A stretch of 64,000 nucleotides of DNA from Candidatus Zixiibacteriota bacterium (GTDB lineage Bacteria > Zixibacteria > MSB-5A5 > SM1-73). Both the position numbers and the translations under genes were made by a program. Shown here piece after piece: positions 1-64,000 of this stretch. Numbering within the stretch: position 1 is the stretch's first letter; every line of letters begins with the position of its first letter. The stretch covers positions 25,958-89,957 of the forward strand of contig JBAUFO010000083.1 of the NCBI GenBank assembly GCA_049679185.1. The letters run 5' to 3'. Below the pieces are notes generated by a model that did no database searches, was not told the DNA's origin, and saw nothing but the letters and a program-made list of their open reading frames with translations.

Positions 1-471
1 TTCCCGGTAGAAGTGAAGATACTTCTCAATGGTCAGTTTGGTCACTCCATAGGGGCAGAGGGGTCTTGCCGGGTGCTTTTCGTCGGCCGGGAAATAATCC
101 TGCTCTCCATAAATGGCCCCGCCGGTGGAAGCGAAGATGACTTTCTTTACCTTGTGCCTGACACAGGCATTCAGCAGATTCAAGCTGCCGAGGATATTTA
201 CGTCTGCGTCAAAGATCGGATCATCAGTCGACTTCCGCACGTCTATCTGAGCGGCGTGATGGCACAGCACGTCTGGTTTGGTCTTCTCGAAGATCTTACC
301 TATCACCGCGCTTCTGATGTCAACTTTATAGAATTTGGCCTTTTTGTTGACGTTGGATTCCACGCCCGTGGATAGATTATCAATTATGGTCACTTCGTGA
401 GCTTCTTGGATAAATCTGTCCGCTGCGTTTGATCCGATGAAGCCCGCTCCGCCGGTCAATATGATCTTCAC
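1..471 (-). CDS. NAD-dependent epimerase/dehydratase (GalE/SDR-like), N-terminal part; gene runs past the window start
   Basis: Reverse-complement translation from GTG at 471 gives MKIILTGGAGFIGSNAADRFIQEAHEVTIIDNLSTG..., i.e. a Rossmann GxxGxxG NAD-binding motif. A GGGAGGA Shine-Dalgarno sits 5-11 nt upstream at 476-482. The listed + ORF 13..375 is its antisense shadow. Confidence 0.8.
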   Translation of the reverse strand, partial: MKIILTGGAGFIGSNAADRFIQEAHEVTIIDNLSTGVESNVNKKAKFYKVDIRSAVIGKIFEKTKPDVLCHHAAQIDVRKSTDDPIFDADVNILGSLNLLNACVRHKVKKVIFASTGGAIYGEQDYFPADEKHPARPLCPYGVTKLTIEKYLHFYRE

Positions 472-1137
472 CAGTTATCCTCCCACCAGAAAGATAGATG
501 TTCCTCTTGCGCCAATACTCGTTTATCGGACAGGAATTATAGTCGAGTTTCACCTCAAAGTCAACATGAAGGTTTTGATTTTTATTGCCTTACAGTTCAC
601 CTGAAAGAATCATGCCGTTATGATAAAAGCAGGAGTCTTCTGTAAAGGGTCCGAGGAGCCCGGCGAGGATGCCGGGCTCCTGGAAGGGGCTGTTTTACTT
701 GAAAGAAGGAAAGAAATGCAATCATATGTTATAGCAAGATTTATGCCAAATTGATCAAATCTTGCACATTACGGGCGAAATGTAACGTAATCGTTTGTTG
801 CGCACCGCATTACGGAAAACCACTTTAGGCGTGTACCCCTTCTCTCATGCCTCACCGAGCAGGAAAATTCGTAAATTCTTACGAATTACCCAAAAATTCT
901 TTCGACTGAGAAGTGACAAGTTTCACGGTTTAATCTTTTGTTGCACAAGAAATTCTGGGCAAGAAACCGCGAAATCTTGTCAATTCTGCTGCCTGACGGC
1001 CTGGTTTTAATTCAAATGGAGGGAGAAGGTGGGAAAAGCGAGAGATGCCTATAGGTTGAAGGTGTGTAGCTTAGCAGCCTCGAGTGACTTGCTCCCGAGA
1101 ACAGGATAACACCCGGGTCTGCGGCCTGAAGGTTCAG

Positions 1138-1449
1138 TCAGATCTTTACTGCGGTTCCGCTCACGGTCACCATGAGCATGCCCTCTCGTACAGTCTCATA
1201 GTCCAGATCAACTCCCACAATTGCGTTTGCTCCGAGAGCGGCAGCATTCTCCTCCATCTCCGTGACAGCGATATCTCTGGCTCTTGTGAGCTCTTTTTCG
1301 TAGGCTGCAGAACGGCCTCCCACGATGTCGGTTATCGACGCGAAAATATCCTTTATGAGATTTGCGCCCATGATGGCCTCGCCGGTGACGATGCCCAGAT
1401 ACTCCTTTATCTCCTTGTCCTGGATGGTTGGTGTGGTGGTGACGATCAT
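1138..1449 (-). CDS. YbjQ/UPF0145 family (heavy-metal-binding-like) protein
   Basis: 103 aa, [36 protein letters not shown]...[25 protein letters not shown]; a characteristic full-length YbjQ-fold sequence. Confidence 0.85.
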
Positions 1450-1542
1450 CGAATTCCTCCTTTACTCTGTTTCGGTTGTCTCATTGAGAATTCGCCCGAT
1501 GAATCGGGCGACTACGAGGTCATGTTTGATGGTTCGGGCTAT

Positions 1543-2676
1543 CTAGATTTTGATCTCAAAGATTCTATACTTCTTATAGAGCTTTGCTCCCAGAAGCTTG
1601 AGCACTCGATTCATGAGGGTGTTGTCCTCCAAGACCCAGGACATCTCGGCCCAGGTGTATCCTCTTTTCACCCCGACGTTGTAGCTTTGCACGTAAAAGA
1701 CCGTATCAATCCCCCTTTTTTGAAATTCGGGGGTCACCCCCATAGTGATTACGCGAACGCCGTCGATCTTTTTTCTAATCTTGGAGTGCCAGAGCAGCTT
1801 GAGGATTCCAAAGGGGAAAAGCCTTCCGTTCAATCTGGCAAGTACCTGGTTGAAGTCGGGTAAAGCAAGCGAAAAACCTGCCGGTCTCCCATCCACCTCC
1901 GCTATGAAGATCATGTGAGGATCCACGATCTGTTTCAGATTCTTAGCCAGGTGATCAAACTCCTCATCGGTCATGGGAACGAATCCCCAGTTCTTGCTCC
2001 AGGCGGCGTTGTAAATCTGCTTTATCAGCTTGATCTCTTTTTGAAATTCCTTCATGTCGATGTTTCTGATTCTCACATTCTGCCTTTTTCTAATGCTCTC
2101 CGCCATCCTGACCACTCTTTGCGGAGCGGGCAGGCTCTTGTCAATGAAATATGCATAAAGGTCCTTGGCTTTGACCATGCCGTACCTCGCCGCGAAAACC
2201 AGGTAGTAAGGGGGATTGTAGGTCATCATGATCACCGGCCGGGAGTCGAAACCCTCCAGCAGGAATCCCCATTCTTCGTTGGAGGAGAAATTCGCCGGGC
2301 CGCGCATGATCTCCATTCCTTTGGATTTGAGCCAATCCCGAACCTTGTCCAGAAGCGCTTTGGCAACTTCGTAGTCGTTCACGCATTCGAAGAATCCGAA
2401 GAACCCGACTTTCTCCTGGTGGTACTTTATGTGATTGTGATTGACTATACCGGCGATCCTCCCCAAGATCTTCCCATTCCTCTCTGCCAGATAGAGAACC
2501 ACCTTCGCATGTTTGAAGAAAGGATTCTTTTTTCTATCTAAGAATTCTTTTCTCTCGACGATCAGAGGAGAAACCCAGTGAGAGTCGTCCTTGTAGATAC
2601 GCCAAGGAAGTCTGATGAATCCCATCAGGTCACTTTTTGTTTCTACGACCCTGATACTTGGCTTTTGAGTTGGCAT
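1543..2676 (-). CDS. GNAT-fold acyltransferase, ~377 aa (FemAB-like / Acetyltransf_6-like); candidate N-acyltransferase partnered with the adjacent alpha-oxoamine synthase
   Basis: Length and layout match the ~380-aa GNAT-fold acyltransferase class. Same strand as the upstream AOS gene, 103 nt downstream of it. Family call rests on recalled sequence features, not a search. Confidence 0.55.
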   Translation of the reverse strand: MPTQKPSIRVVETKSDLMGFIRLPWRIYKDDSHWVSPLIVERKEFLDRKKNPFFKHAKVVLYLAERNGKILGRIAGIVNHNHIKYHQEKVGFFGFFECVNDYEVAKALLDKVRDWLKSKGMEIMRGPANFSSNEEWGFLLEGFDSRPVIMMTYNPPYYLVFAARYGMVKAKDLYAYFIDKSLPAPQRVVRMAESIRKRQNVRIRNIDMKEFQKEIKLIKQIYNAAWSKNWGFVPMTDEEFDHLAKNLKQIVDPHMIFIAEVDGRPAGFSLALPDFNQVLARLNGRLFPFGILKLLWHSKIRKKIDGVRVITMGVTPEFQKRGIDTVFYVQSYNVGVKRGYTWAEMSWVLEDNTLMNRVLKLLGAKLYKKYRIFEIKI

Positions 2677-2779
2677 TTGCCTTCAGAGGAATGCTGGCAG
2701 GTGTTTTTTCGCCGCCACTCGATGCCGGTTGGTGGAGAGCAGATGCAGCCCGCGGGAAATGAAGTATTTGAATCCGGTT

Positions 2780-3961
2780 CTAAATGACGCCCATCTTCTT
2801 GCCCACCCTTTCAAAGACCTTCAGGACCCTGTCCAGCTGCTCATCGGTATGTGTGGCAGTGTAGCTGGTGCGGAGGAGTTGGGAACCGGGAGCGACGGCG
2901 GGGCTGATTATGGGGTTGACGAATATGCCTTCATCCGAGAGCATCTTCCAGAATTGGAAGGTCTTCATGTCATCGCCTATGTAGATGGGAATGATGGGGG
3001 TCTGCGTTGGTCCTATGTCAAACCCCAAAGCTTTATACTCCTTGTGCATTCTCCTGGTGATCTCCCAGAGCCTCTCTCTTCTCTCCGGCTCGTTCTCGAT
3101 TATATCCAGAACTGCAAGGCAGGTCGCCACTGCGGCAGGCGGCGGGCTGGCGGAGAATATCAGCGGGCGGGAGAAATGCTGGATGTAATTAATTACCCTT
3201 TCGGTGCCCGCGATGAAGCCGCCCAGCGACGCGAACGATTTGGAGAAGGTGCCCATCACCATGTCCACCTCGTCCTCCACGCCAAAATGCTCTGCGGTGC
3301 CCCGGCCATTCTTACCCAAAACACCGATGGAATGAGCATCATCCACCATCACCCGGGCACAGTGCTTCTTGGCTAACTTCACTATCTCCGGTAGGTTGGC
3401 TATGTCTCCCTCCATGCTGAACACTCCATCCACCGCGATCAATTTTCCCGCGTTGTTTTCGCAGTTGCTCAAGACCCGCCCCAGATCAGACATGTCGTTG
3501 TGCTTGAACTTCACCACGGTTCCGTAAGATAGCCGGCAGGCATCCACTATGCTGGCATGATCCGATCTGTCGATGACGATATAGTCTTTCCGGTTCACCA
3601 GCGTGGCTATGGTTCCCAAATTTGTCTGGAAACCGGTGGAGAAGACCAAGACAGCTTCCTTTTTCATGAACTTGGCCAGTTTCTCCTCCAACTCCTCGTG
3701 GATTTCCAGAGTTCCGTTTAAGAACCTGGATCCGGTGCACCCGGAGCCAAACCTTTCCACCGCTTTAACGGCGGCCTCTTTCACCTTGGGATGCGAGGTT
3801 AAGCCCAGATAGTTGTTGGAACCGATCATGATCATCTGCTTTCCCTCGATGGTCACCTCGGTGTCCTGGCCGGAGGAGATAGCCCGAAAGTACGGGTAGA
3901 CCCCCAGCTTCTTTACCTCATCGGCCTCGGTGAAGCCTTGGCATTTTTCAAACAGGTCCAT
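2780..3961 (-). CDS. PLP-dependent alpha-oxoamine synthase, serine palmitoyltransferase-like (Spt/BioF/Kbl family)
   Basis: 393 aa. PLP-lysine motif [13 protein letters not shown] matches the TFSKS signature of bacterial SPT rather than GTLGKALG (Kbl) or the BioF motif. Contains DDAHSIG and the C-terminal HT-EQLD region. Confidence 0.85.
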
Positions 3962-4063
3962 TTTTCCTTATGGGATTTGAGATTCGCCGGTTTCGTTAAG
4001 ATTCGCCCTCCGGTTCTCTTTTTGGGACCGGAGTGCGTCGATTGCTGCCTGCTCAAACGCCTA

Positions 4064-4092
4064 ATCTTAAAGAAATGCCTTCCGATTGTCAA
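4064..4092 (-). promoter_or_regulatory. sigma70-like promoter for the AOS-GNAT-ybjQ transcription unit (-35 TTGACA, 17 nt, -10 TAAGAT on the minus strand)
   Basis: Minus strand reads TTGACA (4092-4087) + 17 nt + TAAGAT (4069-4064), about 100 nt upstream of the AOS start at 3961. Confidence 0.45.
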
Positions 4093-4154
4093 GAGAAAAA
4101 AGGAATGTATAGGCAGATCAAGCGATGGTCTTCCGGCGTCATGGGTAGCCTGGG

Positions 4155-5051
4155 CTATTCCTCCTTCTTGTGAACGCTGAGGAGGTCCACTCTGAAATCC
4201 TCCAGGAACTGTGAGATGTTTTCAGCCTGTCTCCCCTGGTAACGTCTCTGAAAGAGTTTGGTCAGAATAGTGGCACCGGACGGAATCTCCTTTGCTGAGA
4301 TACCGCAATAGGTCCCGTTGGAGATGCGGGCGATTTTCATTCCCAGCTTGCTTCCGCCGAAAAGCTGTCCGCTTTTGCTCTTACCGTGGGCGGGATTTAT
4401 CACCAGGATGGGAATCTCTGCTCTTCTGAAATCCTTAGAGATCCTCAGCGTCTCCTGATAGGCAGGCTCCTCCAGGAGATCGGCATACTTGTGGGTCAGC
4501 GGCTCGGGGAAACAATCGCTGATAAGAACGGCGAAGGGTATGAAGTTGGGCGATCTTCTTTTCTCCTGTTTGAACATCTCGACGGCTTTCTTAAGACCAT
4601 CTGCCAGGGGCGTGAAACCGGACGGGGAGAGACGGGCCAAGTTCCCCAGGGTTACCCTCAGATTGTTGGTGGGGTGATTCATGATCTTGGCAGAATTCCT
4701 CTGAAAAGCGATCAAGCCCAAACGATCCCTGTTCCTGTATGCATCGCGATACACTATGGAAAGCGCTTTGGAAACTGCAGGAAGGAAGTGATAGGTCGAG
4801 TAACTGGCATCGGTAATCAGAACCAGGGTGACCGAACTTCTTCCCTGTCTGACCCAGACCCGGAGGTCGGAGGTCTCCAATCTGATTTTGGGCTTAGCTT
4901 CACCTTTTCCACGGGTCACCAAAGCCGCGATTATGCTGGGAAGAATGGCGATGTTCTCTGTGGGAAGGGCTTTTGGTTTCTGAGAGCTGGTAGGCCGTCC
5001 CCGGGTGGAGGTGGTAAGACTTGCTGCCCGCTTACCCACAAACTGCCGCAT
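4155..5051 (-). CDS. von Willebrand factor A (VWA) domain protein, ChlD/BchD C-terminal-like; probably the 3' half of a frameshifted chlD-like gene
   Basis: MIDAS motif DASYS (LVLITDASYS), then GLIAF, GFTPLADGL and AVLISDC beta-strands, a typical VWA fold. The -1 frame upstream of the ATG stays open through the A9 tract at the end of the ChlI-like ORF. Confidence 0.7.
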   Translation of the reverse strand: MRQFVGKRAASLTTSTRGRPTSSQKPKALPTENIAILPSIIAALVTRGKGEAKPKIRLETSDLRVWVRQGRSSVTLVLITDASYSTYHFLPAVSKALSIVYRDAYRNRDRLGLIAFQRNSAKIMNHPTNNLRVTLGNLARLSPSGFTPLADGLKKAVEMFKQEKRRSPNFIPFAVLISDCFPEPLTHKYADLLEEPAYQETLRISKDFRRAEIPILVINPAHGKSKSGQLFGGSKLGMKIARISNGTYCGISAKEIPSGATILTKLFQRRYQGRQAENISQFLEDFRVDLLSVHKKEE

Positions 5052-5203
5052 TTTTCGAGGTGGAGCCTTCTTGGAGAGCTTAAGTTTCCACCGGTCAAAG
5101 TAAGATACCAGCGAACGCAGCGCCTCCTTGGGATTGACCAGCGGAACTCTGGCAACAAGCTGCTTCAGGGAGGGTTTGGGAGAAGATTTTTCGCTTGCAG
5201 GGG

Positions 5204-6346
5204 TTAGGAGTTTTTTTTTACGTCGGCGTCTCCACCGGGCTCAGCCATACCCGTGCCCTTTGGTGCGGAGACTTGAGCGCTGCCCTTTTCCTTCCACATG
5301 TATCCCCATTTTCGGGAGCTCTCCTCAAAGGCATCTTCAATCTCCTCTTGGGTGGGGGGCGGTTCAAGGCCGCCTTCGCGCGTACGGTGGGAGAGCGCCA
5401 GGTGCGAAGACTTCAGTAAGTCTTCCTCCTTGACCGTGGTTCTGCCGTCCAGAGCAGCCGCTGCACAGGCGGTCTTGGTAATCACGATGTCCGGGCGCTG
5501 CCCGTCTACCTTGAGTCGGGCACAAATGGAAGCGGCAATATGGTAAATCTCCTCCCGGACTTCGACCCTGGGAAGGAGAACCTGGGCCTTGGCGATTTTC
5601 CTTTCCAACTTTTCCGCCGCGTCCTTGAACTGATTCTTGAAACCTGGGGGATCCTTTTCAAAAAGAAGGTTGTTTTTGATTATCTGGACTCTGGCTTCCT
5701 CGTCGTTGACCGTTTTGATCAGGCTCGAAAGAGGAAACCGGTCCAGAATCTGCGGGCGAAGCTCCCCCTCCTCCGGATTCATGCTCCCTACAAATACAAA
5801 GCGGGTGGGATGGCTGACGGAAAATCCCTCCCGTTCAATGGTATTCCATCCCAGGGCGGTGGCATCCAGAAGGTCGTCAGTGATGTGATCGGGCAGCAGG
5901 TTGATCTCGTCCACATACAGAATATTCTGATTGGCCTGAGCCAGCAATCCGGGCTGCAAGGCCTTTTCGCCGTCTTTTAAGATTCTCTGCACGTCGATGG
6001 ATCCGATCAACCTGTCCTCGGTAATGCTCAAAGGGAGGTTGATCACTTCCATTCTCAATTCCATTTTGGGAACGTTCTCTCCCTTTTCGAATCTTGATCG
6101 GCAGGATTCGCACCTGTTGGCCGGATCTTGAAAAGAGCATCTGAAAGGGCAGTCGGCGACCACCTCCACCGGCGGCAGGATGTCAGCCAGCGCATAGACC
6201 GCCGTACTTTTGCCCGTACCTTTGGCTCCCCTGATCAGAAGCCCCCCGATTCGCGGATCGACCACATTCAAAAGCAAAGCCAACCTGAGGTCATCCTGCC
6301 CCACGATGGCGCCGAAAGGTAATGTGAGCCTTCCCCGTTTTGACAC
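5204..6346 (-). CDS. Mg-chelatase ChlI/BchI-type AAA+ ATPase with a C-terminal acidic/Pro-rich tail (ChlD-linker-like)
   Basis: Walker A GAKGTGKST, Walker B LYVDEINLL, ChlI-specific Cys-rich insertion CPFRCSFQDPANRCESCRSRF. About half the residues line up with BchI by eye. The C-terminal 55 aa (LEPPPTQEEIEDAFEESS...) resemble the ChlD inter-domain linker. Confidence 0.85.
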   Translation of the reverse strand: MSKRGRLTLPFGAIVGQDDLRLALLLNVVDPRIGGLLIRGAKGTGKSTAVYALADILPPVEVVADCPFRCSFQDPANRCESCRSRFEKGENVPKMELRMEVINLPLSITEDRLIGSIDVQRILKDGEKALQPGLLAQANQNILYVDEINLLPDHITDDLLDATALGWNTIEREGFSVSHPTRFVFVGSMNPEEGELRPQILDRFPLSSLIKTVNDEEARVQIIKNNLLFEKDPPGFKNQFKDAAEKLERKIAKAQVLLPRVEVREEIYHIAASICARLKVDGQRPDIVITKTACAAAALDGRTTVKEEDLLKSSHLALSHRTREGGLEPPPTQEEIEDAFEESSRKWGYMWKEKGSAQVSAPKGTGMAEPGGDADVKKNS

Positions 6347-6393
6347 GTTTCCTTCCTCTTAGCGAATTCGGTACCAAATGACGTCTTGAGATA

Positions 6394-6422
6394 AGTGTAC
6401 AATGTGCTTACATGAAAGTCAA
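6394..6422 (-). promoter_or_regulatory. candidate sigma70 promoter for the chlI-like gene (-35 TTGACT, 17 nt, -10 TACACT on the minus strand)
   Basis: Minus strand reads TTGACT (6422-6417) + 17 nt + TACACT (6399-6394), ~50 nt upstream of the start at 6346. Confidence 0.4.
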
Positions 6423-6540
6423 CTGAATTCTGCCTGAGGCCTGCATATGCTGATGCGGCATGATTGATTACTGCAGGATTGCTCTGCCTTTCTCAAATCG
6501 ACGGGCCACCTGCTGTGTGGCGGCCCTGTGATCCAAGTAT

Positions 6541-7329
6541 CTAACCGCGCATCCTTTGCTTTGCCACCTCGTGGAGAAGGATTCCGCCTGCTACAGCCAC
6601 GTTCAGGGATTCCGCTTTACCGTAAGTTGCGATGCGAATGACATCGTCGCAAAGCTGAAGCAACTCCTTGCCCAGTCCTTCCGCCTCGCTGCCGATTAAA
6701 AGGCAAATTTTCCCGGTCGGATTCAACCTCTCAATCTTGCGCCCCCTCCTGACATCCGTGCCGAGAATCTTGAATTTTCGTTTTTTCAACTGGGGAATCG
6801 CCTTCTCCAGGTCAACTTCATCGAAGACCGGCAGGTGAAAGACAGAACCCATGCTGGAGCGCACCACCTTGGGATTGTATAGCTCCACCGTCTCGCCTGA
6901 CAAAATCACTGCATCTATCCCCAATGCGTCCGCGGTTCTTATCAGCGTGCCCACGTTCCCCGGATCTCCGATGCCGTCCAAAGCCACAATCACTCTCAGG
7001 TTCCATTCCCACAAATCCTTCAGAGTGAGGCTCTTTGTTTTTGCGACAAAGACTATTCCCTGAGCGGTCACGGTATCCGAAAGCTTACCTAAAACCTGGC
7101 TTTTCACAGGTATCAGCTCAGTATTTCTCTTTTGCAGTTTTCTTAAGAGCCGTTTACCTCTGGGTTTCTGTTCAAAGGACCTGGTGAAGAGAACCGACTC
7201 GATGGGCCAGGAGGAGTCCGTTGCCTCCTCGCAAAGACGCAACCCCTCTATCAAGAATCTTCGCTGCTGGCTGCGGCCTTTCTTCGTCTTGAGCTTCGAG
7301 AACTCTGTGAGCCGTCGCTTTGAAAGCAT
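6541..7329 (-). CDS. TrmH/SpoU-family RNA 2'-O-methyltransferase (RlmB-like)
   Basis: LDGIGDPGNVGTLIRTADALGIDAVIL ... LLIGSEAEGL ... ESLNVAVAGGILLHE, the SPOUT knot motifs. Confidence 0.85.
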   Translation of the reverse strand: MLSKRRLTEFSKLKTKKGRSQQRRFLIEGLRLCEEATDSSWPIESVLFTRSFEQKPRGKRLLRKLQKRNTELIPVKSQVLGKLSDTVTAQGIVFVAKTKSLTLKDLWEWNLRVIVALDGIGDPGNVGTLIRTADALGIDAVILSGETVELYNPKVVRSSMGSVFHLPVFDEVDLEKAIPQLKKRKFKILGTDVRRGRKIERLNPTGKICLLIGSEAEGLGKELLQLCDDVIRIATYGKAESLNVAVAGGILLHEVAKQRMRG

Positions 7330-7461
7330 GAGCTATTTAGAATCGATCTTGAGGTTTATCGTAACTAACTCGAGTTTGACGTGGTAATCCAGACCTCGAG
7401 ACAATCCGACCCTTTTGTTCTGTAGTGCGATAATATGCAGGGTTCTAAGGAGATAGGCCAT

Positions 7462-8454
7462 TTACTTCAAGTGTTCTCTTATCGTCCTGCTCGCTTTCTC
7501 TATGGGATGCTTTGCCACGCGTTCTTTGAGCTTTAGGTAATTCTTCATTCCCGACTCGTATTCTCTCACCCATTTTCTGGCGAACCTACCGTCCTTGATA
7601 TCTTTTAAGATCTTCTCCATACGTTTTTCCACCTGCTTGGTTATTACTTGGCTTCCGGAGAGATAGGACCCGAACTCGGCGGTTTGGCTGATCCGATCGA
7701 ACATGCCAGCTATCCCATGAGATTTGATGGTATTCACGATATAGTCGAGTTGATGTACGCATTCCAGGTAGGCATTCTCCGGGGGGAATCCTGCTTTCAC
7801 CAGGACGTTGAAGCCACTTTTCAAAAGCTCGGTCATTCCGCCGCACAGGACCGCCTGTTCTCCGAAGAGATCGCCGACTGCCTCGTGCTCAAAGGTGGTC
7901 TCGAACGCCCCTGCTTTGGTACATCCGACGGCTTTGGCATAAGCTAAAGCCTTCTCCCTGGCCTTTCCACTTTTATCCTGTTTTACCGCGATGAAACAGG
8001 GAACTCCTTTTCCCTCTTGGAAGAGCTGTCTCATCACTGTGCCTGGAGCGTGGGGCGCAACCATGATCACGTCCACGAAATCGGGCGGCAGAACCAAGCG
8101 GAAATGGACGGAGAAACCGCAGGCAAAGATCAGCGTCTTGCCGGGACTTACGTGCGGCCCAATCTGCTCCTGATAAACCTTTTTATGAAGATGATCCGGA
8201 GCCAGGATAGAGATCAGGTTTCCCCCTTGAACGGCCTTTGGGGTGGAGTAAACCTCAAAGCCATCTTTGCCAGCCTGCTTCTTGCTTTTGCTTCGCGCAG
8301 GCAGTCCGATTATCACTTCGAGTCCGGAATCCCTGAGATTCAATGCTTGCGCTCGTCCCTGACTGCCGTAGCCAATGACAGCTATGGTTTTGTTCTTGAG
8401 GTATCTCAAGTTGGCCTGTTTATCCGTGTATATCTTGAGAGCAGATTTCCTCAT
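7462..8454 (-). CDS. ilvC: ketol-acid reductoisomerase
   Basis: 330 aa. IAVIGYGSQGRAQALNLRDSG NADPH-binding N-terminus and the conserved IlvC C-terminal domain (FETTFEHEAVGDLFGEQAVLCGG). Confidence 0.95.
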   Translation of the reverse strand: MRKSALKIYTDKQANLRYLKNKTIAVIGYGSQGRAQALNLRDSGLEVIIGLPARSKSKKQAGKDGFEVYSTPKAVQGGNLISILAPDHLHKKVYQEQIGPHVSPGKTLIFACGFSVHFRLVLPPDFVDVIMVAPHAPGTVMRQLFQEGKGVPCFIAVKQDKSGKAREKALAYAKAVGCTKAGAFETTFEHEAVGDLFGEQAVLCGGMTELLKSGFNVLVKAGFPPENAYLECVHQLDYIVNTIKSHGIAGMFDRISQTAEFGSYLSGSQVITKQVEKRMEKILKDIKDGRFARKWVREYESGMKNYLKLKERVAKHPIEKASRTIREHLK

Positions 8455-8572
8455 GGTTGATCGTCCGTCCTTCCAGCTATCTCACAGAATATAACCCTGG
8501 CACCCCGCTTGTCAAAAGCAAAAAGAGTAAAAAACCAACTCACCAGATTAGCTTATATCCGATAGGAGTGGA

Positions 8573-8848
8573 TCAGGAGATGAGGATAACGATGACGAAG
8601 AGAGTCAAGAGGAGGGCTGCCAGAGGAAGAAGCACTCTAACTATGATAAGGGAGATAATCCGAAGGAGCTGATAGACCAGCCAGAGTCCGAGGAGAGTCA
8701 TAAAGAGATACAGCCCCAACTGTCCAAATGGCCCCGCGAGGTCGCCGACCCGTTGGGTAAGCTCAGAAAACGAGCTTAAGAGCAGCTTGATGAAAAAGAG
8801 GGCCGCCCCAAGAATCTGATCCAACCAAACGTTCATATCCAAAGACAC
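8573..8848 (-). CDS. small hypothetical membrane protein (2-3 TM helices)
   Basis: 91-aa ORF with strongly hydrophobic segments; no recognisable motif. Confidence 0.35.
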   Translation of the reverse strand: MSLDMNVWLDQILGAALFFIKLLLSSFSELTQRVGDLAGPFGQLGLYLFMTLLGLWLVYQLLRIISLIIVRVLLPLAALLLTLFVIVILIS

Positions 8849-9072
8849 CGGCCGGGCTCCTTACTTTTTCTCCGGCAGCCTACTGTAAGCTCATCCCCCC
8901 ACAGGCGAGCAACTGTAGTCCTAAACTAATTAAATGCCGCTGACGGATTTTGTCAAGGATTATTCGTTCGGGAGTTAGCATAGCGGCAGCCCGCGCAAAA
9001 ACTATTTGCATATGAGAGAAATAGGATTAAATTGGTTTTTCGAGAGGCAAGGCTGAAGAAAAGGCGAGATTC

Positions 9073-9720
9073 ATGATCGACCTGCATACTCATACCACCC
9101 TGAGTGACGGAGCCCTAATCCCGGCGGAATTAGTGAGGAGAGCGGAGATTGCAGGATATAAAGCCATTGCCATCACGGATCACGTCGACTCGGGAAACAT
9201 GGAGACTATTCTGAAACAGGTGATCAAGGTGGCAGAGGATTTCAACCGTCAGGGTCAACTTAAAGTTCTGCCCGGCGTCGAAATAACTCATATGCCGCCT
9301 CCTTTGATTCCGGACATGGCCAACGCGGCAAGAAAATTGGGAGCAAAGATTGTTGTGGTTCACGGGGAGTCGCCGGTTGAGCCGGTATGCCCGCAAACCA
9401 ACTTCGTTGGTCTGCGGAGCGATATCGACATCCTGGCTCATCCCGGAATGATCACGGAAGAAGAGGTAAAACTGGCAAAGGAGAGGGGAATCTACCTGGA
9501 GCTGTCGGCTCGGAAAGGGCACTGCCTGGCTAACGGCCGGTTAGTTGTGCTGGCAAGAAAATTCCAGGCTAAGCTGGTTATCAACACCGACGCGCATACC
9601 CCTGGAGAGCTTTTTTCCAAAGGTCTCTTGAAAAAGGTCGGCTTGGGGGCGGGATTGACCGAACACGAGTTGGAAGAGGTGTTTCAGAATTCTGCGGAAC
9701 TGGTGAAAAAAAGATTCTGA
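9073..9720 (+). CDS. PHP-domain (polymerase/histidinol-phosphatase-like) phosphoesterase
   Basis: N-terminal MIDLHTHTTLSDGA and an internal ITDH motif, the PHP metal-binding signature. Confidence 0.85.
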   Translation: MIDLHTHTTLSDGALIPAELVRRAEIAGYKAIAITDHVDSGNMETILKQVIKVAEDFNRQGQLKVLPGVEITHMPPPLIPDMANAARKLGAKIVVVHGESPVEPVCPQTNFVGLRSDIDILAHPGMITEEEVKLAKERGIYLELSARKGHCLANGRLVVLARKFQAKLVINTDAHTPGELFSKGLLKKVGLGAGLTEHELEEVFQNSAELVKKRF

Positions 9721-9799
9721 GCCGATCGATTCTCAACGCAACGGCCGCAAATAAACTCCGGGGTTCGTACCCTGCTTCATTTGAAACCTGAAAGGAAAA

Positions 9800-10648
9800 A
9801 TGACGATCAAGTTCTCCAAAATGCAGGCTCTGGGCAACGACTATATCTACGTCGATTGCTTCAAGCAGAGGCTGGCCGGAGTTAATCTATCCGATCTGGC
9901 AAAAAGGATCTGCGATAGGCATTTCGGCGTTGGTGCAGATGGGTTGATTCTGGTTTCACCCGGCAGGACGCGCAGATTCAGAATGATCTTCTTTAACCCG
10001 GACGGAACCGAGGCGGAGATGTGCGGAAACGGCATTCGATGTTTTGCCCGCTTCCTCCATAATAGTGGTTTGTCCAGAGGCAAGAAGCAGAACATTGAGA
10101 CCAAAGCCGGGATAATTCAGACCGAAATAATCAGGACCGGAGACGATTTCCTGGTTAAGGCTGATATCGGGAGGCCAATACTGGAGCGGAAGAGAATACC
10201 GGTTAAAGGACGGGGAAGATTCTGCATAGGTGAGAGACTCAAGCTGAACGGGCGCAGCGTGAAAATCACCAGCGTCTCTCTGGGGAATCCCCACACGGTG
10301 ATATTCGTTAAGGAGTTCAGCCCCCAGTGGCGGAAGATCGGACAGATTGTGGAGAATCATCCCGCCTTTCCCCGTCGGACCAATGTGGAGTTTGCCAAAA
10401 TCCTCAGGCCGAACAGAATCAGGCTCAAGATATGGGAGCGTGGAGCAGGAGAGACCTTAGCTTCCGGAACCGGAGCATCGGCAGCGACTGTTGCCGGGGT
10501 GCTGGCCAAAAAATTGAACCGGCGGGTGACCGCCTTGTTCGATAAGGGGAAACTCTTCATCGAGTGGAATGAGACAAATGATCGCCTCTACATGACCGGA
10601 CCGGCTGCCTCGGTTTTCTCCGGAGTTTATAATTACGATCGAAGATAG
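9800..10648 (+). CDS. dapF: diaminopimelate epimerase
   Basis: FSKMQALGNDYIYVD ... NPDGTEAEMCGNGIRCFARF ... two catalytic Cys (CGNG and ETLASGTGASA regions). Confidence 0.95.
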   Translation: MTIKFSKMQALGNDYIYVDCFKQRLAGVNLSDLAKRICDRHFGVGADGLILVSPGRTRRFRMIFFNPDGTEAEMCGNGIRCFARFLHNSGLSRGKKQNIETKAGIIQTEIIRTGDDFLVKADIGRPILERKRIPVKGRGRFCIGERLKLNGRSVKITSVSLGNPHTVIFVKEFSPQWRKIGQIVENHPAFPRRTNVEFAKILRPNRIRLKIWERGAGETLASGTGASAATVAGVLAKKLNRRVTALFDKGKLFIEWNETNDRLYMTGPAASVFSGVYNYDRR

Positions 10649-10680
10649 TCGGTCCCGGCACACGTGTCGAAGATAAGAGC

Positions 10681-10710
10681 ACCAGAACCTAACTTAAGTT
10701 AGGTTCTGGT
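10681..10710. repeat. 30-nt perfect palindrome ACCAGAACCTAACTTAAGTTAGGTTCTGGT (REP-like; core CCTAACTTAAGTTAGG recurs at 18216-18243)
   Basis: Exact inverted repeat 33 nt after the dapF stop; a second near-identical palindrome overlaps the thiE stop codon. Confidence 0.8.
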
Positions 10711-10800
10711 CCCTGATGTTAAATGAAGAACTGGAGTGTTCACCTTCAGGTGAACCGCATTTGGGTAATGCCCTTTGGCAAATTTCAGGTCAAGCTGAAG

Positions 10801-10825
10801 TCGAAAACCCCGCCGTGGCGGGGCT
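10801..10825. repeat. GC hairpin motif CGAAAACCCCGCCGTGGCGGGGCT (second copy at 51741-51763)
   Basis: 22-nt near-identical motif in two intergenic regions. On the minus strand it reads CCCCGCCACGGCGGGG followed by TTTT, so it is terminator-like. Confidence 0.7.
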
Positions 10826-10989
10826 TGACACTCCAGTGCGATCTTACATGTCTCACGAGCAATGCCTTCTTAGCGGTTTTTTGACCTTAAGGGAAGACTT
10901 CTTTCGGGTAAAATCGTATAATGTTAATGGCTGGGCAAAGCGCTGACTCCTTCCTTCATCCAGGCGCTTGCGGCATAGATAGATGAGGT

Positions 10990-13900
10990 TTGAAGAAAGA
11001 AGAGATTTTCTCTAAGATGAAAAAGAGATTCAAATTTCCCCTTTACTTCGTTTCCTTCGTGCTCTTTGCCTGCCTGCTTTTCTGGGGACTTCTAAACCAA
11101 ACCCAGTTGGTGGAGAATCAGGTCAACCGGGCATTGAGGATTCTCGTCCAGAGCAAGTATGCGCTCAAGGTGAACGTTGGGGATATCAGAGGTGTATTCT
11201 GGCGTGAGCTTGTGATTACGGGTGTAACCGTTGATTTCATCGATGAAACCACCAGCTACAGGATTGCTGACATTCCTTTCCTCAAGGTGAATTACAGGCT
11301 GGCCAATCTGTGGAGAAAGAAGTGGATCCTGGATTCTTTGACCATTGAGCATCCCAGATTCGTGCTGAGAAAGACGGAGGAAGGCAAATTGCTGGTGACG
11401 GTTCCTCGATCCGAAAGAAAAGCCATATCCAAGACGGGGTTATTTGACTTCAAGATTGGAAACCTGAGAATTGAAAAAGGCAGCCTTGAATATCTCTCTC
11501 CTGAGAAACAGTCCAGCATAGATAGCCTGAGCGTTGAGCTTTCCCTGAGCAAAGATGCTGATGGAATCAAGCTCAACTTACACCGAGGCGGTCTGGAGTA
11601 TCCAGAGAAGGACTTCGTCCTACGGAACATAGAAGGCTTTTTCTGGCTGATGAAAGACACCCTGGCCATCGAAGGGCTGAGAATCAAAACAGAAGACTCG
11701 GACGTGGAGATCTCAGGAAACGTGGCTAATCTCAAAGAACCGGAGTTCTTCTTTGCAGTCAAAGCACGACCGGTAGACCTGGAGAACCTCAGGAAGTTTA
11801 CCGGCGTGCGGTTATCAGGAGTGCTGGAGCTGGATGGGACCTGCGAGGGGAATCTCAAAAGATTCGGAGGGCAGGCGACCTTGAACGGTCTGTTTTTCGA
11901 AAGGAGATTCGAACCGATAAGGACCGAGTATTCCTATCATAACAGAAAGTTGACCTTCTCGTACATAAGCGGTCGGGCCTTCGGTTCCCCTGTAAGCGGA
12001 AAGGGGATGTTCGACTTCAGCATAGTACCTGAGGAGTATGAATTCGAGGGAAAGGTTCAAAATCTTGATCTGAACAACATCGCCTTCGGAAGCATCGTCA
12101 CCGCTCTTTCCGGCGAGATTCACATGCGGGGGAGATCCACTTCAGAAGAGGAATTGTTCATGCAGATGGAGGTGAATCTGCAGGAGGGAAGAATCGAGCA
12201 CTACAGCTTCAACCAGGCCGAAGGAATCATCGACGTCACCTCCGACTCGGTGGCTTTTCATCCGCGGTTTCAGTTCCGCTACAAGAACACCGGAATAGCC
12301 TTGACCGGGAAACTGGAGTACGACGGAGAGATCGACATAGATGCCTGGGTCGATTTCAGCGACCTGACGGATTTCCGGGAGCAGATATTCATAAAGGAGA
12401 TGAGAGGGAGGGGAAAGGCTTTCGTTAACTTGGGCGGAAAGACGGAGGATTTCAATATCAAAGGAGAGTTTACGTCCGACTCATGCTACGCTTATGAGCT
12501 TTTCAGTTCAGATGCAAGAATCAAACTCGATATAGCCAACTTCTTGAGCAAACAGAAAGGACAGGTCGACGTTCGTTTTCTGGACGGGGAGGCCTGGGGC
12601 GTGAGATATGACAGCCTGGTCTCCCGATTGAAGGTCGACGATGAATGGATCAAGATAGACACGGCCCGTCTGGAAAGCCAACACCTTGCCCTGAATTTCT
12701 GGGGTGAGTTGGACGTCTCCAAAGTTCCTCAAACTCTGTTGATCTACGAGATACTTTTGGATTATCAGGGGAATCTCCTAAATTCCTCCTCACCCACGGT
12801 GGTGAACATTGACACCCAGGAGGTCCGGATAACGAAGTGCATCCTTTCAGGGGAGACCGGAAAGATCGACGTGTCAGGTATCATCGACTACGAGGAGAAT
12901 ATGGATATTTCTTTAGAGGTATCCGGGTTGGACGTCGCTCCCTGGGCAGCACTTCTTACGTCGGAACCTATTGAAGGGAGGCTCTCCGTTCAAACCATAC
13001 TCCAGGGGAATTTTGAGAGCCCGCAAATTGAGCTAAACGGAGAAATCGAACGACTGAAATTCAAAGGCATGGAGTTGGGAGATCTGAAAACGAATATTTC
13101 ATACAAGGATAAGAAAATAGAGATCAGAGACCTTGCGGTAACCGACCCGGACTGGCGATATACCCTGAAGGGATTCCTGCCTCTGGATTTGTCATTTACC
13201 TCGGTAGAGGAGAGGATTCTGGTGGAATCCCAGGATCTCACCCTTTCAGCGAAAGGAAAGCGGCTGGAGTTGATTAAGCTGTTTATCCCGATGATCGAAT
13301 ATCTGAGAGGCGACTTTGCGGGTGACTTAGAGATTGCCGGAAGCCTGCTTCATCCACGATTCGACGGGCAGATGACCGTAAAAGAGGGGAGCTTGAAGTT
13401 CGCTGAGCTGGCCGATCCGGTGGAAGACCTGCTGGTGGAGATGAGGATGAAGGATGAGAATCTCATACTGGACAGAGTAGGCGGTTCCATGAAGAGCGGG
13501 AGGGGTCGCAAGGGCGGATTCTTCGCCAGGCTGTGGAGAATCTTCTCGCCGGGCCAGCAAATCGAAGGGGAGCTCACGGGCTTCGGAACCATCGACCTGA
13601 AAGACATACAGAGCATAGAGTACAGCTTATACTTCTCCGGAGAGAGGATTCCCATCGATTACGAGTATGCCGATCTTTCCGCGCTAGCTGATCTGACCGT
13701 GGAGATATCGGGTAGGTCCCCGCCCCTGGTTTCCTCCGAGATTTTTCTCTCCGAGTTCTTCTACCGGGAGTCTTTCACGTCGTCCGGTTCCGGGACCTTC
13801 GTCACCGCCAGTCACCAGGAGACCGACCTGTGGGACTGGAATCTGGACGTGTCTGTCGCCAACAACTGCTGGATCATGAACGACGACGTGAATCTGGAAT

Positions 13901-14610
13901 TCAGCGGCGATGTGCGGGTGCTGCGGGAGGGGGGCGAGCTCAGGATCCTGGGTGACATGGAGATCATCAGGGGAAAGTACTTCCTCTACGGAACCAAGTT
14001 CAAGATTGAAAAAGGATCGTTCTTCTTTGACAACGTGGAGAGGATCGACCCCAAGATCGATTTTCTGGTCTCCACCAGGCTATGGGGAGCAACTCCCGGG
14101 TCTTCCGGTGGCGGGACCCTTTTGGGCACGGGGTCGAGCAACGAGATCAAGTTAGCTATCGGTGGCACCCTTTCGGAGCCGGAGGTCGAGCCGGCACCTG
14201 GCTCACCATATGCCAAGGATGACATTCTGGAACTTCTGGCTTTTCAGCAGGGCATGGGCTCCGTCGATTCGGTGGGAGTGGGGAGCTTGTTCCAGGAGAG
14301 GGTAATCAAGAGCCTGGGTGGTGCTTACAGCAGCCGATTCTTAGAGAGCATCGCCGGCAGGACCCTGGGGGTGGAGACATTCGAGATAGTTCCCACCTGG
14401 AGCGAGAAGTTCCGGCTTACCGATGCTCAGATTACCATTGGCAAATACGTCTCGGACAAGGTCTATCTGCGTTACACCCGCCGCCTCTCCCAGTCCAGCG
14501 GGCAGGAAACAGGTGTGGAATACAGGTTGAATAAACACCTTTTTTTTGAAGGACGCAAGGACAAAGCGGGGCTTTTCCATCTGGGTCTAAATCTCAATTG
14601 GGAATATTGA
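10990..14610 (+). CDS. tamB: TamB/AsmA-like translocation and assembly module protein (DUF490-type C-terminus)
   Basis: 1206 aa, N-terminal signal-anchor helix, long beta-rich repetitive body, C-terminal ...LNLNWEY like the TamB DUF490 tail. Immediately followed by an Omp85 gene. Confidence 0.7.
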   Translation: MKKEEIFSKMKKRFKFPLYFVSFVLFACLLFWGLLNQTQLVENQVNRALRILVQSKYALKVNVGDIRGVFWRELVITGVTVDFIDETTSYRIADIPFLKVNYRLANLWRKKWILDSLTIEHPRFVLRKTEEGKLLVTVPRSERKAISKTGLFDFKIGNLRIEKGSLEYLSPEKQSSIDSLSVELSLSKDADGIKLNLHRGGLEYPEKDFVLRNIEGFFWLMKDTLAIEGLRIKTEDSDVEISGNVANLKEPEFFFAVKARPVDLENLRKFTGVRLSGVLELDGTCEGNLKRFGGQATLNGLFFERRFEPIRTEYSYHNRKLTFSYISGRAFGSPVSGKGMFDFSIVPEEYEFEGKVQNLDLNNIAFGSIVTALSGEIHMRGRSTSEEELFMQMEVNLQEGRIEHYSFNQAEGIIDVTSDSVAFHPRFQFRYKNTGIALTGKLEYDGEIDIDAWVDFSDLTDFREQIFIKEMRGRGKAFVNLGGKTEDFNIKGEFTSDSCYAYELFSSDARIKLDIANFLSKQKGQVDVRFLDGEAWGVRYDSLVSRLKVDDEWIKIDTARLESQHLALNFWGELDVSKVPQTLLIYEILLDYQGNLLNSSSPTVVNIDTQEVRITKCILSGETGKIDVSGIIDYEENMDISLEVSGLDVAPWAALLTSEPIEGRLSVQTILQGNFESPQIELNGEIERLKFKGMELGDLKTNISYKDKKIEIRDLAVTDPDWRYTLKGFLPLDLSFTSVEERILVESQDLTLSAKGKRLELIKLFIPMIEYLRGDFAGDLEIAGSLLHPRFDGQMTVKEGSLKFAELADPVEDLLVEMRMKDENLILDRVGGSMKSGRGRKGGFFARLWRIFSPGQQIEGELTGFGTIDLKDIQSIEYSLYFSGERIPIDYEYADLSALADLTVEISGRSPPLVSSEIFLSEFFYRESFTSSGSGTFVTASHQETDLWDWNLDVSVANNCWIMNDDVNLEFSGDVRVLREGGELRILGDMEIIRGKYFLYGTKFKIEKGSFFFDNVERIDPKIDFLVSTRLWGATPGSSGGGTLLGTGSSNEIKLAIGGTLSEPEVEPAPGSPYAKDDILELLAFQQGMGSVDSVGVGSLFQERVIKSLGGAYSSRFLESIAGRTLGVETFEIVPTWSEKFRLTDAQITIGKYVSDKVYLRYTRRLSQSSGQETGVEYRLNKHLFFEGRKDKAGLFHLGLNLNWEY

Positions 14611-14731
14611 AGAGAGCAGCTTTTTTGCATTGGAGTAATGGTTCAAATATCGGACTTCATGATCTGAAGAGCCTTATGCTAGCCCTGAGCAACACGGAGT
14701 TTGAAGCCGGTTTTGAAAAGAAGACACGACA

Positions 14732-16618
14732 ATGGTCAACAACCTCAGTAACAAATATCCAAATGTCCTGCTGATCTTTGTGGCAGTTCTTTTCCTCACT
14801 GCAACCGCTCAGGCGGGCAATCGGAATAAACCGATCATTGAGGAGATTGCCATAGAAGGGAACACTTATTTCTCCGACGGGAAGATAAAGGATCAAATGG
14901 GCCTGAAGAAAAACAGGTGGTATACCCTCTTCAAGAAAAGAAGGTTCAGCTTGAAAAAGGCAGAGTTGGACCAGGCGTCGATCGATTCTCTATATCACGT
15001 CAACGGATTCCTGGAGGCGGAAAGCGAGATCGGCGCAGAGGAGAAAAAGAAAAACAGTTGTGTAGTCAAGGTGACCATCAAAGAGGGATATCAAACCAGG
15101 CTGGGAAAAGTCATCCTGAAGGGTGGACTGCCCCAGTTTGAGGAAAAGACAAGAAAAGAGATGAAACCGTTGAGAGGCGGCGAACCCTTTAACTGGACGA
15201 AGCTGTACGACGTGCGTTTTAACATCGGAACGATCTATGCCAACAAAGGTTATCCTTATGCTGACGTTCAAATCCTGGTGTCGGCAGGGGAAAATAGGTA
15301 CATGCCGGACGTCACCCTGCAAGTGAACCCGCGGAAGAAGGTCTTCTTCGGCAAGGTCACCTATGAAGGGCTGAAGCTTACCAGGGGGAATGTGGCACGG
15401 AGGGAGTTGACCATGAAGGAGGGGGAGATCTATTCCCGGGAGAAGATCGTGGACAGCCGGCAGAGGGTTTACTCCACCGGGCTTTTCAGCTACATAACCC
15501 TCAAAACCAAGGACGTGGAGCAGAAACCGGACAAACCGGATTTCGTCCTGAGAGTGGTGGAGAAGAAGCCGTATTACGTCGGTGGTAAGGTGGAGCTGGC
15601 GCATCAGCCCCAGTCAGCAAACCAGCACGAATACCTCACCGTGGATTTCACCGGAGAGTGGGGAAACCGCAACATTGCCGGCACCTCCCGAAAAATCGGA
15701 CTGGCCGCTTATTACAGCTACAAGATCGAGCGCAAGGTGGAAAGGTTGTCGAATCGATTCACCTGTAGGTACGTACAGCCCTGGATTCTCGGAACCAGGA
15801 CGGTTCTGGACCTGGACGTGTATTATGAGCCAGGGGTACAAAGCGTGGTTCAGAAATACCGCATCGAGTCGTATGGCGGAAACATGAACTTCAGCCGGGA
15901 GTTCACCAGATATACCAAGGCTTGGCTCACCGCCAGTTATCAGCAGGTACATATCTACAGCATTCCTCCGGCGGAGTTGGAGACTTACAAAGAGGAGCAG
16001 GGGATAAGCATTCGAAGGAAGATAATCTTCTCCGGAGAGAAGGATTCACGAAGCAACATATTCATTCCTTTGGACGGATCCTTCACTCAAGTTTACGCGG
16101 AGTTGGTGGGAGGATTCCTGGGGGGGGATAACCATTTCTTCAAGACGAGATTCTCCTGGGCCAGGTACAATAATCTTAGCAGGAGGAAGAAGCTGAACGT
16201 TTTGGCCACCAGAATAAAACTTGGCTATGCGGATGGGCTTTCTCGCTTGGATATGGTTCCCAGCTTTGACCGGTTTTACATGGGGGGAGCCTCGACCATG
16301 AGAGGATTCAAGGAAAACAGCATGGGTCCGACAGATATGGGAGGTGGCCCAAGAGGAGGGAAGGTGATGGTGGTGGGGAATATTGAATATCGGAGAGCAC
16401 TGTTCTGGAAATTCGGCTGCACCATCTTCGTTGACGCAGGGAACCTGTGGGAAAAGCCGAAACATGTAAACGGAAGGGATTTCAAGGTCAGCTCCGGCGT
16501 GGGAATTCAGTTCTTCACCCCGGTGGGACCGCTGCGGCTGGATTACGGAAGGCAACTTCCCATCAAAGAGAGCCCCGAAACGGGTCGATTTCACCTGAGC
16601 ATCCTCTATGCCTTCTAG
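14732..16618 (+). CDS. Omp85-family outer-membrane protein (BamA/TamA-like; POTRA domains + beta-barrel)
   Basis: 628 aa, signal peptide, POTRA-like repeats, C-terminal barrel ending in aromatic ...LSILYAF. Pairs with upstream tamB, so likely TamA. Confidence 0.85.
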   Translation: MVNNLSNKYPNVLLIFVAVLFLTATAQAGNRNKPIIEEIAIEGNTYFSDGKIKDQMGLKKNRWYTLFKKRRFSLKKAELDQASIDSLYHVNGFLEAESEIGAEEKKKNSCVVKVTIKEGYQTRLGKVILKGGLPQFEEKTRKEMKPLRGGEPFNWTKLYDVRFNIGTIYANKGYPYADVQILVSAGENRYMPDVTLQVNPRKKVFFGKVTYEGLKLTRGNVARRELTMKEGEIYSREKIVDSRQRVYSTGLFSYITLKTKDVEQKPDKPDFVLRVVEKKPYYVGGKVELAHQPQSANQHEYLTVDFTGEWGNRNIAGTSRKIGLAAYYSYKIERKVERLSNRFTCRYVQPWILGTRTVLDLDVYYEPGVQSVVQKYRIESYGGNMNFSREFTRYTKAWLTASYQQVHIYSIPPAELETYKEEQGISIRRKIIFSGEKDSRSNIFIPLDGSFTQVYAELVGGFLGGDNHFFKTRFSWARYNNLSRRKKLNVLATRIKLGYADGLSRLDMVPSFDRFYMGGASTMRGFKENSMGPTDMGGGPRGGKVMVVGNIEYRRALFWKFGCTIFVDAGNLWEKPKHVNGRDFKVSSGVGIQFFTPVGPLRLDYGRQLPIKESPETGRFHLSILYAF

Positions 16619-16732
16619 TGACGAGACCACATAACTGTGTGTGGGACAGTGTAATGCGCCGTGCTTCTAAACATATACTTTAAATCGTCTGCAAGCCGCG
16701 GGAAAGAAGGAATGGTTCGGAAGTAGGAGAGA

Positions 16733-17512
16733 ATGAGCCGACGCGCGATAACTCCCAGAATCGCAATTAGCTGCTCCATGGAGCATCAGGATAGGAAGAG
16801 GAAGTTTCCTACCGCCTCTACCTTTGATTATCTGAAGAGGTCCTATTATGAGGTGGTGGAGAGATCGGGAGGAACTGCCGTGCTCTTGCCCAACACCAAA
16901 AGAAGGGACAAGATTCATGAGTACTTACGGATGGTAGACGGCATCCTGGTGAGCGGGGGGAATGATGTCGACCCGGTCTTCTACGGAGAGAGAAAAAAGT
17001 GCGGTAACTTGAGCATCACCAGGGAGAGAGATATCTTTGAGATAGCTTTGGTGAGAAGGGCGAAGACCAGACGGGTACCTATCCTTGCCATCTGTCGGGG
17101 AATGCAACTTGTCAACGTGGCTTTCGGGGGAAGTCTGTATCAGGATTTCAGAATGGAAAGAAAATTCCTCGACCATACTCTCGAAGGATCGGGTCGTTAC
17201 CACAAGAGGCATCCGGTGACCCTCCGGGAGGGAACCAGACTCTTCGGGGCGATCGGGAAGAAGAAGATAATGGCAAACACCAGTCACCACCAAATGGTGA
17301 AAGAGGTCGCGCCGGGATTCACTGCCGCAGCCTGGTCGAAAAGAGATGGAGTCATCGAGGCGATCGAATCGAACGATGATCTCTACCTACTGTGTGTACA
17401 GTGGCATCCGGAGTTGATGAGAGATCGAAATTCAAAGGCGCTATTCGACTCATTGGTTCAATCCGCCAGAGAATTCAAATCGAGAAATCGGAACAGAAAA
17501 CCAGGCAGGTAG
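16733..17512 (+). CDS. class-I glutamine amidotransferase-like / gamma-glutamyl hydrolase (peptidase C26, PuuD-like)
   Basis: ILAICRGMQLVNVAFGGSL (catalytic Cys) ... HHQ ... VQWHPE; AGGAGA RBS 5 nt upstream. Confidence 0.85.
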   Translation: MSRRAITPRIAISCSMEHQDRKRKFPTASTFDYLKRSYYEVVERSGGTAVLLPNTKRRDKIHEYLRMVDGILVSGGNDVDPVFYGERKKCGNLSITRERDIFEIALVRRAKTRRVPILAICRGMQLVNVAFGGSLYQDFRMERKFLDHTLEGSGRYHKRHPVTLREGTRLFGAIGKKKIMANTSHHQMVKEVAPGFTAAAWSKRDGVIEAIESNDDLYLLCVQWHPELMRDRNSKALFDSLVQSAREFKSRNRNRKPGR

Positions 17513-17579
17513 GAGGGGTTTCAACAAAAAGGGATTCAAAGCGGGATGAATTACCGGCTCTATTCCATAGTGCGAGGGT

Positions 17580-18227
17580 TTGATGATGAGCAAAGAAGAA
17601 CTGCTTTCAAAGATTCAGTTGTACGTCATCGCCGACAAGAAAATATGCGGTGACAGAGATATTGAGCAAGTAGTCCGCCAGGCAATAGACGGCGGCGCCC
17701 AGATGATTCAGTATCGAGACAAGGACTCCGACGATGCCGAGTTTTTGTCGATTGCTTCAAGGCTGAAAACAGTTTGCAAAGAAAGAGCAGTTCCTTTTAT
17801 CGTCAATGACCGAACGGAAATCGCCCGGCAGGTGGACGCAGACGGAGTTCACCTGGGACAAAAAGACCTTTCCATAGACGAAGCAAAGAGAATATTAGGC
17901 TCTGAGGCCATAATCGGAAAATCCTCCAGCACCATAGACCAGGCCAAAAAGGCGGAAGAGGAGGGGGCAGATTACGTGGGAATCGGTCCCATCTTCGAAA
18001 CTTTCTCCAAAGAGATCGATAGCCCTATTGGCGTCGATATGATTCGACAGGCCAAAGATAGCCTCAAGATACCTTTCTTTGCGATCGGTGGCGTAAATCT
18101 GAAAAACGTGGATCAGATCATCCATGCTGGCGGCAGAGGGATCGCGGTGATCTCCGCAGTTATCTTGTCGGATGACGCAAAGTCAGCGGCGGCCAAACTT
18201 CTGGATAAGCTTGAGTCCGGCACCTAA
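17580..18227 (+). CDS. thiE: thiamine-phosphate synthase
   Basis: LYVIADKK ... IQYRDKD ... VNDR ... GVHLGQKDL ... IGKSSST ... GADYVGIGPIFET ... AIGGV, all typical ThiE motifs. Confidence 0.9.
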   Translation: MMMSKEELLSKIQLYVIADKKICGDRDIEQVVRQAIDGGAQMIQYRDKDSDDAEFLSIASRLKTVCKERAVPFIVNDRTEIARQVDADGVHLGQKDLSIDEAKRILGSEAIIGKSSSTIDQAKKAEEEGADYVGIGPIFETFSKEIDSPIGVDMIRQAKDSLKIPFFAIGGVNLKNVDQIIHAGGRGIAVISAVILSDDAKSAAAKLLDKLESGT

Positions 18228-18243
18228 CTTAAGTTAGGTGCTG
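18216..18243. repeat. palindrome CCGGCACCTAACTTAAGTTAGGTGCTGG (second copy of the CCTAACTTAAGTTAGG element); sits between convergent thiE and the TM-TPR gene
   Basis: Inverted repeat overlapping the thiE stop codon (TAA at 18225-18227); no T-tract. Confidence 0.75.
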
Positions 18244-18315
18244 GACGGAATGAGCATCCAGAGGGCGCGGTTTATCTTGAACACTCAAGATGATCAGTGG
18301 GTGATCGCGGTCCAG

Positions 18316-20484
18316 CTACCGCTGATCCCTCAAACTCCTCAGAGTCTCCCTTACCTTTTTGGTTTTACCGGAATCAGCGGAGAATTGCAGAAACTGTTCT
18401 AATATTCGTATGGCGCTTTCCTTTAAGCCCTTTTTATGGTAAATCTCGGCCAAAAGAAGGTAGGCATAATCAGAATCCGGCTTGAGTTTGATCACTTTTT
18501 GATATTCCGCTTCTGCTTCGTCCAGACGATTAAGTGCAAAGCACACGTCTCCCAAGCGTGAATGCGCCTCCACGAAATCCTCCTGTATCTCGATTGCCTT
18601 TCTGAAATACTTGGTCGCCTTCTCGTACTCCCTTCGGAGAGCGTATATTTTCCCCAAATCGGTAAACACCATGGGATCTTTCACATCCAACTTCAGGACC
18701 TTTTCATAATGCCTGATCGCGTTTTTCCATTTTCCTCCAGACGCATAAATCTTTGCCAAATCAGTGTGCGCTTTTACATATTCGGGCTTCAGCCTAATGG
18801 TCTCTTGGTATTCTTGCTCGGCTAAGTCCAAAACACCCTGCCGGTAATACGTCCTCGCCAAGAAGAAATGCACGTCTGGAAAGAGAGGGTCTTGTTGAAT
18901 GGCTTTTTGAAAAGCTCTCAGTGCGTCAGCAAGTCTTCCCCGGTTATAGTATTCTATCCCCTCCTCCAAAAGGACAACCTCCGGATATATTTCTCTTTGT
19001 TTCTGGTTTTCTTTCTCCGCCTCCTGGATCATCCCTTTTTCGGTCAAGTATCGAGCTAGGAAGAAGTGGCCGGAGCGGCTCCTCTTGGGGTCCAAATCCA
19101 TCACGTCTCGAAATCTCTGAATGGATTTGCCCTCGGAAACATTCAAAGCCACCCAGGGAAGAGTTGAGAAAAAGGAGACTGCCACCATAATTGTGGCAAC
19201 GTATTTGAAGGCGGCGAGACCTCGGTTCAGCTTTAGGAAGAGTAGCAGAGCCAGTATGGTGTATCCCAGTGACAATGTAGAAAAAAGATCCCAATCACGA
19301 GGGGCTGCCAAGGCAGGGTCGATTACGAAGTGAAAAAAGAGCTGGAATCCGGTTACCAGAAGAAGAAAGCGAACAGCAGGGTTCTTGAAGTAGGACTTCC
19401 TCCCGACGGTCGCAAGGACAGCAAGAACCAAAGCGAGACCCACCGGCGAAAGCAATAGATGCTGATTTAAGAGGTCCAGTAGGTGAGCCCAGGAGAAAGA
19501 AGTGTACCCGGGGGCAAATCTATGTTCGACGGGCAACACAAAGATACGAATCAATCCGGGCTTGCTCTCAAACACGTGGAACAAAAACAGAATCCCCGCA
19601 AGCAATAGAGCCAGCTCCAACCCCCAGATCACCTTCCTGTTTACTCGGCTCCTTTTCTTCAGCAGGAGCAGGTAAGCCAGTGAAGGCAGAAGATAAAAGC
19701 TGGCGAAGTGAAAAGCCACCGCTATCACGAACGGCAAGAGGACCAGAAAGAGGCTCCCCCCTTCCTCAATCCATTTTAGGGATAGGACCAGGTAGGCGAA
19801 AACGGAGAGATAGGCAAAAGAATAGTGCTCCGCGGACCCAAAGTAGAGCTGAACGCTTCCCATAGTCAACAGAATGGAAAATACAAAGACCTTCTCGAAC
19901 AGATCCTTTCCCAGGTACTCTGAAAACCAAAACACGAAGAAGACAAAGATCCCTCCCGCCGCTACGCTCAGAAGTTGGTATGTTAATTGAGCGTCGGCCG
20001 AGAAAAGGAGATTAAGGAACTTGTGTGTGTTGATATGAAGCGTGACCTCGAGAAATTCGCTCCACGCCCGGATTACCCCGCCCTTATTTAGAGCTGAAAC
20101 CAGGCCGAGTCCATCCCCCCAAAAATACGTTCTGGATCTCAATACCCAAAATAAACCCACAGCCAGGAGACTGAACCCTGCATACCAGACGTACAGTTTG
20201 TTCCCCGAGATCCGTTCGTAAAGAGATGCCAGAGGCTTTCTTGCCATCATCCTCATGCCCCGATTAACCCGGGGGACGAATACCGAAAGAGACAGGACCG
20301 TTAAGACTATCTTGATTGGCAGAGGAAAGTAAGCCAGATGATTGATCCCCCAAACGCGATGATGCGGAAAGAAGCTGGTCAGCAGGTGAGCCAACAGGAT
20401 CACACCACAAATGGTAGCAGCAATCGTCAACGCTGGTGAGGAAACGAGAGAGGTTTCACGCAGAGTTTTCGTTTTTTTCTTCAT
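18316..20484 (-). CDS. polytopic membrane protein (~11 TM) with C-terminal TPR repeats; paralog 1 of a four-member family (GT-C/TMTC-like suspected)
   Basis: 722 aa. N-terminal ~450 aa of hydrophobic helices with conserved motifs RVWGINHLAY, WGDG and PRDWDLFS shared with the 34.7-41.0 kb array; C-terminal ~250 aa of TPR repeats. Confidence 0.8.
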   Translation of the reverse strand: MKKKTKTLRETSLVSSPALTIAATICGVILLAHLLTSFFPHHRVWGINHLAYFPLPIKIVLTVLSLSVFVPRVNRGMRMMARKPLASLYERISGNKLYVWYAGFSLLAVGLFWVLRSRTYFWGDGLGLVSALNKGGVIRAWSEFLEVTLHINTHKFLNLLFSADAQLTYQLLSVAAGGIFVFFVFWFSEYLGKDLFEKVFVFSILLTMGSVQLYFGSAEHYSFAYLSVFAYLVLSLKWIEEGGSLFLVLLPFVIAVAFHFASFYLLPSLAYLLLLKKRSRVNRKVIWGLELALLLAGILFLFHVFESKPGLIRIFVLPVEHRFAPGYTSFSWAHLLDLLNQHLLLSPVGLALVLAVLATVGRKSYFKNPAVRFLLLVTGFQLFFHFVIDPALAAPRDWDLFSTLSLGYTILALLLFLKLNRGLAAFKYVATIMVAVSFFSTLPWVALNVSEGKSIQRFRDVMDLDPKRSRSGHFFLARYLTEKGMIQEAEKENQKQREIYPEVVLLEEGIEYYNRGRLADALRAFQKAIQQDPLFPDVHFFLARTYYRQGVLDLAEQEYQETIRLKPEYVKAHTDLAKIYASGGKWKNAIRHYEKVLKLDVKDPMVFTDLGKIYALRREYEKATKYFRKAIEIQEDFVEAHSRLGDVCFALNRLDEAEAEYQKVIKLKPDSDYAYLLLAEIYHKKGLKESAIRILEQFLQFSADSGKTKKVRETLRSLRDQR

Positions 20485-20983
20485 CGTTCTGGAAAACTGC
20501 GTCAGAGAAGAGAAAGACCGGATATGTTAATGGCTTGAGTCCGTCCCGGCAAACACTCTGCTGGAGTTTTGCTCCCTGGACCAAGAATCAAGATATGAGC
20601 GTATGGTAGAGTGTCAAGTGAAATTCCGCAGGGACCTTAAGAAGACCGGAGGGAGGATGGTGTCGCTTGAGCGTAACGGCTCCAGCAGTTCGTGTTGATG
20701 CTTCTAACAAACGCCCAACTTCTCTCTGTTGGGTTCCTCGATTAGCACAAGGAGCGAAGCATTACTAAATCTGTCGTCCATTGAGAGAATCTGCAAACCC
20801 GGCTGACGGACTGATCTGAGAGGGCTTCGAGATTCTGGCCTTCTTCATCGCATCGCGTGACCTCTGGTTGTGCCATTCTCGCACGGATTATTCCCCGAAA
20901 TGACCAAGAATCCTAAGGCGAAGGCCAACCTGGGAACTGTTGCAGGCTATGTGCTCACAAATTTGATTTTTTTCAAAATAATC

Positions 20984-21012
20984 TTGACAAGTTTAGTAAA
21001 CATTGTTATTTT
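20984..21012 (+). promoter_or_regulatory. sigma70 promoter of iscR (TTGACA, 17 nt, TATTTT) with an overlapping AT-rich palindrome (possible Rrf2 auto-operator)
   Basis: TTGACA at 20984-20989, TATTTT at 21007-21012, start codon ~25 nt downstream; TTTGATTTTTTTCAAA palindrome just upstream. Confidence 0.6.
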
Positions 21013-21037
21013 TGTAGCGTAGTACTGTAAGAGGTGA

Positions 21038-21499
21038 ATGATGAACATCTCCACACGAGGAAGATACGGGTTGAGGGCGCTCTTGGAGATCGCGGCCCAG
21101 CAGGATGAAGAACCGGTGACCATAAGAGACATCTGCCAAAGGCAGCAGATGTCAGTCACCTATCTGGAGCAGATACTTCACAAGCTCAAAAAAGCCGGGA
21201 TCGTGAAGAGCATCAGGGGCGCCAGGGGCGGATACCTGTTGGCCAGAAAGGAAGACAAGATAACGGTGAGCCAGATCATCAACGCTCTGGATGGCCCCAT
21301 TTCGATTTCATACTGCGATTACCCTCAGATGCGGGAGAAAAGCTGCGTCGGGCCTTCGGCCTGCGTTTCCCGGACCCTGTGGAAGAAGCTGGAGGACTTA
21401 ATCGAAGACGCCCTGTCCAGTGTCACGCTGGCCGACATGAAGCAACAGGTTCCGGATTTGAAAAGTTCGAAGATTTCCACTAGACGGAGGAGGAGATGA
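21038..21499 (+). CDS. iscR: Rrf2-family transcriptional regulator, IscR-like
   Basis: N-terminal wHTH typical of Rrf2 (STRGRYGLRALLEIA) and a three-Cys cluster CDYPQMREKSCVGPSAC for Fe-S ligation. Immediately upstream of iscS-iscU. Confidence 0.85.
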   Translation: MMNISTRGRYGLRALLEIAAQQDEEPVTIRDICQRQQMSVTYLEQILHKLKKAGIVKSIRGARGGYLLARKEDKITVSQIINALDGPISISYCDYPQMREKSCVGPSACVSRTLWKKLEDLIEDALSSVTLADMKQQVPDLKSSKISTRRRRR

Positions 21500-22677
21500 G
21501 GAAGGTTTATCTGGACCACAGCGCCACCACACCTATGCGTACTGAGGTTCTGGAGGCAATGCTGCCATATCTCAAAGATAAATTCGGCAACGCTTCCAGC
21601 ATTCACGGCTTCGGCCGGGAAGCCAAGGTAGCAGTTGAAGAGGCGAGGGAAACAGTGGCACAGATCGTCAATGCCGCGTCCAGCGAGGTCTTCTTTACCA
21701 GCGGCGGGACGGAATCCGATAACTTAGCCATCAAGGGAACCGCCTTTGCCAACAGGAAAAAAGGTAAGCACATCATCACCTCCCAGATCGAACATCACGC
21801 CGTCTTAGAGAGCTGCAAATTCTTAGAGAAGGAGGGATTTGAAGTTACCTATCTGCCGGTCGATTCTCAGGGTTTGGTCGATCCGGACGATTTTAAGAAG
21901 GCTATCCGGGATGACACCACCTTGGTCTCCATCATGCATGTCAACAATGAAGTCGGGACGATTCAGCCGATCGAAGAACTGTCCAAAATCGCCGGGGAGA
22001 AGGAAGCATATTTTCACACCGATGCGGTTCAGAGCGTGGGGAAGATCCGAGTAGACGTGCAAACCTCGAATGTGGACATGCTTTCAATGTCCGGTCACAA
22101 GATATATGGTCCCAAAGGCGTAGGAGCTCTTTACGTGAGGAAGGGAGTTCGAATCACACCCTGGACCCATGGGGGGCATCATGAGCGCTCCAGAAGGGCC
22201 GGGACCGAGAACGTTCCCGGAATCGTCGGGTTTGCCAGGGCGTTGGAGTTGATGAATCAGGAGTTGGAGGATAGGCGCGAACAGATGAAGAACCTCACCG
22301 AGACGTTTTACCGGAGGCTGGCGCAGTCTATTCCAGATGTGGTTTTGCACGGAGACTCGACCAAACGCATCCCGAACATCCTGAGTTTGTCCTTCAAGGG
22401 GGTCGAAGGGGAATCTGTGATCCTGAGTCTTGACATGAAGGGCGTGGCGGTGGCATCAGGGTCCGCCTGCACCTCCGGAACGTTAGAACCATCTCACGTT
22501 CTTTCCGCCATGGGGGTCCCTCCGGAGGTCGCTCAGGGAGCGGTTCGATTCAGCTTCGGACGGGACAACACCATGGAGGACGTGGAGTACGTGTTGAGCC
22601 TGCTGCCAGAGATCGTGCAAAGGCTGAGATCCATCTCCCCTCTGTACACTCAGAAGCAACAAAGGCAAAGTAATTAA
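21496..22677 (+). CDS. iscS: cysteine desulfurase
   Basis: 393 aa. MRKVYLDHSATTP..., SGHKIYGPKGVGALYV (PLP-Lys), SGSACTSG (catalytic Cys loop). Confidence 0.95.
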   Translation: MRKVYLDHSATTPMRTEVLEAMLPYLKDKFGNASSIHGFGREAKVAVEEARETVAQIVNAASSEVFFTSGGTESDNLAIKGTAFANRKKGKHIITSQIEHHAVLESCKFLEKEGFEVTYLPVDSQGLVDPDDFKKAIRDDTTLVSIMHVNNEVGTIQPIEELSKIAGEKEAYFHTDAVQSVGKIRVDVQTSNVDMLSMSGHKIYGPKGVGALYVRKGVRITPWTHGGHHERSRRAGTENVPGIVGFARALELMNQELEDRREQMKNLTETFYRRLAQSIPDVVLHGDSTKRIPNILSLSFKGVEGESVILSLDMKGVAVASGSACTSGTLEPSHVLSAMGVPPEVAQGAVRFSFGRDNTMEDVEYVLSLLPEIVQRLRSISPLYTQKQQRQSN

Positions 22678-22713
22678 CCAGCACAAGCTATATCGAGAAG
22701 CTCAGGAGAGAGA

Positions 22714-23100
22714 ATGTACAGTGAAAAGGTAATGGAGCATTTCCAGAATCCCCGCAACGTGGGTGAAATCAAAGATGCAGACGGGGTGGGAGAGATTGGG
22801 AATCCGGTCTGCGGGGATATAATGAAGCTTTACATCAAGGTTAACGGCAATCGAATCACCGAGGCTAAATTCAAGACCTTCGGCTGCGGCGCAGCCATAG
22901 CCACCTCCAGCATGGTGACTGAATTGGTCAAGGGCAAGACCCTGGAGGAGGCAGAGAAGATCTCCCGCGACACTGTCGCCCAAGCATTGGACGGCCTGCC
23001 TCCGGTCAAGATGCACTGCTCCAACCTGGCTGCAGACGCCTTGCACAAGGCGATTGAGGATTACAGGGGGAAGACGAAGACCAAAAAGCCTACTTCGTGA
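22714..23100 (+). CDS. iscU: Fe-S cluster assembly scaffold
   Basis: YSEKVMEHFQNPRNVG ... GNPVCGD ... FKTFGCGAAIA ... MHCSNLA, the three conserved Cys of IscU/NifU. Confidence 0.95.
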   Translation: MYSEKVMEHFQNPRNVGEIKDADGVGEIGNPVCGDIMKLYIKVNGNRITEAKFKTFGCGAAIATSSMVTELVKGKTLEEAEKISRDTVAQALDGLPPVKMHCSNLAADALHKAIEDYRGKTKTKKPTS

Positions 23101-23120
23101 GTTTCCATCCGGAGACCTGA

Positions 23121-23897
23121 TTGAACTCAAGGCGCAAGCGAAAGCGAAGCTCGAAGCGAGCCGAGAAGGACCCCAAGACGCAGACATCGTTAGAAGCATT
23201 CAGAACGTTTCTGGGGAATAAGGGTTCAGACATAATACTCAGGCACACACGGCGGCTTTTCCGCACTTTGCCGAAGCGAAAGACAGCCGGAGGCTTCAAG
23301 TCATTTTTCCTATCTGCGGGCGACAAGATCAAGAAGGGGGCTAGCGCCCAAGAGAAGTTTTTAGTCGAACTTTTTCTCAGGTTTTCAGAGATAGACTCCT
23401 CATTGGAGACCCTAAAAGCTTTGCCTGTGTATCTTAAACACTTCCCCAACACGAAACGATTTGTGAAGGCCGGAATAACTGAACGAATGCATATGGTCTA
23501 CCAAATCGAGCACTACCTCCAGGAAGTCTACCTGCTTAAGTGCAGGATGAGACGTTTCCTGGTATTCCTGGGGAGAGAGCTGCGAAAGCGTGGACAACCG
23601 AGAGTGTACGAAAGCTTAGTACAATCGCTACAGCTTTTTGAGGATCGACTCGAGGGCATTCTTCTGGCCAGGGGAGCTCATGTCCACCAGAGGAGATACA
23701 CGGACCCAAGTCTTTATACCTTGTCTCTGTTCGATCTTGTCAAAGCGAATCATCAGGACGTTCAAGTTGGGTATGAACTCTTGCTGTTCGCTGAGAAGGC
23801 AAGGTGGTTGAAATGGATGCAGGAAACTAACCAGTTAATAGTGTGTATGGTCGATACTATCTTCAGCGCAGTCAATGAATATGTCCTTGAGGAATGA
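23121..23897 (+). CDS. hypothetical protein (no recognisable domain), inserted between iscU and mnmA
   Basis: 258-aa ORF starting at TTG 23121 (GGAG 7 nt upstream), basic N-terminus, overlaps the mnmA start by 23 nt. Start site uncertain; longest ORF in any frame here. Confidence 0.5.
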   Translation: MNSRRKRKRSSKRAEKDPKTQTSLEAFRTFLGNKGSDIILRHTRRLFRTLPKRKTAGGFKSFFLSAGDKIKKGASAQEKFLVELFLRFSEIDSSLETLKALPVYLKHFPNTKRFVKAGITERMHMVYQIEHYLQEVYLLKCRMRRFLVFLGRELRKRGQPRVYESLVQSLQLFEDRLEGILLARGAHVHQRRYTDPSLYTLSLFDLVKANHQDVQVGYELLLFAEKARWLKWMQETNQLIVCMVDTIFSAVNEYVLEE

Positions 23898-25011
23898 CGA
23901 GCAAATAGTGGTGGTGGCGATGAGCGGAGGGGTGGACAGTTCGCTGGCCGCTTTCCTGCTACACCAGAAAGGCTACCAGGTGGTGGGAATCTCCATGAAA
24001 CTATGGGATTTCAAGGAGGTGGGCGGGGACGATCACCCGGATGGAAGGTGCTGCTCTTTGGAATCTCTGAATGATGCGCGTGCAGTTTGCCACACGATAG
24101 GAATTCCCCACTACGTGGTCGACATCAGGGATGATTTCAGAGACGAAGTCATCTCGGACTTCGTGGAAGAGTACATGCAGGGAAGAACACCCAACCCCTG
24201 CATAATTTGCAACACCAGGATTAAATGGCAGAGCCTATGGAGAAAAGCCGACTCGTTGGGAGCAGATTTCCTCTCCACCGGGCATTACGCCCGGATACGA
24301 TACGATAAGGCGGCCAGGAGATTTCTGCTGCTCAAGGGGGTCGATTCGAGCCGCGACCAGTCCTACGCCCTGTGGGGGCTCTCCCAGGAAGATCTGAAGA
24401 GGACCCTGTTTCCTCTGGGGGATATGACTAAGAAAGAGGTCAGAACCCAGGCAAGAAAACACAACCTGAAAGTCGCCGAAAGGGAGGAGAGCCAGGAGAT
24501 CTGTTTTGTGACGGACGATGATTACCCCAGGTTCATAAAGGAGTGGAAAAAAGAGGAAGGTTCATCTCCCGACAAAGAAATCACGCCGGGTCCAATTCTC
24601 AGCCTGAAAGGTGAAAAGCTGGGGGAACACAAGGGGATACCTTTCTATACCATAGGACAGAGAAAGGGACTGGGAATCGCCAGGGGAAGGCCCCGGTATG
24701 TGGTGCGGATCGAGCCGGAGGAAAACGCCATATATGTGGGAGAAAATGAGGAACTTCTCCGGTCGTCGTTTGTAGTCCAGGATGTAAACTGGATCGCCTT
24801 CGGCAGCTTGAAGAAAGAAACCGAATGCGAAATAAAGATCAGATATCAACACGTCCCGCAGAAAGGAACGATTTACCCATTGACGGAAGCCCGGGTTATG
24901 GTTAAATTCAATCGACCGGAACGTGCCATCACACCGGGACAGTCTGCGGTGTTTTATCAGGATGAGGTGGTTTTGGGTGGGGGCGTGATTGGGAGAGCTG
25001 TCAACGGATAA
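23875..25011 (+). CDS. mnmA: tRNA-specific 2-thiouridylase
   Basis: VVVAMSGGVDSSLAA (PP-loop) ... NPCIICN ... RDQSYAL ... canonical MnmA. Confidence 0.95.
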   Translation: MNMSLRNDEQIVVVAMSGGVDSSLAAFLLHQKGYQVVGISMKLWDFKEVGGDDHPDGRCCSLESLNDARAVCHTIGIPHYVVDIRDDFRDEVISDFVEEYMQGRTPNPCIICNTRIKWQSLWRKADSLGADFLSTGHYARIRYDKAARRFLLLKGVDSSRDQSYALWGLSQEDLKRTLFPLGDMTKKEVRTQARKHNLKVAEREESQEICFVTDDDYPRFIKEWKKEEGSSPDKEITPGPILSLKGEKLGEHKGIPFYTIGQRKGLGIARGRPRYVVRIEPEENAIYVGENEELLRSSFVVQDVNWIAFGSLKKETECEIKIRYQHVPQKGTIYPLTEARVMVKFNRPERAITPGQSAVFYQDEVVLGGGVIGRAVNG

Positions 25012-25206
25012 AACGGTCAACGGATTGAACGGTTCGTACAGGTCTGAGCGATTTTGCCGCGGTCTGTGGACGGTCGACTGTGGACTTAACCAGATCGGTC
25101 AACTGATTGAACGGATTAAACGGATCATACACGTCTGAGCGATTTTGCGGCGGTCCGCGCACGGTCGACTGCGGACTTAACCAGATCGGTCAACGGATTG
25201 AGAGGA
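25012..25206. repeat. tandem direct repeat, 2 x ~91 bp (about 88% identical), each unit containing GTCGAC and GTCAACGGATT motifs
   Basis: Units ...GTCTGAGCGATTTTGC(C/G)GCGGTC...CGGTCGACTG(T/C)GGACTTAACCAGATCGGTCAAC(T/G)GATTGA... at about 25027-25116 and 25117-25206. Partial GTCAACGG copies flank it and recur at 29590-29660. Confidence 0.85.
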
Positions 25207-25275
25207 TAGTAGGTTAAAGCGCGGGCTGGTTGATGGAGAAAACCGAAGCCGGCTTCGCTGCGAAGAGGGGAGACC

Positions 25276-27714
25276 ATGAAATCAAGAAAAGGATTTAAGA
25301 TACTGATCGGCATTGTTGCGGGGGTGATCCTCCTGCTGATTGTGGCTTCTTTCGCGGTGAAGATCATCTTCACCAAGGAGAAGCTGATGTCCATGCTGGT
25401 TCCGAAGATTGAACAGGCGCTCAAAAGACAGGTGAAAATCGACGACGTCACCGTCTCCATCTGGGGAGGCCTGGGCGCGGACGTCAAGGGAATGAGAGTT
25501 CTGAATCCTCCCGGCTTTGTCCACGAGGAGCTCTTCAAGTTCGATCAACTGTCTATCAGAGTGAACTTCTGGCCCCTGCTGCGCAAGAGAATAGAGATCA
25601 AAAAACTCATCCTGGAGAATCCGGAGATAAATCTGGAAAAAGAGAAAAAAGGCGTCTCCAACTTCGGAGATCTGATCGAGAGCAAAGGCGGAGCGATAGT
25701 CATACCATTCTCCTTTGATCAGCTTCAGATAGGAAATGCCAAAATCGTCTACTTAGATAGCCAGACCGGCAAAGAGATAGTTCTGCATCAGTTTGCCCAC
25801 GACGCCAGGCTCGAGCTGGATGACAAGATGGAGAATGCCAGAATAACCGGTGTGATCAAAGTGGAAACCGTCGAGATGAATTTTCCCGACCGCAAGCAGA
25901 CGTTGCCGCCCCTCAGCTTGTCGGTGGAGCATGACATCAACCTCAATATGCCTGGTGATTTCGTTGAGGTGAATGCGCTCAAGATCGGCATCGCCAAGAT
26001 CATCTTAGAGATGAAGGGGAGACTGGATAAAGTGAGCACAGCCCCGGTTTTGAATCTAACCGTTCAATCAGACGGGATCTCTCTGGAGGATGTACTCGCT
26101 TCCCTGCCCAAGGCAGAGTCCTCGCCTCTTACCCAGCTCAAAACGTCCGGGAATATAGCTCTGTGGGCCTCTCTGAAGGGTGATTTCGGAGAGAAGGCTC
26201 CGGTGCAGATTGAGGGAAAGGTCACCCTGCAGAACGGCAGAGTTGACTTTGCCAAAGCACCTAAACCGCTTGATATACCTTACGGCGAGATAAACTTCAA
26301 TAATCGGAGCTTAAGCTTCTTCTCCTCCGACGCAAGGTTGGGCGAAGCCCCGCTGGAGCTTAAGCTGGTGGTGGAGAATTTCGCTGACCCCAGCCTCACC
26401 TCGCAGTTGAAAACCGACTTAAACCTTGCCATCCTGGGCGAACTGGTCACGCTTCCGGAAAAGACCGATCTGGCGGGCCGGGCAGAGATAAACGTCAAAG
26501 CTTACGGTAAGATCAAACAGTCGGAAAAGATGAGTTTTTCCGGGCGAGTCGATCTTAAAAAAGTGGAGGTGGCCACGCCTGCCCTGGGAGTTCCGGTCAG
26601 AAACCTGGATGGCACCATCTCCTTCAAGGAATCGGACGTCGATATTCCCGGGCTGAGTCTCTCCATGGGCAAGTCGTCTCTGAGCCTCAAGGGTAAGGCC
26701 TACGGGGCCATTCCCTATCTGCTTTCTCCCGAGCGGGGGAAACCTCTCCTCAGCTTCAACTTGGATTCCCCGTTCCTGGATCTGGATGAGATCCTTCCGG
26801 TGTCCAAGGAGGATGAGAAGAAGGGAGAGGCCGCCGCAAAAGGCAGCATCCCTTTACCTGACATAAACGCCAGTGGACAAGTCTCCATTCAGAAGCTGAT
26901 TTTCCGCAAGGTTGAACTCACCAATGTCTCCTCCAAAGTGAACCTGGTCGACGGCGTGCTGACATTCGACAACGCTGCCGCCAAGGTTTACTCTGGCTCG
27001 GTAAACGGTAAGGTGACCAGTGACCTTCGGAACATGGATCAGACGGAGTTCGATATGGATCTGAACGCCAGTCAGATCGAAGCCAACGATTTTCTTTCCA
27101 GGTTCACCGGTTTCGACGACCATCTCTTCGGCAAGCTGAACCTTGAGGCGACCTTCTCCGGTAAAGGGAATCGGCTGGAGGATATCCGCAGAACTCTTTC
27201 CGCGAACGGCAGGGCTAACTTCGCGGAGGGAAAATTGATCGGCTGGGCGCTCTTAGACAGCCTGGCTTCTTTTCTGCAGATTAAGGGTTTGAAGGAGCAG
27301 CAGATCAGAACTCTCAAGAATTCCTTCAGAATCGCAGATGCGCGGGTCTGGTTTGACGATCTCAGCGTCTCAACGAAGGACGGGGATTTTAGCCTGGTCG
27401 GGTCCTTGGGGTTGGACGGCTCGCTGGACTACGCCTTGACCGCCGTACTTTCATCGGAGCTCTCCTTGAGATTCGACGCTCTGGGTGATATTTCGGACTA
27501 TCTCAAGAACGAACAGGGAAGAGCGGTCCTTGACCTTAAAATAGGTGGCACCGCAAAGAAGCCAAAATTCTCCCTTGATACTTCCAGGGCGCAGGAAAGG
27601 TTAAAAGCCCAGCTGAAAGGAAAGGCGGAGGAGAAGAAGGAAGAGATACAAAATCAGTTGAAAGAAAAGGCAACTGATCTGCTTGAAGGCCTGCTCAAGA
27701 AGAAGAAGAAATGA
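25276..27714 (+). CDS. AsmA-family protein (N-terminal membrane anchor, large periplasmic beta-rich domain)
   Basis: 812 aa, N-terminal TM, AsmA-like N-domain, Lys-rich C-terminus. Confidence 0.65.
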   Translation: MKSRKGFKILIGIVAGVILLLIVASFAVKIIFTKEKLMSMLVPKIEQALKRQVKIDDVTVSIWGGLGADVKGMRVLNPPGFVHEELFKFDQLSIRVNFWPLLRKRIEIKKLILENPEINLEKEKKGVSNFGDLIESKGGAIVIPFSFDQLQIGNAKIVYLDSQTGKEIVLHQFAHDARLELDDKMENARITGVIKVETVEMNFPDRKQTLPPLSLSVEHDINLNMPGDFVEVNALKIGIAKIILEMKGRLDKVSTAPVLNLTVQSDGISLEDVLASLPKAESSPLTQLKTSGNIALWASLKGDFGEKAPVQIEGKVTLQNGRVDFAKAPKPLDIPYGEINFNNRSLSFFSSDARLGEAPLELKLVVENFADPSLTSQLKTDLNLAILGELVTLPEKTDLAGRAEINVKAYGKIKQSEKMSFSGRVDLKKVEVATPALGVPVRNLDGTISFKESDVDIPGLSLSMGKSSLSLKGKAYGAIPYLLSPERGKPLLSFNLDSPFLDLDEILPVSKEDEKKGEAAAKGSIPLPDINASGQVSIQKLIFRKVELTNVSSKVNLVDGVLTFDNAAAKVYSGSVNGKVTSDLRNMDQTEFDMDLNASQIEANDFLSRFTGFDDHLFGKLNLEATFSGKGNRLEDIRRTLSANGRANFAEGKLIGWALLDSLASFLQIKGLKEQQIRTLKNSFRIADARVWFDDLSVSTKDGDFSLVGSLGLDGSLDYALTAVLSSELSLRFDALGDISDYLKNEQGRAVLDLKIGGTAKKPKFSLDTSRAQERLKAQLKGKAEEKKEEIQNQLKEKATDLLEGLLKKKKK

Positions 27715-27785
27715 TAGACTGCGTGTGTCCTTTTGAGCATTGGATCCCTCAAACAGACCAGCGGCGCGACCAGTCCAAGAGATGA

Positions 27786-28718
27786 ATGAGCTATTTAAAC
27801 CCAATCGTTAGAGTTACAGTTTGTATTTTCGTCTTCCTTTTTTCACCCCAGCTCTCGCATTCGCAGATTTCAGCAGATCCTTCCCGTTTTGAAATCCACG
27901 CCCACGATCAGAATATTGCCTCCGAAGTAGAGACCATACTGGAATCCTCCTATCTGAGAATCTCCGACTTCCTGGAAGATTCCCTGACCGACGCGGTCAG
28001 CGTTTACGTGGTGGATAGCGAGGAGGAGTTTGTCGCGATGGTCGGGAGCAAGTTCCCTGACTGGGGGGTGGCCTGCGCCATTCCGGGTCGCAATCTGATC
28101 ATCTTGAAATCGCCCCTGCAGTTTAAGTACTATCGTCCATTCTCTCAGGTGGTCGCGCACGAGCTGGCCCACATATTCATCGGAAAGCTCTCCGGGGAGG
28201 GAAGAGTCCCCCGATGGCTGGATGAGGGGTTCGCCATGTATCATTCTCAAGAGTGGAGAATTGGGCAGGACGTAGCCGTGGCGCGCGCGGTTTTGACCGG
28301 CTCGATCTTGCCCCTGTCCCAGATAGAGTCGGTCAACGCCTTCAAGGAGAGTAAGGCTCAACTGGCATATACCGAGAGCTTTTTGGCGGTATCCTATCTC
28401 TACGGTGAATTTGGAGAGGGAACCATAAAAGAGCTGGTAACGCACCTGTCAAAAGGCACCAGCATAGATTTAGCATTCATGAGAACCATTGGATCGAATT
28501 ATCTTTCATTCCAGTTGGAGTTCGAGAAATACATCCAGACAAAATACAACTGGGTGAGCTTCCTTGGTGACACTTTCCTGCTCTGGATCGGGCTTGCCTT
28601 TTTGATCGTGTTCCTCTATCTTATCAAAAGACGACGCAGCAGGAAGACCCTGGAAGGCTGGGAACTGGAGGAGCAGAGGCTTAAGGGTGAAGATGAGGAA
28701 GCGAAGGATCAAACATAG
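27786..28718 (+). CDS. HEXXH zinc metallopeptidase-like protein (peptidase MA-like) with signal peptide and C-terminal TM anchor
   Basis: Signal peptide, HELAHIF zinc motif plus a downstream Glu (EGFAMYH), C-terminal hydrophobic helix then a charged tail. Confidence 0.55.
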   Translation: MSYLNPIVRVTVCIFVFLFSPQLSHSQISADPSRFEIHAHDQNIASEVETILESSYLRISDFLEDSLTDAVSVYVVDSEEEFVAMVGSKFPDWGVACAIPGRNLIILKSPLQFKYYRPFSQVVAHELAHIFIGKLSGEGRVPRWLDEGFAMYHSQEWRIGQDVAVARAVLTGSILPLSQIESVNAFKESKAQLAYTESFLAVSYLYGEFGEGTIKELVTHLSKGTSIDLAFMRTIGSNYLSFQLEFEKYIQTKYNWVSFLGDTFLLWIGLAFLIVFLYLIKRRRSRKTLEGWELEEQRLKGEDEEAKDQT

Positions 28719-29586
28719 AATAGAATATTGGATTACCTACCTGATGGGGGCCTTTGTTAGGATCATTCCCTATCGCCTGGCACTTGCCCTGGGTTCTTTT
28801 CTGGGATGGCTGGCATTTGACATATTTCGGGTAAGGCGTAAAGTAACTCTGATCAATCTGAGAAATTCAATGGGCAGGGGGAAAGATGGATTGGCAGGAA
28901 TCGGTCGCAGAGCTTACCGGAATTTCGGAAAATCCATGGTGGAGTATCTGTTGTTTCCGTCTTTGGACAAAGAAAAGATTGAGCAAGTGGTGGAATTTGA
29001 GGGCGCCGAGCATTTTGATGAGGCACTGAAGAGAGGAAAGGGGGCAGTTCTGGTGGCCGGACATTTTGGCAGTTGGGAACTGATGGGCGCGGCCACCAGT
29101 CAGAAAGGATATCCGATTGACTTCCTGGTGGGAGAACAACACAACATCCTGGTGGATAATTTGATGAACGATTACAGAAGATCCATGGGAATCGGAATAA
29201 TAAAAATGGGAGCCGCGGCCAAGGGGGTTATCAGGGCTCTAAAGAACAATCGTTTCGTGGCTATGCTCTCCGACCAGGACGCTGGCAGTGATGGGACGGT
29301 GGTGGAGTTCTTCGGACGGCCCGCCTCAACGCCCAAAGGTCCGGCAGCCTTCGCCCTAAAGATGGATGCTCCCATCGTGATGGCATTCATCATAAGAGAA
29401 AATGAGAGAAAGCAGAAGGTAATCGTAGAAAAGGCGATATTTGGCGAGAAGACCTCTGATAAAGAGGAAGACATCCGGAGACTGACCCAGGCTTATACCC
29501 GAGTGCTGGAGGAATATGTTCGCAAATATCCGGATCACTGGTTCTGGCCTCACCGGCGGTGGAAGAGCACGACCCGGGATTATTGA
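28687..29586 (+). CDS. lipid A biosynthesis (Kdo2-lipid IVA) lauroyl/myristoyl acyltransferase family
   Basis: LpxL/HtrB family features: N-terminal membrane helix, AGHFGSWE (HX4D/E-type motif), and the C-terminal RYPDHWFWPHRRWK tail. Confidence 0.85.
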   Translation: MKMRKRRIKHRIEYWITYLMGAFVRIIPYRLALALGSFLGWLAFDIFRVRRKVTLINLRNSMGRGKDGLAGIGRRAYRNFGKSMVEYLLFPSLDKEKIEQVVEFEGAEHFDEALKRGKGAVLVAGHFGSWELMGAATSQKGYPIDFLVGEQHNILVDNLMNDYRRSMGIGIIKMGAAAKGVIRALKNNRFVAMLSDQDAGSDGTVVEFFGRPASTPKGPAAFALKMDAPIVMAFIIRENERKQKVIVEKAIFGEKTSDKEEDIRRLTQAYTRVLEEYVRKYPDHWFWPHRRWKSTTRDY

Positions 29587-29603
29587 GAAACTGTCAACGG
29601 ATG

Positions 29604-29646
29604 GAACGCCCAGACGGGCTCGGACGAGCCCCCGTCTGGGAGCGTC
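29604..29646. repeat. REP-like GC palindrome (GAACGCCCAGACGGGCTCGGACGAGCCCCCGTCTGGGAGCGTCC), related to the elements at 31521 and 48568
   Basis: Nested inverted repeats CCCAGACGGG/CCCGTCTGGG; shares the CCCAGACGGG core with two other intergenic copies. Confidence 0.7.
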
Positions 29647-29765
29647 CTTCTGGATGGATTAAACGGATAGGAGACTGAGTGGTAGGGAGGCCTCGATCCA
29701 ACCAGAGATGAAATGTGCATTTCGACCTGCTAGCAAGTTCCTTCTTTCAACCTGACGCAAGATGA

Positions 29766-30788
29766 ATGAGACATAAGCGAATTCTGATCATCCAGACTGC
29801 CTTTATCGGCGACGTCATACTCTGTACACCTCTAATCAAGGGCCTGAAAAAGACCTTCCCCGATTCATTCATCTCCTTTTTGCTCATCCCCGAGACGGAG
29901 AACGTTTTGGAAAACAATCCGCACTTAAGTGAGATATTAGTCTACGATAAAAGGAAGAATAAGGGGATTGGAAGTTTCCTTCAGATCATCATCAGAGTCA
30001 AACAGGGGGAGTTCGATCTGGCGGTTATACCGCACAGGTCTCTGCGGAGCGCGCTTCTGGCCTATCTTTCCCGGATACCGGTGCGGATCGGCTTTGACAA
30101 AAGCACAGGATCCTTTCTGTTTACCCGCCAGGTGGTTTACAACAATAATGTTCACGAGGTAGACCGCAATCTCTCTTTGCTCTTGGATTTTAGTTCCCGC
30201 CTTAAGGACACGTCACCTGAGCTCTTTCCATCCTCTGAGGATTTTTCTTATGCCCGAAAACTGCTGAGTGATTCCGGCATCACAGAAGGGGACAAGATCG
30301 TATGCGTTGCTCCCTGCTCGGTCTGGGCAACAAAAAGGTGGCTGCCCGAAAGGTTTGCCGAGGTCGCCGATCTTCTGCTGAGGGAGGCAAGAGCAAAGGT
30401 GATATTCCTGGGCTCGGAGGAGGATCGTGCTCTTTGCGAAAAGACAGCAAACTCGATGACGGAAAGGCCCGCGGTCTTAGCAGGAAAAACCAGCGTGCTC
30501 CAATCCGCCGCAATAGTATCGTTCTGTAAGGTGATCCTCTCTAATGATAGTGCCCCAGTTCATATAGCATCCGCCATGAAAATACCAGCGGTGGCAATAT
30601 TCGGGTCCACCGTCCCTGAGTTTGGTTTCGCTCCCTATGGTGTTAATCATGTAATCATTCAAAAGAAGATGGAGTGTCGTCCCTGCGGGATACACGGAAA
30701 AAGAAAATGCCCAAAGGAGCATTTTCGATGTATGAGGGAGATCACAACAGAAGAAGTTTTTCAAGCTGTGCTTTCCCGGTTGGCATAA
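29766..30788 (+). CDS. ADP-heptose:LPS heptosyltransferase (glycosyltransferase family 9, WaaF/WaaC-like)
   Basis: ILIIQTAFIGDVILCTP N-terminus and a C-terminal SNDSAPVH...IFGST motif typical of GT9. Confidence 0.85.
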   Translation: MRHKRILIIQTAFIGDVILCTPLIKGLKKTFPDSFISFLLIPETENVLENNPHLSEILVYDKRKNKGIGSFLQIIIRVKQGEFDLAVIPHRSLRSALLAYLSRIPVRIGFDKSTGSFLFTRQVVYNNNVHEVDRNLSLLLDFSSRLKDTSPELFPSSEDFSYARKLLSDSGITEGDKIVCVAPCSVWATKRWLPERFAEVADLLLREARAKVIFLGSEEDRALCEKTANSMTERPAVLAGKTSVLQSAAIVSFCKVILSNDSAPVHIASAMKIPAVAIFGSTVPEFGFAPYGVNHVIIQKKMECRPCGIHGKRKCPKEHFRCMREITTEEVFQAVLSRLA

Positions 30789-30803
30789 TACCAGGAGCAG
30801 GAA

Positions 30804-31448
30804 ATGTTTAAGCAGGTTTCCAAGGAACTGAAGAGCCATGCTCCGTTTACAACTTTTGGAGCACTTACCGGAATAATCATTATGATATTCTTTCATAATT
30901 TGCCCCCAGATGCTTCTTACAATATTTTTTATATCCTCCATCCCATCCACGTTCTATTGAGCGCGCTGGTTACCGCATCGATGTATGAACTTCATAAATG
31001 CGGGCGGGCTGAAGGTAAACGCAAACTTTGGGTTTTGCTTATAATTGGATATACAGGTTCAATTGGCATAGCCACAATAAGCGATTCGATAATCCCATAC
31101 TTAGGAGAGATTTTACTCGGATTGCCCAACCGGGGAATACATTTTGGGTTTATTGAGGAATGGTGGTTAGTGAATCCCTTAGCGATAATCGGTATTAGCA
31201 TTGCTTACCTCAGACCAACAACAAGGTTTCCTCATTTTGGTCACGTTCTGTTGAGCACCTGGGCATCGTTATTCCACATTATTATGGCGACAGGCCAAGC
31301 CTTAAATTGGGTTTCCTATTCAATCGTTTTCTTCTTTTTGTTTATTGCGGTTTGGTTGCCCTGTTGTGTAAGCGATATTGTGTTTCCTCTTTTGTTTGTG
31401 AAAGATTCAGATCCGGGTTTGGATCCTGTGGAGAACAAAACAAAATGA
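30804..31448 (+). CDS. hypothetical His-rich integral membrane protein (visibly AT-richer than neighbours)
   Basis: 214 aa, 5-6 predicted TM helices, motifs HPIH, GIHFGF, HFGH; codon composition more AT-rich than flanking genes. Confidence 0.45.
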   Translation: MFKQVSKELKSHAPFTTFGALTGIIIMIFFHNLPPDASYNIFYILHPIHVLLSALVTASMYELHKCGRAEGKRKLWVLLIIGYTGSIGIATISDSIIPYLGEILLGLPNRGIHFGFIEEWWLVNPLAIIGISIAYLRPTTRFPHFGHVLLSTWASLFHIIMATGQALNWVSYSIVFFFLFIAVWLPCCVSDIVFPLLFVKDSDPGLDPVENKTK

Positions 31449-31520
31449 GTTACAGACGCAACTTAAAACTATAGCAAACGAACAAAATAAGTTGCCACAT
31501 TGCATGTCATGTTGAGCGAC

Positions 31521-31560
31521 CAGACGCCCAACGGGGGCGTCTGCCGTCCCTTACGGGAAG
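31521..31560. repeat. REP-like GC palindrome CAGACGCCCAACGGGGGCGTCTGCCGTCCCTTACGGGAAG
   Basis: Stem GACGCCC/GGGCGTC; a 20-nt stretch (ACGGGGGCGTCTGCCGTCCC) is identical to the copy at 48568-48604. Further hairpins follow at 31627-31648 (CCCTCTCCCCTTAGGGAGAGGG) and 31681-31697 (CCCCGCCAAAGGCGGGG). Confidence 0.75.
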
Positions 31561-31756
31561 CGAAACATATCTCTGTGAAGATGTGAGTCGTATGGTTTAT
31601 ACCAAGGGGGAAATTTCTAATGTTCCCTCTCCCCTTAGGGAGAGGGACAGGGAGAGGGGGAATGAAGACTGAGATTCTTCCCCCGCCAAAGGCGGGGTCA
31701 GAATGACATGTAAGAATCATTCCTGCGTCTGTATTAATATGGTAAACTCAAATGGT

Positions 31757-32683
31757 ATGCCCAAATTTAGAGTCACGGTAATTGGAACCATAAACAGAGA
31801 CACCTTGATTTTTCCAAGAGGGAAAAGAAAGGAGAGCTTTGGGGGAATTTTGTACAATCTGTCTGCTCTATCCGGGTTGGGTGGAAAGTGGATGGAAATC
31901 TATCCGGTGTGTAATGTGGGATATGACGTTTACGATCGGGTGAGAGAGATTTTAGAAAGCTATGAGAACGTCAGGCCGGACGGCGTCAAGAAGGTGAGGA
32001 GAAAAAACAATCATGCATCTCTCCTGATCGATCAAGAAAGCGAAAGGCAGGAGGTTCTCATAAACAGGGTCCCTGTCTTGAGTTTCAGCCAGATTGAACC
32101 GTTCCTTGAGTGCGACGTGATTTTGGTAAATTTCATCTCCGGCTTCGACATTACTCTCAGCACGTTAAAGAAAATCCGGAGGAGCACGGCCGCTTTAATA
32201 TTTATGGACGTTCACAGTCTGACGCTGGGAATCCGCAGAGACGGGAGAAGATTTTTCAGGTCCCCGAAGAGCTGGAAGGAATATATAAAACAGGCGGATT
32301 TGGTGCAAACTAATATGGCGGAATTGAGCGTGCTCGCAGAAAAGAGCTTGAAGTCCCCAAGTGATATTCGAGATTTCGGAGAGTATGTCTTAAGCCTGGG
32401 ACCGAGAGCGCTTTTGGTGACCCTGGGTGAAGAAGGAGCGGTCATGATCTACAGGCACGGAAAAGGTTGTCGTCTCAAGAAGGATGAAGGAATCAAAGTG
32501 CGAGGATTCAAAGACCCCACCGGAGCAGGCGATGCCTTTTCGGCTGGATTCTTAGTCCGTTACTTTCAGAGCCGGAGTCTCGTTCGGTCTCTTGGCTTCG
32601 CCAATCGCGTCGCCGCGGAAAAATGTAAAACATCCGGAGTAGAAGGGGTGACCCGGTTGTTGAGAGAGTTTGCCCACCCATAA
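31757..32683 (+). CDS. PfkB-family carbohydrate/sugar-phosphate kinase (ribokinase-like)
   Basis: DPTGAGDAFSAGFL anion-hole motif and a GG dipeptide region. Start ambiguous: the ORF opens at 31703, and the ATGs at 31739 and 31757 lack a clear SD. Confidence 0.75.
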   Translation: MPKFRVTVIGTINRDTLIFPRGKRKESFGGILYNLSALSGLGGKWMEIYPVCNVGYDVYDRVREILESYENVRPDGVKKVRRKNNHASLLIDQESERQEVLINRVPVLSFSQIEPFLECDVILVNFISGFDITLSTLKKIRRSTAALIFMDVHSLTLGIRRDGRRFFRSPKSWKEYIKQADLVQTNMAELSVLAEKSLKSPSDIRDFGEYVLSLGPRALLVTLGEEGAVMIYRHGKGCRLKKDEGIKVRGFKDPTGAGDAFSAGFLVRYFQSRSLVRSLGFANRVAAEKCKTSGVEGVTRLLREFAHP

Positions 32684-32778
32684 CTATGTACGTTGATTCT
32701 CACGGTCTGCCAGCGCAGGGACTCGTGCTTCGACTGGAATGCCCGCCCCTACGGGTCGTATGACTTTAGGCAGACCTT

Positions 32779-32815
32779 GAGTCCGGCTAAAGCCGGACAC
32801 TCCAAAGTCCTTTTT
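32779..32815 (+). terminator. candidate intrinsic terminator after the PfkB kinase gene
   Basis: Hairpin GAGTCCGGC-TAAA-GCCGGAC(A)CTC followed within 9 nt by TCCTTTTT. Confidence 0.4.
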
Positions 32816-32834
32816 CCTAGCCCACTCAAATCAT

Positions 32835-32863
32835 TTGACAAAAGATGGGAAATGGATTAAACT
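32835..32863 (+). promoter_or_regulatory. candidate promoter (TTGACA, 17 nt, TAAACT) giving a near-leaderless transcript for the HAD hydrolase gene
   Basis: The -10 ends 9 nt before the ATG at 32873 and there is no SD sequence. Confidence 0.35.
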
Positions 32864-32872
32864 GAAACTGAT

Positions 32873-33652
32873 ATGAAAAAGCTGTATCTGGTGGACATTG
32901 AGGGAACCATCGTAAAGGACAAATCCTACACTCCCATAGAGGGAGCCGTGGAGTGGATAAATTCGTTTGATTCTTCCCCGCATCGGTTCATCCTGTTGTC
33001 CAACAACACGACTCACAGGCCAAAAGACCTCTTGGCCCTGCTGAAGAGCAAAGGATTCGACGTCCAGTCCGAAAACCTGGTGACCTGCATGAGCGCTGCC
33101 TTAAACTGGCTGAAAAAGGAAGACGTCAAAAGTTGTTTCGTGATAGGGAGTGCGCAACTGAAAGAGTATTTGAATGAGAGTGGGATAGAAACTCCATCAC
33201 ACGACAGGGTGGAGTCAGTGCTGGTGGGCTTGGATCCGTCACTAAACTATGAGAAGCTCAAAGTTGCCGTAAATGCACTGGTGAAAAACGACGCACCTTT
33301 GCTGGCACTTCACGCCAACCGATTATATAAAGATGAAAAAGGAGAACTTTCCCCCTCGGTTGGAGCGGTGATGAAAGCCTTGGAATACAGCTCGCAGAAA
33401 AGAGCGAATGTTTTTGGCAAACCCAGTCCGGAGATTTACCGTGAAGCCGCAAGAAAATTTGAGGTAAAACCAGAGGACTGTTTCATGATAAGTGATGATC
33501 CGCTCTCCGATCTGGCAGGAGCGAAGAAACTGGGCATGAAGACGGTGTTCGTGACTTCCGGCAAGTACACGGATACGAGGATACTGAAAACCTTGAATGA
33601 GGGATTTCAGCCTGACTGGATCCATCAGAGTGTGAAGGAAATCAGAATATAG
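32873..33652 (+). CDS. HAD-IIA subfamily hydrolase (NagD/pNPPase-like)
   Basis: Motif I LVDIEGT (DxE instead of the usual DxD), motif II region SNNTT, C-terminal GK...ISDD. Length and capless layout fit HAD-IIA. Confidence 0.75.
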   Translation: MKKLYLVDIEGTIVKDKSYTPIEGAVEWINSFDSSPHRFILLSNNTTHRPKDLLALLKSKGFDVQSENLVTCMSAALNWLKKEDVKSCFVIGSAQLKEYLNESGIETPSHDRVESVLVGLDPSLNYEKLKVAVNALVKNDAPLLALHANRLYKDEKGELSPSVGAVMKALEYSSQKRANVFGKPSPEIYREAARKFEVKPEDCFMISDDPLSDLAGAKKLGMKTVFVTSGKYTDTRILKTLNEGFQPDWIHQSVKEIRI

Positions 33653-33678
33653 AACCTTTTTCTTTAGAAAGCTGATTC

Positions 33679-34776
33679 ATGAAAATCGGTATAGTCGGAC
33701 TTCCATTTGTGGGCAAGACCACGGTTTTTAATGCCTTGACGTGTGGACAGGCCAGAGTGGGCGAATTCTCGCTCGGGGTAAAAGAAGCCAACCGGGGAGT
33801 CGTCAAGGTGCCGGATGAAAGGGTGCATAAACTGGCTACCTTCTATAATCCCAAGAAGGTGACGCCGGCCGAGGTGGAATATATCGACGTTGCCGGGCTG
33901 GTCAAGGAGACCAAGAAAAAAGCTTCGGAGGGAGAATTCTATCATTCCCTAAGGGAGGTCGACGCGCTGGCTCACGTGGTGAGGGTTTTCCAGGATGAAA
34001 ACGTGATTCGCGTCTCCGGCTCGGTGGACTTAAAAAGGGACGTCAAGAACCTGGATCTGGATTTGATCCTGATAGACTTGGACATCGTGGAGAAGAGGCT
34101 GAAGCGCTTGGAAAAGAGCGTGGCCAGCTCCAAGGATGAAGAGGAAAAAAGAGAGCTTCAGGTCCTTCTGAGATTTAAAGAGACCCTGGACCAGGGGATT
34201 CCTCTAAGAGAGATTGAGCTGTCTCCGGGAGAGGAACGGCTAATCCGGGGATATGCCTTTCTCTCTTTGAAGCCCATGCTCATCATACTCAACATAGATG
34301 AGGAGCAAAACGAGCAGAGAGAGCAACTGGAATCGGAATGCTCACAGATGACTAAGGATGAAAAAATCTCCGGCTGCTCTGTTTGCTCCATCTGCGGCAA
34401 GCTGGAGATGGAGCTTTCCCAGCTTGAGGAAGGCGATCGAAGACCCTTCATGGAGGATATGGGCATAAGAGAGCTGGCGATTGAGCGGGTGATTGACGTC
34501 TCCTACAAGCTTCTCAACTTGATCTCGTTTTTCACGGCCAATGAAAACGAGGTCAAGGCCTGGCCGGTTCCTGCGGGAATAAAGGCCATAAAAGCGGCCG
34601 GAACGGTTCACACCGACATGGAGAGAGGCTTCATCAAAGCGGAGGTGATCAGCTTCGACAGGCTGTGGGACTTAGGCTCAGTTCACAAAGTCAAAGAAAA
34701 AGGTGAATTGAGGCTGGAGGGGAAGGAGTATGTGGTTCAGGACGGGGACGTGATCTTTTTCAGATTTAATGTATGA
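33679..34776 (+). CDS. ychF: redox-regulated ATPase YchF (Obg-like GTPase family)
   Basis: MKIGIVGLPFVGKTTVFNALT, central coiled-coil insertion, C-terminal TGS domain (VQDGDVIFFRFN). Confidence 0.9.
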   Translation: MKIGIVGLPFVGKTTVFNALTCGQARVGEFSLGVKEANRGVVKVPDERVHKLATFYNPKKVTPAEVEYIDVAGLVKETKKKASEGEFYHSLREVDALAHVVRVFQDENVIRVSGSVDLKRDVKNLDLDLILIDLDIVEKRLKRLEKSVASSKDEEEKRELQVLLRFKETLDQGIPLREIELSPGEERLIRGYAFLSLKPMLIILNIDEEQNEQREQLESECSQMTKDEKISGCSVCSICGKLEMELSQLEEGDRRPFMEDMGIRELAIERVIDVSYKLLNLISFFTANENEVKAWPVPAGIKAIKAAGTVHTDMERGFIKAEVISFDRLWDLGSVHKVKEKGELRLEGKEYVVQDGDVIFFRFNV

Positions 34777-36749
34777 GCAAAGCAAAAACCCCGGCAAGGA
34801 CGCGGGCCGAAAAGATGATCTGCGGGGGGTGTCTTCTCCTTATTCTCATCCATCTGGCGGCGTCATACTTTCCTTCGGAAAGACTCTGGGGAATAAACCT
34901 GCTTCACTATCTGCCGCACGCTTGGCGATGGATTCTGGCCGTCAGCGCGACTCTGATCCTGATCCCGACTGTCAACAAAGCCTGTGGTAACCTCCTCACC
35001 GGTTTGTCCCGCATCATACCGCCTGGATTCAAAAGAGCAAATAAGTATTACCGATACGCTTTTTTCAGCCTTGTCGCGGGGGTTTTCTTCTGGGTGCTCA
35101 GGGTCAAGACCTACCTTCTGGGAGATAGTCTTGTCAGAGCCAGGGAGATTGATCTGGGCGCCAGATTCTCCTTCACTGCGCCTCTGGATTTTCTTCTGCA
35201 CGTCCAGGTGGCAGGGTTCCTGAACTGGGAAGCTTTTCAAACCTATGCCCTTTTGAGCATACTTTCAGGAGTGGGGTTTGTCTTGCTGCTTCTGCTTTTG
35301 GCAGATCTGATGGGCAGGGACGGCAAAGAGAGACTGCTGGTCTTCTCCGTTTTTATCAGCATGGGAGCAATCCAGCTCTTTTTCGGATACGTTGAAAGCT
35401 ACTCTGTGGTCTGTGCAGCTATACTTCTCTACATCTTCTTTTCATTTGGCTATCTCCGGAACAAGAACGGTCTGATCCCTCCCCTCCTTGCCTTCCTTTT
35501 GGCTTTCAGCCTGCATCTTTTTGCCGTGACCCTGCTCCCTTCGCTCCTTTACCTGATATTATCCGGGCGGGCCGGAAAGAAGGAGAAGAAGCAAGGGAAT
35601 TTTGCCGGGCTCGGTCTGTCCATCGGTATGGTGCTCCTGGTGACCGTGACTCTTTCTCTTGTGCAGAGGTATAATCCCGAACCGAAGGGGCTGGAGTATT
35701 ATCTGATCTCTCCGCTGGGCGGCTGGGAAGGATCATATTCGCTCTTTTCGTTGTCGCACCTTTTGGATCTGATAAATCATCAGCTTCTGGTTTCGCCCGT
35801 GGGTCTGTTGATCTGCCTGACCTCTGTTGTGGCCTTTTCCGGAAAGACTGGCCAAAAGGACCGGGTGGCGCGGTTCCTTCTGATCCTGAGTCTTTGCACT
35901 TTAGCCTATGCCTTCCTGGCAGACCCGAAATTGGGATACCCTCGCGATTGGGACCTGTTTGCGTTCACCGCACTCGGTTACACGCTTCTGGGGCTTCACC
36001 TGTTCCTCAAGTATCGTAGAGGTGCGCAGACAGGAGACTTGCGATACCTCACCCTGGCGTTGCTGTTTACTTCACTGCTTTCCACGATTCCTTGGATCTA
36101 TATCAACGCTGCGGAGGAGACATCGGTGACCAGATTCGAGCACGTTCTGAAGCTTGACAGAGAGAGAAGCGCCCACGGGCACGAGACTCTGGCCATGTAT
36201 TACAACCAGCGCGGCGAATGGCAAAAGGAGTTGGAGCAGTGGAAGAAAGCAGCAGTGGCGGAGGTGAATGCGCGCTACATCAACAACGTGGGGGCAGTCT
36301 ACCACCGGCAGGAGAGGTACGATCTCGCCCTCAAGGAACTGGACAAGTCTCTTGTGGTGGATCCGACCTTCGACCGCACCTATTTCAACAGGGGTGACGT
36401 TCTCGCCCGGATGGGAAGGTATGAGGAGGCCCTGAAGGATTTCCGCCAGGCCATAAGGCTGCGGCCCGACAGAATGCAGTACTACAACAACTTAGCGGGG
36501 CACCTCACGAAACTGGGTCGTGACCAGGAAGCCTTGGAGGTTCTCCAGGAGGGCATGAGCGTGAACCCGGATCATCCGCCTCTTTACCGGGATTTAGGCT
36601 ATAATCATTTCAACCTGGGTGATCTCGTGATGGCAGACAAATACCTTAAGCTCTATTTGGAGCGCGCGCCCGAAGCGGAAGATGCAGCCGAAGTTCGGCA
36701 GTTTCTAAGGGGCCTGCCGGAAAGACGGCAGCAACAACCTAAACCCTAA
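34773..36749 (+). CDS. polytopic membrane + C-terminal TPR protein, paralog 2 (GT-C/TMTC-like suspected); ATGA-overlap with ychF
   Basis: 658 aa; motifs RLWGINLLHY, LLGDSLVRAREI, DPKLGYPRDWDLFAF; C-terminal TPR repeats. Start overlaps the ychF stop (gtATGAgc). Confidence 0.8.
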   Translation: MSKAKTPARTRAEKMICGGCLLLILIHLAASYFPSERLWGINLLHYLPHAWRWILAVSATLILIPTVNKACGNLLTGLSRIIPPGFKRANKYYRYAFFSLVAGVFFWVLRVKTYLLGDSLVRAREIDLGARFSFTAPLDFLLHVQVAGFLNWEAFQTYALLSILSGVGFVLLLLLLADLMGRDGKERLLVFSVFISMGAIQLFFGYVESYSVVCAAILLYIFFSFGYLRNKNGLIPPLLAFLLAFSLHLFAVTLLPSLLYLILSGRAGKKEKKQGNFAGLGLSIGMVLLVTVTLSLVQRYNPEPKGLEYYLISPLGGWEGSYSLFSLSHLLDLINHQLLVSPVGLLICLTSVVAFSGKTGQKDRVARFLLILSLCTLAYAFLADPKLGYPRDWDLFAFTALGYTLLGLHLFLKYRRGAQTGDLRYLTLALLFTSLLSTIPWIYINAAEETSVTRFEHVLKLDRERSAHGHETLAMYYNQRGEWQKELEQWKKAAVAEVNARYINNVGAVYHRQERYDLALKELDKSLVVDPTFDRTYFNRGDVLARMGRYEEALKDFRQAIRLRPDRMQYYNNLAGHLTKLGRDQEALEVLQEGMSVNPDHPPLYRDLGYNHFNLGDLVMADKYLKLYLERAPEAEDAAEVRQFLRGLPERRQQQPKP

Positions 36750-36775
36750 AATGTAATCGTTTGCAGCAAGAATAG

Positions 36776-38779
36776 TTGATGAACCGCCTTCAAATAACGA
36801 TTCTGGCAACTTGTGGACTTTTGATCTTAGCTCGCATCGTCGCTTCCTTCTTCCCCCACCTGAGATTCTGGGGCCTCAGTCAACTTCATTATTTTTCGCT
36901 GGAGTTCCGGATTGGACTATCCGTGATCGGGCTGCTGATCCTGATTCCCAGGGTAAACAAGATCGTGGCCGGGGTGCTGGGTAGGGTCTTTGACTCGATC
37001 GCGGAAAGACTCAAAAAGATGAACAGGTATCTGTTATACTCTGCTACCAGCTTCCTCAGCCTGATTCCTTTCTGGCTTCTCAGATCCAGGACGCCGTTGC
37101 TGGGTGACGGTTACATGCGGGCCGGGGAGATCAGAATGGGGAAGCTTTTCTCCGTGGCTGAACCGCTTGATGCTTTGCTACACCTCCTGTTCTCAAAGTT
37201 CTTCGGCCTTGATGCATACACCACCTATGGAGTTTTGAGCTGCCTGGCGGGCGGGCTATTTGTTTTTCTGCTTCTTCTTCTATGTGACCTCCTGGGAGAG
37301 AATGGCAGGGAGAAGTTGCTTATCTTTTCGGTGGTACTCACCATGGGGGCGACACTGTTGTTTTTCGGGTACATAGAGAGCTATACCCTCATGTATGCAG
37401 CTATGGCCGGCTACGTTCTTTTTGCCGTGAGATATCTGAAAGGAAGAGGCGGATTTTTGCTGCCGTGTGTTTTCATGGTCTTGACAGCCGGCTTCCATCT
37501 TTCTGCTATCTTCGTTCTACCCTCACTGTTCTACTTAGCCTTTGCTCCAGTTATCCCAGGCAGTGGACAGAAGGTCAGAAAGTCTCGGTTCGTCAACCCC
37601 GTAATCCTTACCTTTGTAACGGCTCTCATCGGATTAGGTTTTTACGTTGTGCGGGCTGGTTCCTCCCAAGGCTCGGTCGGTCATCTTTTGATTTACCCGT
37701 TCGGTGGTGGCGATGAAGGCTACTCTTTTTTTTCCCTGGGACACCTGCTCGACTTTGTGAACCACCAGATCTTGGTCTCTCCGGTGAATGTGGTTTTGTG
37801 GATGGTTCTTTTGCTTCTCTTCTGGAGGAGGATCAGCCTGAAAGACAATGTGGCCAGATTTCTGTTCTGGTTGGGCATCTGTTCATTGGGATTTGCCCTG
37901 CTGGTCGATCCCAAGCTGGGATATGCCCGGGACTGGGATCTCTTCGCCTTTTCCAGTTTAGGTGCTACCCTGCTGGGGTTGTATTTGATTTTGAGTCTTG
38001 TCGGAGAGCTAACCCAAGCGGCATCCAGTCCTGGACAGGAGCAAACGCCAGGGGGCGGAGAAGGCCGAGCAATGGATTTGAGGCCGGTCACCTTGGCTCT
38101 GGTTGTTACCTCCCTGGTATCCACCTTGCCCTGGATACTGGTCAACGCCTCGGAGCAAAAGGCGGTGGCCCGTTTTGAGGACCTGCTGAAGATGGATGAA
38201 AAAGGAACAGCCCACGGCTACGAGACGCTCGCCTGTTATTTTCGAGACAGGGGGGAACACCAAAGGAGCGCTAAATCATGGAGAGACGCCATTGCCTTAA
38301 ATCCGGGTCCCCGCTATTTCGGCGCCTTAGGAAACGCGTACCAGAGGTTGGGAGAATATGATAAGGCCATAGAGGCCTATGATCGGTCTCTCCGGATGGC
38401 GTCGCACTTTCCCGGCGTGGCCAGGGTGCATAAGAACTTCGGCAACACCTTAGCCAAAGCCGGTCGGTTTGAGGAGGCAGTGCTTCAATTGAAGAAAGCT
38501 ATCGACCTGAGACCGGGAAGAACGGAGGTCCATCAGAGTTTAGGCAACATTCTGGGAAAGCTGGGAAGATATCAGGAGGCAGTCCCGTACCTGGAGATGG
38601 CGCTGGAGTCGGACCCCGGCAACGTCGCCCTATACAAAGCGCTGGGAACATGTTACGCGGCAATGGGAAGAAAAGAGGAGGCTGGAATGTACCTGAAGAC
38701 CTACCTGCAATCGAGACCTGAGGATGCCCGGAAGATAGAAGAGATCATGGATAGCCTGGAAGTTGACATACAATACTAA
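36776..38779 (+). CDS. polytopic membrane + C-terminal TPR protein, paralog 3
   Basis: 667 aa; RFWGLSQLHYFSLEFRI, LLGDGYMRAGEI, DPKLGYARDWDLFAF. About 60% identical to paralog 4 across the membrane domain by eye. Confidence 0.8.
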   Translation: MMNRLQITILATCGLLILARIVASFFPHLRFWGLSQLHYFSLEFRIGLSVIGLLILIPRVNKIVAGVLGRVFDSIAERLKKMNRYLLYSATSFLSLIPFWLLRSRTPLLGDGYMRAGEIRMGKLFSVAEPLDALLHLLFSKFFGLDAYTTYGVLSCLAGGLFVFLLLLLCDLLGENGREKLLIFSVVLTMGATLLFFGYIESYTLMYAAMAGYVLFAVRYLKGRGGFLLPCVFMVLTAGFHLSAIFVLPSLFYLAFAPVIPGSGQKVRKSRFVNPVILTFVTALIGLGFYVVRAGSSQGSVGHLLIYPFGGGDEGYSFFSLGHLLDFVNHQILVSPVNVVLWMVLLLLFWRRISLKDNVARFLFWLGICSLGFALLVDPKLGYARDWDLFAFSSLGATLLGLYLILSLVGELTQAASSPGQEQTPGGGEGRAMDLRPVTLALVVTSLVSTLPWILVNASEQKAVARFEDLLKMDEKGTAHGYETLACYFRDRGEHQRSAKSWRDAIALNPGPRYFGALGNAYQRLGEYDKAIEAYDRSLRMASHFPGVARVHKNFGNTLAKAGRFEEAVLQLKKAIDLRPGRTEVHQSLGNILGKLGRYQEAVPYLEMALESDPGNVALYKALGTCYAAMGRKEEAGMYLKTYLQSRPEDARKIEEIMDSLEVDIQY

Positions 38780-38964
38780 TAATTGCGCAGAGATTGCCTG
38801 CGAAAGAGGCCCAAGCAAAGGCAGAACCGTTTATGCTAATTCAGGCAGTTCTGGAGCAATCAAGAATTCCTGCGGCAGTACGAATACTACATGCCTCTGG
38901 CTACGGATTGGGCGCAGGTAGTGTGGACCATTGACAATACAAGTAAAAGAATGAAGGAACGCTG

Positions 38965-41019
38965 ATGCCCAAACGCTCGGATGTAAAGAGCATCTCCATT
39001 GCAGACAGTGTGGGCGCAAAGATAGAGAGGTTTATTCTGCTTACCTGCGCCTTCTTGATCCTTGTTCGTCTGCTGGCTTCCTTCTTTCCCAACTTAAGAC
39101 TCTGGGGCATCAGTCAACTTCACTACTTTTCGCTGGAGTTCCGCATAGCAGTATCCGCTGTCGTGCTTTTGCTGCTGCTCCCCAGGGTGAACAAGATCCT
39201 TACCAGGGCACTGGCTGGAATCTTCGCCTGGATAGTAGGGAGATTCAGGAAGACCAACAGATATCTTCTGTACCTCGCCATAAGCGTACTCAGCCTGATC
39301 CCCTTTTGGCTTCTCAGAGCCGAAACGCCTCTGCTTGGTGACGGATACCTGCGCGCGGGTGAGCTCAAGCTGGGTGTCCTGTTGTCGATTACCGAACCTT
39401 TGGATTTCTATCTGCATCTATTGGTTTACAGGCTGTTCGGCCTGGACAGCTACACCACTTATGCGGTTCTCAGCTGCCTGGCAGGTGGACTTTACGTGTT
39501 TCTGACTCTTCTCTTATCGCATCTTCTGGGAAAGGACGGAAAAGAGAAGTTATTCATCTTTCTGATCCTGGCTACTATGGGAGCCACCCAGCTGTTCTTC
39601 GGGCACATCGAGAGCTACTCGTTCATGTTCGTGGCCGTCCTCGCATATATTTTCTTCGGGATCAGATACCTGCAGGGGAAAGGCGCTTTTTTGTGGGCCG
39701 GTCTTTTTCTCCTTTTGGCTGTGAGCTTCCATCTCACCGCTCTTTTCGTCCTGCCTTCTTTGTTCTATCTGGTCTTTGCCAGGTTTTCCGCAGCGAGCAG
39801 TTCGAAGGCCGCGAGGCTTAAGTTTGCCAATATCGTGGTCTTAATCTGTGTGGTCTTCGTGATCGGGGCCGCACTCCATCTTCGGGGCACCTACCTGACG
39901 GAAGAGACGATCGGCTCCCCTCTGATTTATCCCTTCGGAGGCGGGGAGGGCTTCTACTCCTTCTTCTCCCTGGCTCACCTTCTGGATTTCCTGAACCACC
40001 AGTTGCTGATCTCCCCGGTAAGCCTGGTCCTCTGGGCAGTACTTCTGGTTTTGTTCCGGAGGGAGATCAACTTCAGGGAGAACGTGGTTAGATTCTTGAT
40101 TTGGATCACGGCGTGCTCGTTTGGCTTCGCCCTGCTTGCCGATCCAAAGCTGGGATATGCCCGGGACTGGGACCTTTTCGCTTCTTGCGGCTTAGGTGTC
40201 ACCCTCCTGGGATTGTATCTGACGGTCAGTCTTCTCAGAGACCGGCCCAGGGCTGCGTTCGCTGCCGGACCGGAGCGAACGGCTCACCGGGAAGAAGGAG
40301 CAGTAATGGATTTAAGGCGGGTGACCCTGCTTCTGGTCGCCACCTCCCTGGCGTCGACTTTGCCTTGGATTTTGGTCAATGCCTCGGAGCAAAAGGCGGT
40401 CGCGCGCTTTGAGAGTCTGCTCTCCATCGATGAAGAAAGGGGGGCCCACGGCTATGAGACTATGGCCTGTTATTTTCGTGATAAGGGTGAGCACGAAAAA
40501 ACAATTGGATTGTGGAAAAACGCTATTGCCATCAATCCGATTCCACGCTATTATGCCGTGCTGGGAAATGCGTACCTGAGAGTGAAAAGATACGATGAGG
40601 CCATAGAGGTGCTGGAGAAATCCATAGGGATGGCGCCGAATCGCCGGGGCATCCAGTATTCGCATAGAAGCTTGGGCGTCTGCCTATCAGCAAAGGGTCG
40701 CTACGATGAGGCGATATCCCATCTGAGGATTGCCATTGATTTAGCACCCGGCAGAGCAGATTTTCATTATATCATGGGCAACATTCTGGGTAAGGCGGGA
40801 AGATACGAAGAAGCAGTTCCGTACTTCGAGACAACATTAGGACTGAACCCGGCAGAAATCAATTCGTATAAGCTCTTGGGGATAGCCTTTGCCCGAATGG
40901 GAAAAAAAGAGGAGGCCGAAAGATACTTGGAGACGTACCTGAGGTTGGCGCCACAAGATGCAGCCGGGCTGAAGGGGATAATTGATAGTATTGAAATTGA
41001 GATAGATTCCGGCCGATAG
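38965..41019 (+). CDS. polytopic membrane + C-terminal TPR protein, paralog 4
   Basis: 684 aa; RLWGISQLHYFSLEFRI, LLGDGYLRAGEL, DPKLGYARDWDLFAS; AAGGA RBS. Confidence 0.8.
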   Translation: MPKRSDVKSISIADSVGAKIERFILLTCAFLILVRLLASFFPNLRLWGISQLHYFSLEFRIAVSAVVLLLLLPRVNKILTRALAGIFAWIVGRFRKTNRYLLYLAISVLSLIPFWLLRAETPLLGDGYLRAGELKLGVLLSITEPLDFYLHLLVYRLFGLDSYTTYAVLSCLAGGLYVFLTLLLSHLLGKDGKEKLFIFLILATMGATQLFFGHIESYSFMFVAVLAYIFFGIRYLQGKGAFLWAGLFLLLAVSFHLTALFVLPSLFYLVFARFSAASSSKAARLKFANIVVLICVVFVIGAALHLRGTYLTEETIGSPLIYPFGGGEGFYSFFSLAHLLDFLNHQLLISPVSLVLWAVLLVLFRREINFRENVVRFLIWITACSFGFALLADPKLGYARDWDLFASCGLGVTLLGLYLTVSLLRDRPRAAFAAGPERTAHREEGAVMDLRRVTLLLVATSLASTLPWILVNASEQKAVARFESLLSIDEERGAHGYETMACYFRDKGEHEKTIGLWKNAIAINPIPRYYAVLGNAYLRVKRYDEAIEVLEKSIGMAPNRRGIQYSHRSLGVCLSAKGRYDEAISHLRIAIDLAPGRADFHYIMGNILGKAGRYEEAVPYFETTLGLNPAEINSYKLLGIAFARMGKKEEAERYLETYLRLAPQDAAGLKGIIDSIEIEIDSGR

Positions 41020-41177
41020 ATATAGCAGAGCATCTAAAGGCATTTCGCCGGCCAATGAGTTACTGCCCGCACGACCTGCAGAAAGACGTTTCACAAGGCA
41101 CGAGTCTGAAGTCCTGGAGCAAGGATGTTCTTACTTCATCGATTTGGTGAGTCCAGATATCTTTCAAGGGAGGAAGA

Positions 41178-43589
41178 GTGAACCTGATCAAGGAAGAAGA
41201 GAAGGTATCCGAAGAGGTCGAGAAAATAGGCAAAGAGCTTGCCGTTCTTCCCATCAAAGGAACGGTGGCCTTCCCGTCCCTCATCGTTCCCCTGGTTGTA
41301 ACCGAGCAGAAGTACGCCAAGCTGATCGATGAGATACTGACCAGCGGAAAGGCCATAGGGCTATTCGCCCGAAAGAATATAGAGGAAGAGCACGCATCTA
41401 TTGAAGACATCTATCGGGTGGGGACGGCTGCATCCATCCTGAAGATGCTGAGATTCCCCGACGGCAGCGTGAGGGTGCTGGTTCAGGGGTTGTCCCGGAT
41501 AAGAGTGAAGAGTTTCCTTGAGACCGAGCCTCACGCGGTGGCCCGGATTGAGGTTATCGATGAGAAGGTGGAGAAAAACGTTGAGGTGGAGGCTTTATGC
41601 CGGAACGTGCTCGATCTTTTGAAGAAGGTGGTAGACTTGGCCCCTTACCTCTCCGAGGAGTTACAGATCACCGCCATCAACACCGAAGACCCCAGCCGAC
41701 TGGCCGATCTGATCGCTTCAAGTCTGAACATAAAGGTGCCTCAAAAGCAGGAGCTTCTGGAGACCTTCGATGCCAAAGAGAGACTGAGGAAGGTTCTTTC
41801 GCACATCAACCGGGAAGTGGAGGTGCTGGAGCTTTCGCAGAGGATTCAATCTCAGACTGCAAGCGAATTGGGAAAGTCCCAGAGGGAGTATATTCTGCGC
41901 GAGCAGCTTAAGGCTATTCAGAGGGAGCTGGGGGAAGCCGACGAGAGAACGGCGGAGTTGGATGAGTTCAAGAAGAAGATAAAGGAAGCCAGGATGCCCA
42001 AGGAGGCCCTGGAGGCAGCCAACAAGGAACTGGACCGGCTTTCCAAGATGAACCCGGCTGCAGCCGAGTATACCGTTTCCCGAACTTATCTGGATTGGCT
42101 GGTCAACCTTCCCTGGAGCAAGAGCACCCGGGACGTGCTGAACATCAAAAAGGCACAGAAGATTTTAGACGAGGATCATTACGACTTAGATAAGGTCAAA
42201 GAGAGGATCCTGGAATATCTGGCGGTCAGAAAGCTAAAGGAGGACATGAAGGGACCAATCCTCTGCTTCGTCGGGCCTCCCGGTGTGGGCAAAACCTCCC
42301 TGGGAATCTCCATAGCCCGGGCCATGGGAAGGAAATTCAACCGGATATCGCTGGGAGGGATGCGGGACGAGGCTGAGATTCGGGGACACAGAAGAACCTA
42401 TATCGGCGCCCTGCCGGGCAGGGTAATTCAGGGGATCAGACGGGCCGGCTCGAATAACCCCATCTTCATGCTGGACGAGGTGGACAAGATCGGACAGGAT
42501 TTCAGAGGAGACCCGGCCTCAGCCCTGCTGGAGGTTCTGGACCCGGAGCAGAACAATACCTTCTCCGATCACTATCTGGACGTTCCCTTCGACCTCTCCG
42601 GAGTCATGTTCATCACCACCGCCAACGTTCTGGACCCCATACCCGGAGTGTTGAGGGATCGGATGGAGGTGATCGAACTTCCCGGCTACACAGATTTGGA
42701 GAAACTTCAGATTGCAAGAAGACATCTCATCCCCAAGGAGTTGGAAAATCACGGGCTTGGTTCCAAGAACGTAGAGTTTCAGGATAATGCCCTGAAGAAG
42801 ATCATCAATGATTATACCAGGGAAGCAGGATTGAGAAACTTAGGCCGGGAGATTGCCACCATTTGCCGAAAGGTTGCCAGGATGGTTGTCTCCGGTGAAA
42901 AGGGGAAACAACAGATAACCCCCAGAAGTTTGGAAAAGTTCCTGGGCCCGATTAAGTTTTTCCAGGAGATAGTACAGAGGGCCCCTCAGATAGGCGTGGT
43001 GCCAGGGGTTGCCTGGACCCAAACCGGTGGGGATCTGCTGTTTGTGGAAGCCACCAAGATGAAGGGCAAAAAATCTCTTACATTGACCGGCTATTTGGGC
43101 GAGGTGATGAAGGAATCGGTTAAAACTGCACTGTCCTATGTACGATCCGCCTGCGAGAGATTGGGCATCGACGAGAACTTCTACGAGAAATACGACATAC
43201 ACGTTCACGTTCCGGCAGGAGCCATTCCCAAGGATGGTCCCTCGGCCGGAATCACCATGGCAACCGCCATGGTCTCCCTTTTGACCGAAAGACCGGTCAA
43301 GCCCAAACTTGCCATGACCGGAGAGCTGACCTTAAGGGGAGACATTCTGCCCATTGGAGGTTTAAAGGAGAAATCCCTGGCCGCCTACCGGGCCGGCGTG
43401 GAGACTCTGATCGTGCCCGAAGAGAACCGGAAGGACATGGTGGAGATACCGGACGAGATCAAAAAGAAGCTGAAGTTTGGCTTCGTTGAAACGGTGGACC
43501 AGGCGCTGGCCTTGGCCCTGGATCAAAGGAAAAAAAAGGGAGGTCCGAGAAAAAAGACCGCCAAAAAGACGAGGCTTCCTTCCAGGTAG
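41178..43589 (+). CDS. lon: ATP-dependent Lon protease (endopeptidase La)
   Basis: 803 aa, GTG start with GGGAGGA RBS. LON N-domain, Walker [10 protein letters not shown], protease domain with PKDGPSAG (catalytic Ser) and the Lys in TGELTLRG...IGGLKEK. Confidence 0.95.
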
Positions 43590-43806
43590 AGCGAGAGTCT
43601 ACGTGTCGATTCCCCGGATTGCGTGCAAAGAGTCCTTTCAGAAGCTGGTAATATCACATACAGGAACTGGCGGTGAGCAGAAACCGGAGTGTGAAGCCCC
43701 GCCACTGCGGTATGTTGTACTTGAACTCGACCGTTGGTCCGCCTTGGGGAGGACACTCCAGGCGCGGAGAATCGGAATGCCGCCTCCGAGAAAACGCTTA
43801 AAGGTG

Positions 43807-43834
43807 TTGACGAACTTGAATTTCTTCCTATATT
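43807..43834 (+). promoter_or_regulatory. candidate sigma70 promoter (TTGACG, 16 nt, TATATT) upstream of the Memo-AMMECR1 gene
   Basis: TTGACG 43807-43812, TATATT 43829-43834. Confidence 0.45.
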
Positions 43835-44000
43835 CCCTGGTGCATTCTGAAGTGAGACGAGGTACGCGCATATGAGAAAGGATTTGCTTTTTTTGCTTTT
43901 TGTTCTGGTGTGGTCTATTATATTGCCAGGGTATTTTACCTGCAGCGATGGGTCCGGCTCTAAGGAAGAGCCGGGCTTAGAAAAGGAGGGAAGGTTCAAA

Positions 44001-45443
44001 ATGGGACAGGTCAGAAAGCCCGCAGTTGCGGGTCAGTTTTATCCCGGCGATCCGGTAACCCTAACCAGAGAGTTGTCGGATTTCTTTAAGAAAGCCAAAA
44101 AGGAGCCGGTGCCGGGAAAGATCGTGGCGTTGATATCTCCGCATGCCGGCTATATGTATTCGGGCCAGGTCGCAGCTTACTCCTTCAAGCTCTTGGAGGG
44201 CCTTTCCTTCGAGACGGTGGTGGTGATCTCTCCCAGCCACGTGGCTTACTTTCCAGGTGCCTCAATTTACAACGGCGGCTCTTACGAAACCCCCCTGGGT
44301 CAGATTCCTGTGGATACCACTCTGGCAGGGAAGATAGCAGATACGAGCAAAAAGGTATTTCTTTCCGACAAGGGGCACAGTTTTGCGGGGATGAGAGGAG
44401 AGCACGCTCTGGAAGTTGAGCTTCCCTTCCTTCAGCTGGTATTGGGCAAATTCAAGCTGGTTCCCATCGTCATAGCTGACCAGGACTGGGCCACCTGCGA
44501 GGCCCTGGGAGAAGCCCTCTCGAAGGCCCTTAAGGGGAAGAACGCCCTGATCGTGGCCAGTACCGACCTGTCGCATTTCCATCCGTACGATGAGGCGGTT
44601 AGATTGGACAACATCGTGATGAACCATGTGAACTCCTTCGATCCCGAAGAACTCCACTCCGATTTGGCCTCCAAAGTCTGCGAAGCCTGCGGAGGAGGCC
44701 CGGTGGTGGCGACCATGCTGGCTGCCAAGGGGCTGGGGGCAGACAAGGCCAAGGTTTTAGAGTATGCCAACTCCGGAGACGTGACCGGTGACAAATCCGG
44801 GGTGGTCGGATATATGGCGGCGGTGATCTATGACTCCAAACCAGCCGGTGACAGCAGAAAGAAATCGGAGGAAAAGAGCGAGGTTGTCGAATCCGGTCTC
44901 TCCGAGGATGACAAGAAAACGCTAATGAACATCGCCCGGACCACCATAGAGCACAGGGTGAAAGGAGAAGCTCTGCCGGAGTTTGAAGTCGACTCGCCCA
45001 TCTTAAAGGAGAACCGCGGTGCCTTCGTCACCATTCATAAGCAGGGGCGTCTGAGAGGATGCATCGGCTACATCCAGGCCATCAAGCCCCTCTACGTCAC
45101 CATTCAGGAGATGGCAGAGGCTGCAGCCCTCAACGACCATCGCTTTCCGCCGGTATCTCCGGAGGAGCTTGACGCTCTTGATCTGGAGATCTCCGTTCTT
45201 ACCCCCTTGCGAAAGATCGAGGACGTAAATGAAATAGAGACGGGAAAGCACGGGATCGTGCTGAAAAAAGGATACCACCAAGGTGTTTTCCTTCCGCAGG
45301 TGGCCACTGAGCAGGGCTGGGATCGGACCACCTTCCTCAACCAGATATGTTTCAAGGCGGGCATTCACGACAAGAACTGCTGGAAAGATGAGGACGCGGA
45401 GATATTCATCTACTCAGCCGAGGTTTTCAAGGAGAAGAAATAA
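44001..45443 (+). CDS. fusion of AmmeMemoRadiSam system protein B (MEMO1-like) and protein A (AMMECR1 domain)
   Basis: From the ATG at 44001 (AAGGAGG 10 nt upstream): MGQVRKPAVAGQFYPGDP ... ISPHAGYMYSG (Memo family), then the C-terminal AMMECR1 core GAFVTIHKQGRLRGCIG ... GVFLPQV. The listed ORF start at 43872 adds a hydrophobic extension with no RBS. Confidence 0.8.
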   Translation: MGQVRKPAVAGQFYPGDPVTLTRELSDFFKKAKKEPVPGKIVALISPHAGYMYSGQVAAYSFKLLEGLSFETVVVISPSHVAYFPGASIYNGGSYETPLGQIPVDTTLAGKIADTSKKVFLSDKGHSFAGMRGEHALEVELPFLQLVLGKFKLVPIVIADQDWATCEALGEALSKALKGKNALIVASTDLSHFHPYDEAVRLDNIVMNHVNSFDPEELHSDLASKVCEACGGGPVVATMLAAKGLGADKAKVLEYANSGDVTGDKSGVVGYMAAVIYDSKPAGDSRKKSEEKSEVVESGLSEDDKKTLMNIARTTIEHRVKGEALPEFEVDSPILKENRGAFVTIHKQGRLRGCIGYIQAIKPLYVTIQEMAEAAALNDHRFPPVSPEELDALDLEISVLTPLRKIEDVNEIETGKHGIVLKKGYHQGVFLPQVATEQGWDRTTFLNQICFKAGIHDKNCWKDEDAEIFIYSAEVFKEKK

Positions 45444-45465
45444 ACCTGATACCTCCTTTGGCAAA

Positions 45466-46707
45466 GTGAAGTCACTAAGAATAGTTCTTTACCTGGGATT
45501 AATCTTCGTTCTACTGGGCCTGATGGTGTGGGCGGGTCTGTTCAAAGCGCAGACGGGCGCAGACCTCAGTTCAGCCGCGCTGAGCCCTCCGCTTCTGGCT
45601 TGCATTTTCAAAGGAGAGCTGGAGAAGAACGAGTCTCTTTACCTTTCCCTCCTGAGGAAAGGTCTCTCCTATCAGCTGATTCATCAACTTACCTCGGTCC
45701 TCAAAGGCAAATTGGATCTGAAAAAATCCCTGCCGGGAGATTCTTATACTCTGCTATCCACCCCGGACTCCATTCTCTTCTTCGAATACCAGAAGGGCAT
45801 GCGCGAACGATGCACCTTGACAAGAGAAAACGGTGAGATGACGACCGTGGTTGAGCCGGTCGAATTCCAGTGCATCGTAAAATCACTTCAGGGGGAGATC
45901 GAGAGTTCTCTCTGGCTCTCAATGATAGGCCTGTGCCAAAGCCCGGAACTGATCATGAAGCTCACCGAGGTCTTCGAGTGGGAGATAGACTTCCTGACCG
46001 AGCCACGGAAGGGGGACAGGTTCAGGGTGATGTTCGAGGAATATTACAAGGGGGGGGATTTCGTAAGATACGGCGACATCCTGGCTGCGGAATACAGCTC
46101 GAGCGACGGGGCACATCAGGCGCTGCTGTATCGATCTCCCGAGGGGCGCAAGGGATATTTTGATCCTTCCGGCAAGTCGGTGAGGAAGGCATTTCTGAAA
46201 TCTCCTTTGAATTACAGGCGAATCAGCTCCCGCTTCTCCTACAGCCGGTTTCATCCGATCTTCAAGAGGTATCGACCGCACCTGGGAGTAGATTATGCCG
46301 CTCCGGTGGGCACTCCGGTGGTGGCATCCGGCGATGGGGTGATCTCGTTCGCCGGTTGGAAAAGGGGCTTCGGGAAAATCGTGGAGATTCGCCATCCCAA
46401 CGGATTCGTCACCATGTATGGACACCTTTCCCGCTTCGCCAGGGGAATCACGAGGGGTGCAACAGTAAGGCAGAAGGACCTGATAGGATACGTGGGGAGC
46501 ACCGGGTGTTCCACCGGCCCGCACTTGGATTATAGAGTGAAGGCGGATGGAAGATACGTAAACCCTCTCAGGATGGTTGCCCCTCCCACCGATCCAATCA
46601 GAAAAGAATATCGGGAGGATTTCCGAAGACACTGTGAAAACCTTCTCTACGCGCTGGATCTTCTCACTGGAAAGAACCTTCTCGCCTCTTGGGGTGTCAA
46701 CGAATGA
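45466..46707 (+). CDS. M23-family metallopeptidase (LytM/NlpD-like) with N-terminal membrane anchor
   Basis: HLGVDYAAPVGTPVVASGDGVI ... GYVGSTGCSTGPHLDY (HxxxD and HxH M23 motifs). GTG 45466 chosen as start; the longer ORF from 45283 overlaps the previous gene by 160 nt. Confidence 0.8.
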   Translation: MKSLRIVLYLGLIFVLLGLMVWAGLFKAQTGADLSSAALSPPLLACIFKGELEKNESLYLSLLRKGLSYQLIHQLTSVLKGKLDLKKSLPGDSYTLLSTPDSILFFEYQKGMRERCTLTRENGEMTTVVEPVEFQCIVKSLQGEIESSLWLSMIGLCQSPELIMKLTEVFEWEIDFLTEPRKGDRFRVMFEEYYKGGDFVRYGDILAAEYSSSDGAHQALLYRSPEGRKGYFDPSGKSVRKAFLKSPLNYRRISSRFSYSRFHPIFKRYRPHLGVDYAAPVGTPVVASGDGVISFAGWKRGFGKIVEIRHPNGFVTMYGHLSRFARGITRGATVRQKDLIGYVGSTGCSTGPHLDYRVKADGRYVNPLRMVAPPTDPIRKEYREDFRRHCENLLYALDLLTGKNLLASWGVNE

Positions 46708-46764
46708 TTACCTCAGATAGATTCCCTCGATTATCCTCTGTGCTCTAATCTTGAGCCGGGCACT

Positions 46765-47421
46765 ATGAAGAAGCTGCTGGAGAAGCTGGGCTTTGGCGGG
46801 GTTCTCAATTCCGGGGAAGAAACTCAGGCGGTGTCCCTGTCCGAAATAAATCCGGTTCCCCTCTTGGGCAGGTTCGACTCAGGTTTCGCCCTGGCTGACT
46901 ACAGCATATCGCAAGGTTCGCGGCGGAAAAGAACTAAGGTGGGTGATCTCTTATACCGGTTCAAATACGAGAGGAGCCCGGACGCTGGCTTGATTCTGGC
47001 TGAATTGGCTTCCGATTTCATAAACAGGCAAAGCTCGTTTAGATCTTCCCACGTAATGCTCACGGTTCCCCCTTCTTTCAAGAGTCGATCTCTCGATCCT
47101 GTTTCCCTCGTGGCGGAGAGGATAGAGGAAAGAACGCAAATTCGCTGGGAACGAGACGCTCTAAGAAGAACCAGGCTCACCAAACCTCAGAAGGCTCTTC
47201 GCGACAGGGCTCTCAAGAAGTTGAACGTGTTCAGCACTTTTCGACCGGCAAAGCCTCTAAACCTCAACGGGAAAAAGGTACTGTTGATCGATGATATATG
47301 TGCTTCCGGGGCCACACTAAACGACATTTCAGATATCCTGAGGGAGGGGAAGGCGGCAGAGATAAACGTCCTGGTTCTGGCAAGAACCCAGTTCTCTGTA
47401 AGGATTGGGTCTTCTAGCTAA
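46765..47421 (+). CDS. comFC: ComF-family phosphoribosyltransferase-like protein (ComFC-like, lacking the N-terminal zinc finger)
   Basis: PRTase motif KKVLLIDDICASGATL at the C-terminus; no Cys pairs in the N-terminus. Adjacent to dprA. Confidence 0.7.
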   Translation: MKKLLEKLGFGGVLNSGEETQAVSLSEINPVPLLGRFDSGFALADYSISQGSRRKRTKVGDLLYRFKYERSPDAGLILAELASDFINRQSSFRSSHVMLTVPPSFKSRSLDPVSLVAERIEERTQIRWERDALRRTRLTKPQKALRDRALKKLNVFSTFRPAKPLNLNGKKVLLIDDICASGATLNDISDILREGKAAEINVLVLARTQFSVRIGSSS

Positions 47422-47672
47422 CGAATAGAAGCTGAAGTTTCATGCCGCAGATTCTGTGATCGCTAAGTGAGATTCGCCTTACACAAAACTAGATTTGGCG
47501 GGCAGGGGTTCTGCCGGACGAAGGCACGGTGCCAGACATCCGGTAGGCGGGGCTTCCAGCCCCGCACAGCAAGGTGGTTCTCCAAGAGGCTCTCTAATTT
47601 ACACTTGATATTTGGGTCCTTTTCCCGTAATTTCAGTCTTGAGGGATTAAGTGGACAAAAGAGAGGTGCAAG

Positions 47673-48539
47673 TTGGACTACAGATCATATGTGATAGCGC
47701 TGAGGGAGAAAGCCAGGGTCGGACCTAAGACCTTTCAACAGCTTCTTCTGAGTTTCGGCTCACCGGAGAACGTATACAAAGCCTCGGCAGAAGAGCTTTC
47801 CTCTTTTCCCCGAATCAGTCCCGAAAAGGCTGAGAAGATTCTTGAGTCCGAGGAGTTATTGCCTGAGATAGAAAAACATCTTCTTTATCTGGAAGAAGAG
47901 GGAATTGGTATCCTGACCATATTAGATGGTGATTATCCCCAACTGCTAAAACAGATCGACGATCCCCCACCTCTTCTCTATTTTAGAGGAGAATTTCCAA
48001 TTCAAAGTATTCAATCTATCGCTGTGGTGGGTGCTCATAACGCAACGGCGGCGGGAATAGAAAAAGCGGTCCAAATCGGGAAAGCCTTAGCCAAAAAGAA
48101 AGTGGTGGTAGTGAGCGGACTTGCGAAGGGAATTGATGCTGCCGCCCATATCGGGGCCGTCAAAGGAGGTGGAAAGACTTACGCCATCTTTGGAGCAGGC
48201 TTGAATAATATTTATCCTTCCGAAAATGTTCCCCTAGCAGAGCAGATATCTAAAAGCGGAGCTTTGATCACGGAGTATGACTTAAATGTGCCGGTCAAGG
48301 TTGGTCGATTGATGGCTCGAAACAGAATCGTGATAGGGTTATCCCAGGCGGTGGTAGTGGTGGAGATGGACGAGAAGAGCCCGGGCACGATGGATGCGGT
48401 CGGCCTTGCCATCAAACAGGGGAGGCCCCTTTTTGTGATGAAAAAGGAGGGCTCCCGGAAGGTGGACGAATTGGTGGCCGGAGGTGCGGTTATCTTAGAG
48501 GGGGTTGAACGTCTGGACTTGGTGACGGATTATCTTTAG
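47673..48539 (+). CDS. dprA: DNA-processing protein A (Smf)
   Basis: Rossmann-like DprA domain: IAVVGAHNATAAGIEKA ... VVVSGLAKGIDAAAH ... ALITEY ... RNRIVIGLSQAVVVVEM. Confidence 0.9.
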   Translation: MDYRSYVIALREKARVGPKTFQQLLLSFGSPENVYKASAEELSSFPRISPEKAEKILESEELLPEIEKHLLYLEEEGIGILTILDGDYPQLLKQIDDPPPLLYFRGEFPIQSIQSIAVVGAHNATAAGIEKAVQIGKALAKKKVVVVSGLAKGIDAAAHIGAVKGGGKTYAIFGAGLNNIYPSENVPLAEQISKSGALITEYDLNVPVKVGRLMARNRIVIGLSQAVVVVEMDEKSPGTMDAVGLAIKQGRPLFVMKKEGSRKVDELVAGGAVILEGVERLDLVTDYL

Positions 48540-48567
48540 GCAGGATCCCTAGTTTCGCCCGATGACC

Positions 48568-48604
48568 GGACGCCCAGACGGGGGCGTCTGCCGTCCCGTC
48601 GGGG
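48568..48604. repeat. REP-like GC palindrome GGACGCCCAGACGGGGGCGTCTGCCGTCCCGTCGGGG
   Basis: Same family as 31521-31560 and 29604-29646; lies between dprA and the next ORF. Confidence 0.75.
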
Positions 48605-48641
48605 AATCGGGCAACTACGTTCAGCGGAGGCTTGGCACTTT

Positions 48642-48923
48642 TTGGAGCTCCGGGACAACCTAAATAGAGCTATGACGAAGTATCTAGATCACGACCAGGC
48701 GGTAAAAAAGCTTCAGAAGCTGGTGGATGAGGTGTGTGAGAAGATAAGACGCGGCAAGCTCACCTTGGGCGAAGCCCGAAAAGAAGCCGCTTTAGTGAGA
48801 CTGAAGGCGGAGAAGTTGATCCCGTTTGAAATGGATAAGTTCGATCTCATCTATGCGCCCAGATTCAACAGATTGATCGATCAGTTCCTGATGCCCAAGC
48901 TGAAGGATGATTCGTCGAAATGA
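48642..48923 (+). CDS. small hypothetical protein (93 aa, helical), translationally coupled to yigZ
   Basis: Stop overlaps the yigZ ATG (aaATGAtc); no recognisable motif. Confidence 0.4.
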   Translation: MELRDNLNRAMTKYLDHDQAVKKLQKLVDEVCEKIRRGKLTLGEARKEAALVRLKAEKLIPFEMDKFDLIYAPRFNRLIDQFLMPKLKDDSSK

Positions 48924-49537
48924 TCTCCAATCCTCCGGATGAATACCTGACTATAAGAAGTTTAGTTCGGGCCAAGACAAAGGTGAAAGGCTCGATATTT
49001 ATTGCCACTGGCATTCCGGTAGATTCGGAGGAAGAGGCCAAGGATTCGATCCAAAAAATCTGCAAGGAGTTTTTCGATGCTACACACAACTGCTTCGCTT
49101 TCCGCATCAAAAGCGCCAATGGCGAGAGCGAAAAACTCAGTGATGCAGGAGAACCCAGGGGCACCGCAGGAATGCCCATACTGTTTGCCATCCAATCGGA
49201 GAATCTCTGCAACGTTCTGGTCGTGGTAACCCGCTACTTCGGGGGAGTGAAGCTCGGAACCGGAGGACTCTCTCGTGCCTATCGGCAGAGCGCTCAGAGT
49301 GTGCTGCAAAAGGCTGAGAAGGTCACCAGGTGGATCACGTCAGAGTTGGCCCTGTCGTATCCTCCGAACACTACCGGTAAGGTAAATCAGATCTTCGCCA
49401 AGTACGGCATCCTGGTTAAGGATCAGGGTTATGAGGATAGTCCAACCGCGAGAGTTGAGGTAAGAACGAGCCTGTTAGATAAAGTGAAGAAAGCTCTTGT
49501 TGAGGTCACCAATGGCCAGGTCAAGTTCAAATCGTAA
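48920..49537 (+). CDS. yigZ: IMPACT/YigZ family (UPF0029) protein
   Basis: FFDATHNCFAFRI ... GEPRGTAGMPIL ... VVVTRYFGGVKLGTGGL, the signature of the YigZ N-domain. Confidence 0.85.
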   Translation: MISNPPDEYLTIRSLVRAKTKVKGSIFIATGIPVDSEEEAKDSIQKICKEFFDATHNCFAFRIKSANGESEKLSDAGEPRGTAGMPILFAIQSENLCNVLVVVTRYFGGVKLGTGGLSRAYRQSAQSVLQKAEKVTRWITSELALSYPPNTTGKVNQIFAKYGILVKDQGYEDSPTARVEVRTSLLDKVKKALVEVTNGQVKFKS

Positions 49538-49538
49538 A

Positions 49539-50441
49539 ATGAAGTATGATTGCCTCGGTCTGGGCGTAAATGCAGTGGACTACCTCTGCATCCTGGATCC
49601 GTATCCTCATCTTGACGACAAGGTGGACGTGAAAAGATCTTCGATCCAGGGTGGCGGCCCTGTGCCCACCGCAATGGTGACTCTGGCAAAGCTGGGAGCT
49701 AAGGTTTGTTACGTTGGCAAGGTGGGAGATGACCCGGAGGGCGAATTCGTGGGGTCTCAGCTTGAAAAAGAGGCAGTGGATACCCGGTATCTGGTGGTGG
49801 ACAAAAAAGTGAAGACGTCCAGAGCTTTTGTCTGGGTGGATAAAGGATCAGGAAAAAGGACAGTAGCCTTAGACCGGCACAAGAAGAATCACCTCAGGAG
49901 AGGTGAACTGAGGTTTCTGAATTCAGTTTCGACTCGATTCGTGCACCTTGACGCCCGTGAGCCCGAAATCAACATATCGGTGGCTCGATGGGCAAGAGAG
50001 CAGAATGCGGAAGTATGTCTGGATGTGGGAAGCCTGAGAGATGGGGTGGAGGAGGTCTTTCCGTTCGTCGACCATTTAATCGTATCGAAAAGGTTTGCCT
50101 GTGGATTTGTCAAAACCTCCGATCCTTTCGAGGCATGCCGGACATTGATGGATAAGAAATTCAAAACCGTAGTGGTGACCGTGGGCGAGGAGGGGTGTAT
50201 ATGCGGGGCGGACGGTAAGTTTTTTCATTCACCCGGTTTTCGGGTGAAAGTGGTCGATACCACCGGTGCGGGAGACGTTTTTCATGGCGCTTTTATTTAC
50301 GGGCTTCTCAAGAAATGGTCTTTAAGAAGAATTGCAGGTTTTGCCAATGCCTGCGCGGCCATGAAATGCCGGAAGCTGGGAGGGAGAGCAGGAATACCAA
50401 CACTGAGGGAAGTTGAGGGCTTCATAAGTAACTTTAGCTGA
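49539..50441 (+). CDS. PfkB-family carbohydrate kinase (ribokinase-like)
   Basis: MKYDCLGLGVNAVDY N-terminus, VVDTTGAGDVFHGAFIYGLL anion-hole motif. Start placed at the ATG at 49539; the ORF opens at 49497. Confidence 0.8.
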   Translation: MKYDCLGLGVNAVDYLCILDPYPHLDDKVDVKRSSIQGGGPVPTAMVTLAKLGAKVCYVGKVGDDPEGEFVGSQLEKEAVDTRYLVVDKKVKTSRAFVWVDKGSGKRTVALDRHKKNHLRRGELRFLNSVSTRFVHLDAREPEINISVARWAREQNAEVCLDVGSLRDGVEEVFPFVDHLIVSKRFACGFVKTSDPFEACRTLMDKKFKTVVVTVGEEGCICGADGKFFHSPGFRVKVVDTTGAGDVFHGAFIYGLLKKWSLRRIAGFANACAAMKCRKLGGRAGIPTLREVEGFISNFS

Positions 50442-50469
50442 GAATTGTAACCATAAACAGGGGAGAGGA

Positions 50470-51111
50470 TTGGCGGCCCCTGCGCAACGAAAGGATTTTA
50501 TGTTCTGCTCAGTACTGGAAACGGTCCTTGAGTTTGACGCCTACCTGTTCTTTCTTCTCAATTACAAGGCTCAGAATGTCGTCCTCGACTTATTAATGCC
50601 CATTCTGACTAATCTGGACTACTGGCGCGTCCCCATAGCCCTACTGGCTATTGCGCTCCTCGTCTTCGGAAGAAAGAGAGGGCGAATAGCCGTCCTGCTT
50701 CTGATCTTGGGAATCACCTTGAGCGATCAGGTCTGTAACAATCTGCTTAAGCCGCTGGTGGGAAGAGTAAGGCCCTGCCATGTGCTGGACAACGTTCACC
50801 TGCTGATCAACTGCACTCATTCCTTCTCTTTTCCTTCCTCCCACGCGACCAATATCTTCACGGGAATGATCATCTTCTCCTTCGTTTACCCCAGGCTGAG
50901 GATCGGCCTACTCATTATCGCAGCGCTGGTGGCATACTCTCGGGTGTATGTGGGAGTGCATTATCCCTTTGACATAGTGGCGGGAACCGCTCTGGGCGTT
51001 GCCTGTGCAATTACCATAATAACCATCTACAAGATACTATCACGAGTACTTCCGGGGATCCTGTATGCAGAAGAGACTGGGAAAAATCGAAATCAAGCTC
51101 ATTCAGGGTGA
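50470..51111 (+). CDS. PAP2-family membrane phosphatase (undecaprenyl-diphosphatase / PgpB-like)
   Basis: PAP2 motifs KPLVGRVRP, PSSHATN, SRVYVGVHYPFDIVAG. Confidence 0.85.
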   Translation: MAAPAQRKDFMFCSVLETVLEFDAYLFFLLNYKAQNVVLDLLMPILTNLDYWRVPIALLAIALLVFGRKRGRIAVLLLILGITLSDQVCNNLLKPLVGRVRPCHVLDNVHLLINCTHSFSFPSSHATNIFTGMIIFSFVYPRLRIGLLIIAALVAYSRVYVGVHYPFDIVAGTALGVACAITIITIYKILSRVLPGILYAEETGKNRNQAHSG

Positions 51112-51577
51112 TATCACGGAGCAGGAATTCGATGCCATCGTGAACGCGGCCAACAACCATCTGTGGATGGGAGTCGGCGTGGCTGGAGCTATCAAGAGAA
51201 AAGGCGGGGTTGAGATTGAACAAGAAGCGATGAGCAAGGGGCCAATTCCTGTCGGCGAAGCAGTGGTGACGGGGGCGGGAAGCCTGAAAGCGAAGTACGT
51301 GATTCACGCTGCGGTCATGGGGCAGGACTTGAAGACGAGTGAAGAACATATAAGAAATGGCACACTCAACGCCCTGAAAAGAGCGGAGGAGCTGAAGATC
51401 AAATCGATAGCTTTTCCCGCCTTCGGCACCGGCGTGGGAGGCTTCCCGGCTGACGAGTGCGCCCGGATAATGTTCAACGCAGTCAAGGATTTCTCACAAG
51501 AGGCAGAATTCGTGGAAGAAGTCCGATTCGTCCTTTTTGACAAGGCAAGCTATGATGTTTGGAGTGTCCGGCTTTAG
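51065..51577 (+). CDS. macro-domain protein (O-acetyl-ADP-ribose deacetylase, YmdB-like)
   Basis: IKLIQGDITEQEFDAIVNAANNHL ... GAGSLKAKYVIHAAV ... IAFPAFGTGVGGFP. Confidence 0.9.
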   Translation: MQKRLGKIEIKLIQGDITEQEFDAIVNAANNHLWMGVGVAGAIKRKGGVEIEQEAMSKGPIPVGEAVVTGAGSLKAKYVIHAAVMGQDLKTSEEHIRNGTLNALKRAEELKIKSIAFPAFGTGVGGFPADECARIMFNAVKDFSQEAEFVEEVRFVLFDKASYDVWSVRL

Positions 51578-51740
51578 CCGAACTGGGGAGGTTTTGGAGT
51601 GCGAAAGCTTGTTGGAACGAAGTGGAAATTCCGCTTTGCGGGGCTTTCGCGGTTTTGTCTTGGCATAAAATCGCGCCAGCAAGCAGGTGTCCTTTCTCTT
51701 TTTAGCCTCGAATTCGTAGGGACAGGGCTTGTTGAACTTG

Positions 51741-51763
51741 CGAAATCCCGCCGTGGCGGGGTC
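51741..51763. repeat. GC hairpin motif CGAAATCCCGCCGTGGCGGGGTC (copy of 10801-10825) inside a 380-nt hairpin-dense intergenic region
   Basis: Nested in GGACAGGG...CCCTGTCC and CGTAGGGA...TCCCTACG stems. Further downstream: GCAGGGCTGAATGCCCTGC and AGCGGCGGGAATTCATCCCGCCGCT hairpins. Confidence 0.7.
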
Positions 51764-51963
51764 CCTGTCCGAAGATCAAAACGGACAGCCACAAGGGCTA
51801 TCCCTACGTCGTACATACTCCTTGGTCAGGGCTGAATTCGCAGGGCTGAATGCCCTGCTCTATGTGTGTCTGATTGTGCAGATGAAGGAAAGCAGGACTA
51901 TCCGAAGCCATAGCGGCGGGAATTCATCCCGCCGCTAAGTCCTTCGATGGTTCCCGTTACCGA

Positions 51964-53358
51964 TTACATCGGATCCCACGGGGGGAGGACGATCGGGTCG
52001 GTTTTCAGAATGCCCAATACGTGCTTAGGCAAGTGTTTCTTGTGGATTATCACCTTGTAGATGTATTCATCGAACCACTCATCATACATAGTCCAGTAGC
52101 CCTTGTCGCCTTTCTCGTCGCCCCAGCTATTCTCCACTAACCACTTGGTCGGTCTCCCTCCCAGTGTATCCACGCCCACGAACGCCATGGCATGTGTGGA
52201 ATGGCTCTCCCGATAGCGAAATTTATCTGCTTTAGTCATAGAGAAGTCCATTCCGTAGAAAGTTTCGTAGTCGTGGATATCCGGTGCCAGGATGCCGTAT
52301 TCGGTGTTGGCCTCTTTGCCCACGTCACAGGTAAAATATACCGGCTGGTCGTCGAGCAACTGCTTCAGGGCGAACTGTCTCATCTGTTCGGTATCTAAGT
52401 TAATGAAAACGTTGTCCGGTCGATCATAGATGTTTCGGGCAAAGCGCATTTGGTAGAGCTTATTATAAGGGCGCACCGCGTGATTGTAGATGGGGACGTA
52501 GTCTCTGAGATCGATGTCCACCACCTCCTTGAAGAAGCTCCGGGGCGTGTAAGTTTTGACCTCGCTCAGCACTGAATCTTTGCTTTCGTATCGCCACTGG
52601 AACTCTTCGGGAGGCACTCCGAAGTTGAGCACCAGCATTCGGTAGACCTCTTTGAGCATGTCCACTTTGTTTTCTCTTAATTCACTAACGCTGGCCCCGT
52701 TCTGGCTCATCTCCCTAAAAAGTGCTGCATCCTTTCGGAGTTTGCAGCTGATAAGCCGATCCATCATCTTTGTATTGCTGGTCTGCTCGCTCTCCGGCAT
52801 TACGCTCTTGGGAACAACCCCATATTTCTCAATCAACTCCACAACATATATCCATAGACCACCGTCCGAAAAAGGACTCTGGAGTATCATGGTAAGCTCT
52901 CTATCCAGAGGATCACGGTCGCGGGTCTCGATGATGAGCTCTAAGAAGGTATTAGCCTTTTCAAACTTGTCCCAGAAGAAGAGATAGCTCTGGGAGAACT
53001 CGAATTCCTTCAACTCGTATTCTTCGATCACCTTGGGACGCATGATATTCAGTCCGGCAAATAACCAGCACCTGCCGCTGCTCTTCTGATTGGTGATTCC
53101 CTTGGTTTTGATCTTATGGCTGAAGAGATTGTCGTGAGCCACGTACTTATCCCTGTTCAGTGCCAGCTTCTTGATGTCGTTATTGGTTAGGGCGTTCATC
53201 AGGGCGCGGGTGGGAGTATCCATCTTAAAGGATTGGCGAACCTCCTGGATGACCTCTGAAGTGAGCCCGCCCTCGACCGGCTCTGAGTAGCCCACACTGG
53301 AGGCAGCTGTGAGTAAAATCAGCAATGGAATGCCGAAGATTCTTGATGTCCTCATCAC
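51964..53358 (-). CDS. pepC: aminopeptidase C / bleomycin hydrolase (peptidase family C1B), secreted
   Basis: Signal peptide; active-site QKSSGRCWLFAG (Cys), HAMAFVGVD (His), ENSWG (Asn); length 464 aa typical of C1B. Confidence 0.9.
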   Translation of the reverse strand: MMRTSRIFGIPLLILLTAASSVGYSEPVEGGLTSEVIQEVRQSFKMDTPTRALMNALTNNDIKKLALNRDKYVAHDNLFSHKIKTKGITNQKSSGRCWLFAGLNIMRPKVIEEYELKEFEFSQSYLFFWDKFEKANTFLELIIETRDRDPLDRELTMILQSPFSDGGLWIYVVELIEKYGVVPKSVMPESEQTSNTKMMDRLISCKLRKDAALFREMSQNGASVSELRENKVDMLKEVYRMLVLNFGVPPEEFQWRYESKDSVLSEVKTYTPRSFFKEVVDIDLRDYVPIYNHAVRPYNKLYQMRFARNIYDRPDNVFINLDTEQMRQFALKQLLDDQPVYFTCDVGKEANTEYGILAPDIHDYETFYGMDFSMTKADKFRYRESHSTHAMAFVGVDTLGGRPTKWLVENSWGDEKGDKGYWTMYDEWFDEYIYKVIIHKKHLPKHVLGILKTDPIVLPPWDPM

Positions 53359-53664
53359 TTCACTCCTTTGTTTAAATGGTTTGATCTTCAGGGTGTGATG
53401 GTTTGTTTACATTCGCTTTATCTCGGCCTATTCTGAAAACGAGCGCCGCCAGACTGGAGAGCCTCTGCGTGATCGTCAACGCAGCGTTGAGTACCTCCGT
53501 GCCGCTAAAATACTATCTTTTGGTCTGGTACGCAATAGGAAGAATCGCGGTCTTACGGAAAAACTCGTCCATGTCCGGGATGTCCCGGTACAGCAGACCG
53601 TAGCTTGGCTGTGTTGAACTCAGAGGAGAGAATTTTCGCAGAGGTTACTTCTCTAATAAAATCC

Positions 53665-55677
53665 TTAGTCCGGAGATTTCTGTGGAGTCATCATTTCGAT
53701 GCTGAGTTGCAGAAGCGAGCGTTCCTTAGTCTGAAGACGTCTTACCACATCCGGCAATTCTGAGGACAGATCGTGTTTCTGCTGCGGATCGCGGCGAATA
53801 TCGTATAGTGTGGAGTTCACGCCAAAACGTTCGACCAGATAGTAGGGTTCCTCCAACCACCCGATCAGACTTCCGTCCAGCATCATGGCAAAACCCTTAT
53901 CATCCGCAGGGAGCGAAAGGACGTCTCGTCCCCAGGATTCGTGGAAGACGGGCTTTCCCAAAAGACCCAGTATGGTAGGAACAAGGTCGGTCTGGCTGGC
54001 CACGGTGGAGACCCTTCTTCCTGAAGCGCCCAAGATATTGGGCGCATATATCAAACAGGCGATATGGAATCGGTCCCAGGGGAGCTGACCTTGTGAGTCC
54101 AACAGCTTGCCGTGATCCGCCACCATAACGAATATGGTGTTTTGGAAATAGGGTTGCTTTTCCGCTTGGCGAAAGAACTCACCCAAAGACCAATCGGAGT
54201 AGTGGAAAGCATTCAGATACTCCGAGCGGGGGACGTCCTGCCCGAAGACCTTGAAATCGGGGGAAGGCAGAAGAAAAGGCTCATGGTTGCTTAAGGTAAG
54301 GATGATTCCCAAAAAGGGACCGTCACCAAATTCCACAAACTCCCGGTTTGCTCTCTCGAAGACGGCGTGATCGGGCACACCCCACTTGCCCAACCTGTCC
54401 CCGGAAGGAAAATTCTTTTCCCCGACAAACTCTTCAACGCCCTGGTCCCTGAGGAAGCCTTCCATATTGTCGAACTGCAGGTCGCCGCCGTAGACTAAAA
54501 TGGATCGGTAGTCTCGTTTCTTTAGAATCTCGGCGATGGAGCTGAAAGGACGGCTGGCTGCATACTGCTTCATGACGGAACGATAAGGCTGTGACGGAAA
54601 GGAGCAGAGGATTGATACCAGACCCCGGTTGGTGCGGGTGCCAGTGGCAAAAAATCGTTCAAGCAGAATGCCATCCCGGGCCAGGCTGTCGAAGTTGGGA
54701 GTTACGCCGCTCTGTCCGCCTAACGTGCCAACATAACCTGCCAGCCAGCTTTCGAGCAGAATTATGACTACGTTATGATCCTTTGCCCGTTCAGGGTCGG
54801 TTTCCGGGTGATACCAGCGAGCCAGAGAAGCCGAGGGATCAACGAGTTTCTCCTTCGGATTGGCCAGCAGATCCTGGACAGAGGAGAGGGCTTCTCCCGT
54901 GGCGAAGAAACGAAACCTACCAAGGCACTCACCGCTCTTGTGGCGGTAGTCGTCCCAATACGACCTGCTGAGCGTGTAGGGTCCGTTAAGAGCCAACTGG
55001 TTGGCGAAGCCGTAGGGACTGAAATAGGCCAGTCCCCAGTTCATGGGCGCAAGCTGCCATCGCCCGCGAGCGACCAAGAAAAGAAGTGCCAGAATCACCA
55101 GGAAGTAAATGCAACGAACGCTGATTCTTTCCTTTTGCCTTCGGCTGAAGATCCTGCCACTGATGCGGATCACAAGAAAGGCGAATACAAAGGTGAGTGC
55201 CCCCAACAGAATGAAGTAGACGTCAACCGGATAACCGGACCATACCGTGTACCAGACCATGTCCGGCTGATCCAAGTATTCCAGCGCCCAGTGGTTCAAG
55301 CGCGAGCCGAATTCGCCAAAGTACTCGATGTCCACCAAGCTCAGGAGGAAAAGCAAGCTAAAACAGATGACCAGGATCGTCAGGACTATGACCCGGGCTG
55401 GCTTCAGGCGGTCCATGCTGATCAAGGGTAGATGACTAAGGATGAACAGTGGAATAAGAATCCAGCTTATCACCACCGCGTCAAATCGCGCCCCGACAAT
55501 GAAGGAATAAAGAAGAGTGGGCAGCGGAGTGTCGGAGGCAAGGCTCCGATGCTTAAGCAGAAACCCAAGGCGCAACAGGGTCAGACAGACCGCTGACGCT
55601 GCGAACACAGCCGCAAAGAATAAGACGATCCGGGGAGGGAAGATGAGGTTGAGAATCCGACGAATCCGCTCGCTCAT
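53665..55677 (-). CDS. LTA-synthase/sulfatase-family membrane protein (LtaS/MdoB-like phosphoglycerol or phospho-alcohol transferase)
   Basis: Five N-terminal TM helices then an alkaline-phosphatase-superfamily domain (NVVIILLESW..., MVADHG). Confidence 0.75.
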   Translation of the reverse strand: MSERIRRILNLIFPPRIVLFFAAVFAASAVCLTLLRLGFLLKHRSLASDTPLPTLLYSFIVGARFDAVVISWILIPLFILSHLPLISMDRLKPARVIVLTILVICFSLLFLLSLVDIEYFGEFGSRLNHWALEYLDQPDMVWYTVWSGYPVDVYFILLGALTFVFAFLVIRISGRIFSRRQKERISVRCIYFLVILALLFLVARGRWQLAPMNWGLAYFSPYGFANQLALNGPYTLSRSYWDDYRHKSGECLGRFRFFATGEALSSVQDLLANPKEKLVDPSASLARWYHPETDPERAKDHNVVIILLESWLAGYVGTLGGQSGVTPNFDSLARDGILLERFFATGTRTNRGLVSILCSFPSQPYRSVMKQYAASRPFSSIAEILKKRDYRSILVYGGDLQFDNMEGFLRDQGVEEFVGEKNFPSGDRLGKWGVPDHAVFERANREFVEFGDGPFLGIILTLSNHEPFLLPSPDFKVFGQDVPRSEYLNAFHYSDWSLGEFFRQAEKQPYFQNTIFVMVADHGKLLDSQGQLPWDRFHIACLIYAPNILGASGRRVSTVASQTDLVPTILGLLGKPVFHESWGRDVLSLPADDKGFAMMLDGSLIGWLEEPYYLVERFGVNSTLYDIRRDPQQKHDLSSELPDVVRRLQTKERSLLQLSIEMMTPQKSPD

Positions 55678-55756
55678 ATCGCACTTCTTCGAACGCCGAG
55701 GATCAATCCCTGCAGGAGGAACCTATCAATCGACAGGGAATTGTACGCGAGGAATT

Positions 55757-55864
55757 TCACTTTTTCTCAAGCCTCTTGATCTTCGCGTCCAGCCTCAGAA
55801 GGTAGAGAAACACCCCGATCCAAATGACCAGGGTCACGATCATGACCACGCAGTTTGAGGTCAT
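55757..55864 (-). CDS. ccmD: heme exporter protein D (small single-TM protein), absent from the ORF track
   Basis: 35-aa ORF MTSNCVVMIVTLVIWIGVFLYLLRLDAKIKRLEKK. Its ATG overlaps the ccmC stop (ATGA). One TM helix plus a basic tail, as in CcmD. Confidence 0.6.
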   Translation of the reverse strand: MTSNCVVMIVTLVIWIGVFLYLLRLDAKIKRLEKK

Positions 55865-56526
55865 CCTGATACCTCCTTATGTTCATCCGACAGTTTGTTT
55901 ATCCGTGTCTCAAGCTTGAATAGCCAGACAAAGAGAAAGGTGAAGCCAGCCAGCGAGGCTAAAAAAGTGGCCAGAACGGCCGGCGACATCTGGATGCGGA
56001 ATCCTTCGGCTATCACCGAATCCGTGGGATGCAGCGACTGATAAACCCGCGGCACCACAAAGACCAAAAACGGGACAGTGACGAAAGCTAAGATGGCGTA
56101 AACGCTTGATAAGGCCGCCCTTCTTTCCTCCGGTTCCACGGCCGATCTTAAAACAAAGTAGGCTCCGTAAATTAGCAGCAGGATGAAAAGAGACGTCTCG
56201 CGTGGGTCCCAGTTCCAGTAGGAGCCCCAGGTGGATTTTGCGAACATCGATCCGGTTATGGTGGCCAGGATGGCAAACAGAAGGCCCAAGCGAGATGCCG
56301 CGGCTGCCCCGGCGTCATGGATCAGATCCTTGCTCCGGAGATACATTACGGAGTAGATAAACGCAATCAAGAAAGCCAGAACCGCCACCCAGGCTACCGG
56401 AACGTGAAAGAAGAGAATCCTGGATACGTCGCCCAGTTGGGACTGCGGCGGCGGCAGGAGAAAGGCCGCCACGATCACAGCACACATCCAGACTAATAAG
56501 AGTAGCTTCCAGAACATCCAGTCCAC
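55861..56526 (-). CDS. ccmC: heme exporter protein C
   Basis: WGSYWNWDPRET WWD heme-handling motif, 6 TM helices, conserved His residues. Confidence 0.9.
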   Translation of the reverse strand: MDWMFWKLLLLVWMCAVIVAAFLLPPPQSQLGDVSRILFFHVPVAWVAVLAFLIAFIYSVMYLRSKDLIHDAGAAAASRLGLLFAILATITGSMFAKSTWGSYWNWDPRETSLFILLLIYGAYFVLRSAVEPEERRAALSSVYAILAFVTVPFLVFVVPRVYQSLHPTDSVIAEGFRIQMSPAVLATFLASLAGFTFLFVWLFKLETRINKLSDEHKEVSG

Positions 56527-56541
56527 CCAGCTGAGAGTTAT

Positions 56542-57225
56542 TTATTCGCTCCATACAAAATCGAACAGAAGCAGCGACGCCGTGAACATCACCACCACGT
56601 AAGATATGAGCAATCTTAAGTCGTTCCAGCCGGCGGAAAAACTCTCTCCCTGCAGGGACAGGTAAGTGCCGTCTATTGCAGCCATCAACAGCGGTAAGAG
56701 TATGGGAAACGACAGCACCGCAAAGAGCGCTCCTCTCACCCGGGCCCGGGATATGATGGCGGCTATGATGGTGGTGGCAGAGGCCAATCCCAGGCTGCCG
56801 GTTAGAAGAATCGACAAAAAGAGCCACAGGTTGGAAACGGATATGTTCATCAGGATCAAAAACAGCGGAACGATCACGATCTCCAGGGTCAAAAGAAGGG
56901 CTAAATTGAACAGAAACTTTCCGAAAAGGACGATGCCGGGTGTGGCCACCATTCTCAACACGTTAACCGTTCTGCTTTCCTCCTCTTTTACGAAGACCTG
57001 GGCCAGTCCGGACATGGAGGAGAAGAATATGATCAGCCAGAAAAGGGATGAGGCCATCTTGGGACTCAGGGAGGATGCACCAAAGGAGAAGCTCACTACT
57101 GCCAGCGTGGTAAGGGCAAACATGAGGATGGCATTCAGAGCATACCTGGTGCGGAACTCGCACTTCAAATCCTTTGCCAACAGCCAGGCCGATTTAGCCG
57201 CCCAGCCGGATGACTTGATCGCCAT
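56542..57225 (-). CDS. ccmB: heme exporter permease protein B
   Basis: 227 aa, 6 TM helices; position between ccmA and ccmC; CcmB-like FxxDxxDGSL-type region (AIDGTYLSL). Confidence 0.75.
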   Translation of the reverse strand: MAIKSSGWAAKSAWLLAKDLKCEFRTRYALNAILMFALTTLAVVSFSFGASSLSPKMASSLFWLIIFFSSMSGLAQVFVKEEESRTVNVLRMVATPGIVLFGKFLFNLALLLTLEIVIVPLFLILMNISVSNLWLFLSILLTGSLGLASATTIIAAIISRARVRGALFAVLSFPILLPLLMAAIDGTYLSLQGESFSAGWNDLRLLISYVVVMFTASLLLFDFVWSE

Positions 57226-57811
57226 ATTTCGTATCCGCCTTCTCGTTGGTGGCCAGGATCAATATACCTCTTTCCCTCTGCCGGGAGACCGTCCGGTCCA
57301 CCAGTGATATTCCTTCCTCATCTAAATTCGCCGTCGGCTCGTCCAAAAGCAGAATCCTCGGCTCAAACAAAAGAGCCAGGGCATATTTCAGCCTTTGCTT
57401 CATTCCTGAGGAGAAGGAAAAGACCAAGTCGTTCTCCCTTTTCGCAAGACCGACCTGGCCTATCTTCTCTTTCAGCTCGTCCCTGGTCAAACTCAAACCC
57501 CGAAGCCGGGAGAGAAACAAGAGATTCTCCATAGAGGTAAGCTCACCATAGAGTTCTAAGTCAGGCATCACCAACCAAAGGAGATTCTTGCTCTCCTCCG
57601 GTGTAAGATTTTTCTGTCCGGAGTTGATCAGAATCTGACCCTTGGTGGGCCGGATAAGCCCGGAGAGAATCTTGAGCAAGGTGGTCTTCCCCGATCCGTT
57701 CTTGCCCGTGACAACCAGCGAGCCTCTTTCCTCAAGAGAGAAACTGATCCGATCAAACACTTGCCGTTTGCCGAACCATTTCCCCACTTCCTTAGCCTGC
57801 AAAGAGATCAT
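57194..57811 (-). CDS. ccmA: heme exporter ABC ATPase
   Basis: Walker A GKNGSGKTT, signature FSSGMKQRL, Walker B LLLDEP; 205 aa as expected for CcmA. Confidence 0.85.
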   Translation of the reverse strand: MISLQAKEVGKWFGKRQVFDRISFSLEERGSLVVTGKNGSGKTTLLKILSGLIRPTKGQILINSGQKNLTPEESKNLLWLVMPDLELYGELTSMENLLFLSRLRGLSLTRDELKEKIGQVGLAKRENDLVFSFSSGMKQRLKYALALLFEPRILLLDEPTANLDEEGISLVDRTVSRQRERGILILATNEKADTKYGDQVIRLGG

Positions 57812-58062
57812 CGCTTTTTCCGGAGGTAAGAGAATCTCGACTCAGTCATTCAAACGAAAATATCACAAAGTGACACCAGAGTCAAGGGAAATGAGAACCG
57901 CCCCTTCGCGGATCTTGCCCCTACTGGGCTGACGGCAGACGATCAGGGCTGCGGATGACCCCGAATTGTATCACTAAAGCAAAAGAAAAAGGGATTTTGG
58001 CAGCTCAAAGAAGAGCCTCTCCAAAATCCCTGACATGCCGGTTTTTAGATTTGTCTTTCCAG

Positions 58063-58791
58063 CTAATCTATCGTGCTCAAAAGCCTGCCCCACCTGACCC
58101 GATTGGGAAGATGGAGGATATTGTACCCGATATTGTGCGGTACTGATAGAAGCTCTCTGCTGGATACTACGGGGGCATTGGGATCGGGAGCCCAGGACCA
58201 GTGAATGATCATGGCTTTACCCAAAACCAGCTCTCTGGGGAGGAATCCCCAGAAGCGAGAATCTGCGCTGTTGTCCCGATTGTCCCCCATCATGAACAGA
58301 TGACCATTGGGTACCTTAGCCGGCCCGAAATTGTCCCGGACGTCTCTTCCCGGCGACCGGGTATTCGGATCAGTGTATTTTGCCAGAGCGGGATCCTCAA
58401 CTCCTTTTCCGTCGACATACAAAACCTTATTTCTGATTTCAACCGTCTGTCCCTCTACGGCCACACACCTTTTTATGTAGTTGACCTTGGGGTTAAGTGG
58501 ATATTTGAAGATGACGATGTCACCTGGCTTCGGTTCTCTGAGGGCCGGGAGATGAACCGGCAAAAGAGGAACCTTGGAGCCGTAGATGAACTTGTTGGCT
58601 AAAAGAAAATCGCCCACCAGAAGGGTATCCTCCATCGAGCCGGAGGGAATCTTATACGCTTCCACCACCGAACATTTGACGATCAACGCAAAAATCAAAG
58701 CTATGGCGAAAGACTCAACGTACTCCTTCAGCACGGTAAGTGCGGATTTCTTCTCCCTCTTTTTGACCTCTTGCTTTTTCTTCCTGAACAC
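58063..58791 (-). CDS. lepB: signal peptidase I
   Basis: IPSGSMEDTLLVGDFLLANKF (catalytic Ser), YIKRCVAVEGQ (Lys), FMMGDNRDNSADSRFWG. Confidence 0.9.
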   Translation of the reverse strand: MFRKKKQEVKKREKKSALTVLKEYVESFAIALIFALIVKCSVVEAYKIPSGSMEDTLLVGDFLLANKFIYGSKVPLLPVHLPALREPKPGDIVIFKYPLNPKVNYIKRCVAVEGQTVEIRNKVLYVDGKGVEDPALAKYTDPNTRSPGRDVRDNFGPAKVPNGHLFMMGDNRDNSADSRFWGFLPRELVLGKAMIIHWSWAPDPNAPVVSSRELLSVPHNIGYNILHLPNRVRWGRLLSTID

Positions 58792-58967
58792 AGGTTTTCC
58801 TCCGGTTTGATATTTGAGACGCTCATTTTGAGTATACGGTAGGGCAGACCGCTTGGTTTAAGAATATTTACCGGGAGACGACAGGCGGCCGGCAAATACG
58901 GCGATTTTGAATTCTTGCAGACCGTCAGACTTCATGAATATTGAACCGCCAAGTCGGCAATCTGGTA

Positions 58968-58996
58968 TTGACTTGATTGGAGAAAAGTTGTATAAT
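58968..58996 (+). promoter_or_regulatory. near-consensus sigma70 promoter (TTGACT, 17 nt, TATAAT) for the class-V aminotransferase gene
   Basis: TTGACT 58968-58973, TATAAT 58991-58996, start codon 30 nt downstream. Confidence 0.65.
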
Positions 58997-59025
58997 CGCA
59001 TGAATGCCAAAACTGAAAGGCAACT

Positions 59026-60201
59026 ATGGAAAAGCTGATTTATCTTGACAGCGGCGCGACCACCTTTCCAAAACCTGAAGAGGTTTATGTGGCGATGGAT
59101 GAATTCTCTCGCTGCTGCGGAGTCAACCCGGGTCGCTCGGGGTACGATCTCTGCATGGTAGCCGGATCCATGGTCGAGGAAACCCGCAAGCTTCTCACCC
59201 GATTCTTCAACGGAACTGATCCCAACCGTCTGATCTTTGCTTACAACGCCACGGACGCTCTGAATCTGGCCATCTTCGGTTTGCTGAAGGAGGGCGATCA
59301 TGTGATCACCTCCAATATAGAACATAATTCTGTCATTCGGCCGCTCTACCATCTCTACAAGTATGGCGGGGTCGAAGTCGATCATGTCCCCTTTGACGGT
59401 CAGGGATTTCTGGACCCGGACGAGTTCGCCCGGCGTTTCAAGAAGAACACCAAACTGGTTGCGATCAATCACGCCTCCAACGTCATCGGCACCGTGCAGC
59501 CGGTTGGGGAAATCGGACGGCTCTGCCGGGAGCGCGGAATCACCTTTGTGGTCGACTCTGCCCAGTCGGCGGGCAAGATTCCGGTAGATATGGAAGAGCT
59601 TAATATCGACGTGGTGGCTTTCACCGGCCACAAGTCTCTTATGGGACCGATGGGGATAGGCGGACTCTATGTCCGTGAAGGTATTGAGATCCGGCACACC
59701 CGCGCCGGCGGCACAGGCGTGCGCTCGGCCGTCCGCACTCACTTGGACGAATACCCATACCGGCTGGAGTACGGTACCCCGAACCTGCCGGGAATAGCGG
59801 GGTTAAACGCCGGCGTCAAATGGGTGCTTGAGGAAGGGATGTCAACGATCCACGGACGCGAAACAAAGCTGCTCCGTATGTTGAGGGACGGGTTGCGGGA
59901 AATAGAAGGCGTGACCCTGCACTGCCAAGATAATCTTGACAATCACATCGGCATTCTCTCGTTCAATGTGGAGGGGCTGGAGGCAATGGACACTGGTACC
60001 ATGCTGGACGTCGACTACAGCATAACCAGCCGCACCGGCTTGCACTGCGCTCCCCGGGTGCATGAGCAGCTGGGCACTGATAAGATTCATGGATCGGTAA
60101 GATTCGGGATAGGCCCCTTAAATACCGCCGAAGATATCGAAGCCGCCATCAGTGCTGTGGGAGAAATCGCCCGAATTCGTCAAAAGCAGAAGACCTGTTG
60201 A
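59026..60201 (+). CDS. class-V aminotransferase / cysteine-desulfurase-like PLP enzyme
   Basis: LDSGATTFPKP, FTGHKSLMGPMGIGGLYV (PLP-Lys), and a C-terminal Cys in TSRTGLHCAP resembling a desulfurase/selenocysteine-lyase active-site loop. Confidence 0.85.
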   Translation: MEKLIYLDSGATTFPKPEEVYVAMDEFSRCCGVNPGRSGYDLCMVAGSMVEETRKLLTRFFNGTDPNRLIFAYNATDALNLAIFGLLKEGDHVITSNIEHNSVIRPLYHLYKYGGVEVDHVPFDGQGFLDPDEFARRFKKNTKLVAINHASNVIGTVQPVGEIGRLCRERGITFVVDSAQSAGKIPVDMEELNIDVVAFTGHKSLMGPMGIGGLYVREGIEIRHTRAGGTGVRSAVRTHLDEYPYRLEYGTPNLPGIAGLNAGVKWVLEEGMSTIHGRETKLLRMLRDGLREIEGVTLHCQDNLDNHIGILSFNVEGLEAMDTGTMLDVDYSITSRTGLHCAPRVHEQLGTDKIHGSVRFGIGPLNTAEDIEAAISAVGEIARIRQKQKTC

Positions 60202-60237
60202 CTGGTGATATTGACCTTCCGGCCGACCTTTCTCATG

Positions 60238-61587
60238 TCATCTCTCCTTCTTCTCAATCACCAGAGCGTCTGCGAGCACCTCGGACACGGTCTTGATCTC
60301 TACTTTAAGGTCATATTCGCGGTTAAGCTCGCTGAGTTGGTCGATACAGTTGTGACAAGGAGTGACCACGATCTCAGCTCCGGTCTCTCGGATCTGATCT
60401 GCCTTGATCTTGCCTGTCTCCAATCGCCTCTTGGCATAGCGTGTCATGGCTAACTGACCCCCGCCGCCGCCGCAACATAAATTCTTTTCGCGATTCGGAT
60501 ACATCTCCACGAAGTCGGTGACCGCATTGTTGAGAATGTAGCGCTGTTCTTCGATGATGCCGCCCAGGCGCACCAGGTTGCAAGGATCATGAAGTGTCAC
60601 CACTTTCTGATTGCGCGAAGGGTCCAGCTTGATGCGTCCCTGGCGGATATAATCAGCGATGATTTGAATAACGCTTTTGACCTCGAATCTGTCCTCTGTT
60701 GCCATCCACTCCGGCGCTTCCCAGCGATTGGAATTATAGCCGTGACCGCATTCACCCAGGACCAGTATCTTGGCGCCGAACTTAGCCATTGACTCGCGCA
60801 AACGCGATGAAATCAGGGCCGCCGCTTCGTCATCGCCACTGTAAAGGCCATAGTTGGTAACGTCATAGTAGTCGGCTGATACGGTCCAGCTTTCCCTGGC
60901 GGCGTAGAATATCTTGGCAGTAGCCAGAAGAGACAACGGAAAGAATTTCGGTTCGCGCGGGTTGACGGTGTAAAGGATTTTCGTTCCCGGCTTATCGACC
61001 GGCAGATGCGCCTGCGGATCGCCCACCTCCATCTGCAGTTCTTCGCTCAACCACTGGAGTGTATCCAGCCACTCCTCCCGGGGAATGCCCATATTATTCC
61101 CCTTTTCCACGGCGGTGGTCACCGTTGACTGCAGGCCGGGCGGAACAAGGTCGATGGAAGCCAGGCTGGTTCTGGCCATGCGGATTAAACGCGTTATGTT
61201 GATACCCATGGTGCAGTTGAGCGCGCAGCGTCCACACAGGGTGCAGCGTCCGAACAGCGAATCGACCCATTGCTCGACCATCCGGGCATCCAAAGCACTA
61301 TCACCTTCGCTCCCTTTTGCCAGTCCGCCCAGCACGGTCAGGAGCTTTCTGAATACCGAGCTTACCAGTTTGAGTTTGTAGGCCGGGATGGCCTCAGTCT
61401 CTCCGGTGACCACAAAGTAGTGGCAGGAGTCGGCGCAAAGGCCGCAGTTGACGCATGACTGCAGGTTGGCAACTGCTTTGTGGTCAAGCAGTTGCTTGAA
61501 GGACTTAAGGGCCGATTTCAGTTGTTCCGCTTTGAGGCCGCGGATGCGCTCTAAATAAGTATCTTTTGAGTCTACCTCGGATGCCAT
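60238..61587 (-). CDS. HdrD/DsrK-like iron-sulfur protein (two [4Fe-4S] ferredoxin motifs + CCG domains)
   Basis: CVNCGLCADSCHY and CTLCGRCALNC cluster motifs; CCG-domain signatures LCCGGGGG and HDPCNLVR/TPCHNC. Confidence 0.8.
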   Translation of the reverse strand: MASEVDSKDTYLERIRGLKAEQLKSALKSFKQLLDHKAVANLQSCVNCGLCADSCHYFVVTGETEAIPAYKLKLVSSVFRKLLTVLGGLAKGSEGDSALDARMVEQWVDSLFGRCTLCGRCALNCTMGINITRLIRMARTSLASIDLVPPGLQSTVTTAVEKGNNMGIPREEWLDTLQWLSEELQMEVGDPQAHLPVDKPGTKILYTVNPREPKFFPLSLLATAKIFYAARESWTVSADYYDVTNYGLYSGDDEAAALISSRLRESMAKFGAKILVLGECGHGYNSNRWEAPEWMATEDRFEVKSVIQIIADYIRQGRIKLDPSRNQKVVTLHDPCNLVRLGGIIEEQRYILNNAVTDFVEMYPNREKNLCCGGGGGQLAMTRYAKRRLETGKIKADQIRETGAEIVVTPCHNCIDQLSELNREYDLKVEIKTVSEVLADALVIEKKER

Positions 61588-61590
61588 ATG

Positions 61591-62226
61591 CTAAGCTTTC
61601 TTTGAAGGATGAGGAAGCACACCTCTCCGGCCAAAGAACTCGCCGAAGAGAATCCGACTGTAGAAGAAGAAAGCGCAGTGACGAAGTTTCCCGAATGGGA
61701 TGTAAACAAAGATAATGATGGCTACAAAAAGAAATGCCATGTGTACAGTTTCGGTGAAAGTCGATGTTAGAGCCGATAACAGGAAAAGGTCGACCAGAGA
61801 GTTGGCCAGATAGTCATCACCGCTGCTCAAGGACCTCATCTGTGCTTTAAGTATTCTCTTGATGAGCAGCGCCACTCCGCAAACCACGCCGATGAACAGT
61901 AGTATTCGTGCTGCCTGCAGAAACGGTGCAAAAAGTGAAATGTGCAGTACCACCGTTGCCAGAAACAGCATTGCCATCAGTATGCCGACGTGATAAAGGA
62001 TGCCGCCCATATAAGTCCAAATATGTTTGGCAGCGCTCTCCTTTTCCCAGGGCAGCATGCCCGGCCCGAAGGCGTACATAATACCCGCGAACCTGCTGCC
62101 TCGTGGGTGTGCATAGGTCGGTCTCCGGCCGAAGGCGAAAGTTCGCGCGACCAGCAACCTTAGAACGACGAGGCAGAACAGCAGCGAAGCCGCTACACCC
62201 AGTTTCAGTAACGCAAATAGAGACAT
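61591..62226 (-). CDS. NarI-like cytochrome b membrane subunit (DsrM/HdrE-like)
   Basis: 211 aa, 5 predicted TM helices with His residues placed for bis-heme ligation; 3 nt upstream of the HdrD/DsrK-like gene. Confidence 0.55.
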   Translation of the reverse strand: MSLFALLKLGVAASLLFCLVVLRLLVARTFAFGRRPTYAHPRGSRFAGIMYAFGPGMLPWEKESAAKHIWTYMGGILYHVGILMAMLFLATVVLHISLFAPFLQAARILLFIGVVCGVALLIKRILKAQMRSLSSGDDYLANSLVDLFLLSALTSTFTETVHMAFLFVAIIIFVYIPFGKLRHCAFFFYSRILFGEFFGRRGVLPHPSKKA

Positions 62227-62235
62227 TTTGAGGAC

Positions 62236-62556
62236 CTATACACAGCCGTCCGGCTTGGGCAGACCGGCAATCTTACACGCCCCCTTGGCAGGACCTGAGG
62301 GGAATAGTTCGTAAATGCGGCGAAGAGGCAGGCTGGTGGTCTTACAAATGGAACGAACCATAGGCGCTAAGTTGGTTTCCAGGTAATGATTCCGAATGAA
62401 TTCAATGACCGCCCAGTGTTCTGCGGTCAAATCATCGATACCTTCTGCAGCTTTGGCCAAAACCTCCGCAGCCTGTTTATCCCACTGACTGGAATCTGTC
62501 AGAAACCCCTCTTCGTTTAGCTCTAATTTCTTGTCACCGACATCGAGATGAGACAT
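62236..62556 (-). CDS. DsrC/TusE-family sulfur-relay protein carrying both conserved C-terminal cysteines
   Basis: 106 aa ending ...GPAKGACKIAGLPKPDGCV (Cys-x10-Cys-Val, the DsrC arm); conserved HW.VI.F.R..Y core. Confidence 0.85.
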   Translation of the reverse strand: MSHLDVGDKKLELNEEGFLTDSSQWDKQAAEVLAKAAEGIDDLTAEHWAVIEFIRNHYLETNLAPMVRSICKTTSLPLRRIYELFPSGPAKGACKIAGLPKPDGCV

Positions 62557-62746
62557 AGGCCTACTTCCTCCGGTTAAATTTGCTGACCGGGAAGATAATG
62601 CAACTTAACCTGCTTGGCAAGGGAATTCCGATTGGGCGAATACCAGCGGCGGACTGCCGACGGTGGACGGCGGACAGAAGCACAAGCAAACAGGGGTGGT
62701 TCCGCGCAAGACTTAGATAAATTCCGCACTTTCGCGACAAAACAGC

Positions 62747-62775
62747 TTGACACAGAGGCGTTGGAGGGTTATTTT
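62747..62775 (+). promoter_or_regulatory. sigma70 promoter (TTGACA, 17 nt, TATTTT) upstream of the HEPN gene
   Basis: TTGACA 62747-62752, TATTTT 62770-62775; ~125-nt leader to the ATG at 62905. Confidence 0.5.
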
Positions 62776-62904
62776 ACCCCCGGTCCTGCAGGAACACACG
62801 CTTGCAAGGTTGTCAGGGAGGTTGCTATGGGGTACTCTAAACTCGCTTTGGGGTCTTACGCGGGTCAGTATAATCAATGTTAGCGAGCACATAATTGAAG
62901 CATC

Positions 62905-63693
62905 ATGGACGCAGTTGATATTTCACAAGTTCTGCGCGACGCAGAGAACGCTTTGCGTGATTTCATAGCGTTTAAGCTCCAGAAATCTATCGGAGATAAT
63001 TGGATTGAACTATGTGGGGTATCACCGGAGCGGATCGAGAGGTGGAAAGAGCGAAAGGAAATTGAAGAAAAGAAGCAGGTGGCTGGAGTAGTTGAAGAGC
63101 GGTTGATCTACTACGCGGACTTCTACGATCTGATAACAATTCTGAAGCATCGGTGGTCGGAAGACTTTTCGGAGGTTTTTGGAAAATGGAAAGACATGGA
63201 GGTGTGGCTCAGCACGCTCGAAGATTTACGTAATCCTGAAGCTCATAGAAGAGAGCTACTTCCTCACCAAAAGCAGCTAGCCGCTGGTATAGCAGGTGAG
63301 ATTAGAACCCGGATCGTTCGTTATCGTAGCAAGGACGTAGCGGTCGACAACTACTTCCCCCGAATTGAGAGCGCTCGCGACAACCATGGTAATCTGTTTA
63401 CTGCCGGCGAGTCAAGTATGTTCGACACAGGCACCGTTCTTCACCCTGGTGACGACTTGGAGTTCATCGTGACTGCCTCCGACCCCTATGGTCAGAAGTT
63501 ACAGTACGGATTCGGGGTTGGCAGCGATCATCCCTGGCAAGACAGCAACCAGTTTGCTCTGAGGGTTACAGCCGATCACATTGGCAAAGACTTTTACGTC
63601 TCTTTGCGCATCCAGAGTGAGCGCGATTACCATGCGCACAGTTTCTGTGATGACTTTGTTGAGTTCGTCTATACAGTTCTACCGACGAGCTAG
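62905..63693 (+). CDS. HEPN-domain protein (Swt1-like Rx4H RNase motif) with a C-terminal beta-rich domain of unknown function
   Basis: N-terminal ~120 aa: ALRDFIAFKL ... W ... LEDLRNPEAHRRE (R-x4-H HEPN motif). C-terminal ~140 aa without recognisable motifs. Confidence 0.55.
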   Translation: MDAVDISQVLRDAENALRDFIAFKLQKSIGDNWIELCGVSPERIERWKERKEIEEKKQVAGVVEERLIYYADFYDLITILKHRWSEDFSEVFGKWKDMEVWLSTLEDLRNPEAHRRELLPHQKQLAAGIAGEIRTRIVRYRSKDVAVDNYFPRIESARDNHGNLFTAGESSMFDTGTVLHPGDDLEFIVTASDPYGQKLQYGFGVGSDHPWQDSNQFALRVTADHIGKDFYVSLRIQSERDYHAHSFCDDFVEFVYTVLPTS

Positions 63694-63928
63694 AACAGCC
63701 GCAGGTGGGCCACAGGTTTGCTGTGGGGTGGTTGGCAGCAGTAATCAACTTTCATGACCAGCCCGAAACACTACGATGATTCAGACACACTGCGGTTTGT
63801 AACGTTCAGTTGCTGTTTGGTTATGCCCGAAGCGATGCCTTTTTCGCACGCGTGTCATACAGCACCTGAAAGAGCATTTGAGATGTTATAAGCATCAATA
63901 TAAGCAATGTTCTTCGTGAGGGAAGAAG

Positions 63929-64000
63929 ATGACACCATACGAAATCGTCACTTCGCTCATCGCAATCGTCGCGCTCGTAATCTCGACCGCGTCGCTCATC
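63929..64000 (+). CDS. 5' end of an ORF encoding a hydrophobic N-terminus (partial; continues past the window end)
   Basis: GAGGGAAGAAG ATG, then MTPYEIVTSLIAIVALVISTASLI. Confidence 0.3.
   Translation, partial: MTPYEIVTSLIAIVALVISTASLI

Follow-up and report, generated by a model that had tools for sequence, protein, structure and literature searches.

A probable two-gene spt-bcerS sphingolipid backbone module behind a conserved promoter in a Zixibacteria genome

Among the described bacterial ceramide systems, that of Caulobacter offers a close point of comparison for the locus reported here: its ceramide synthase, bCerS, has been defined genetically and biochemically, and its CerR is periplasmic (PMC11087976). 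In the Caulobacter/Sphingomonas arrangement bcerS lies about 8 genes from spt and the cluster contains acpR, cerR, lptF/G paralogues and a ceramide kinase gene, whereas in our locus bcerS stands directly downstream of spt and these accompanying genes are lacking. The direct succession of the two genes also differs from the situation in sphingolipid-producing Bacteroidota, which are reported to carry the three genes unclustered (PMC11334938). As some 40 phyla had already been credited with Spt-like genes by metagenomics (PMC11334938), a further occurrence is not surprising to specialists. A search of the literature returned no paper linking Zixibacteria to sphingolipids and no Zixibacteria lipid data, and the group is mentioned in neither the text nor the supplement of the Black Sea study (PMC11334938). 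Given that two genes of the locus encode homologues of the first two ceramide enzymes and that the epimerase encoded nearby is, by homology, an ordinary sugar epimerase, the spt-bcerS pair is an addition to a known and widespread gene module.

The Zixibacteria are uncultured, and the stretch of DNA that we analysed (64 kb, hereafter the window) comes from one of their members. Its first four kilobases hold, all on the minus strand, genes for an alpha-oxoamine synthase (AOS; positions 2780-3961, 393 aa), a GNAT-like protein (1543-2676, 377 aa), a YbjQ protein (1138-1449, 103 aa; PF01906, 138.6 bits) and a GalE-type NAD epimerase/dehydratase of the SDR superfamily, of which the window start leaves only the N-terminal 157 aa (1-471). 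The successive intergenic gaps measure 103, 93 and 666 nt. This layout, including the last gap, there put at about 660 bp, is as described in the original prediction, which had read it as the Spt/bCerS/CerR trio. We estimate a probability of roughly 0.8 that the region instead holds a sphingolipid backbone module of two genes, spt-bcerS, with a conserved promoter of its own from which it is transcribed. Homology, linkage and fusion were computed here, and the chemistry is taken over from the characterised enzymes of Sphingobacterium, Sphingomonas and Caulobacter. If correct, this reading adds a candidate phylum to the likely bacterial ceramide producers and provides a compact two-gene unit that is amenable to heterologous expression.

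The product of the second gene has only a weak match to Pfam Acetyltransf_1 (30 bits), and neither it nor bCerS with its counterpart Swit_3908 is well covered by any Pfam or NCBIfam family; an exact-sequence look-up in the assembly index gave no record for it. We drew the references for both bCerS and CerR from the S. wittichii cluster by way of a published table, in which Swit_3908 is the counterpart of the Caulobacter bCerS CC_1154 (45% identity, 97% coverage; PMC11324152 Table S2B), and confirmed the position of Swit_3908 in that cluster gene by gene. The window protein is 36% identical to Swit_3908 over 376 of its 377 aa (E 7e-76), and hhalign relates the two with a probability of 100% (E 5.8e-59). 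They are collinear along their whole length, with the common motifs KNPF[FY]xHA, NWGFVP, GRLFPF and LEDN, and the size of 377 aa is near that of C. crescentus bCerS (CCNA_01212/CC_1154) and Swit_3908 (382 aa). Further, the protein has the GNAT-superfamily acyl-CoA N-acyltransferase fold, is predicted to be soluble with no transmembrane segments and, as in the Caulobacter lineage, is encoded in linkage with spt. Hence, as judged from homology, it is a tandem-GNAT N-acyltransferase homologous to bacterial ceramide synthase, as had been predicted, the comparison with Caulobacter CCNA_01212 being an indirect one that passes through Swit_3908.

The AOS matches PF00155 over residues 42-382 (222 bits), and among the NCBIfam models it scores best against NF047600, the serine palmitoyltransferase (SPT) of CFB type, with 593 bits, followed by TIGR01825 (437), Kbl (412), BioF (402), ALAS (273) and CqsA (226). 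The first of these scores does not reach the 640 bits that the curated equivalog cut-off demands, and the AOS is under the cut-offs of the beta- and alpha-proteobacterial SPT models too; since these models are built on particular phyla, such scores lower the certainty of the assignment and are still compatible with membership. The best PDB match is the SPT of Sphingobacterium multivorum (PDB 3a2b/8guh; 457.6 bits, against 325 for BioF/Kbl), a protein of the same length that aligns end to end at 52.7% identity, even though the hosts of this SPT type are Bacteroidota and not Zixibacteria. Equivalent positions are occupied by the conserved His/Asp motifs DHASI (from residue 134) and DDAHS (from 207) and by the PLP lysine K241, which belongs to a TFSKS motif starting at residue 238 within [13 protein letters not shown], and the two enzymes have the lysine motif GTFSKS(L/F)ASLGGF in common. 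The contrast drawn earlier between this motif and those of Kbl and BioF holds: the SPT group has TFSK[ST], whereas the corresponding motif of the E. coli enzymes reads TLGKA (Kbl) and TFGKG (BioF), and that of the Thermus BioF/Kbl enzyme TLSKA. The phylogenetic placement that had been proposed as a check agrees with it, as in a neighbor-joining tree of 60 sequences, drawn without bootstrap values and leaving out CapB/SulA and CqsA, the window AOS, the AOSs adjacent to bCerS and the S. multivorum SPT formed one group, with the S. wittichii SPT as its sister and Kbl and BioF outside. From these comparisons we conclude that the AOS is Spt-like, and neither Kbl nor BioF.

To place the pair in a wider genomic context we surveyed, across species-representative genomes, the loci of the 80 genes most closely related to the GNAT gene; the genomes are titled as more than 15 phyla or candidate phyla. 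The genome scan was based on the narrower alignment A4, the 38-sequence alignment A3 being too diverse to offer a conserved enough stretch. An Spt-like AOS gene is found directly upstream on the same strand in 51 of the 80 loci, the two genes being separated by a median of about 80 nt (in the window, 103 nt), and adjoins bcerS on either side in 54. A CerR-like SDR is encoded within 6 kb in 45-47 of the loci, usually divergently from spt. In addition, Spt and bCerS are fused in two proteins (P0265 and P0337), with P0337 sharing 61% identity with the window AOS in its N-terminal half, and in a third protein (P0354) bCerS is fused to a fatty acyl-AMP ligase. The recurrent spt-bcerS pair, often accompanied by cerR, together with these natural fusions provides independent comparative support for the pathway that Caulobacter genetics had suggested.

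By analogy with the characterised enzymes, the PLP-dependent Spt would form 3-ketosphinganine by condensation of L-serine and a long-chain acyl thioester, and the soluble tandem-GNAT bCerS homologue would then attach a second acyl chain at the amino group, yielding oxo-ceramide or dihydroceramide. No dedicated ACP or acyl-ACP synthetase gene is present near spt-bcerS, and tblastn queries with AcpR, the ceramide kinase, Swit_3902 and a fatty-acid hydroxylase found no match in the window.

The reductive step sets this locus apart. A tblastn search of the window with CerR gave nothing at E<=0.01, and the 64 kb, like the flanks in the three nearest genomes, contain no CerR homologue; when a Zixibacterial CerR homologue served as query, none of the best 120 matches, which comprise the closest only, came from the related complete genome CP070839.1. 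In other Zixibacteria (L006, L007, L008 and L011), and in most other phyla as well, a CerR homologue is encoded divergently beside spt; the gene 5' of spt in the window and in the relatives L001, L004 and L005 encodes a VWA or SpoU protein and not CerR. The keto-reduction, by CerR or KDSR, is thus not encoded at the locus of this sublineage and must be encoded elsewhere or be missing, so that the locus does not on its own establish the complete Caulobacter-type pathway in this organism. It is conceivable, if unlikely, that one Zixibacteria sublineage, comprising the window, CP070839.1 and relatives, lost cerR from the spt locus while retaining spt-bcerS behind the conserved promoter, and either stops at 3-oxo-ceramide as its membrane lipid or employs a non-orthologous reductase, for which the syntenic GalE-like SDR would be a possible candidate.

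The enzymes of the AOS family switch their amino-acid substrate with few substitutions, and the pair might accordingly make some other N-acylated amino-ketone lipid: alanine or glycine would lead to a 1-deoxy-ceramide and cysteate to a sulfonolipid-type base, or, since a reductase is missing locally, the product might stay at the 3-oxo stage. The cysteate acyltransferases are detectable homologues of the AOS (254.6 and 249.4 bits in the PDB search), and the same enzyme set is reported to give 1-deoxyceramides in the Black Sea study (PMC11334938 supplement). However, the AOS is much closer to the characterised, serine-using SPT, with the 457.6 bits given above, than to the cysteate enzymes, and its nearest relatives, whether from other Zixibacteria or from different phyla, belong to full spt-bcerS-cerR trios, so that we regard this possibility as improbable.

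Less probable again is the complete Caulobacter-like trio of the original prediction, in which the GalE-like SDR would act as CerR, possibly through non-orthologous displacement in the sublineage. CerR does belong to the extended-SDR, epimerase-like superfamily, and CerR (CC_1164/Swit_3897) and the window SDR have the Rossmann fold and the N-terminal GxxGxxG in common. Moreover, the genomes without an adjacent CerR (the window, L001 and L005) keep the GalE-like SDR two to three genes 3' of bcerS, and the four with CerR beside spt show no such SDR in their flanks; synteny among genomes that are 65-90% identical is, however, weak evidence. Against the trio stand the affinities of the protein itself. 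The 157-aa fragment is 90% identical to a 315-aa orthologue in L001, which matches solved UDP-glucose 4-epimerases of the GalE type over its entire length, although only the N-terminal half lies in the window: 323 bits to 4zrm of T. maritima, 268 to 2p5u of Thermus thermophilus and 261 to 7ys8. Its best NCBIfam model is galE (182 bits, under the equivalog cut-off of 262.3), whereas CerR-type proteins score best against the HpnA and OleD models. The likeness to CerR is of the generic SDR level, amounting to 26.6 bits with the CerR counterpart Swit_3897 (E 6e-4; 25% identity, confined to the N-terminal 177 aa) and 61 bits with the CerR homologue that L006, another of the Zixibacteria, encodes, compared with 115 bits between those two CerRs. 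The SDR thus groups with the UDP-hexose 4-epimerases, an outcome that had been named beforehand as speaking against CerR, and is, on this evidence, a GalE-type UDP-hexose 4-epimerase and not CerR; of the predicted trio, Spt and bCerS stand by homology and CerR falls away. We dropped an argument from the lack of a signal peptide in the SDR, as opposed to the periplasmic Caulobacter CerR, since in L006, L007 and S. wittichii, too, the CerR homologues start directly at the Rossmann motif.

The genomic setting of the epimerase gene points the same way. True cerR genes lie divergently beside spt, whereas the window SDR is the second gene downstream of bcerS, behind the 666-nt gap, and is separated from the module by a promoter-like site of its own (536-564, minus strand; TTGACT-17-TATAAT), which is identical in L001 and suggests that the gene is transcribed on its own. 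This site scored 11/12 in a consensus scan in which such sites were not more frequent than expected (5 found, 3.6 expected from shuffles).

That the AOS is a housekeeping Kbl or BioF of threonine degradation or biotin synthesis, beside an unrelated acetyltransferase by chance, is highly improbable: the Kbl and BioF models still reach about 400 bits because the AOS family is closely knit, and automatic JGI/NCBI names of Sphingomonas-type SPT homologues include 'glycine C-acetyltransferase/8-amino-7-oxononanoate synthase', but the SPT model is ahead by about 180-190 bits, the motif is not of the Kbl or BioF kind, as had been argued earlier against a Tdh-Kbl pair, genes of this type repeatedly adjoin, or are fused to, members of the bCerS family across phyla, no tdh (including that of a Zn-dependent Tdh) or bio gene was found adjacent to the AOS, and the SDR's PDB matches with E values up to 1e-30 are all sugar-nucleotide enzymes, with threonine dehydrogenase absent.

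Returning to the spt-bcerS module, its sigma-70-like promoter site (4064-4092, minus strand; TTGACA-17-TAAGAT) scored 10/12 in the same scan, and its significance derives from conservation. It recurs in the window, L005, L001 and L004 with an invariant -35 hexamer and flank and a -10 of TAAGAT or TAATAT, and is kept next to either upstream gene, VWA or SpoU, within a spacer that is otherwise poorly conserved. The separate transcription of the unit, for which this candidate promoter had been put forward, is thus supported by its conservation in four genomes.

The inclusion of YbjQ in the module, also suggested originally, did not survive the survey, since it is a neighbour in close relatives only. 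The gene directly follows bcerS in the window, L001 and L002, is absent from L005, and has its sole match among the 80 wider loci at a distance of 7 kb, in L010. YbjQ and the GalE-type epimerase are hence neighbours by descent in close relatives and not members of the pathway, though ybjQ is possibly co-transcribed with bcerS.

In the ybjQ-galE spacer, the comparison of the window with L001 and L005 shows a conserved non-coding element (638-760, minus strand) that includes a GC-rich hairpin of 10 bp. A block of 77 nt (647-723) is 100% identical between the window and L001, and the stem in L005 is retained with two compensatory changes. The element has no Rfam match, and an Rfam scan by E-value of positions 1-4400 gave chance-level matches only. 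Elsewhere, the 64-kb window also encodes functions of lipid A and outer-membrane biogenesis, which fits a diderm with such lipids in its outer membrane.

The four genes that the original prediction assembled into a ceramide module all lie on the minus strand where it placed them: an alpha-oxoamine synthase (AOS; 2780-3961, 393 aa), a 377-aa GNAT protein (1543-2676) starting 103 nt downstream of it, YbjQ (1138-1449) 93 nt past the GNAT gene and, 666 nt further along, an NAD-dependent epimerase/dehydratase cut off by the window start after its first 157 residues (1-471). The core of this proposal, a serine palmitoyltransferase (Spt) paired with a GNAT-type bacterial ceramide synthase (bCerS), appears from sequence comparisons to be correct. 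The best NCBIfam model for the AOS was NF047600, the Bacteroidota-type serine palmitoyltransferase (593 bits), with TIGR01825 (437 bits), Kbl (412), BioF (402), ALAS (273) and CqsA (226) ranking lower; the score falls short of the curated NF047600 cut-off (640), no surprise for a host from another phylum. The best solved structure was Sphingobacterium multivorum SPT (457.6 bits; 52.7% identity end to end), followed by a BioF/Kbl enzyme (325 bits), Sphingomonas SPT (313-315), Kbl (288) and cysteate acyltransferases (~250). A neighbour-joining tree without bootstrap united the AOS and S. multivorum SPT in one group with S. wittichii SPT as sister, and left E. coli Kbl, the Thermus BioF/Kbl enzyme and E. 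coli BioF outside the SPT group. The AOS carries [13 protein letters not shown], and in the alignment of the lysine motif the SPT group reads TFSK[ST], against TLGKA and TLSKA for the two Kbl-type enzymes and TFGKG for BioF, so that the earlier reading of TFSKS as an SPT rather than a Kbl or BioF signature stands. Top model, top structure and tree placement all point to the AOS being Spt-like, as had been proposed.

The GNAT signature of the 377-aa protein is weak (Pfam Acetyltransf_1, 30 bits); it had no NCBIfam match, sequence searches found no curated family or solved structure for it, and its nearest homologues are in Candidatus Zixiibacteriota MAGs, which makes the host a Zixibacterium. 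A bCerS reference was reached by going from the S. wittichii SPT in the PDB alignment to its genomic protein, thence to its locus and along it by gene count. The published S. wittichii counterparts are Swit_3900 for Spt, Swit_3899 for AcpR, Swit_3897 for the ceramide reductase CerR (CC_1164; 40% identity) and Swit_3908 for bCerS (CC_1154/CCNA_01212; 45% identity, 97% coverage) (PMC11324152 Table S2B). Swit_3908, by gene count a 382-aa protein with an empty Pfam record, aligns with the window GNAT protein at 36% identity across 376 residues (E 7e-76), and a profile comparison of the two gave a probability of 100%. This full-length alignment argues for the predicted ceramide synthase: the protein is, judged by its sequence, a full-length homologue of the bCerS lineage, through Swit_3908 and not the Caulobacter protein itself.

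An exhaustive profile-free search (E<=1e-30) recovered a bCerS-like family of 1,895 clusters at 50% identity. Two of its members, P0265 and P0337 (780 and 777 aa), join an N-terminal Spt-like AOS, for which NF047600 is again the top model, to a C-terminal bCerS-like domain; in P0337 that N-terminal half shares 61% identity with the window AOS. A third, P0354 (940 aa), fuses the bCerS-like domain with a fatty acyl-AMP ligase. Other natural fusions are a tandem double bCerS (P0241, 784 aa) and a PilZ-bCerS protein (P0388, 503 aa), the latter hinting at c-di-GMP control in some lineages. Species-representative genomes, scanned for the closest bCerS-like genes, yielded 80 loci, with titles including Zixibacteria, Latescibacterota, Bacteroidota, Ignavibacteria, Calditrichia, Gemmatimonadota, Planctomycetota, Anaerolineae, Acidobacteriota, Spirochaetia, Nitrospiraceae, Verrucomicrobiota, Deltaproteobacteria and others. 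A same-strand Spt-like AOS lies immediately upstream in 51 of the 80 (median gap ~80 nt), and in 54 an Spt-like AOS adjoins on one side or the other; a homologue of the CerR counterpart occurs within 6 kb in 47, and all three genes are together in 45. An adjacent Spt-like AOS is absent from 26 of the 80 loci (among them L009, L016, L018, L023-L027, L033, L036, L044, L052, L058, L064, L071, L077, L082 and L083), some of which are on short contigs; in L062 an AOS is ~4.5 kb away. The family may thus contain pathway genes that are dispersed, or else paralogues that use other acceptors. The spt-bcerS module itself is already known and widely distributed, and the window adds another instance.

The epimerase had been proposed as CerR. 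Its fragment in the window shares 90% identity with a 315-aa protein of the complete Zixibacteria genome CP070839.1 (L001), which solved UDP-glucose 4-epimerases match from end to end (Thermotoga, 323 bits; Thermus, 268 bits) and whose top NCBIfam model is galE (182 bits, under the cut-off of 262), whereas Swit_3897 scores a marginal 26.6 bits limited to the N-terminal Rossmann region. By the criterion set with the original prediction, this grouping with UDP-glucose 4-epimerases refutes the CerR assignment. The CerR homologue of L006, a different Zixibacterium, reaches 115 bits with Swit_3897 but only 61 bits with the L001-type epimerase. An SDR-type Tdh-Kbl pairing is likewise unsupported, since no threonine dehydrogenase was found among the epimerase PDB matches down to E 1e-30. 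The YbjQ-epimerase spacer has a promoter-like site of its own, identical in L001. CerR homologues from Zixibacteria and S. wittichii have the Rossmann GxxGxxG motif at their very start and show no obvious N-terminal signal peptide (L006:5363-6361, minus strand; L007:6478-7464, minus; L003:8157-9062, plus), whereas Caulobacter CerR is reported to be periplasmic (PMC11087976).

In the more distant Zixibacteria L006, L007, L008 and L011, cerR is divergent from and adjoins spt. The sublineage comprising the window, L001, L004 and L005 shares the order KARI-SpoU-(ChlI-VWA)-spt-(variable insert)-bcerS-(YbjQ)-...-GalE-lactamase_B, with no cerR at the spt locus; no CerR homologue was found anywhere in the 64-kb window, and no further obvious SDR emerged from a simple motif check of its remaining large ORFs. 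This mildly unusual locus without cerR is the sole point out of the ordinary. The predicted separate promoter fared well: the promoter-like site at 4092..4064 is the single conserved island upstream of spt in four genomes, whatever gene lies upstream, and hence supports a dedicated promoter for the spt unit. YbjQ directly follows bcerS solely in the window, L001 and L002 among the Zixibacteria loci compared, and is a bystander. Between SpoU and spt, the window (4155-6346, minus strand) and L005 (6234-8407) have genes for a ChlI-like AAA+ ATPase and a VWA-domain protein, a split BchD/CobT-like pair; the pair is absent from L001 and L004, where SpoU immediately precedes spt. In Zixibacteria the stretch between spt and bcerS is a hot spot for insertions: five genomes have five unrelated ORFs there (L001:9207-9872, L002:6840-7733, L004:9110-9970, L006:7890-9797 and L007:9012-9740), whose products include one of 221 aa that begins like a lipoprotein, one with collagen-like repeats and others of 242 to 399 aa; the window has a bare 103-nt spacer there (2677-2779).

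Homology of Spt and bCerS to characterised lineages, recurrent adjacency, fusion and promoter conservation are direct observations. In the step order proposed for Caulobacter (Spt, bCerS, then reductase; PMC11087976), Spt would form 3-ketosphinganine by condensing serine and an acyl thioester, bCerS would N-acylate it, and a reductase encoded elsewhere, if any, would then yield dihydroceramide. The window also encodes a TamB-like protein (10990-14610), an AsmA/YhdP-like protein (25276-27714), a lipid A late acyltransferase (28687-29586), a family-9 heptosyltransferase (29766-30788) and a membrane sulfatase-family protein (53665-55677), and these outer-membrane and LPS biogenesis genes indicate a diderm envelope, which fits with ceramide-type lipids residing in the outer membrane.

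The ybjQ-galE spacer contains a conserved non-coding element on the minus strand (638-760, core 647-723; L001:11920-12045; L005:11447-11566), in which the window and L001 agree at every position of a 77-nt block (100% identity) while the flanking proteins are just 83-90% identical. It holds a GC-rich hairpin of 10 bp, in which L005 has two compensatory changes; it also has a promoter-like site (749..721) just upstream and no Rfam match, and may be a small RNA or leader. Elsewhere in the window are four paralogues of 658-722 aa with C-terminal TPR repeats and a common N-terminal motif (...FFP..R.WG...L.Y), one on the minus strand (18316-20484) and three in tandem on the plus strand (34773-36749, 36776-38779 and 38965-41019).

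Follow-up and report, generated by a model that had tools for sequence, protein, structure and literature searches.

The chlD-like locus described here lies on the minus strand at positions 4155–6346 of the window, i.e. the whole 64-kb stretch of DNA that was analysed. Standard decoding of the upstream open reading frame, ORF1 (5204–6346, minus strand), gives a 380 aa ChlI/BchI-type AAA+ ATPase. ORF1 scores 392.8 bits against TIGR02030 (BchI/ChlI), which is below the curated cut-off of 466.95, shows Pfam matches to AAA_lid_2, AAA_5 and Mg_chelatase, and aligns with the ChlI structure PDB 6l8d along the whole of that structure (345 bits over aa 2–341). The Walker A motif GAKGTGKST (6203–6229) and the Walker B motif LYVDE (5906–5920) are both found in ORF1. 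The GTG start is preceded by an SD-like sequence, AAGAGGAAGGAAAC, and there is a promoter-like site at 6422–6394. The exact ORF1 protein has no record in the protein-to-contig index.

The second open reading frame, ORF2 (4155–5051, minus strand), was mechanically listed as a separate 298 aa protein with a VWA/integrin-I domain and would be the C-terminal half of a product of approximately 730 aa. It matches Pfam VWA_2 and, as the C-terminal half, the VWA domain of BchD (PDB 2x31_A), and it carries the MIDAS motif DASYS at 4797–4811. GAKGTGKST, LYVDE and DASYS all fall on invariant columns of the homologue alignment, with Walker A, Walker B and the MIDAS DxSxS pattern intact. The domain matches agree with the sequence-only reading of this DNA, which had named a ChlI-type AAA+ half and a VWA half with DASYS as its MIDAS motif. 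Upstream of ORF2 neither an SD-like sequence nor a promoter-like site was found.

At the 3′ end of ORF1 the minus strand reads ...GAC GCC GAC GTA AAA AAA AAC TCC TAA, with the stop codon at 5206–5204 and the C-terminus VKKNS*. The run of nine A (A9, 5219–5211; T9 on the plus strand) thus sits where the earlier reading had placed it. With standard decoding of the genomic sequence, the end of ORF1 is given as 15 nt after GTA-A9. The putative slip site, GTA AAA AAA AA (5211–5221, minus strand), contains an in-phase A_AAA_AAA heptamer. The two frames are open together only over approximately 36 nt (5205–5240, minus strand), bordered upstream by a TGA in the VWA frame at 5243–5241 and downstream by the ORF1 TAA, and A9 lies inside this overlap. 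Any passage between the ORF1 and VWA frames, by a −1 shift or by one added A in the mRNA, must fall at the slip site. The VWA-frame TGA is a point absent from the earlier reading.

One extra A or a −1 shift gives ...DADVKKK-LLTPASEKSS..., and the frame is then stop-free to the ATG at 5051 and onward to 4155, as had been claimed for the −1 frame from the sequence alone. The predicted junction peptide of the fused product is ...DADVKKKLLTPASE..., also written as ...DVKKKLLTPASE. The segment between the slip site and ORF2, KLLTPASEKSSPKPSLKQLVARVPLVNPKEALRSLVSYFDRWKLKLSKKAPPRK (5052–5213, minus strand, VWA frame), is the inter-domain linker. No ATG, GTG or TTG codon is found in the linker, nor between the upstream VWA-frame stop and 5051. 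Since it has no start of its own, the linker can be translated only as a continuation of ORF1 past the shift.

The conceptual fusion of ORF1 and ORF2 has 730 aa, which bears out the predicted length of an AAA+/linker/VWA protein. On the single fused model TIGR02442, ORF1 covers positions 2–327 and ORF2 positions 406–622, and the fusion matches the model as one stretch (aa 10–658 on profile positions 2–622 of 641) with 555.6 bits, under the curated cut-off of 779.45. The alignment to BchD/ChlD that the earlier reading had proposed as a check also includes the model TIGR02031 (BchD/ChlD), where the fusion scores 293.4 bits and is likewise under its cut-off (499.55). The closest database proteins are fused. 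The conceptual product aligns end-to-end with single proteins of 736–744 aa at 45–48% identity and 98–99% coverage, and the window linker can be aligned to that of fused homologues such as P0003 (DVPIVSAKKIFQALKEAFDDWKLRFSKK).

The comparison set consists of 15 loci representing 13 distinct sequences (the window and 12 further) with 65–85% aa identity; the related sequences were assembled independently, their sources being metagenome assemblies of JGI, MAG contigs with SPAdes-type names and one NCBI WGS contig. The split is found at the same site in 15/15 loci (13/13 distinct sequences) and GTA-A(8–10) is invariant in all 13, although the counted sequences share a phylogeny and do not amount to independent trials. 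A −1 shift is needed in 12 of the 15 loci and none is in frame. The programmed −1 shift suggested earlier fits these 12 loci; it does not fit L002 (= L005) and L003, two distinct sequences in three loci, where the run is one A shorter and +1/−2 is needed. L003 has A8 vs A9 in the nearly identical L001, and L002/L005 resemble the A10 type minus one A. The three loci may represent genuine variants, "off" alleles or mistakes of assembly. In the relatives a VWA-frame stop is situated 4–73 nt before GTA or, in loci of the +1 type, within gTAAaa.

The linker shows signs of selection on its amino acids. In the VWA frame, the 57 codons that separate the A-run from the first start codon to be conserved show 134/66/220 substitutions at the three codon positions. 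The linker peptide is conserved across the relatives from the first residue past the A-run, and the two non-VWA frames are full of stops. Thus these 57 codons evolve as a coding sequence in the VWA frame. The ATG of ORF2 is not conserved, the position reading L, I, V or T in the relatives; a GTG at 5039, in FVGKRAAS, is present in all of them. Both 0-frame lysine codons in the run are AAA in 13/13 sequences, and elsewhere in these genes AAA represents 58% of lysine codons. The putative slip site and the split are conserved among orthologues that are under purifying selection. The sequence-only reading would have given way before orthologues that always carried two separately started genes and a stop in the −1 frame; the split is present in all of them, yet a conserved start for ORF2 is lacking and no stop closes the −1 frame.

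More distant homologues are fused. In four of these (L015, L016, L020 and L021) an in-frame A9 or A10 is found at the homologous linker position, so the same site is kept in both configurations. Adding or removing one A in these runs leads to termination within 1–15 codons, and a slip in the fused homologues would truncate the protein to ChlI size.

The A9 is not unusual in itself: one is found in 64 kb, where 1.69 are expected by chance, and it is the sole A/T run of at least 9 nt in the window. What goes beyond chance is the position of A9 inside the approximately 36-nt overlap, together with its conservation in relatives, and not its mere presence. Signals that commonly accompany frameshifting were looked for around the run. 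RNAalifold with the 13 sequences gives 0 pairs downstream of the site, and the single-sequence fold of the window is no better than shuffles (z = 0.07). With no conserved downstream structure, the site lacks the element that classically makes −1 frameshifting efficient. At gathering thresholds, an Rfam search across the entire window gave no match to a known frameshift element or RNA family. An upstream SD-like stimulator, GGTGGAG 13 nt before the run, was considered and rejected, as the relatives vary at this position (GGTAAAG, GCTGACG, GATAAAG and CTTAAGG).

The locus is quite likely a single chlD-like gene (4155–6346, minus strand) whose inter-domain linker contains a programmed slip site. 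Standard decoding would yield the 380 aa ChlI-like AAA+ protein. In a fraction of expression events the A-run would be read as though it held one more A. This could come about through stuttering of RNA polymerase on the T9 template, with A10 transcripts as the result, or through a −1 slip of the ribosome on A_AAA_AAA. Translation would then proceed through the linker into the VWA/MIDAS domain, resulting in a ChlD-like protein of approximately 730 aa. The production of both proteins, their ratio and the level (transcription or translation) at which slippage takes place are predictions from the sequence.

Three other accounts of the split have been considered, two of which, along with the programmed shift, had been offered by the earlier reading as options. 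One is that the true sequence is A10, i.e. a sequencing or assembly error, or that the gene is a pseudogene with a recent inactivating frameshift. Homopolymers are error-prone, a single A would be the correction, and the closest database proteins are fused, but the identical mistake would then have arisen again in each of 12 more distinct sequences, which come from different sources. Moreover, the in-frame A9 or A10 of L015, L016, L020 and L021 was assembled without trouble, and the 8-nt runs of the window leave their open reading frames intact: the T8 run at 37726–37733 lies in the middle of an uninterrupted 667 aa ORF, and the other two are close to the 3′ termini of ORFs whose family matches continue to the end. 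As for a pseudogene, both halves are intact, at 65–85% aa identity and with no decay. This account is extremely improbable. A second account, DNA-level phase variation, assumes that the A-run is hypermutable, that replication slippage toggles the gene between the split and the fused (A10) state, and that assemblies show the majority allele. The gene product is cytoplasmic, unlike the usual surface-exposed products of contingency loci, which counts against it. Tract length does vary among close relatives (L003 A8 vs L001 A9; L002/L005), and DNA polymerase, too, can slip on poly-A (PMC3711429). However, in-frame alleles are found in 0 of the 13 distinct sequences of the clade, and the −1 configuration is kept down to 65% aa identity, which points to long-term maintenance and not to rapid switching; phase variation is accordingly very improbable.

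The remaining account is that of two separate genes, a ChlI-like ORF1 and a VWA protein started at ATG 5051, at GTG 5039 or at a non-canonical codon, with the A-run merely encoding lysines. Split ChlI and VWA pairs do occur in nature, and the GTG in FVGKRAAS is kept in all relatives. Yet the 57 codons before this GTG show amino-acid-level selection in the VWA frame and share homology with the linker found in fused proteins, there is no ATG, GTG or TTG from the upstream stop to 5051, and no start conserved across relatives is found there. An SD-like sequence and a promoter-like site precede ORF1 and neither precedes ORF2. The invariant AAA AAA codons are also not explained by a requirement for lysine, and a pair of separate genes is very improbable. 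Of the options offered by the earlier reading, a programmed frameshift giving two products is the one favoured by the conserved split and A-run and by the coding linker; the error and the phase-variable or pseudogenised gene are disfavoured.

The idea of recoding in these genes is not new, having been published for "magnesium chelatase"/chlD genes in 2013, 2020 and 2022. The predicted gene in the window matches this experimentally supported recoding class, fs-chlD or "magnesium chelatase" (Antonov et al., 2013, NAR, PMC3711429; Antonov, 2020, Mol Biol Evol, doi 10.1093/molbev/msaa081, fs-chlD work as summarised in PMC9227772; Kuznetsov et al., 2022, PMC9227772; reviewed by Atkins et al., 2016, PMC5009743). 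The "magnesium chelatase" cluster consists of split genes with a −1 shift at poly-A (PMC3711429). As in the published genes, an AAA+ ORF precedes a VWA ORF, each approximately 1 kb long, the two are annotated as two genes, fused homologues exist, and the −1 transition is in the inter-domain linker at poly-A, here with an in-phase A_AAA_AAA. Published reporter efficiencies in E. coli tracked poly-A length, with 10% shifted product for 7 As, 40% for A_AAA_AAA_AA (9 As, a cassette from another species) and 63% for 11 As (PMC3711429). The fs-chlD genes are proposed to be a source of both small and medium subunits, also in genomes without a large subunit; the "stage 1" genomes of Spirochaeta thermophila and Brevefilum fermentans lack CobN/ChlH as well as the B12 and chlorophyll pathways (PMC9227772), and in the 64-kb window, too, no CobN/ChlH is found. 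There are differences. The clade of the window, taken in the analysis as Ignavibacteria-like, is not among the named Pseudomonas, Burkholderia, Delftia, Herpetosiphon, Methanocaldococcus, Methanococcus, Spirochaeta and Anaerolineae; the papers pair slippery sites with downstream structures, as a usual but not obligatory feature, and none is conserved here; and two distinct sequences of the window clade need the opposite shift.

A further system for comparison is dnaX (tau/gamma), which belongs to an unrelated family and complex (clamp loader vs ChlI/ChlD-type motor). There, too, one AAA+ gene gives a short and a long subunit of one complex by a poly-A slip after the ATPase module, and both configurations occur in nature, with the long product made by standard decoding or only after recoding. 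In E. coli an SD-like element before the site and a hairpin after it stimulate the dnaX shift; neither of these is conserved at the window site. The E. coli gene uses −1 frameshifting at A_AAA_AAG, Thermus thermophilus uses transcriptional slippage at A9, and in Chlorobi-type dnaX the long tau product depends on recoding at A7–A10 (PMC3711429).

Whether the slip would occur at the level of the RNA polymerase or of the ribosome is a point on which the sequence does not discriminate, and RNA-polymerase slippage may take the place of ribosomal −1 frameshifting. Transcriptional slippage at A/T runs is a feature of Shigella mxiE and spa genes. It is also found at 8–10-nt A/T runs in other bacterial genes, e.g. 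IS element transposases (PMC3711429, PMC5009743). The window site is similar in having a homopolymer of at least 9 nt; such slippage needs no RNA structure and can give both insertion and deletion products, which would accommodate relatives of the −1 type, the +1 type and the in-frame type. It differs in that slippage in the window is a prediction and the run also holds a competent ribosomal heptamer. A strictly ribosomal −1 shift would not serve L002 (= L005) and L003. There is a slight lean towards transcription as a major contributor, since the run in every case exceeds the 7 nt that suffice for a ribosome, a conserved stimulator downstream is lacking, and in some relatives the shift must go the opposite way.

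No second ChlI-type or VWA gene is found in the 64-kb window by tblastn, and CobN/ChlH is absent from its ten largest ORFs, the sole ORF of more than 1000 aa being TamB. These searches support the earlier remark that neither a second AAA+ gene nor ChlH/CobN is visible. CobN/ChlH was likewise absent among ORFs of at least 600 aa in the flanks of the related loci and next to the fused homologues. With no CobN/ChlH nearby, metal chelation into a tetrapyrrole is at most a putative role. The product resembles BchI/ChlI plus BchD/ChlD, and the ChlID of CobN cobaltochelatase, in its arrangement of AAA+ module, acidic/Pro-rich linker and VWA domain with MIDAS DxSxS, and departs from these enzymes in its scores under curated cut-offs and in having no large-subunit gene within 64 kb. 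Since all three NCBIfam scores are below cut-off and the large subunit is lacking in the 64 kb, substrate and function are not assigned from the family, and any cellular role for the ChlI-like and ChlD-like products is a putative one. A functional link with the conserved downstream BioF/Kbl/serine-palmitoyltransferase-like gene was considered and set aside, as this gene has its own promoter-like site and lies across a 193-nt gap.

A tentative and rather doubtful extension is that the slip is mainly by RNA polymerase (A9 to A10, A8 or A11) and that the products form an AAA+-VWA motor which works in these anaerobes without CobN/ChlH on a client other than a tetrapyrrole chelatase. RNA-polymerase slippage would explain how relatives in the −1, +1 or in-frame state could still make both proteins. 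If true, the CobN/ChlH-free motor would be a handle on the ancestral function of the ChlID module. The locus adds to the "orphan" ChlI/ChlD pairs that have no nearby large subunit, a group for which the question of function is acknowledged to be open (PMC9227772).

For annotation, the two ORFs are best joined as one recoded chlD-like gene and not treated as a pseudogene or as two unrelated genes. The fs-chlD recoding class would thereby be extended to the lineage of the window, a modest increment over published work. The same poly-A site is kept within one subfamily in both arrangements, with the long product made by standard decoding in one and only after a slip in the other. That both arrangements are kept argues that selection acts on the making of two products.

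The ChlI-like open reading frame, ORF1, is found on the minus strand at positions 5204–6346 and consists of 380 aa with a GTG start, 5′ of which lies AAGAGGAAGGAAAC. Its 3′ end reads ...GAC GCC GAC GTA AAA AAA AAC TCC TAA, with the A9 run at positions 5219–5211 (minus). ORF2, the VWA open reading frame (minus strand, positions 4155–5051), appears as 298 aa in the mechanical ORF listing. Sequence and listing thus bear out the sequence-only reading, which had ORF1 ending inside a run of nine A. Upstream, the ORF2 frame is closed by a TGA at positions 5243–5241 (minus) and is open from there to the ORF2 ATG and beyond, with no ATG, GTG, or TTG between TGA and ATG. Since the ORF2 frame extends only as far as this TGA, both frames are open only in positions 5240–5205 (~36 nt), with A9 inside. 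One extra A read, or a −1 shift, gives a conceptual translation of 730 aa, the size of the fusion that had been proposed. A9 is the only A or T run of at least 9 nt in the window; with 1 A9 observed and 1.69 expected in 64 kb, its occurrence is by itself unremarkable.

ORF1 scores 392.8 bits against TIGR02030 and shows Pfam matches to AAA_lid_2, AAA_5, and Mg_chelatase, by which it is assigned as a ChlI/BchI-type AAA+ protein. ORF2 displays a VWA domain with the MIDAS motif DASYS. On the single 641-position model TIGR02442, ORF1 covers positions 2–327 and ORF2 positions 406–622; the conceptual fusion aligns to this model in one stretch, aa 10–658 onto positions 2–622, with 555.6 bits. In solved structures, aa 2–341 of the fusion match ChlI 6l8d (345 bits) and aa 507–653 match the BchD VWA domain of 2x31. 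Profile, Pfam, and structure matches agree with the domains of the sequence-only reading. Scores stay below the curated cut-offs set for genuine BchI, BchD, and cobaltochelatase subunits, and thus the products are named ChlI/ChlD-like and not chelatase subunits. ORF1 also carries a four-Cys motif, CPFRC...CESC, inserted in the AAA+ module (aa 66–82, positions 6101–6151, minus), which looks like a small putative metal-binding knuckle. Aligned with fused homologues, C66, C70, C79, and C82 show no variation, and the motif is found also in Bathyarchaeota-type relatives; it is not known from Rhodobacter BchI.

The closest large-database proteins are single fused chains of 736–744 aa (45–48% identity, 98–99% coverage). 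Scans of genomes and metagenome contigs gave closer relatives, L001–L014, with 85% to 65% aa identity. L001 and L002 are MAGs labelled "uncultured Ignavibacteria bacterium" and L003–L014 are 12 metagenome contigs; two pairs are identical (L001 and L004, L002 and L005), so that the 15 loci, window included, represent 13 distinct sequences. The window and its close relatives are split in 15/15 loci and distant homologues are fused, the comparison that had been called for. All 13 distinct sequences show the split at the same position and keep GTA followed by A8–A10 in the ORF1 frame (V-K-K). The run is A9 in nine (11 loci), A10 in L007, L008, and L014, where the next base is also A, and A8 in L003. 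Of the 15 loci, 12 place the VWA frame at −1 relative to that of ORF1. In L002, identical to L005 (5994–6007), and in L003 (2994–3006) the run is one A below the common pattern, which puts the VWA frame at +1 (or −2); both open reading frames are otherwise intact. Here the TAA of gTAAaa closes the VWA frame, and entry into it must therefore fall inside the run. These loci may be real variants served by opposite slippage, "off" alleles, or assembly errors.

The peptide between the run and the ORF2 ATG aligns with the linker of fused homologues (RVPLVNPKEALRSLVSYFDRWKLKLSKK vs. DVPIVSAKKIFQALKEAFDDWKLRFSKK of P0003) and is conserved in relatives from the first post-run residue, K[LI][LIV]TP.SE.S.PKPSLKQ..ARVPL.NP... 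The first conserved potential start is the GTG in FVGKRAAS. Over the 57 codons upstream of it, pairwise substitutions at VWA-frame codon positions 1/2/3 number 134/66/220, whereas stops abound in both other frames. By this pattern the stretch from run to ATG appears to be translated, in the VWA frame. The window ATG (M in PRKMRQF) is L, I, V, or T in relatives; elsewhere in the stretch a GTG is found in L001 and an ATG in L010, and no start codon is conserved in the linker across relatives. An SD-like sequence and a promoter-like site are present upstream of ORF1; neither was found before ORF2. A selected coding segment without a start, beginning at a conserved run, is predicted by a recoded single gene and not by two independent genes. 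The selected, start-less linker thus contradicts two separate genes, and this reading is highly improbable.

Phase variation of the run, to which the differing run lengths among close relatives would lend some support, is very unlikely, as no in-frame allele is seen in any of the 15 loci and the −1 state persists down to 65% identity. Least credible is an assembly error or a pseudogene of recent origin: all 13 distinct sequences, taken from different assemblies, are in this state, and both halves are intact. In the window, a T8 run at positions 37726–37733 sits mid-way in an uninterrupted 667-aa open reading frame, and the two further 8-nt runs are close to the 3′ ends of open reading frames whose family matches extend to their termini. 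Of the options left by the sequence-only reading, homopolymer error and a phase-variable or pseudogenised gene are thus disfavored, and the conserved split and run with the start-less coding linker argue for programmed frameshifting, which would give ChlI-like and ChlD-like products.

Both 0-frame Lys codons of the run are AAA in 13/13 sequences, whereas Lys codons elsewhere in the 13 genes are 58% AAA and 42% AAG (nominal probability 10^−6.5 assuming independence, which overstates significance as the sequences are related). Codons flanking the run vary freely among relatives. The run holds an in-phase A_AAA_AAA heptamer, on which ribosomal −1 frameshifting would be possible; its length of 9 nt would also suffice for RNA polymerase slippage. 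RNAalifold on 13 sequences gives 0 conserved pairs downstream of the run, and no conserved SD-like element is found upstream of it; the window fold downstream has z = 0.07 vs. shuffles, and no Rfam family (known frameshift element, tRNA, rRNA, or riboswitch) reaches its gathering score in window positions 1–64000. A transcriptional contribution is attractive for three reasons: every run exceeds the length that a ribosome requires, stimulators are missing, and some relatives need the opposite shift. RNA polymerase is slightly preferred over the ribosome as the main source of slippage, a choice that sequence cannot decide. In reporters, efficiency for this gene class grows with run length: 10% with 7 As, 40% with 9, and 63% with 11 (PMC3711429).

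The recoded-gene phenomenon is already described, and the window gene adds a member. The "magnesium chelatase" cluster of Antonov et al. (2013; PMC3711429) comprises 23 split genes in which the −1 transition lies at poly-A, from Pseudomonas, Burkholderia, Delftia, Herpetosiphon, Methanocaldococcus, and Methanococcus; these are annotated as two adjacent ~1 kb genes, have fused homologues elsewhere, and their shifting was confirmed by E. coli reporters. The class is also discussed in a 2016 recoding review (PMC5009743). The window gene shows the defining sequence features of the fs-chlD class but not its "usual" downstream structure. As had been noticed, no second ChlI-type AAA+ or CobN/ChlH gene is found in the 64-kb window, where the only open reading frame >1000 aa is TamB and neither ORF1 nor ORF2 has a paralogue; no large subunit gene adjoins the fused homologues or is found in related loci. 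Judged on the window and related loci, the gene resembles the "orphan" fs-chlD of Spirochaeta thermophila and Brevefilum fermentans, which lack the large subunit and a B12 or chlorophyll pathway, and whose function in such genomes is called unknown by the authors (PMC9227772).

Directly downstream of the chlD-like gene, in the window, L001, and L002, is a BioF/Kbl-family gene (window 2780–3961, minus), to which the CFB-group serine palmitoyltransferase model NF047600 gives 593 bits (cut-off 640) and which carries a promoter-like site of its own, TTGACA-17-TAAGAT, at 4092–4064. Elsewhere in the window, a TamB-like gene (1206 aa) and, after it, an Omp85/POTRA (TamA/BamA-like) gene (10990–16618, plus), together with a separate AsmA-family gene (25276–27714, plus), belong to the outer-membrane biogenesis set of a diderm bacterium. 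Three tandem genes of 658, 667, and 684 aa, each with C-terminal TPR repeats (34773–41019, plus), are apparently a paralogous array, and a fourth TPR protein is found at 18316–20484 (minus). Memo-like and AMMECR1 domains share one 523-aa open reading frame (43872–45443, plus).

In distant fused family members, the homologous position of the linker is occupied by an A-run that is in frame: GAC GTA A10 CAA in L016 (protein P0018; 9116–9125; 43% identity), GTT A9 GTA in L020 (P0054; 1947–1955), CTA A9 GG in L021 (P0029; 7125–7133), and TCG A10 GAC in L015 (2917–2926; 64% G+C, with 31% identity over the VWA part). P0002 (L018) is fused without such a run. These in-frame runs of A9 or A10 indicate that assemblies handle them without systematic base loss, and that the poly-A site is older than the split. 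In all four loci, one A added or removed leads to a stop within 1–15 codons and a ChlI-sized product. Thus the poly-A site is retained regardless of which protein, long or short, standard decoding yields. The chlD-like family shares this with dnaX, for which both configurations are likewise known, and L015, L016, L020, and L021 are probably further unannotated two-product genes, in the "dnaX-like" configuration.

Follow-up and report, generated by a model that had tools for sequence, protein, structure and literature searches.

Downstream of ychF, in DNA from a Candidatus Zixiibacteriota bacterium, three consecutive genes each code for a polytopic membrane domain followed by a TPR array, and a fourth gene of this kind resides elsewhere in the window (the whole 64-kb stretch of DNA analyzed here). 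What do these proteins do? The preliminary description read them as glycosyltransferases of the GT-C type, and the core of that reading is borne out by our analysis: a membrane domain that is predicted to be of this type is followed by TPRs. We favor, at a probability of roughly 0.65, the interpretation that the four genes code for inner-membrane GT-C(A) glycosyltransferases that use a lipid-linked donor, act on a protein acceptor recruited by the TPRs, and differ in specificity from paralog to paralog.

Four paralogous genes share one architecture

The four open reading frames (ORFs) have exactly the positions and sizes first reported for them, with three arranged in tandem behind ychF (Table 1). 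When the window ORFs were searched with a family HMM, exactly four matched (E values of 1e-148 to 8e-218), and the next ORF gave an E value of 0.3. All four paralogs are composed of a membrane domain of ~445-472 amino acids (aa) and a C-terminal TPR array. The array was also said to be co-transcribed with ychF, and direct reading of the sequence reveals a 4-nt overlap (ATGA) between the ATG of paralog 1 and the ychF stop codon. For paralog 2, the start is probably the ATG codon at 36779, immediately after the TTG that opens the ORF, which would yield a protein of 666 aa; a database twin of this length (P0035) carries a membrane domain that is 100% identical. Scans for promoters and terminators, Rfam families and tRNAs yielded no informative match.

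Identity among the membrane domains is 59% for the 667-aa and 684-aa pair, 44% for the 658-aa copy versus either of these, and 34% for the 722-aa copy versus all three. Identity among the TPR domains is always lower, at 53% for the same pair, 34-37% for the 658-aa copy and 25-30% for the 722-aa copy. Judging from the tree, paralog 2 arose by duplication of the par3 type. Paralog 4 falls into a subfamily of its own, whose TPR array is longer (273 aa); its nearest representative (P0127) stands at 63%, and an exact database look-up of the 722-aa protein returned no record.

Table 1. Positions of the four paralogs, their domains and conserved motifs, and ychF in the window.
Feature	Position (nt)	Strand	Basis or remark
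ychF (YchF-type GTPase/ATPase)	33679..34776	+	Pfam YchF-GTPase_C 1.5e-34 and MMR_HSR1
Paralog 1, 658 aa, par1-type	34773..36749	+	ORF; family HMM E 1.8e-192; typing and tree
Paralog 1, predicted GT-C membrane domain, aa 1-445	34773..36107	+	Motif coordinates, alignments
Paralog 1, catalytic-position Asp D118	35124-35126	+	Motif coordinates
Paralog 1, periplasmic TPR domain, aa 446-658	36108..36746	+	Pfam TPR_2 2.5e-21, TPR_1 3.6e-19
Paralog 2, 667 aa from TTG	36776..38779	+	ORF
Paralog 2, membrane domain	36776-38146	+	
Paralog 2, D111	37106-37108	+	
Paralog 2, TPR domain	38147-38776	+	
Paralog 3, 684 aa, par3-type	38965..41019	+	ORF; AF2 models made
Paralog 3, predicted GT-C membrane domain, aa 1-472	38965..40380	+	13 TMs
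L-G-D126-G, start of EL1-equivalent loop, proposed catalytic Asp	39334..39345	+	D 99-100% conserved in family
F-G-x-I-E216-S-Y218, EL2 equivalent	39598..39618	+	E216 100%, Y218 99% conserved
F-H256-L-T, EL3 turn between TM7 and TM8	39727..39738	+	H256 95% conserved
H338-L-L-D341-F-L-N344, helix of long EL4 loop	39976..39996	+	86-97% conserved in family
R400-D401-W-D403-L-F, EL5 directly ahead of TM12	40162..40179	+	D401, D403 100% conserved
Paralog 3, variable cytoplasmic loop TM12-TM13, aa 425-452	40237..40320	+	
Paralog 3, periplasmic TPR domain, aa 473-684	40381..41016	+	12 helices, ~6 hairpins
Paralog 4, 722 aa	18316..20484	-	ORF; family HMM E 1.1e-148
Paralog 4, membrane domain	19141-20484	-	
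Paralog 4, D124	20113-20115	-	

Predicted topology and fold of the membrane domain

AF2 models were made of residues 1-492 of paralog 3 (pLDDT 84.4, pTM 0.88) and of the full-length protein. The AF2 helices, combined with the positive-inside rule applied to 138 family members, give 13 TM helices with a cytoplasmic N terminus, rather than the 10-12 helices initially described. They also place the conserved acidic loops and the TPRs in the periplasm; the opposite location of the acidic loops had been named in advance as grounds for abandoning the glycosyltransferase reading. K and R residues reach a density of 0.15-0.28 in each of the seven segments predicted to be cytoplasmic, as against 0.00-0.11 in each of the six periplasmic loops.

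TM1 and TM2 constitute a family-specific extension ahead of a canonical 11-TM GT-C core, and this extension carries an invariant W-G loop that is likewise specific to the family. Since these two helices come before the core, the first periplasmic loop is not the one that holds the catalytic-position Asp. A conserved Asp had been assigned to that loop, but the segment after TM1 has none, and its His, which had been put forward for a conservation check, gives way to Ala in paralog 4. The invariant Asp (D126 of the 684-aa copy) follows TM3. From there the loops follow a long-short-short-long-short pattern; the EL1-like loop is separated from the EL4-like one by six TMs, and four TMs stand ahead of the TPRs, which are the counts found in TMTC and TMEM260. 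In the AF2 model of paralog 3, the EL1-like loop spans aa 117-161 with helices at 127-136 and 145-158, and the EL4-like loop (aa 311-349, ~39 aa) contains one helix at 336-349.

The short hypervariable segment noted earlier is real, but it corresponds to the cytoplasmic loop between TM12 and TM13 and not to the TPR junction. Across 38 homologues this loop varies from 8 to 37 aa with a column identity of 0.19, compared to 0.57-0.76 elsewhere; its K and R density is 0.28 and its AF2 pLDDT is below 50.

Foldseek searches with the modelled membrane domain revealed similarity to solved GT-C enzymes, with Pmt4 as the best fold match. On the strength of this model, we assign the membrane domain to the GT-C (GT-C_A) fold. 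The TPR domain of the full-length model best resembles peptide-binding TPR clamps, specifically those of Hop, CHIP, Sgt2 and PP5.

A remote relationship to DUF2723/TMEM260-like proteins

Single-sequence scans of the four membrane domains against Pfam and NCBIfam produced no match at E ≤ 10. This outcome includes the families proposed for checking in the preliminary description, since the HMMs for PMT (PF02366, PF13231, PF16192), PMT_2, DUF1736 (PF08409), DUF2723 and Wzy_C all fail to match the four paralogs at this threshold. The membrane domains of ten distant family members likewise have no Pfam or NCBIfam match at E ≤ 1, such that the DUF2723 HMM (PF11028) recognizes none of the 14 members tested (E ≤ 1 to 10), whereas the same HMM scores 1.2e-32 with a DUF2723 protein that adjoins a family member. 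In sequence searches of the PDB, a four-paralog profile retrieved only TPR matches, and a membrane-only profile retrieved nothing at E ≤ 10.

DUF2723/TMEM260-like proteins (PF11028, GT117) are the sole family detectable by sequence profile. When our broad family profile (138 sequences) was compared by hhalign with a profile of these proteins (111 sequences), the two aligned over 293 columns with 93.6% probability and an E value of 2e-7, while reversed and block-shuffled decoys reached 0.1-8.3%. When the family was split into two disjoint halves, these gave 93.7% and 94.9%. Furthermore, 12 invariant or near-invariant columns coincide between the two profiles, including D126 with the F-D-D motif. 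A profile restricted to Zixibacteria reaches just 5.5% (0.05% against a single DUF2723 sequence), and therefore the link depends on the broad profile. Taken together, these profile comparisons indicate that the family is a remote sister of the DUF2723/TMEM260-like proteins (CAZy GT117). Of the assignments originally suggested, the GT117-like one is the closest that can be detected, and those to DUF1736 and PMT did not hold.

Comparisons with ArnT by hhalign gave probabilities of at most 5%. The targets were a 5ezm fragment and an Escherichia coli ArnT sequence that scored as ArnT-like (E 2.4e-31), and then 117 Cupriavidus ArnTs. We do not count this result as absence of a relationship, because a positive control that compared DUF2723 with ArnT likewise gave no signal.

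Conserved residues of the periplasmic loops

The motifs R-x-W-G, [LW]-G-D-[GS], F-G-x-x-E-x-Y, H-L-L-D-x-x-N and R-D-W-D-L-F are present in all four paralogs, each of which retains every invariant residue. The reported consensus DPKLGY[AP]RDWDLF does not extend to the 722-aa copy, which reads DPALAAPRDWDLF.

Several conserved residues have DUF2723 counterparts. D126 aligns to the F-D-D motif (D in 89% and D in 100%), E216 and Y218 to E147 and Y149 (99% and 100%), H256 to H214 (100%), D401 to D358 (100%), and D403 to E360 (E in 74%, D in 22%). The H338/D341/N344 motif is specific to the family, and the DUF2723 columns aligned with it are not conserved. In TMEM260, D52 of the first lumenal loop is required for activity (PMC10214176).

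A large family with gene turnover in Zixibacteria

The family comprises 4,539 clusters at 50% identity, and the cluster names of ten representatives read only 'hypothetical' or 'TPR'. It is a large bacterial family covered by no curated model. Our search of the literature on Zixibacteria glycosyltransferases, DUF2723, GT117 and prokaryotic TMEM260 uncovered no description of this family, and no characterized bacterial DUF2723 protein.

Within Zixibacteria, the genes occupy a conserved slot (HAD, YchF, one to three copies, Lon) that has experienced repeated gene gain and loss. Adjacency to the YchF family is kept in at least 16 related genomes, and the par1-type gene is always first and the par3-type always last. 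There are four copies in the window, and at least 6-8 per genome in related Zixibacteria MAGs by a pattern-limited count. The earlier proposal that the paralogs form a set diversifying in acceptor specificity would fit this copy-number turnover and the faster divergence of the TPRs.

Some members found in Anaerolineae are devoid of TPRs, and thus the TPR domain is not essential to the family; no recurring sugar-pathway partner was found among the neighbors of these TPR-less genes. In one Anaerolineales MAG (L046), the end of a DUF2723 gene overlaps a family member by a single base. A membrane-anchored GT2 gene divergently adjoins family members in eight other genomes, but not in the window, and provides the sole indirect hint of a polyprenyl-phosphate-linked donor; comparisons of these GT2 proteins with the GtrB, ArnC and DPMS types aligned no more than the generic GT-A region at the N terminus.

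Proposed function and alternatives

By analogy with characterized GT-C enzymes, these proteins most likely glycosylate envelope proteins with sugars supplied on polyprenyl phosphate. In our model, the chain starts in the cytoplasm and passes through the two family-specific TMs into the 11-TM core, whose five periplasmic loops present D126, E216/Y218, H256, H338/D341/N344 and R400/D401/D403 (684-aa numbering), and a TPR solenoid of ~6 repeats projects into the periplasm. As for PMT, TMTC, TMEM260, ArnT and TfpW, a polyprenyl-phosphate carrier would donate the sugar on the outer side of the inner membrane, with D126 serving either as the catalytic base or in acceptor binding. The TPR domain may recruit the acceptor, most likely a secreted or envelope protein, and the paralogs may differ in acceptor (or donor) specificity.

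A rather unlikely alternative, although the strongest competitor, keeps the same fold and chemistry and makes the acceptor a glycolipid or polysaccharide (lipid A/LPS core or an envelope glycan), as for ArnT, RgtA-D and Emb/Aft, with the TPRs docking to envelope-assembly machinery. The gene neighborhood fits this idea. All the neighbors previously listed are present: AsmA is encoded upstream, as are the lipid A acyltransferase, GT9 heptosyltransferase, PfkB kinase and HAD phosphatase, whose genes lie immediately ahead of ychF and the array, Lon follows downstream, and TamB and Omp85 (TamAB) reside near paralog 4. The upstream order recurs in a number of Zixibacteria (L008, L011, L016, L019, L026, L035), and TPR scaffolds are frequent in periplasmic polysaccharide export (PelB, BcsC, PgaA, AlgK). 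However, in the complete genome CP070839.1 the HAD-YchF-array-Lon-Memo order is maintained while the LpxL-GT9-PfkB block is not adjacent, and family members are present in Anaerolineae, for which we know of no LPS production. Moreover, the closest relative (TMEM260) and the best fold match (Pmt4) both modify proteins, as do all known enzymes that combine GT-C and TPR domains (TMTC, TMEM260, TfpW).

It is improbable that the proteins are catalytically inactive GT-C-like scaffolds, comparable to PIG-U/GAB1 of the GPI transamidase, in which a lipid groove and TPRs would organize an envelope complex. Most GT-C enzymes carry a D-D or D-E pair in EL1, and the four paralogs have the single Asp of G-D-G/S at this site. 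Furthermore, no gene for a polyprenyl-phosphate-sugar synthase, a flippase or PMT_2 is located within the 64-kb window. Both points speak for such scaffolds and against our favored reading. Nevertheless, ~12 polar residues of the periplasmic loops are 95-100% conserved over thousands of clusters and are kept in all four paralogs, and they coincide with DUF2723/TMEM260 invariants, among them the Asp at which mutation abolishes TMEM260 activity (PMC10214176).

The idea of an O-antigen ligase or polymerase (Wzy_C, WaaL), SEDS-type protein or transporter fused to TPRs, although in keeping with the envelope neighborhood and with the existence of bacterial Wzy_C-type membrane and TPR fusions, is very improbable and was rejected on fold and profile results, given that Wzy_C has no match even at E ≤ 10, Foldseek returned no similarity to WaaL, Wzy or SEDS proteins, and its few transporter and GPCR entries are weak (probability ≤ 0.21, TM-score ≤ 0.18). 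Placement of the membrane domain in such a family had been the other ground named in advance for abandoning the glycosyltransferase reading.

A more far-reaching form of the protein-glycosylation reading can be offered only tentatively. The proteins might constitute a CAZy-level family of their own, made up of bacterial GT-C enzymes that glycosylate proteins and a prokaryotic counterpart of TMTC/TMEM260. In it, the TPRs of each paralog would serve a distinct class of envelope proteins, and the pair of added TMs, together with the EL4 helix that bears H-x-x-D-x-x-N, would create a donor or acceptor site unlike those of known GT-C enzymes.

TMTC1-4 and TMEM260 reportedly are client-specific protein O-mannosyltransferases of animals that have only recently been recognized, and their bacterial relatives are, to our knowledge, essentially unstudied. 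Thousands of clusters named 'TPR repeat protein' or 'hypothetical' carry a predicted GT-C domain, and so a capacity for periplasmic glycosylation has probably been overlooked in the annotation of Zixibacteria, Anaerolineae and other uncultured lineages. The family provides a seed for a new Pfam, NCBIfam or CAZy model, and its residue set and series of paralogs with diverging TPRs offer natural material on GT-C acceptor choice. These findings extend a known enzyme class and overturn no concept.

Comparison with known systems

The DUF2723/TMEM260-like proteins share with the family the EL1 Asp, G, P-L, S, E-x-Y, H, P, Y, D-x-[DE] and F. The human protein O-mannosyltransferase TMEM260, which acts on IPT domains, has a partly comparable layout, its 11-TM GT-C core leading into a lumenal domain that consists in part of TPRs (PMC10214176). 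In contrast, the present proteins have 13 TMs owing to their 2-TM N-terminal extension, some family members lack TPRs, G-D-G replaces F-D-D, and neither the EL4 H-x-x-D-x-x-N motif nor R400 has a conserved DUF2723 counterpart.

TMTC1-4 (DUF1736, GT105) resemble the family in their 11 core TMs, long helical EL1 and EL4, non-cytoplasmic C-terminal TPRs, and an Arg/acidic cluster in EL5 ahead of TM10 (PMC7801869). They differ in having D-D rather than G-D-G/S in EL1, 11 rather than 13 TMs, and a metazoan rather than bacterial distribution, and the family has no DUF1736 match. TMTCs also match ArnT at ~1e-20 in HHpred (PMC7801869), whereas no link to ArnT was obtained for the family at the sequence level, a difference that is not firm because the ArnT control failed. 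The PMT family (GT39; yeast Pmt4, Pmt1 and Pmt2) is 9-14% identical to the present proteins, which have no PMT, PMT_2 or PMT_4TMC match and carry a C-terminal TPR domain instead of a MIR beta-trefoil in EL4. ArnT (GT83) has a small alpha/beta periplasmic domain rather than TPRs, and its acceptor is lipid A.

In the pilin D-arabinofuranosyl transferase TfpW, the first periplasmic loop bears a DDX motif, and the tfpW gene lies next to pilA, whereas the array lies next to ychF and lon, with no adjacent pilin gene in the window. By published description, however, TfpW of Pseudomonas aeruginosa is of similar size and has the same domain order, namely a GT-C domain with a periplasmic TPR domain, and it is needed for pilin glycosylation (bioRxiv 10.1101/2020.04.19.049825).

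A large protein family without a curated model

All four paralogous open reading frames (ORFs) listed in the preliminary description were found exactly where it placed them, and they can be aligned end to end (alignment A1). When a family HMM is run against the 64-kb window, it yields exactly four matches, par1 through par4 (E 8e-218 to 1e-148), and the best non-paralog ORF reaches only E 0.3. The membrane domains of par2 and par3 are 59% identical, par1 is 44% identical to either, and par4 is 34% identical to each other paralog. The C-terminal parts are always less alike (53% for par2/par3, 34-37% for par1 vs par2 or par3, and 25-30% for par4), and thus the TPR part diverges faster.

The ychF stop codon overlaps the par1 ATG (GTATGAGC, read in the sequence), and gaps of 26 nt and 185 nt separate par1 from par2 and par2 from par3, respectively. 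The par2 ORF opens with TTG-ATG (window 36776-36781), and a 666-aa protein from a Candidatus Zixiibacteriota MAG (P0035) has an identical membrane domain. As a result, par2 translation probably begins at the ATG at 36779. The P0035 match also assigns the window to a Zixibacteria genome.

Strong TPR matches cover the C-terminal 210-275 aa of the paralogs. In contrast, Pfam and NCBIfam searches with the membrane domains return no match even at E≤10, and so the DUF1736/PMT assignment proposed earlier is wrong. Searching the PDB with a membrane-only profile built from 38 sequences (A2) likewise yields no match at E≤10. With residues 1-450 of par3 as query, a word-indexed search recovered 180 relatives, all TPR fusions, whose names are limited to 'TPR repeat protein', 'PilF' or 'hypothetical'; those with a named organism all derive from Zixibacteria MAGs. 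An exhaustive HMMER search of 1.84 billion representatives with A2 identified 4,539 clusters at E≤1e-3, of which 1,901 reach E≤1e-30. Lengths are mostly 600-850 aa, with some of about 450-470 aa. In ten of the more distant members, too, the membrane domain matches no Pfam family, and the names of ten clusters that were looked up are uninformative. We conclude that this is a large family that has no curated model.

Coordinates of the paralogs, par3 transmembrane segments, and other features in the window and in related loci (L numbers)
Feature	Location	Coordinates	Strand	Remark
par1	window	34773-36749	+	658-aa ORF
par2	window	36776-38779	+	667-aa ORF
par3	window	38965-41019	+	684-aa ORF
par4	window	18316-20484	-	722-aa ORF
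W-G pair of par3	window	39097-39108		R45-L-W47-G48
par3 TM1-TM7	par3 residues	6-38, 57-79, 99-116, 162-188, 192-213, 219-236, 242-255		AF2 helices + hydropathy
par3 TM8-TM13	par3 residues	257-271, 279-310, 350-364, 373-391, 402-432, 450-473		AF2 helices + hydropathy
Unknown ORF	window	30804-31448	+	214 aa
Three putative ORFs	window	23121-23897; 4155-5051; 58858-59742	+; -; -	258-298 aa
Memo-AMMECR1 fusion	window	43872-45443	+	523 aa
M23 peptidase ORF	window	45283-46707	+	as listed
Second PfkB kinase, PAP2 phosphatase, Macro-domain protein	window	49497-51577	+	in a row
Sulfatase-domain ORF	window	53665-55677	-	670 aa
DUF2723 gene	L046	1732-3717	+	PF11028 1.2e-32
TPR-less family member	L046	3717-5135	+	
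Dynamin-like GTPase	L046	5216-7078	-	
Dynamin-like GTPase	L064	1838-3664	-	
Divergent GT2	L032	3355-4527; 6733-7797	-; -	GT-A + C-terminal TM-like segments
Divergent GT2	L043	5383-6474; 6578-7624	-; -	GT-A + C-terminal TM-like segments
Divergent GT2	L054	6694-7773	-	GT-A + C-terminal TM-like segments

Fold and topology of the membrane domain

AlphaFold2 models of par3 residues 1-492 with A2 (pLDDT 84.4, pTM 0.88) and of full-length par3 (pLDDT 84.7, pTM 0.82; 12 helices past the last TM), taken together with hydropathy, reveal 13 TMs rather than the 10-12 initially counted. Among 138 diverse members, the density of K+R is 0.15-0.28 in all seven predicted cytoplasmic segments and 0.00-0.11 in all six predicted periplasmic segments. 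This pattern places the N-terminus inside, and the conserved polar residues and TPR domain outside, in the periplasm. A segment described as hypervariable is indeed variable (8-37 aa, column identity 0.19), but it is the cytoplasmic TM12-TM13 loop and not the TPR junction, from which it is separated by TM13.

Positions conserved in at least 80% of the family (par3 numbering) comprise W47, G48, F114, R118, L124-G125-D126-G127, S170, G174 and G206 in the N-terminal half; L210-F211-F212-G213-Y214, E216, Y218, H256, P264 and L269 in the middle; and Y331, S335, H338, D341, N344, L348, P351, F377, G397, R400-D401-W402-D403 and N472 towards the C-terminus. The consensus Y214 is His in par3 itself. 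No conserved acid resides in the post-TM1 loop, where a conserved Asp had been proposed; the invariant Asp (D126) instead follows TM3. Two short helices lie past this residue, and the loop thereby resembles the first external loop (EL1) of GT-C enzymes. From there on, the external loops run long-short-short-long-short; six TMs separate the two long ones, and four more lead from the second of these to the TPRs. These TM and loop counts equal those of TMTCs (PMC7801869) and TMEM260 (PMC10214176). The membrane domain adopts a GT-C fold, and the original GT-C reading was right in substance.

Remote homology to DUF2723/GT117

One related locus, from an Anaerolineales MAG (L046), carries a TMEM260-like/DUF2723 gene that shares one nucleotide, its final one, with the start of a TPR-less family member, suggesting that the two are co-expressed; they are possibly a pair of GT-C enzymes like Pmt1-Pmt2. 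Starting from this DUF2723 gene, we gathered 111 real DUF2723 sequences as a comparison set. An hhalign comparison with the 138-member family profile gave 93.6% probability (E 2e-7, 293 aligned columns), placing family TM3 on DUF2723 TM1. Two disjoint halves of the family scored 93.7% and 94.9%, whereas reversed profiles reached 0.1-0.2% and block-shuffled decoys 0.3-8.3%.

Conserved columns coincide in this register: D126-G127 with D (89%)-D (100%), G137 with G (98%), P145-L146 with P-L (100% and 97%), S170 with S (99%), E216 with E (99%), Y218 with Y (100%), H256 with H (100%), P264 with P (100%), Y331 with Y (99%), D401 with D (100%), D403 with E/D, and F405 with F (100%). All invariant residues are retained in each of the four paralogs. 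In human TMEM260, activity requires the first-lumenal-loop Asp D52 (PMC10214176).

Judged by the controlled hhalign score and the coincident columns, the family is a remote sister of DUF2723/GT117 that carries a two-TM N-terminal extension. It is not a DUF2723 member in the Pfam sense, since the PF11028 HMM gives no match. The family also has motifs of its own, namely the W47-G48 loop, an EL4 helix (H338/D341/N344) and R400. The W-G pair, located in the short periplasmic loop joining the two extra N-terminal TMs, is 96-99% conserved, which ranks it with the most invariant positions family-wide. Neither DUF2723 nor other GT-C enzymes have an equivalent of this pair. Profile comparisons with ArnT were negative, but so was the positive control of DUF2723 vs ArnT, making this result uninformative either way.

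Genomic setting and turnover of the array

The envelope-gene neighborhood is as previously described: AsmA, peptidase MA, lipid A acyltransferase, GT9, an unknown ORF, PfkB, HAD and YchF lie in this order on the 5' side of the array, and Lon, a Memo/AMMECR1 fusion and an M23 peptidase on the 3' side. TamB, Omp85, C26 peptidase and ThiE precede par4, and Rrf2/IscS follow it. At E≤1e-5, no Pfam family matches the unknown 214-aa ORF, flanked by the GT9 heptosyltransferase and PfkB kinase within an LPS-core-like block, or any of three other putative ORFs. The M23 ORF as listed overlaps the Memo-AMMECR1 fusion by 160 nt, and so its true start is probably further downstream. The sulfatase-domain ORF has approximately 300 aa ahead of its domain, which suggests a putative LtaS/EptA-like membrane enzyme; this ORF and the second PfkB, PAP2 and Macro-domain genes are possible further candidates for envelope-lipid modification. 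Window positions 1-64000 contain no tRNA gene, and no Rfam family reaches its gathering score there.

Scanning one genome per species with a pattern-limited search gave 243 relatives, and 79 loci were kept, mostly from Zixibacteria and some from Anaerolineae. The slot HAD-YchF-[family members]-Lon-Memo/AMMECR1 is conserved, and all related loci have the Memo-AMMECR1 fusion downstream of lon. The slot holds one copy in L009 and L019, two in L002, L003, L006, L008, L011, L012 and L016, and three in L001, L004, L005, L010, L017 and the window. Arrays of at least two copies begin with a par1-type and end with a par3-type gene. In a neighbor-joining tree, par2 and the L001 middle gene are sister to the closest par3-type clade, indicating that the par2-type duplication predates the split from L002 and L003, both of which lack a par2-type gene. 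Other middle copies form a separate clade on the par1 side (L004, L008, L010, L017, L018), and L005 has its own pair. These placements show that the array turns over in copy number, with genes repeatedly gained and lost.

In several genomes the LpxL-GT9-PfkB block lies upstream of the array. This is not so in the complete genome CP070839.1, which keeps the YchF overlap. Additional copies with ~30% identity, some in tandem pairs, occur elsewhere in the same genomes. Par4, whose nearest representative is 63% identical, falls in a subfamily whose TPR arrays are longer, and Anaerolineae members are ~450 aa and lack TPRs. Another subfamily (~30% identical), which forms tandem pairs in L027 and L045 and is single-copy in L076, is in each case followed by an opposite-strand MgsA/RarA AAA+ gene. 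Bacterial dynamin-like GTPase genes adjoin TPR-less members in two Anaerolineae loci (L046, L064), and DUF4012 and DUF4013 proteins are also close by in L064 and L070. Several loci come from ENA MAGs labelled 'uncultured Ignavibacteria' (L004, L005, L008-L010, L013, L016-L018 and others) that carry the same Zixibacteria-type HAD-YchF-array-Lon-Memo block; their YchF and Lon are 75-86% identical to those of the window, and these taxonomic labels look unreliable.

Donor, acceptor and proposed mechanism

No GT2, GtrA or PMT_2 gene is present within the 64-kb window. In eight other Zixibacteria genomes (L029, L030, L032, L034, L043, L048, L054, L068), a family member is divergently paired, at a spacing of 70-560 nt, with a GT2 gene encoding 350-390 aa. 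These GT2 proteins have a GT-A domain, 1-3 predicted C-terminal TM segments (2 or 3 in four of five proteins examined) and a motif conserved at the C-terminus, LRIANIYP...IPLSxVDH. Polyprenyl-phosphate-sugar synthases share the architecture of a GT-A domain followed by C-terminal TMs, and thus the paired GT2 may make a lipid-linked donor. PDB matches are confined to the generic N-terminal GT-A region, and so this role stays a hint.

We propose that a polyprenyl-phosphate sugar would be bound in a membrane-embedded groove, with its phosphate contacted by R400, and that the acceptor hydroxyl would be activated or positioned by D126 with help from E216, H256, D401 and D403, and possibly also from a metal ion. 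The TPR solenoid would present a periplasmic protein acceptor, and different paralogs might serve different clients. The main alternative is that the acceptor is a lipid or polysaccharide. The conservation of the residues makes an inactive scaffold unlikely. A protein acceptor is consistent with the TPR domain of the par3 model, which most closely resembles peptide-binding TPR clamps.

The interest of this uncurated GT-C family related to GT117 lies chiefly in the annotation gap that it exposes and in the tractable bacterial system that it would offer for studying TPR-guided GT-C enzymes. The GT-C enzymes with TPRs that have been studied experimentally, namely TMTC1-4, TMEM260 and the bacterial TfpW, all glycosylate proteins (PMC7801869; PMC10214176; bioRxiv 10.1101/2020.04.19.049825).
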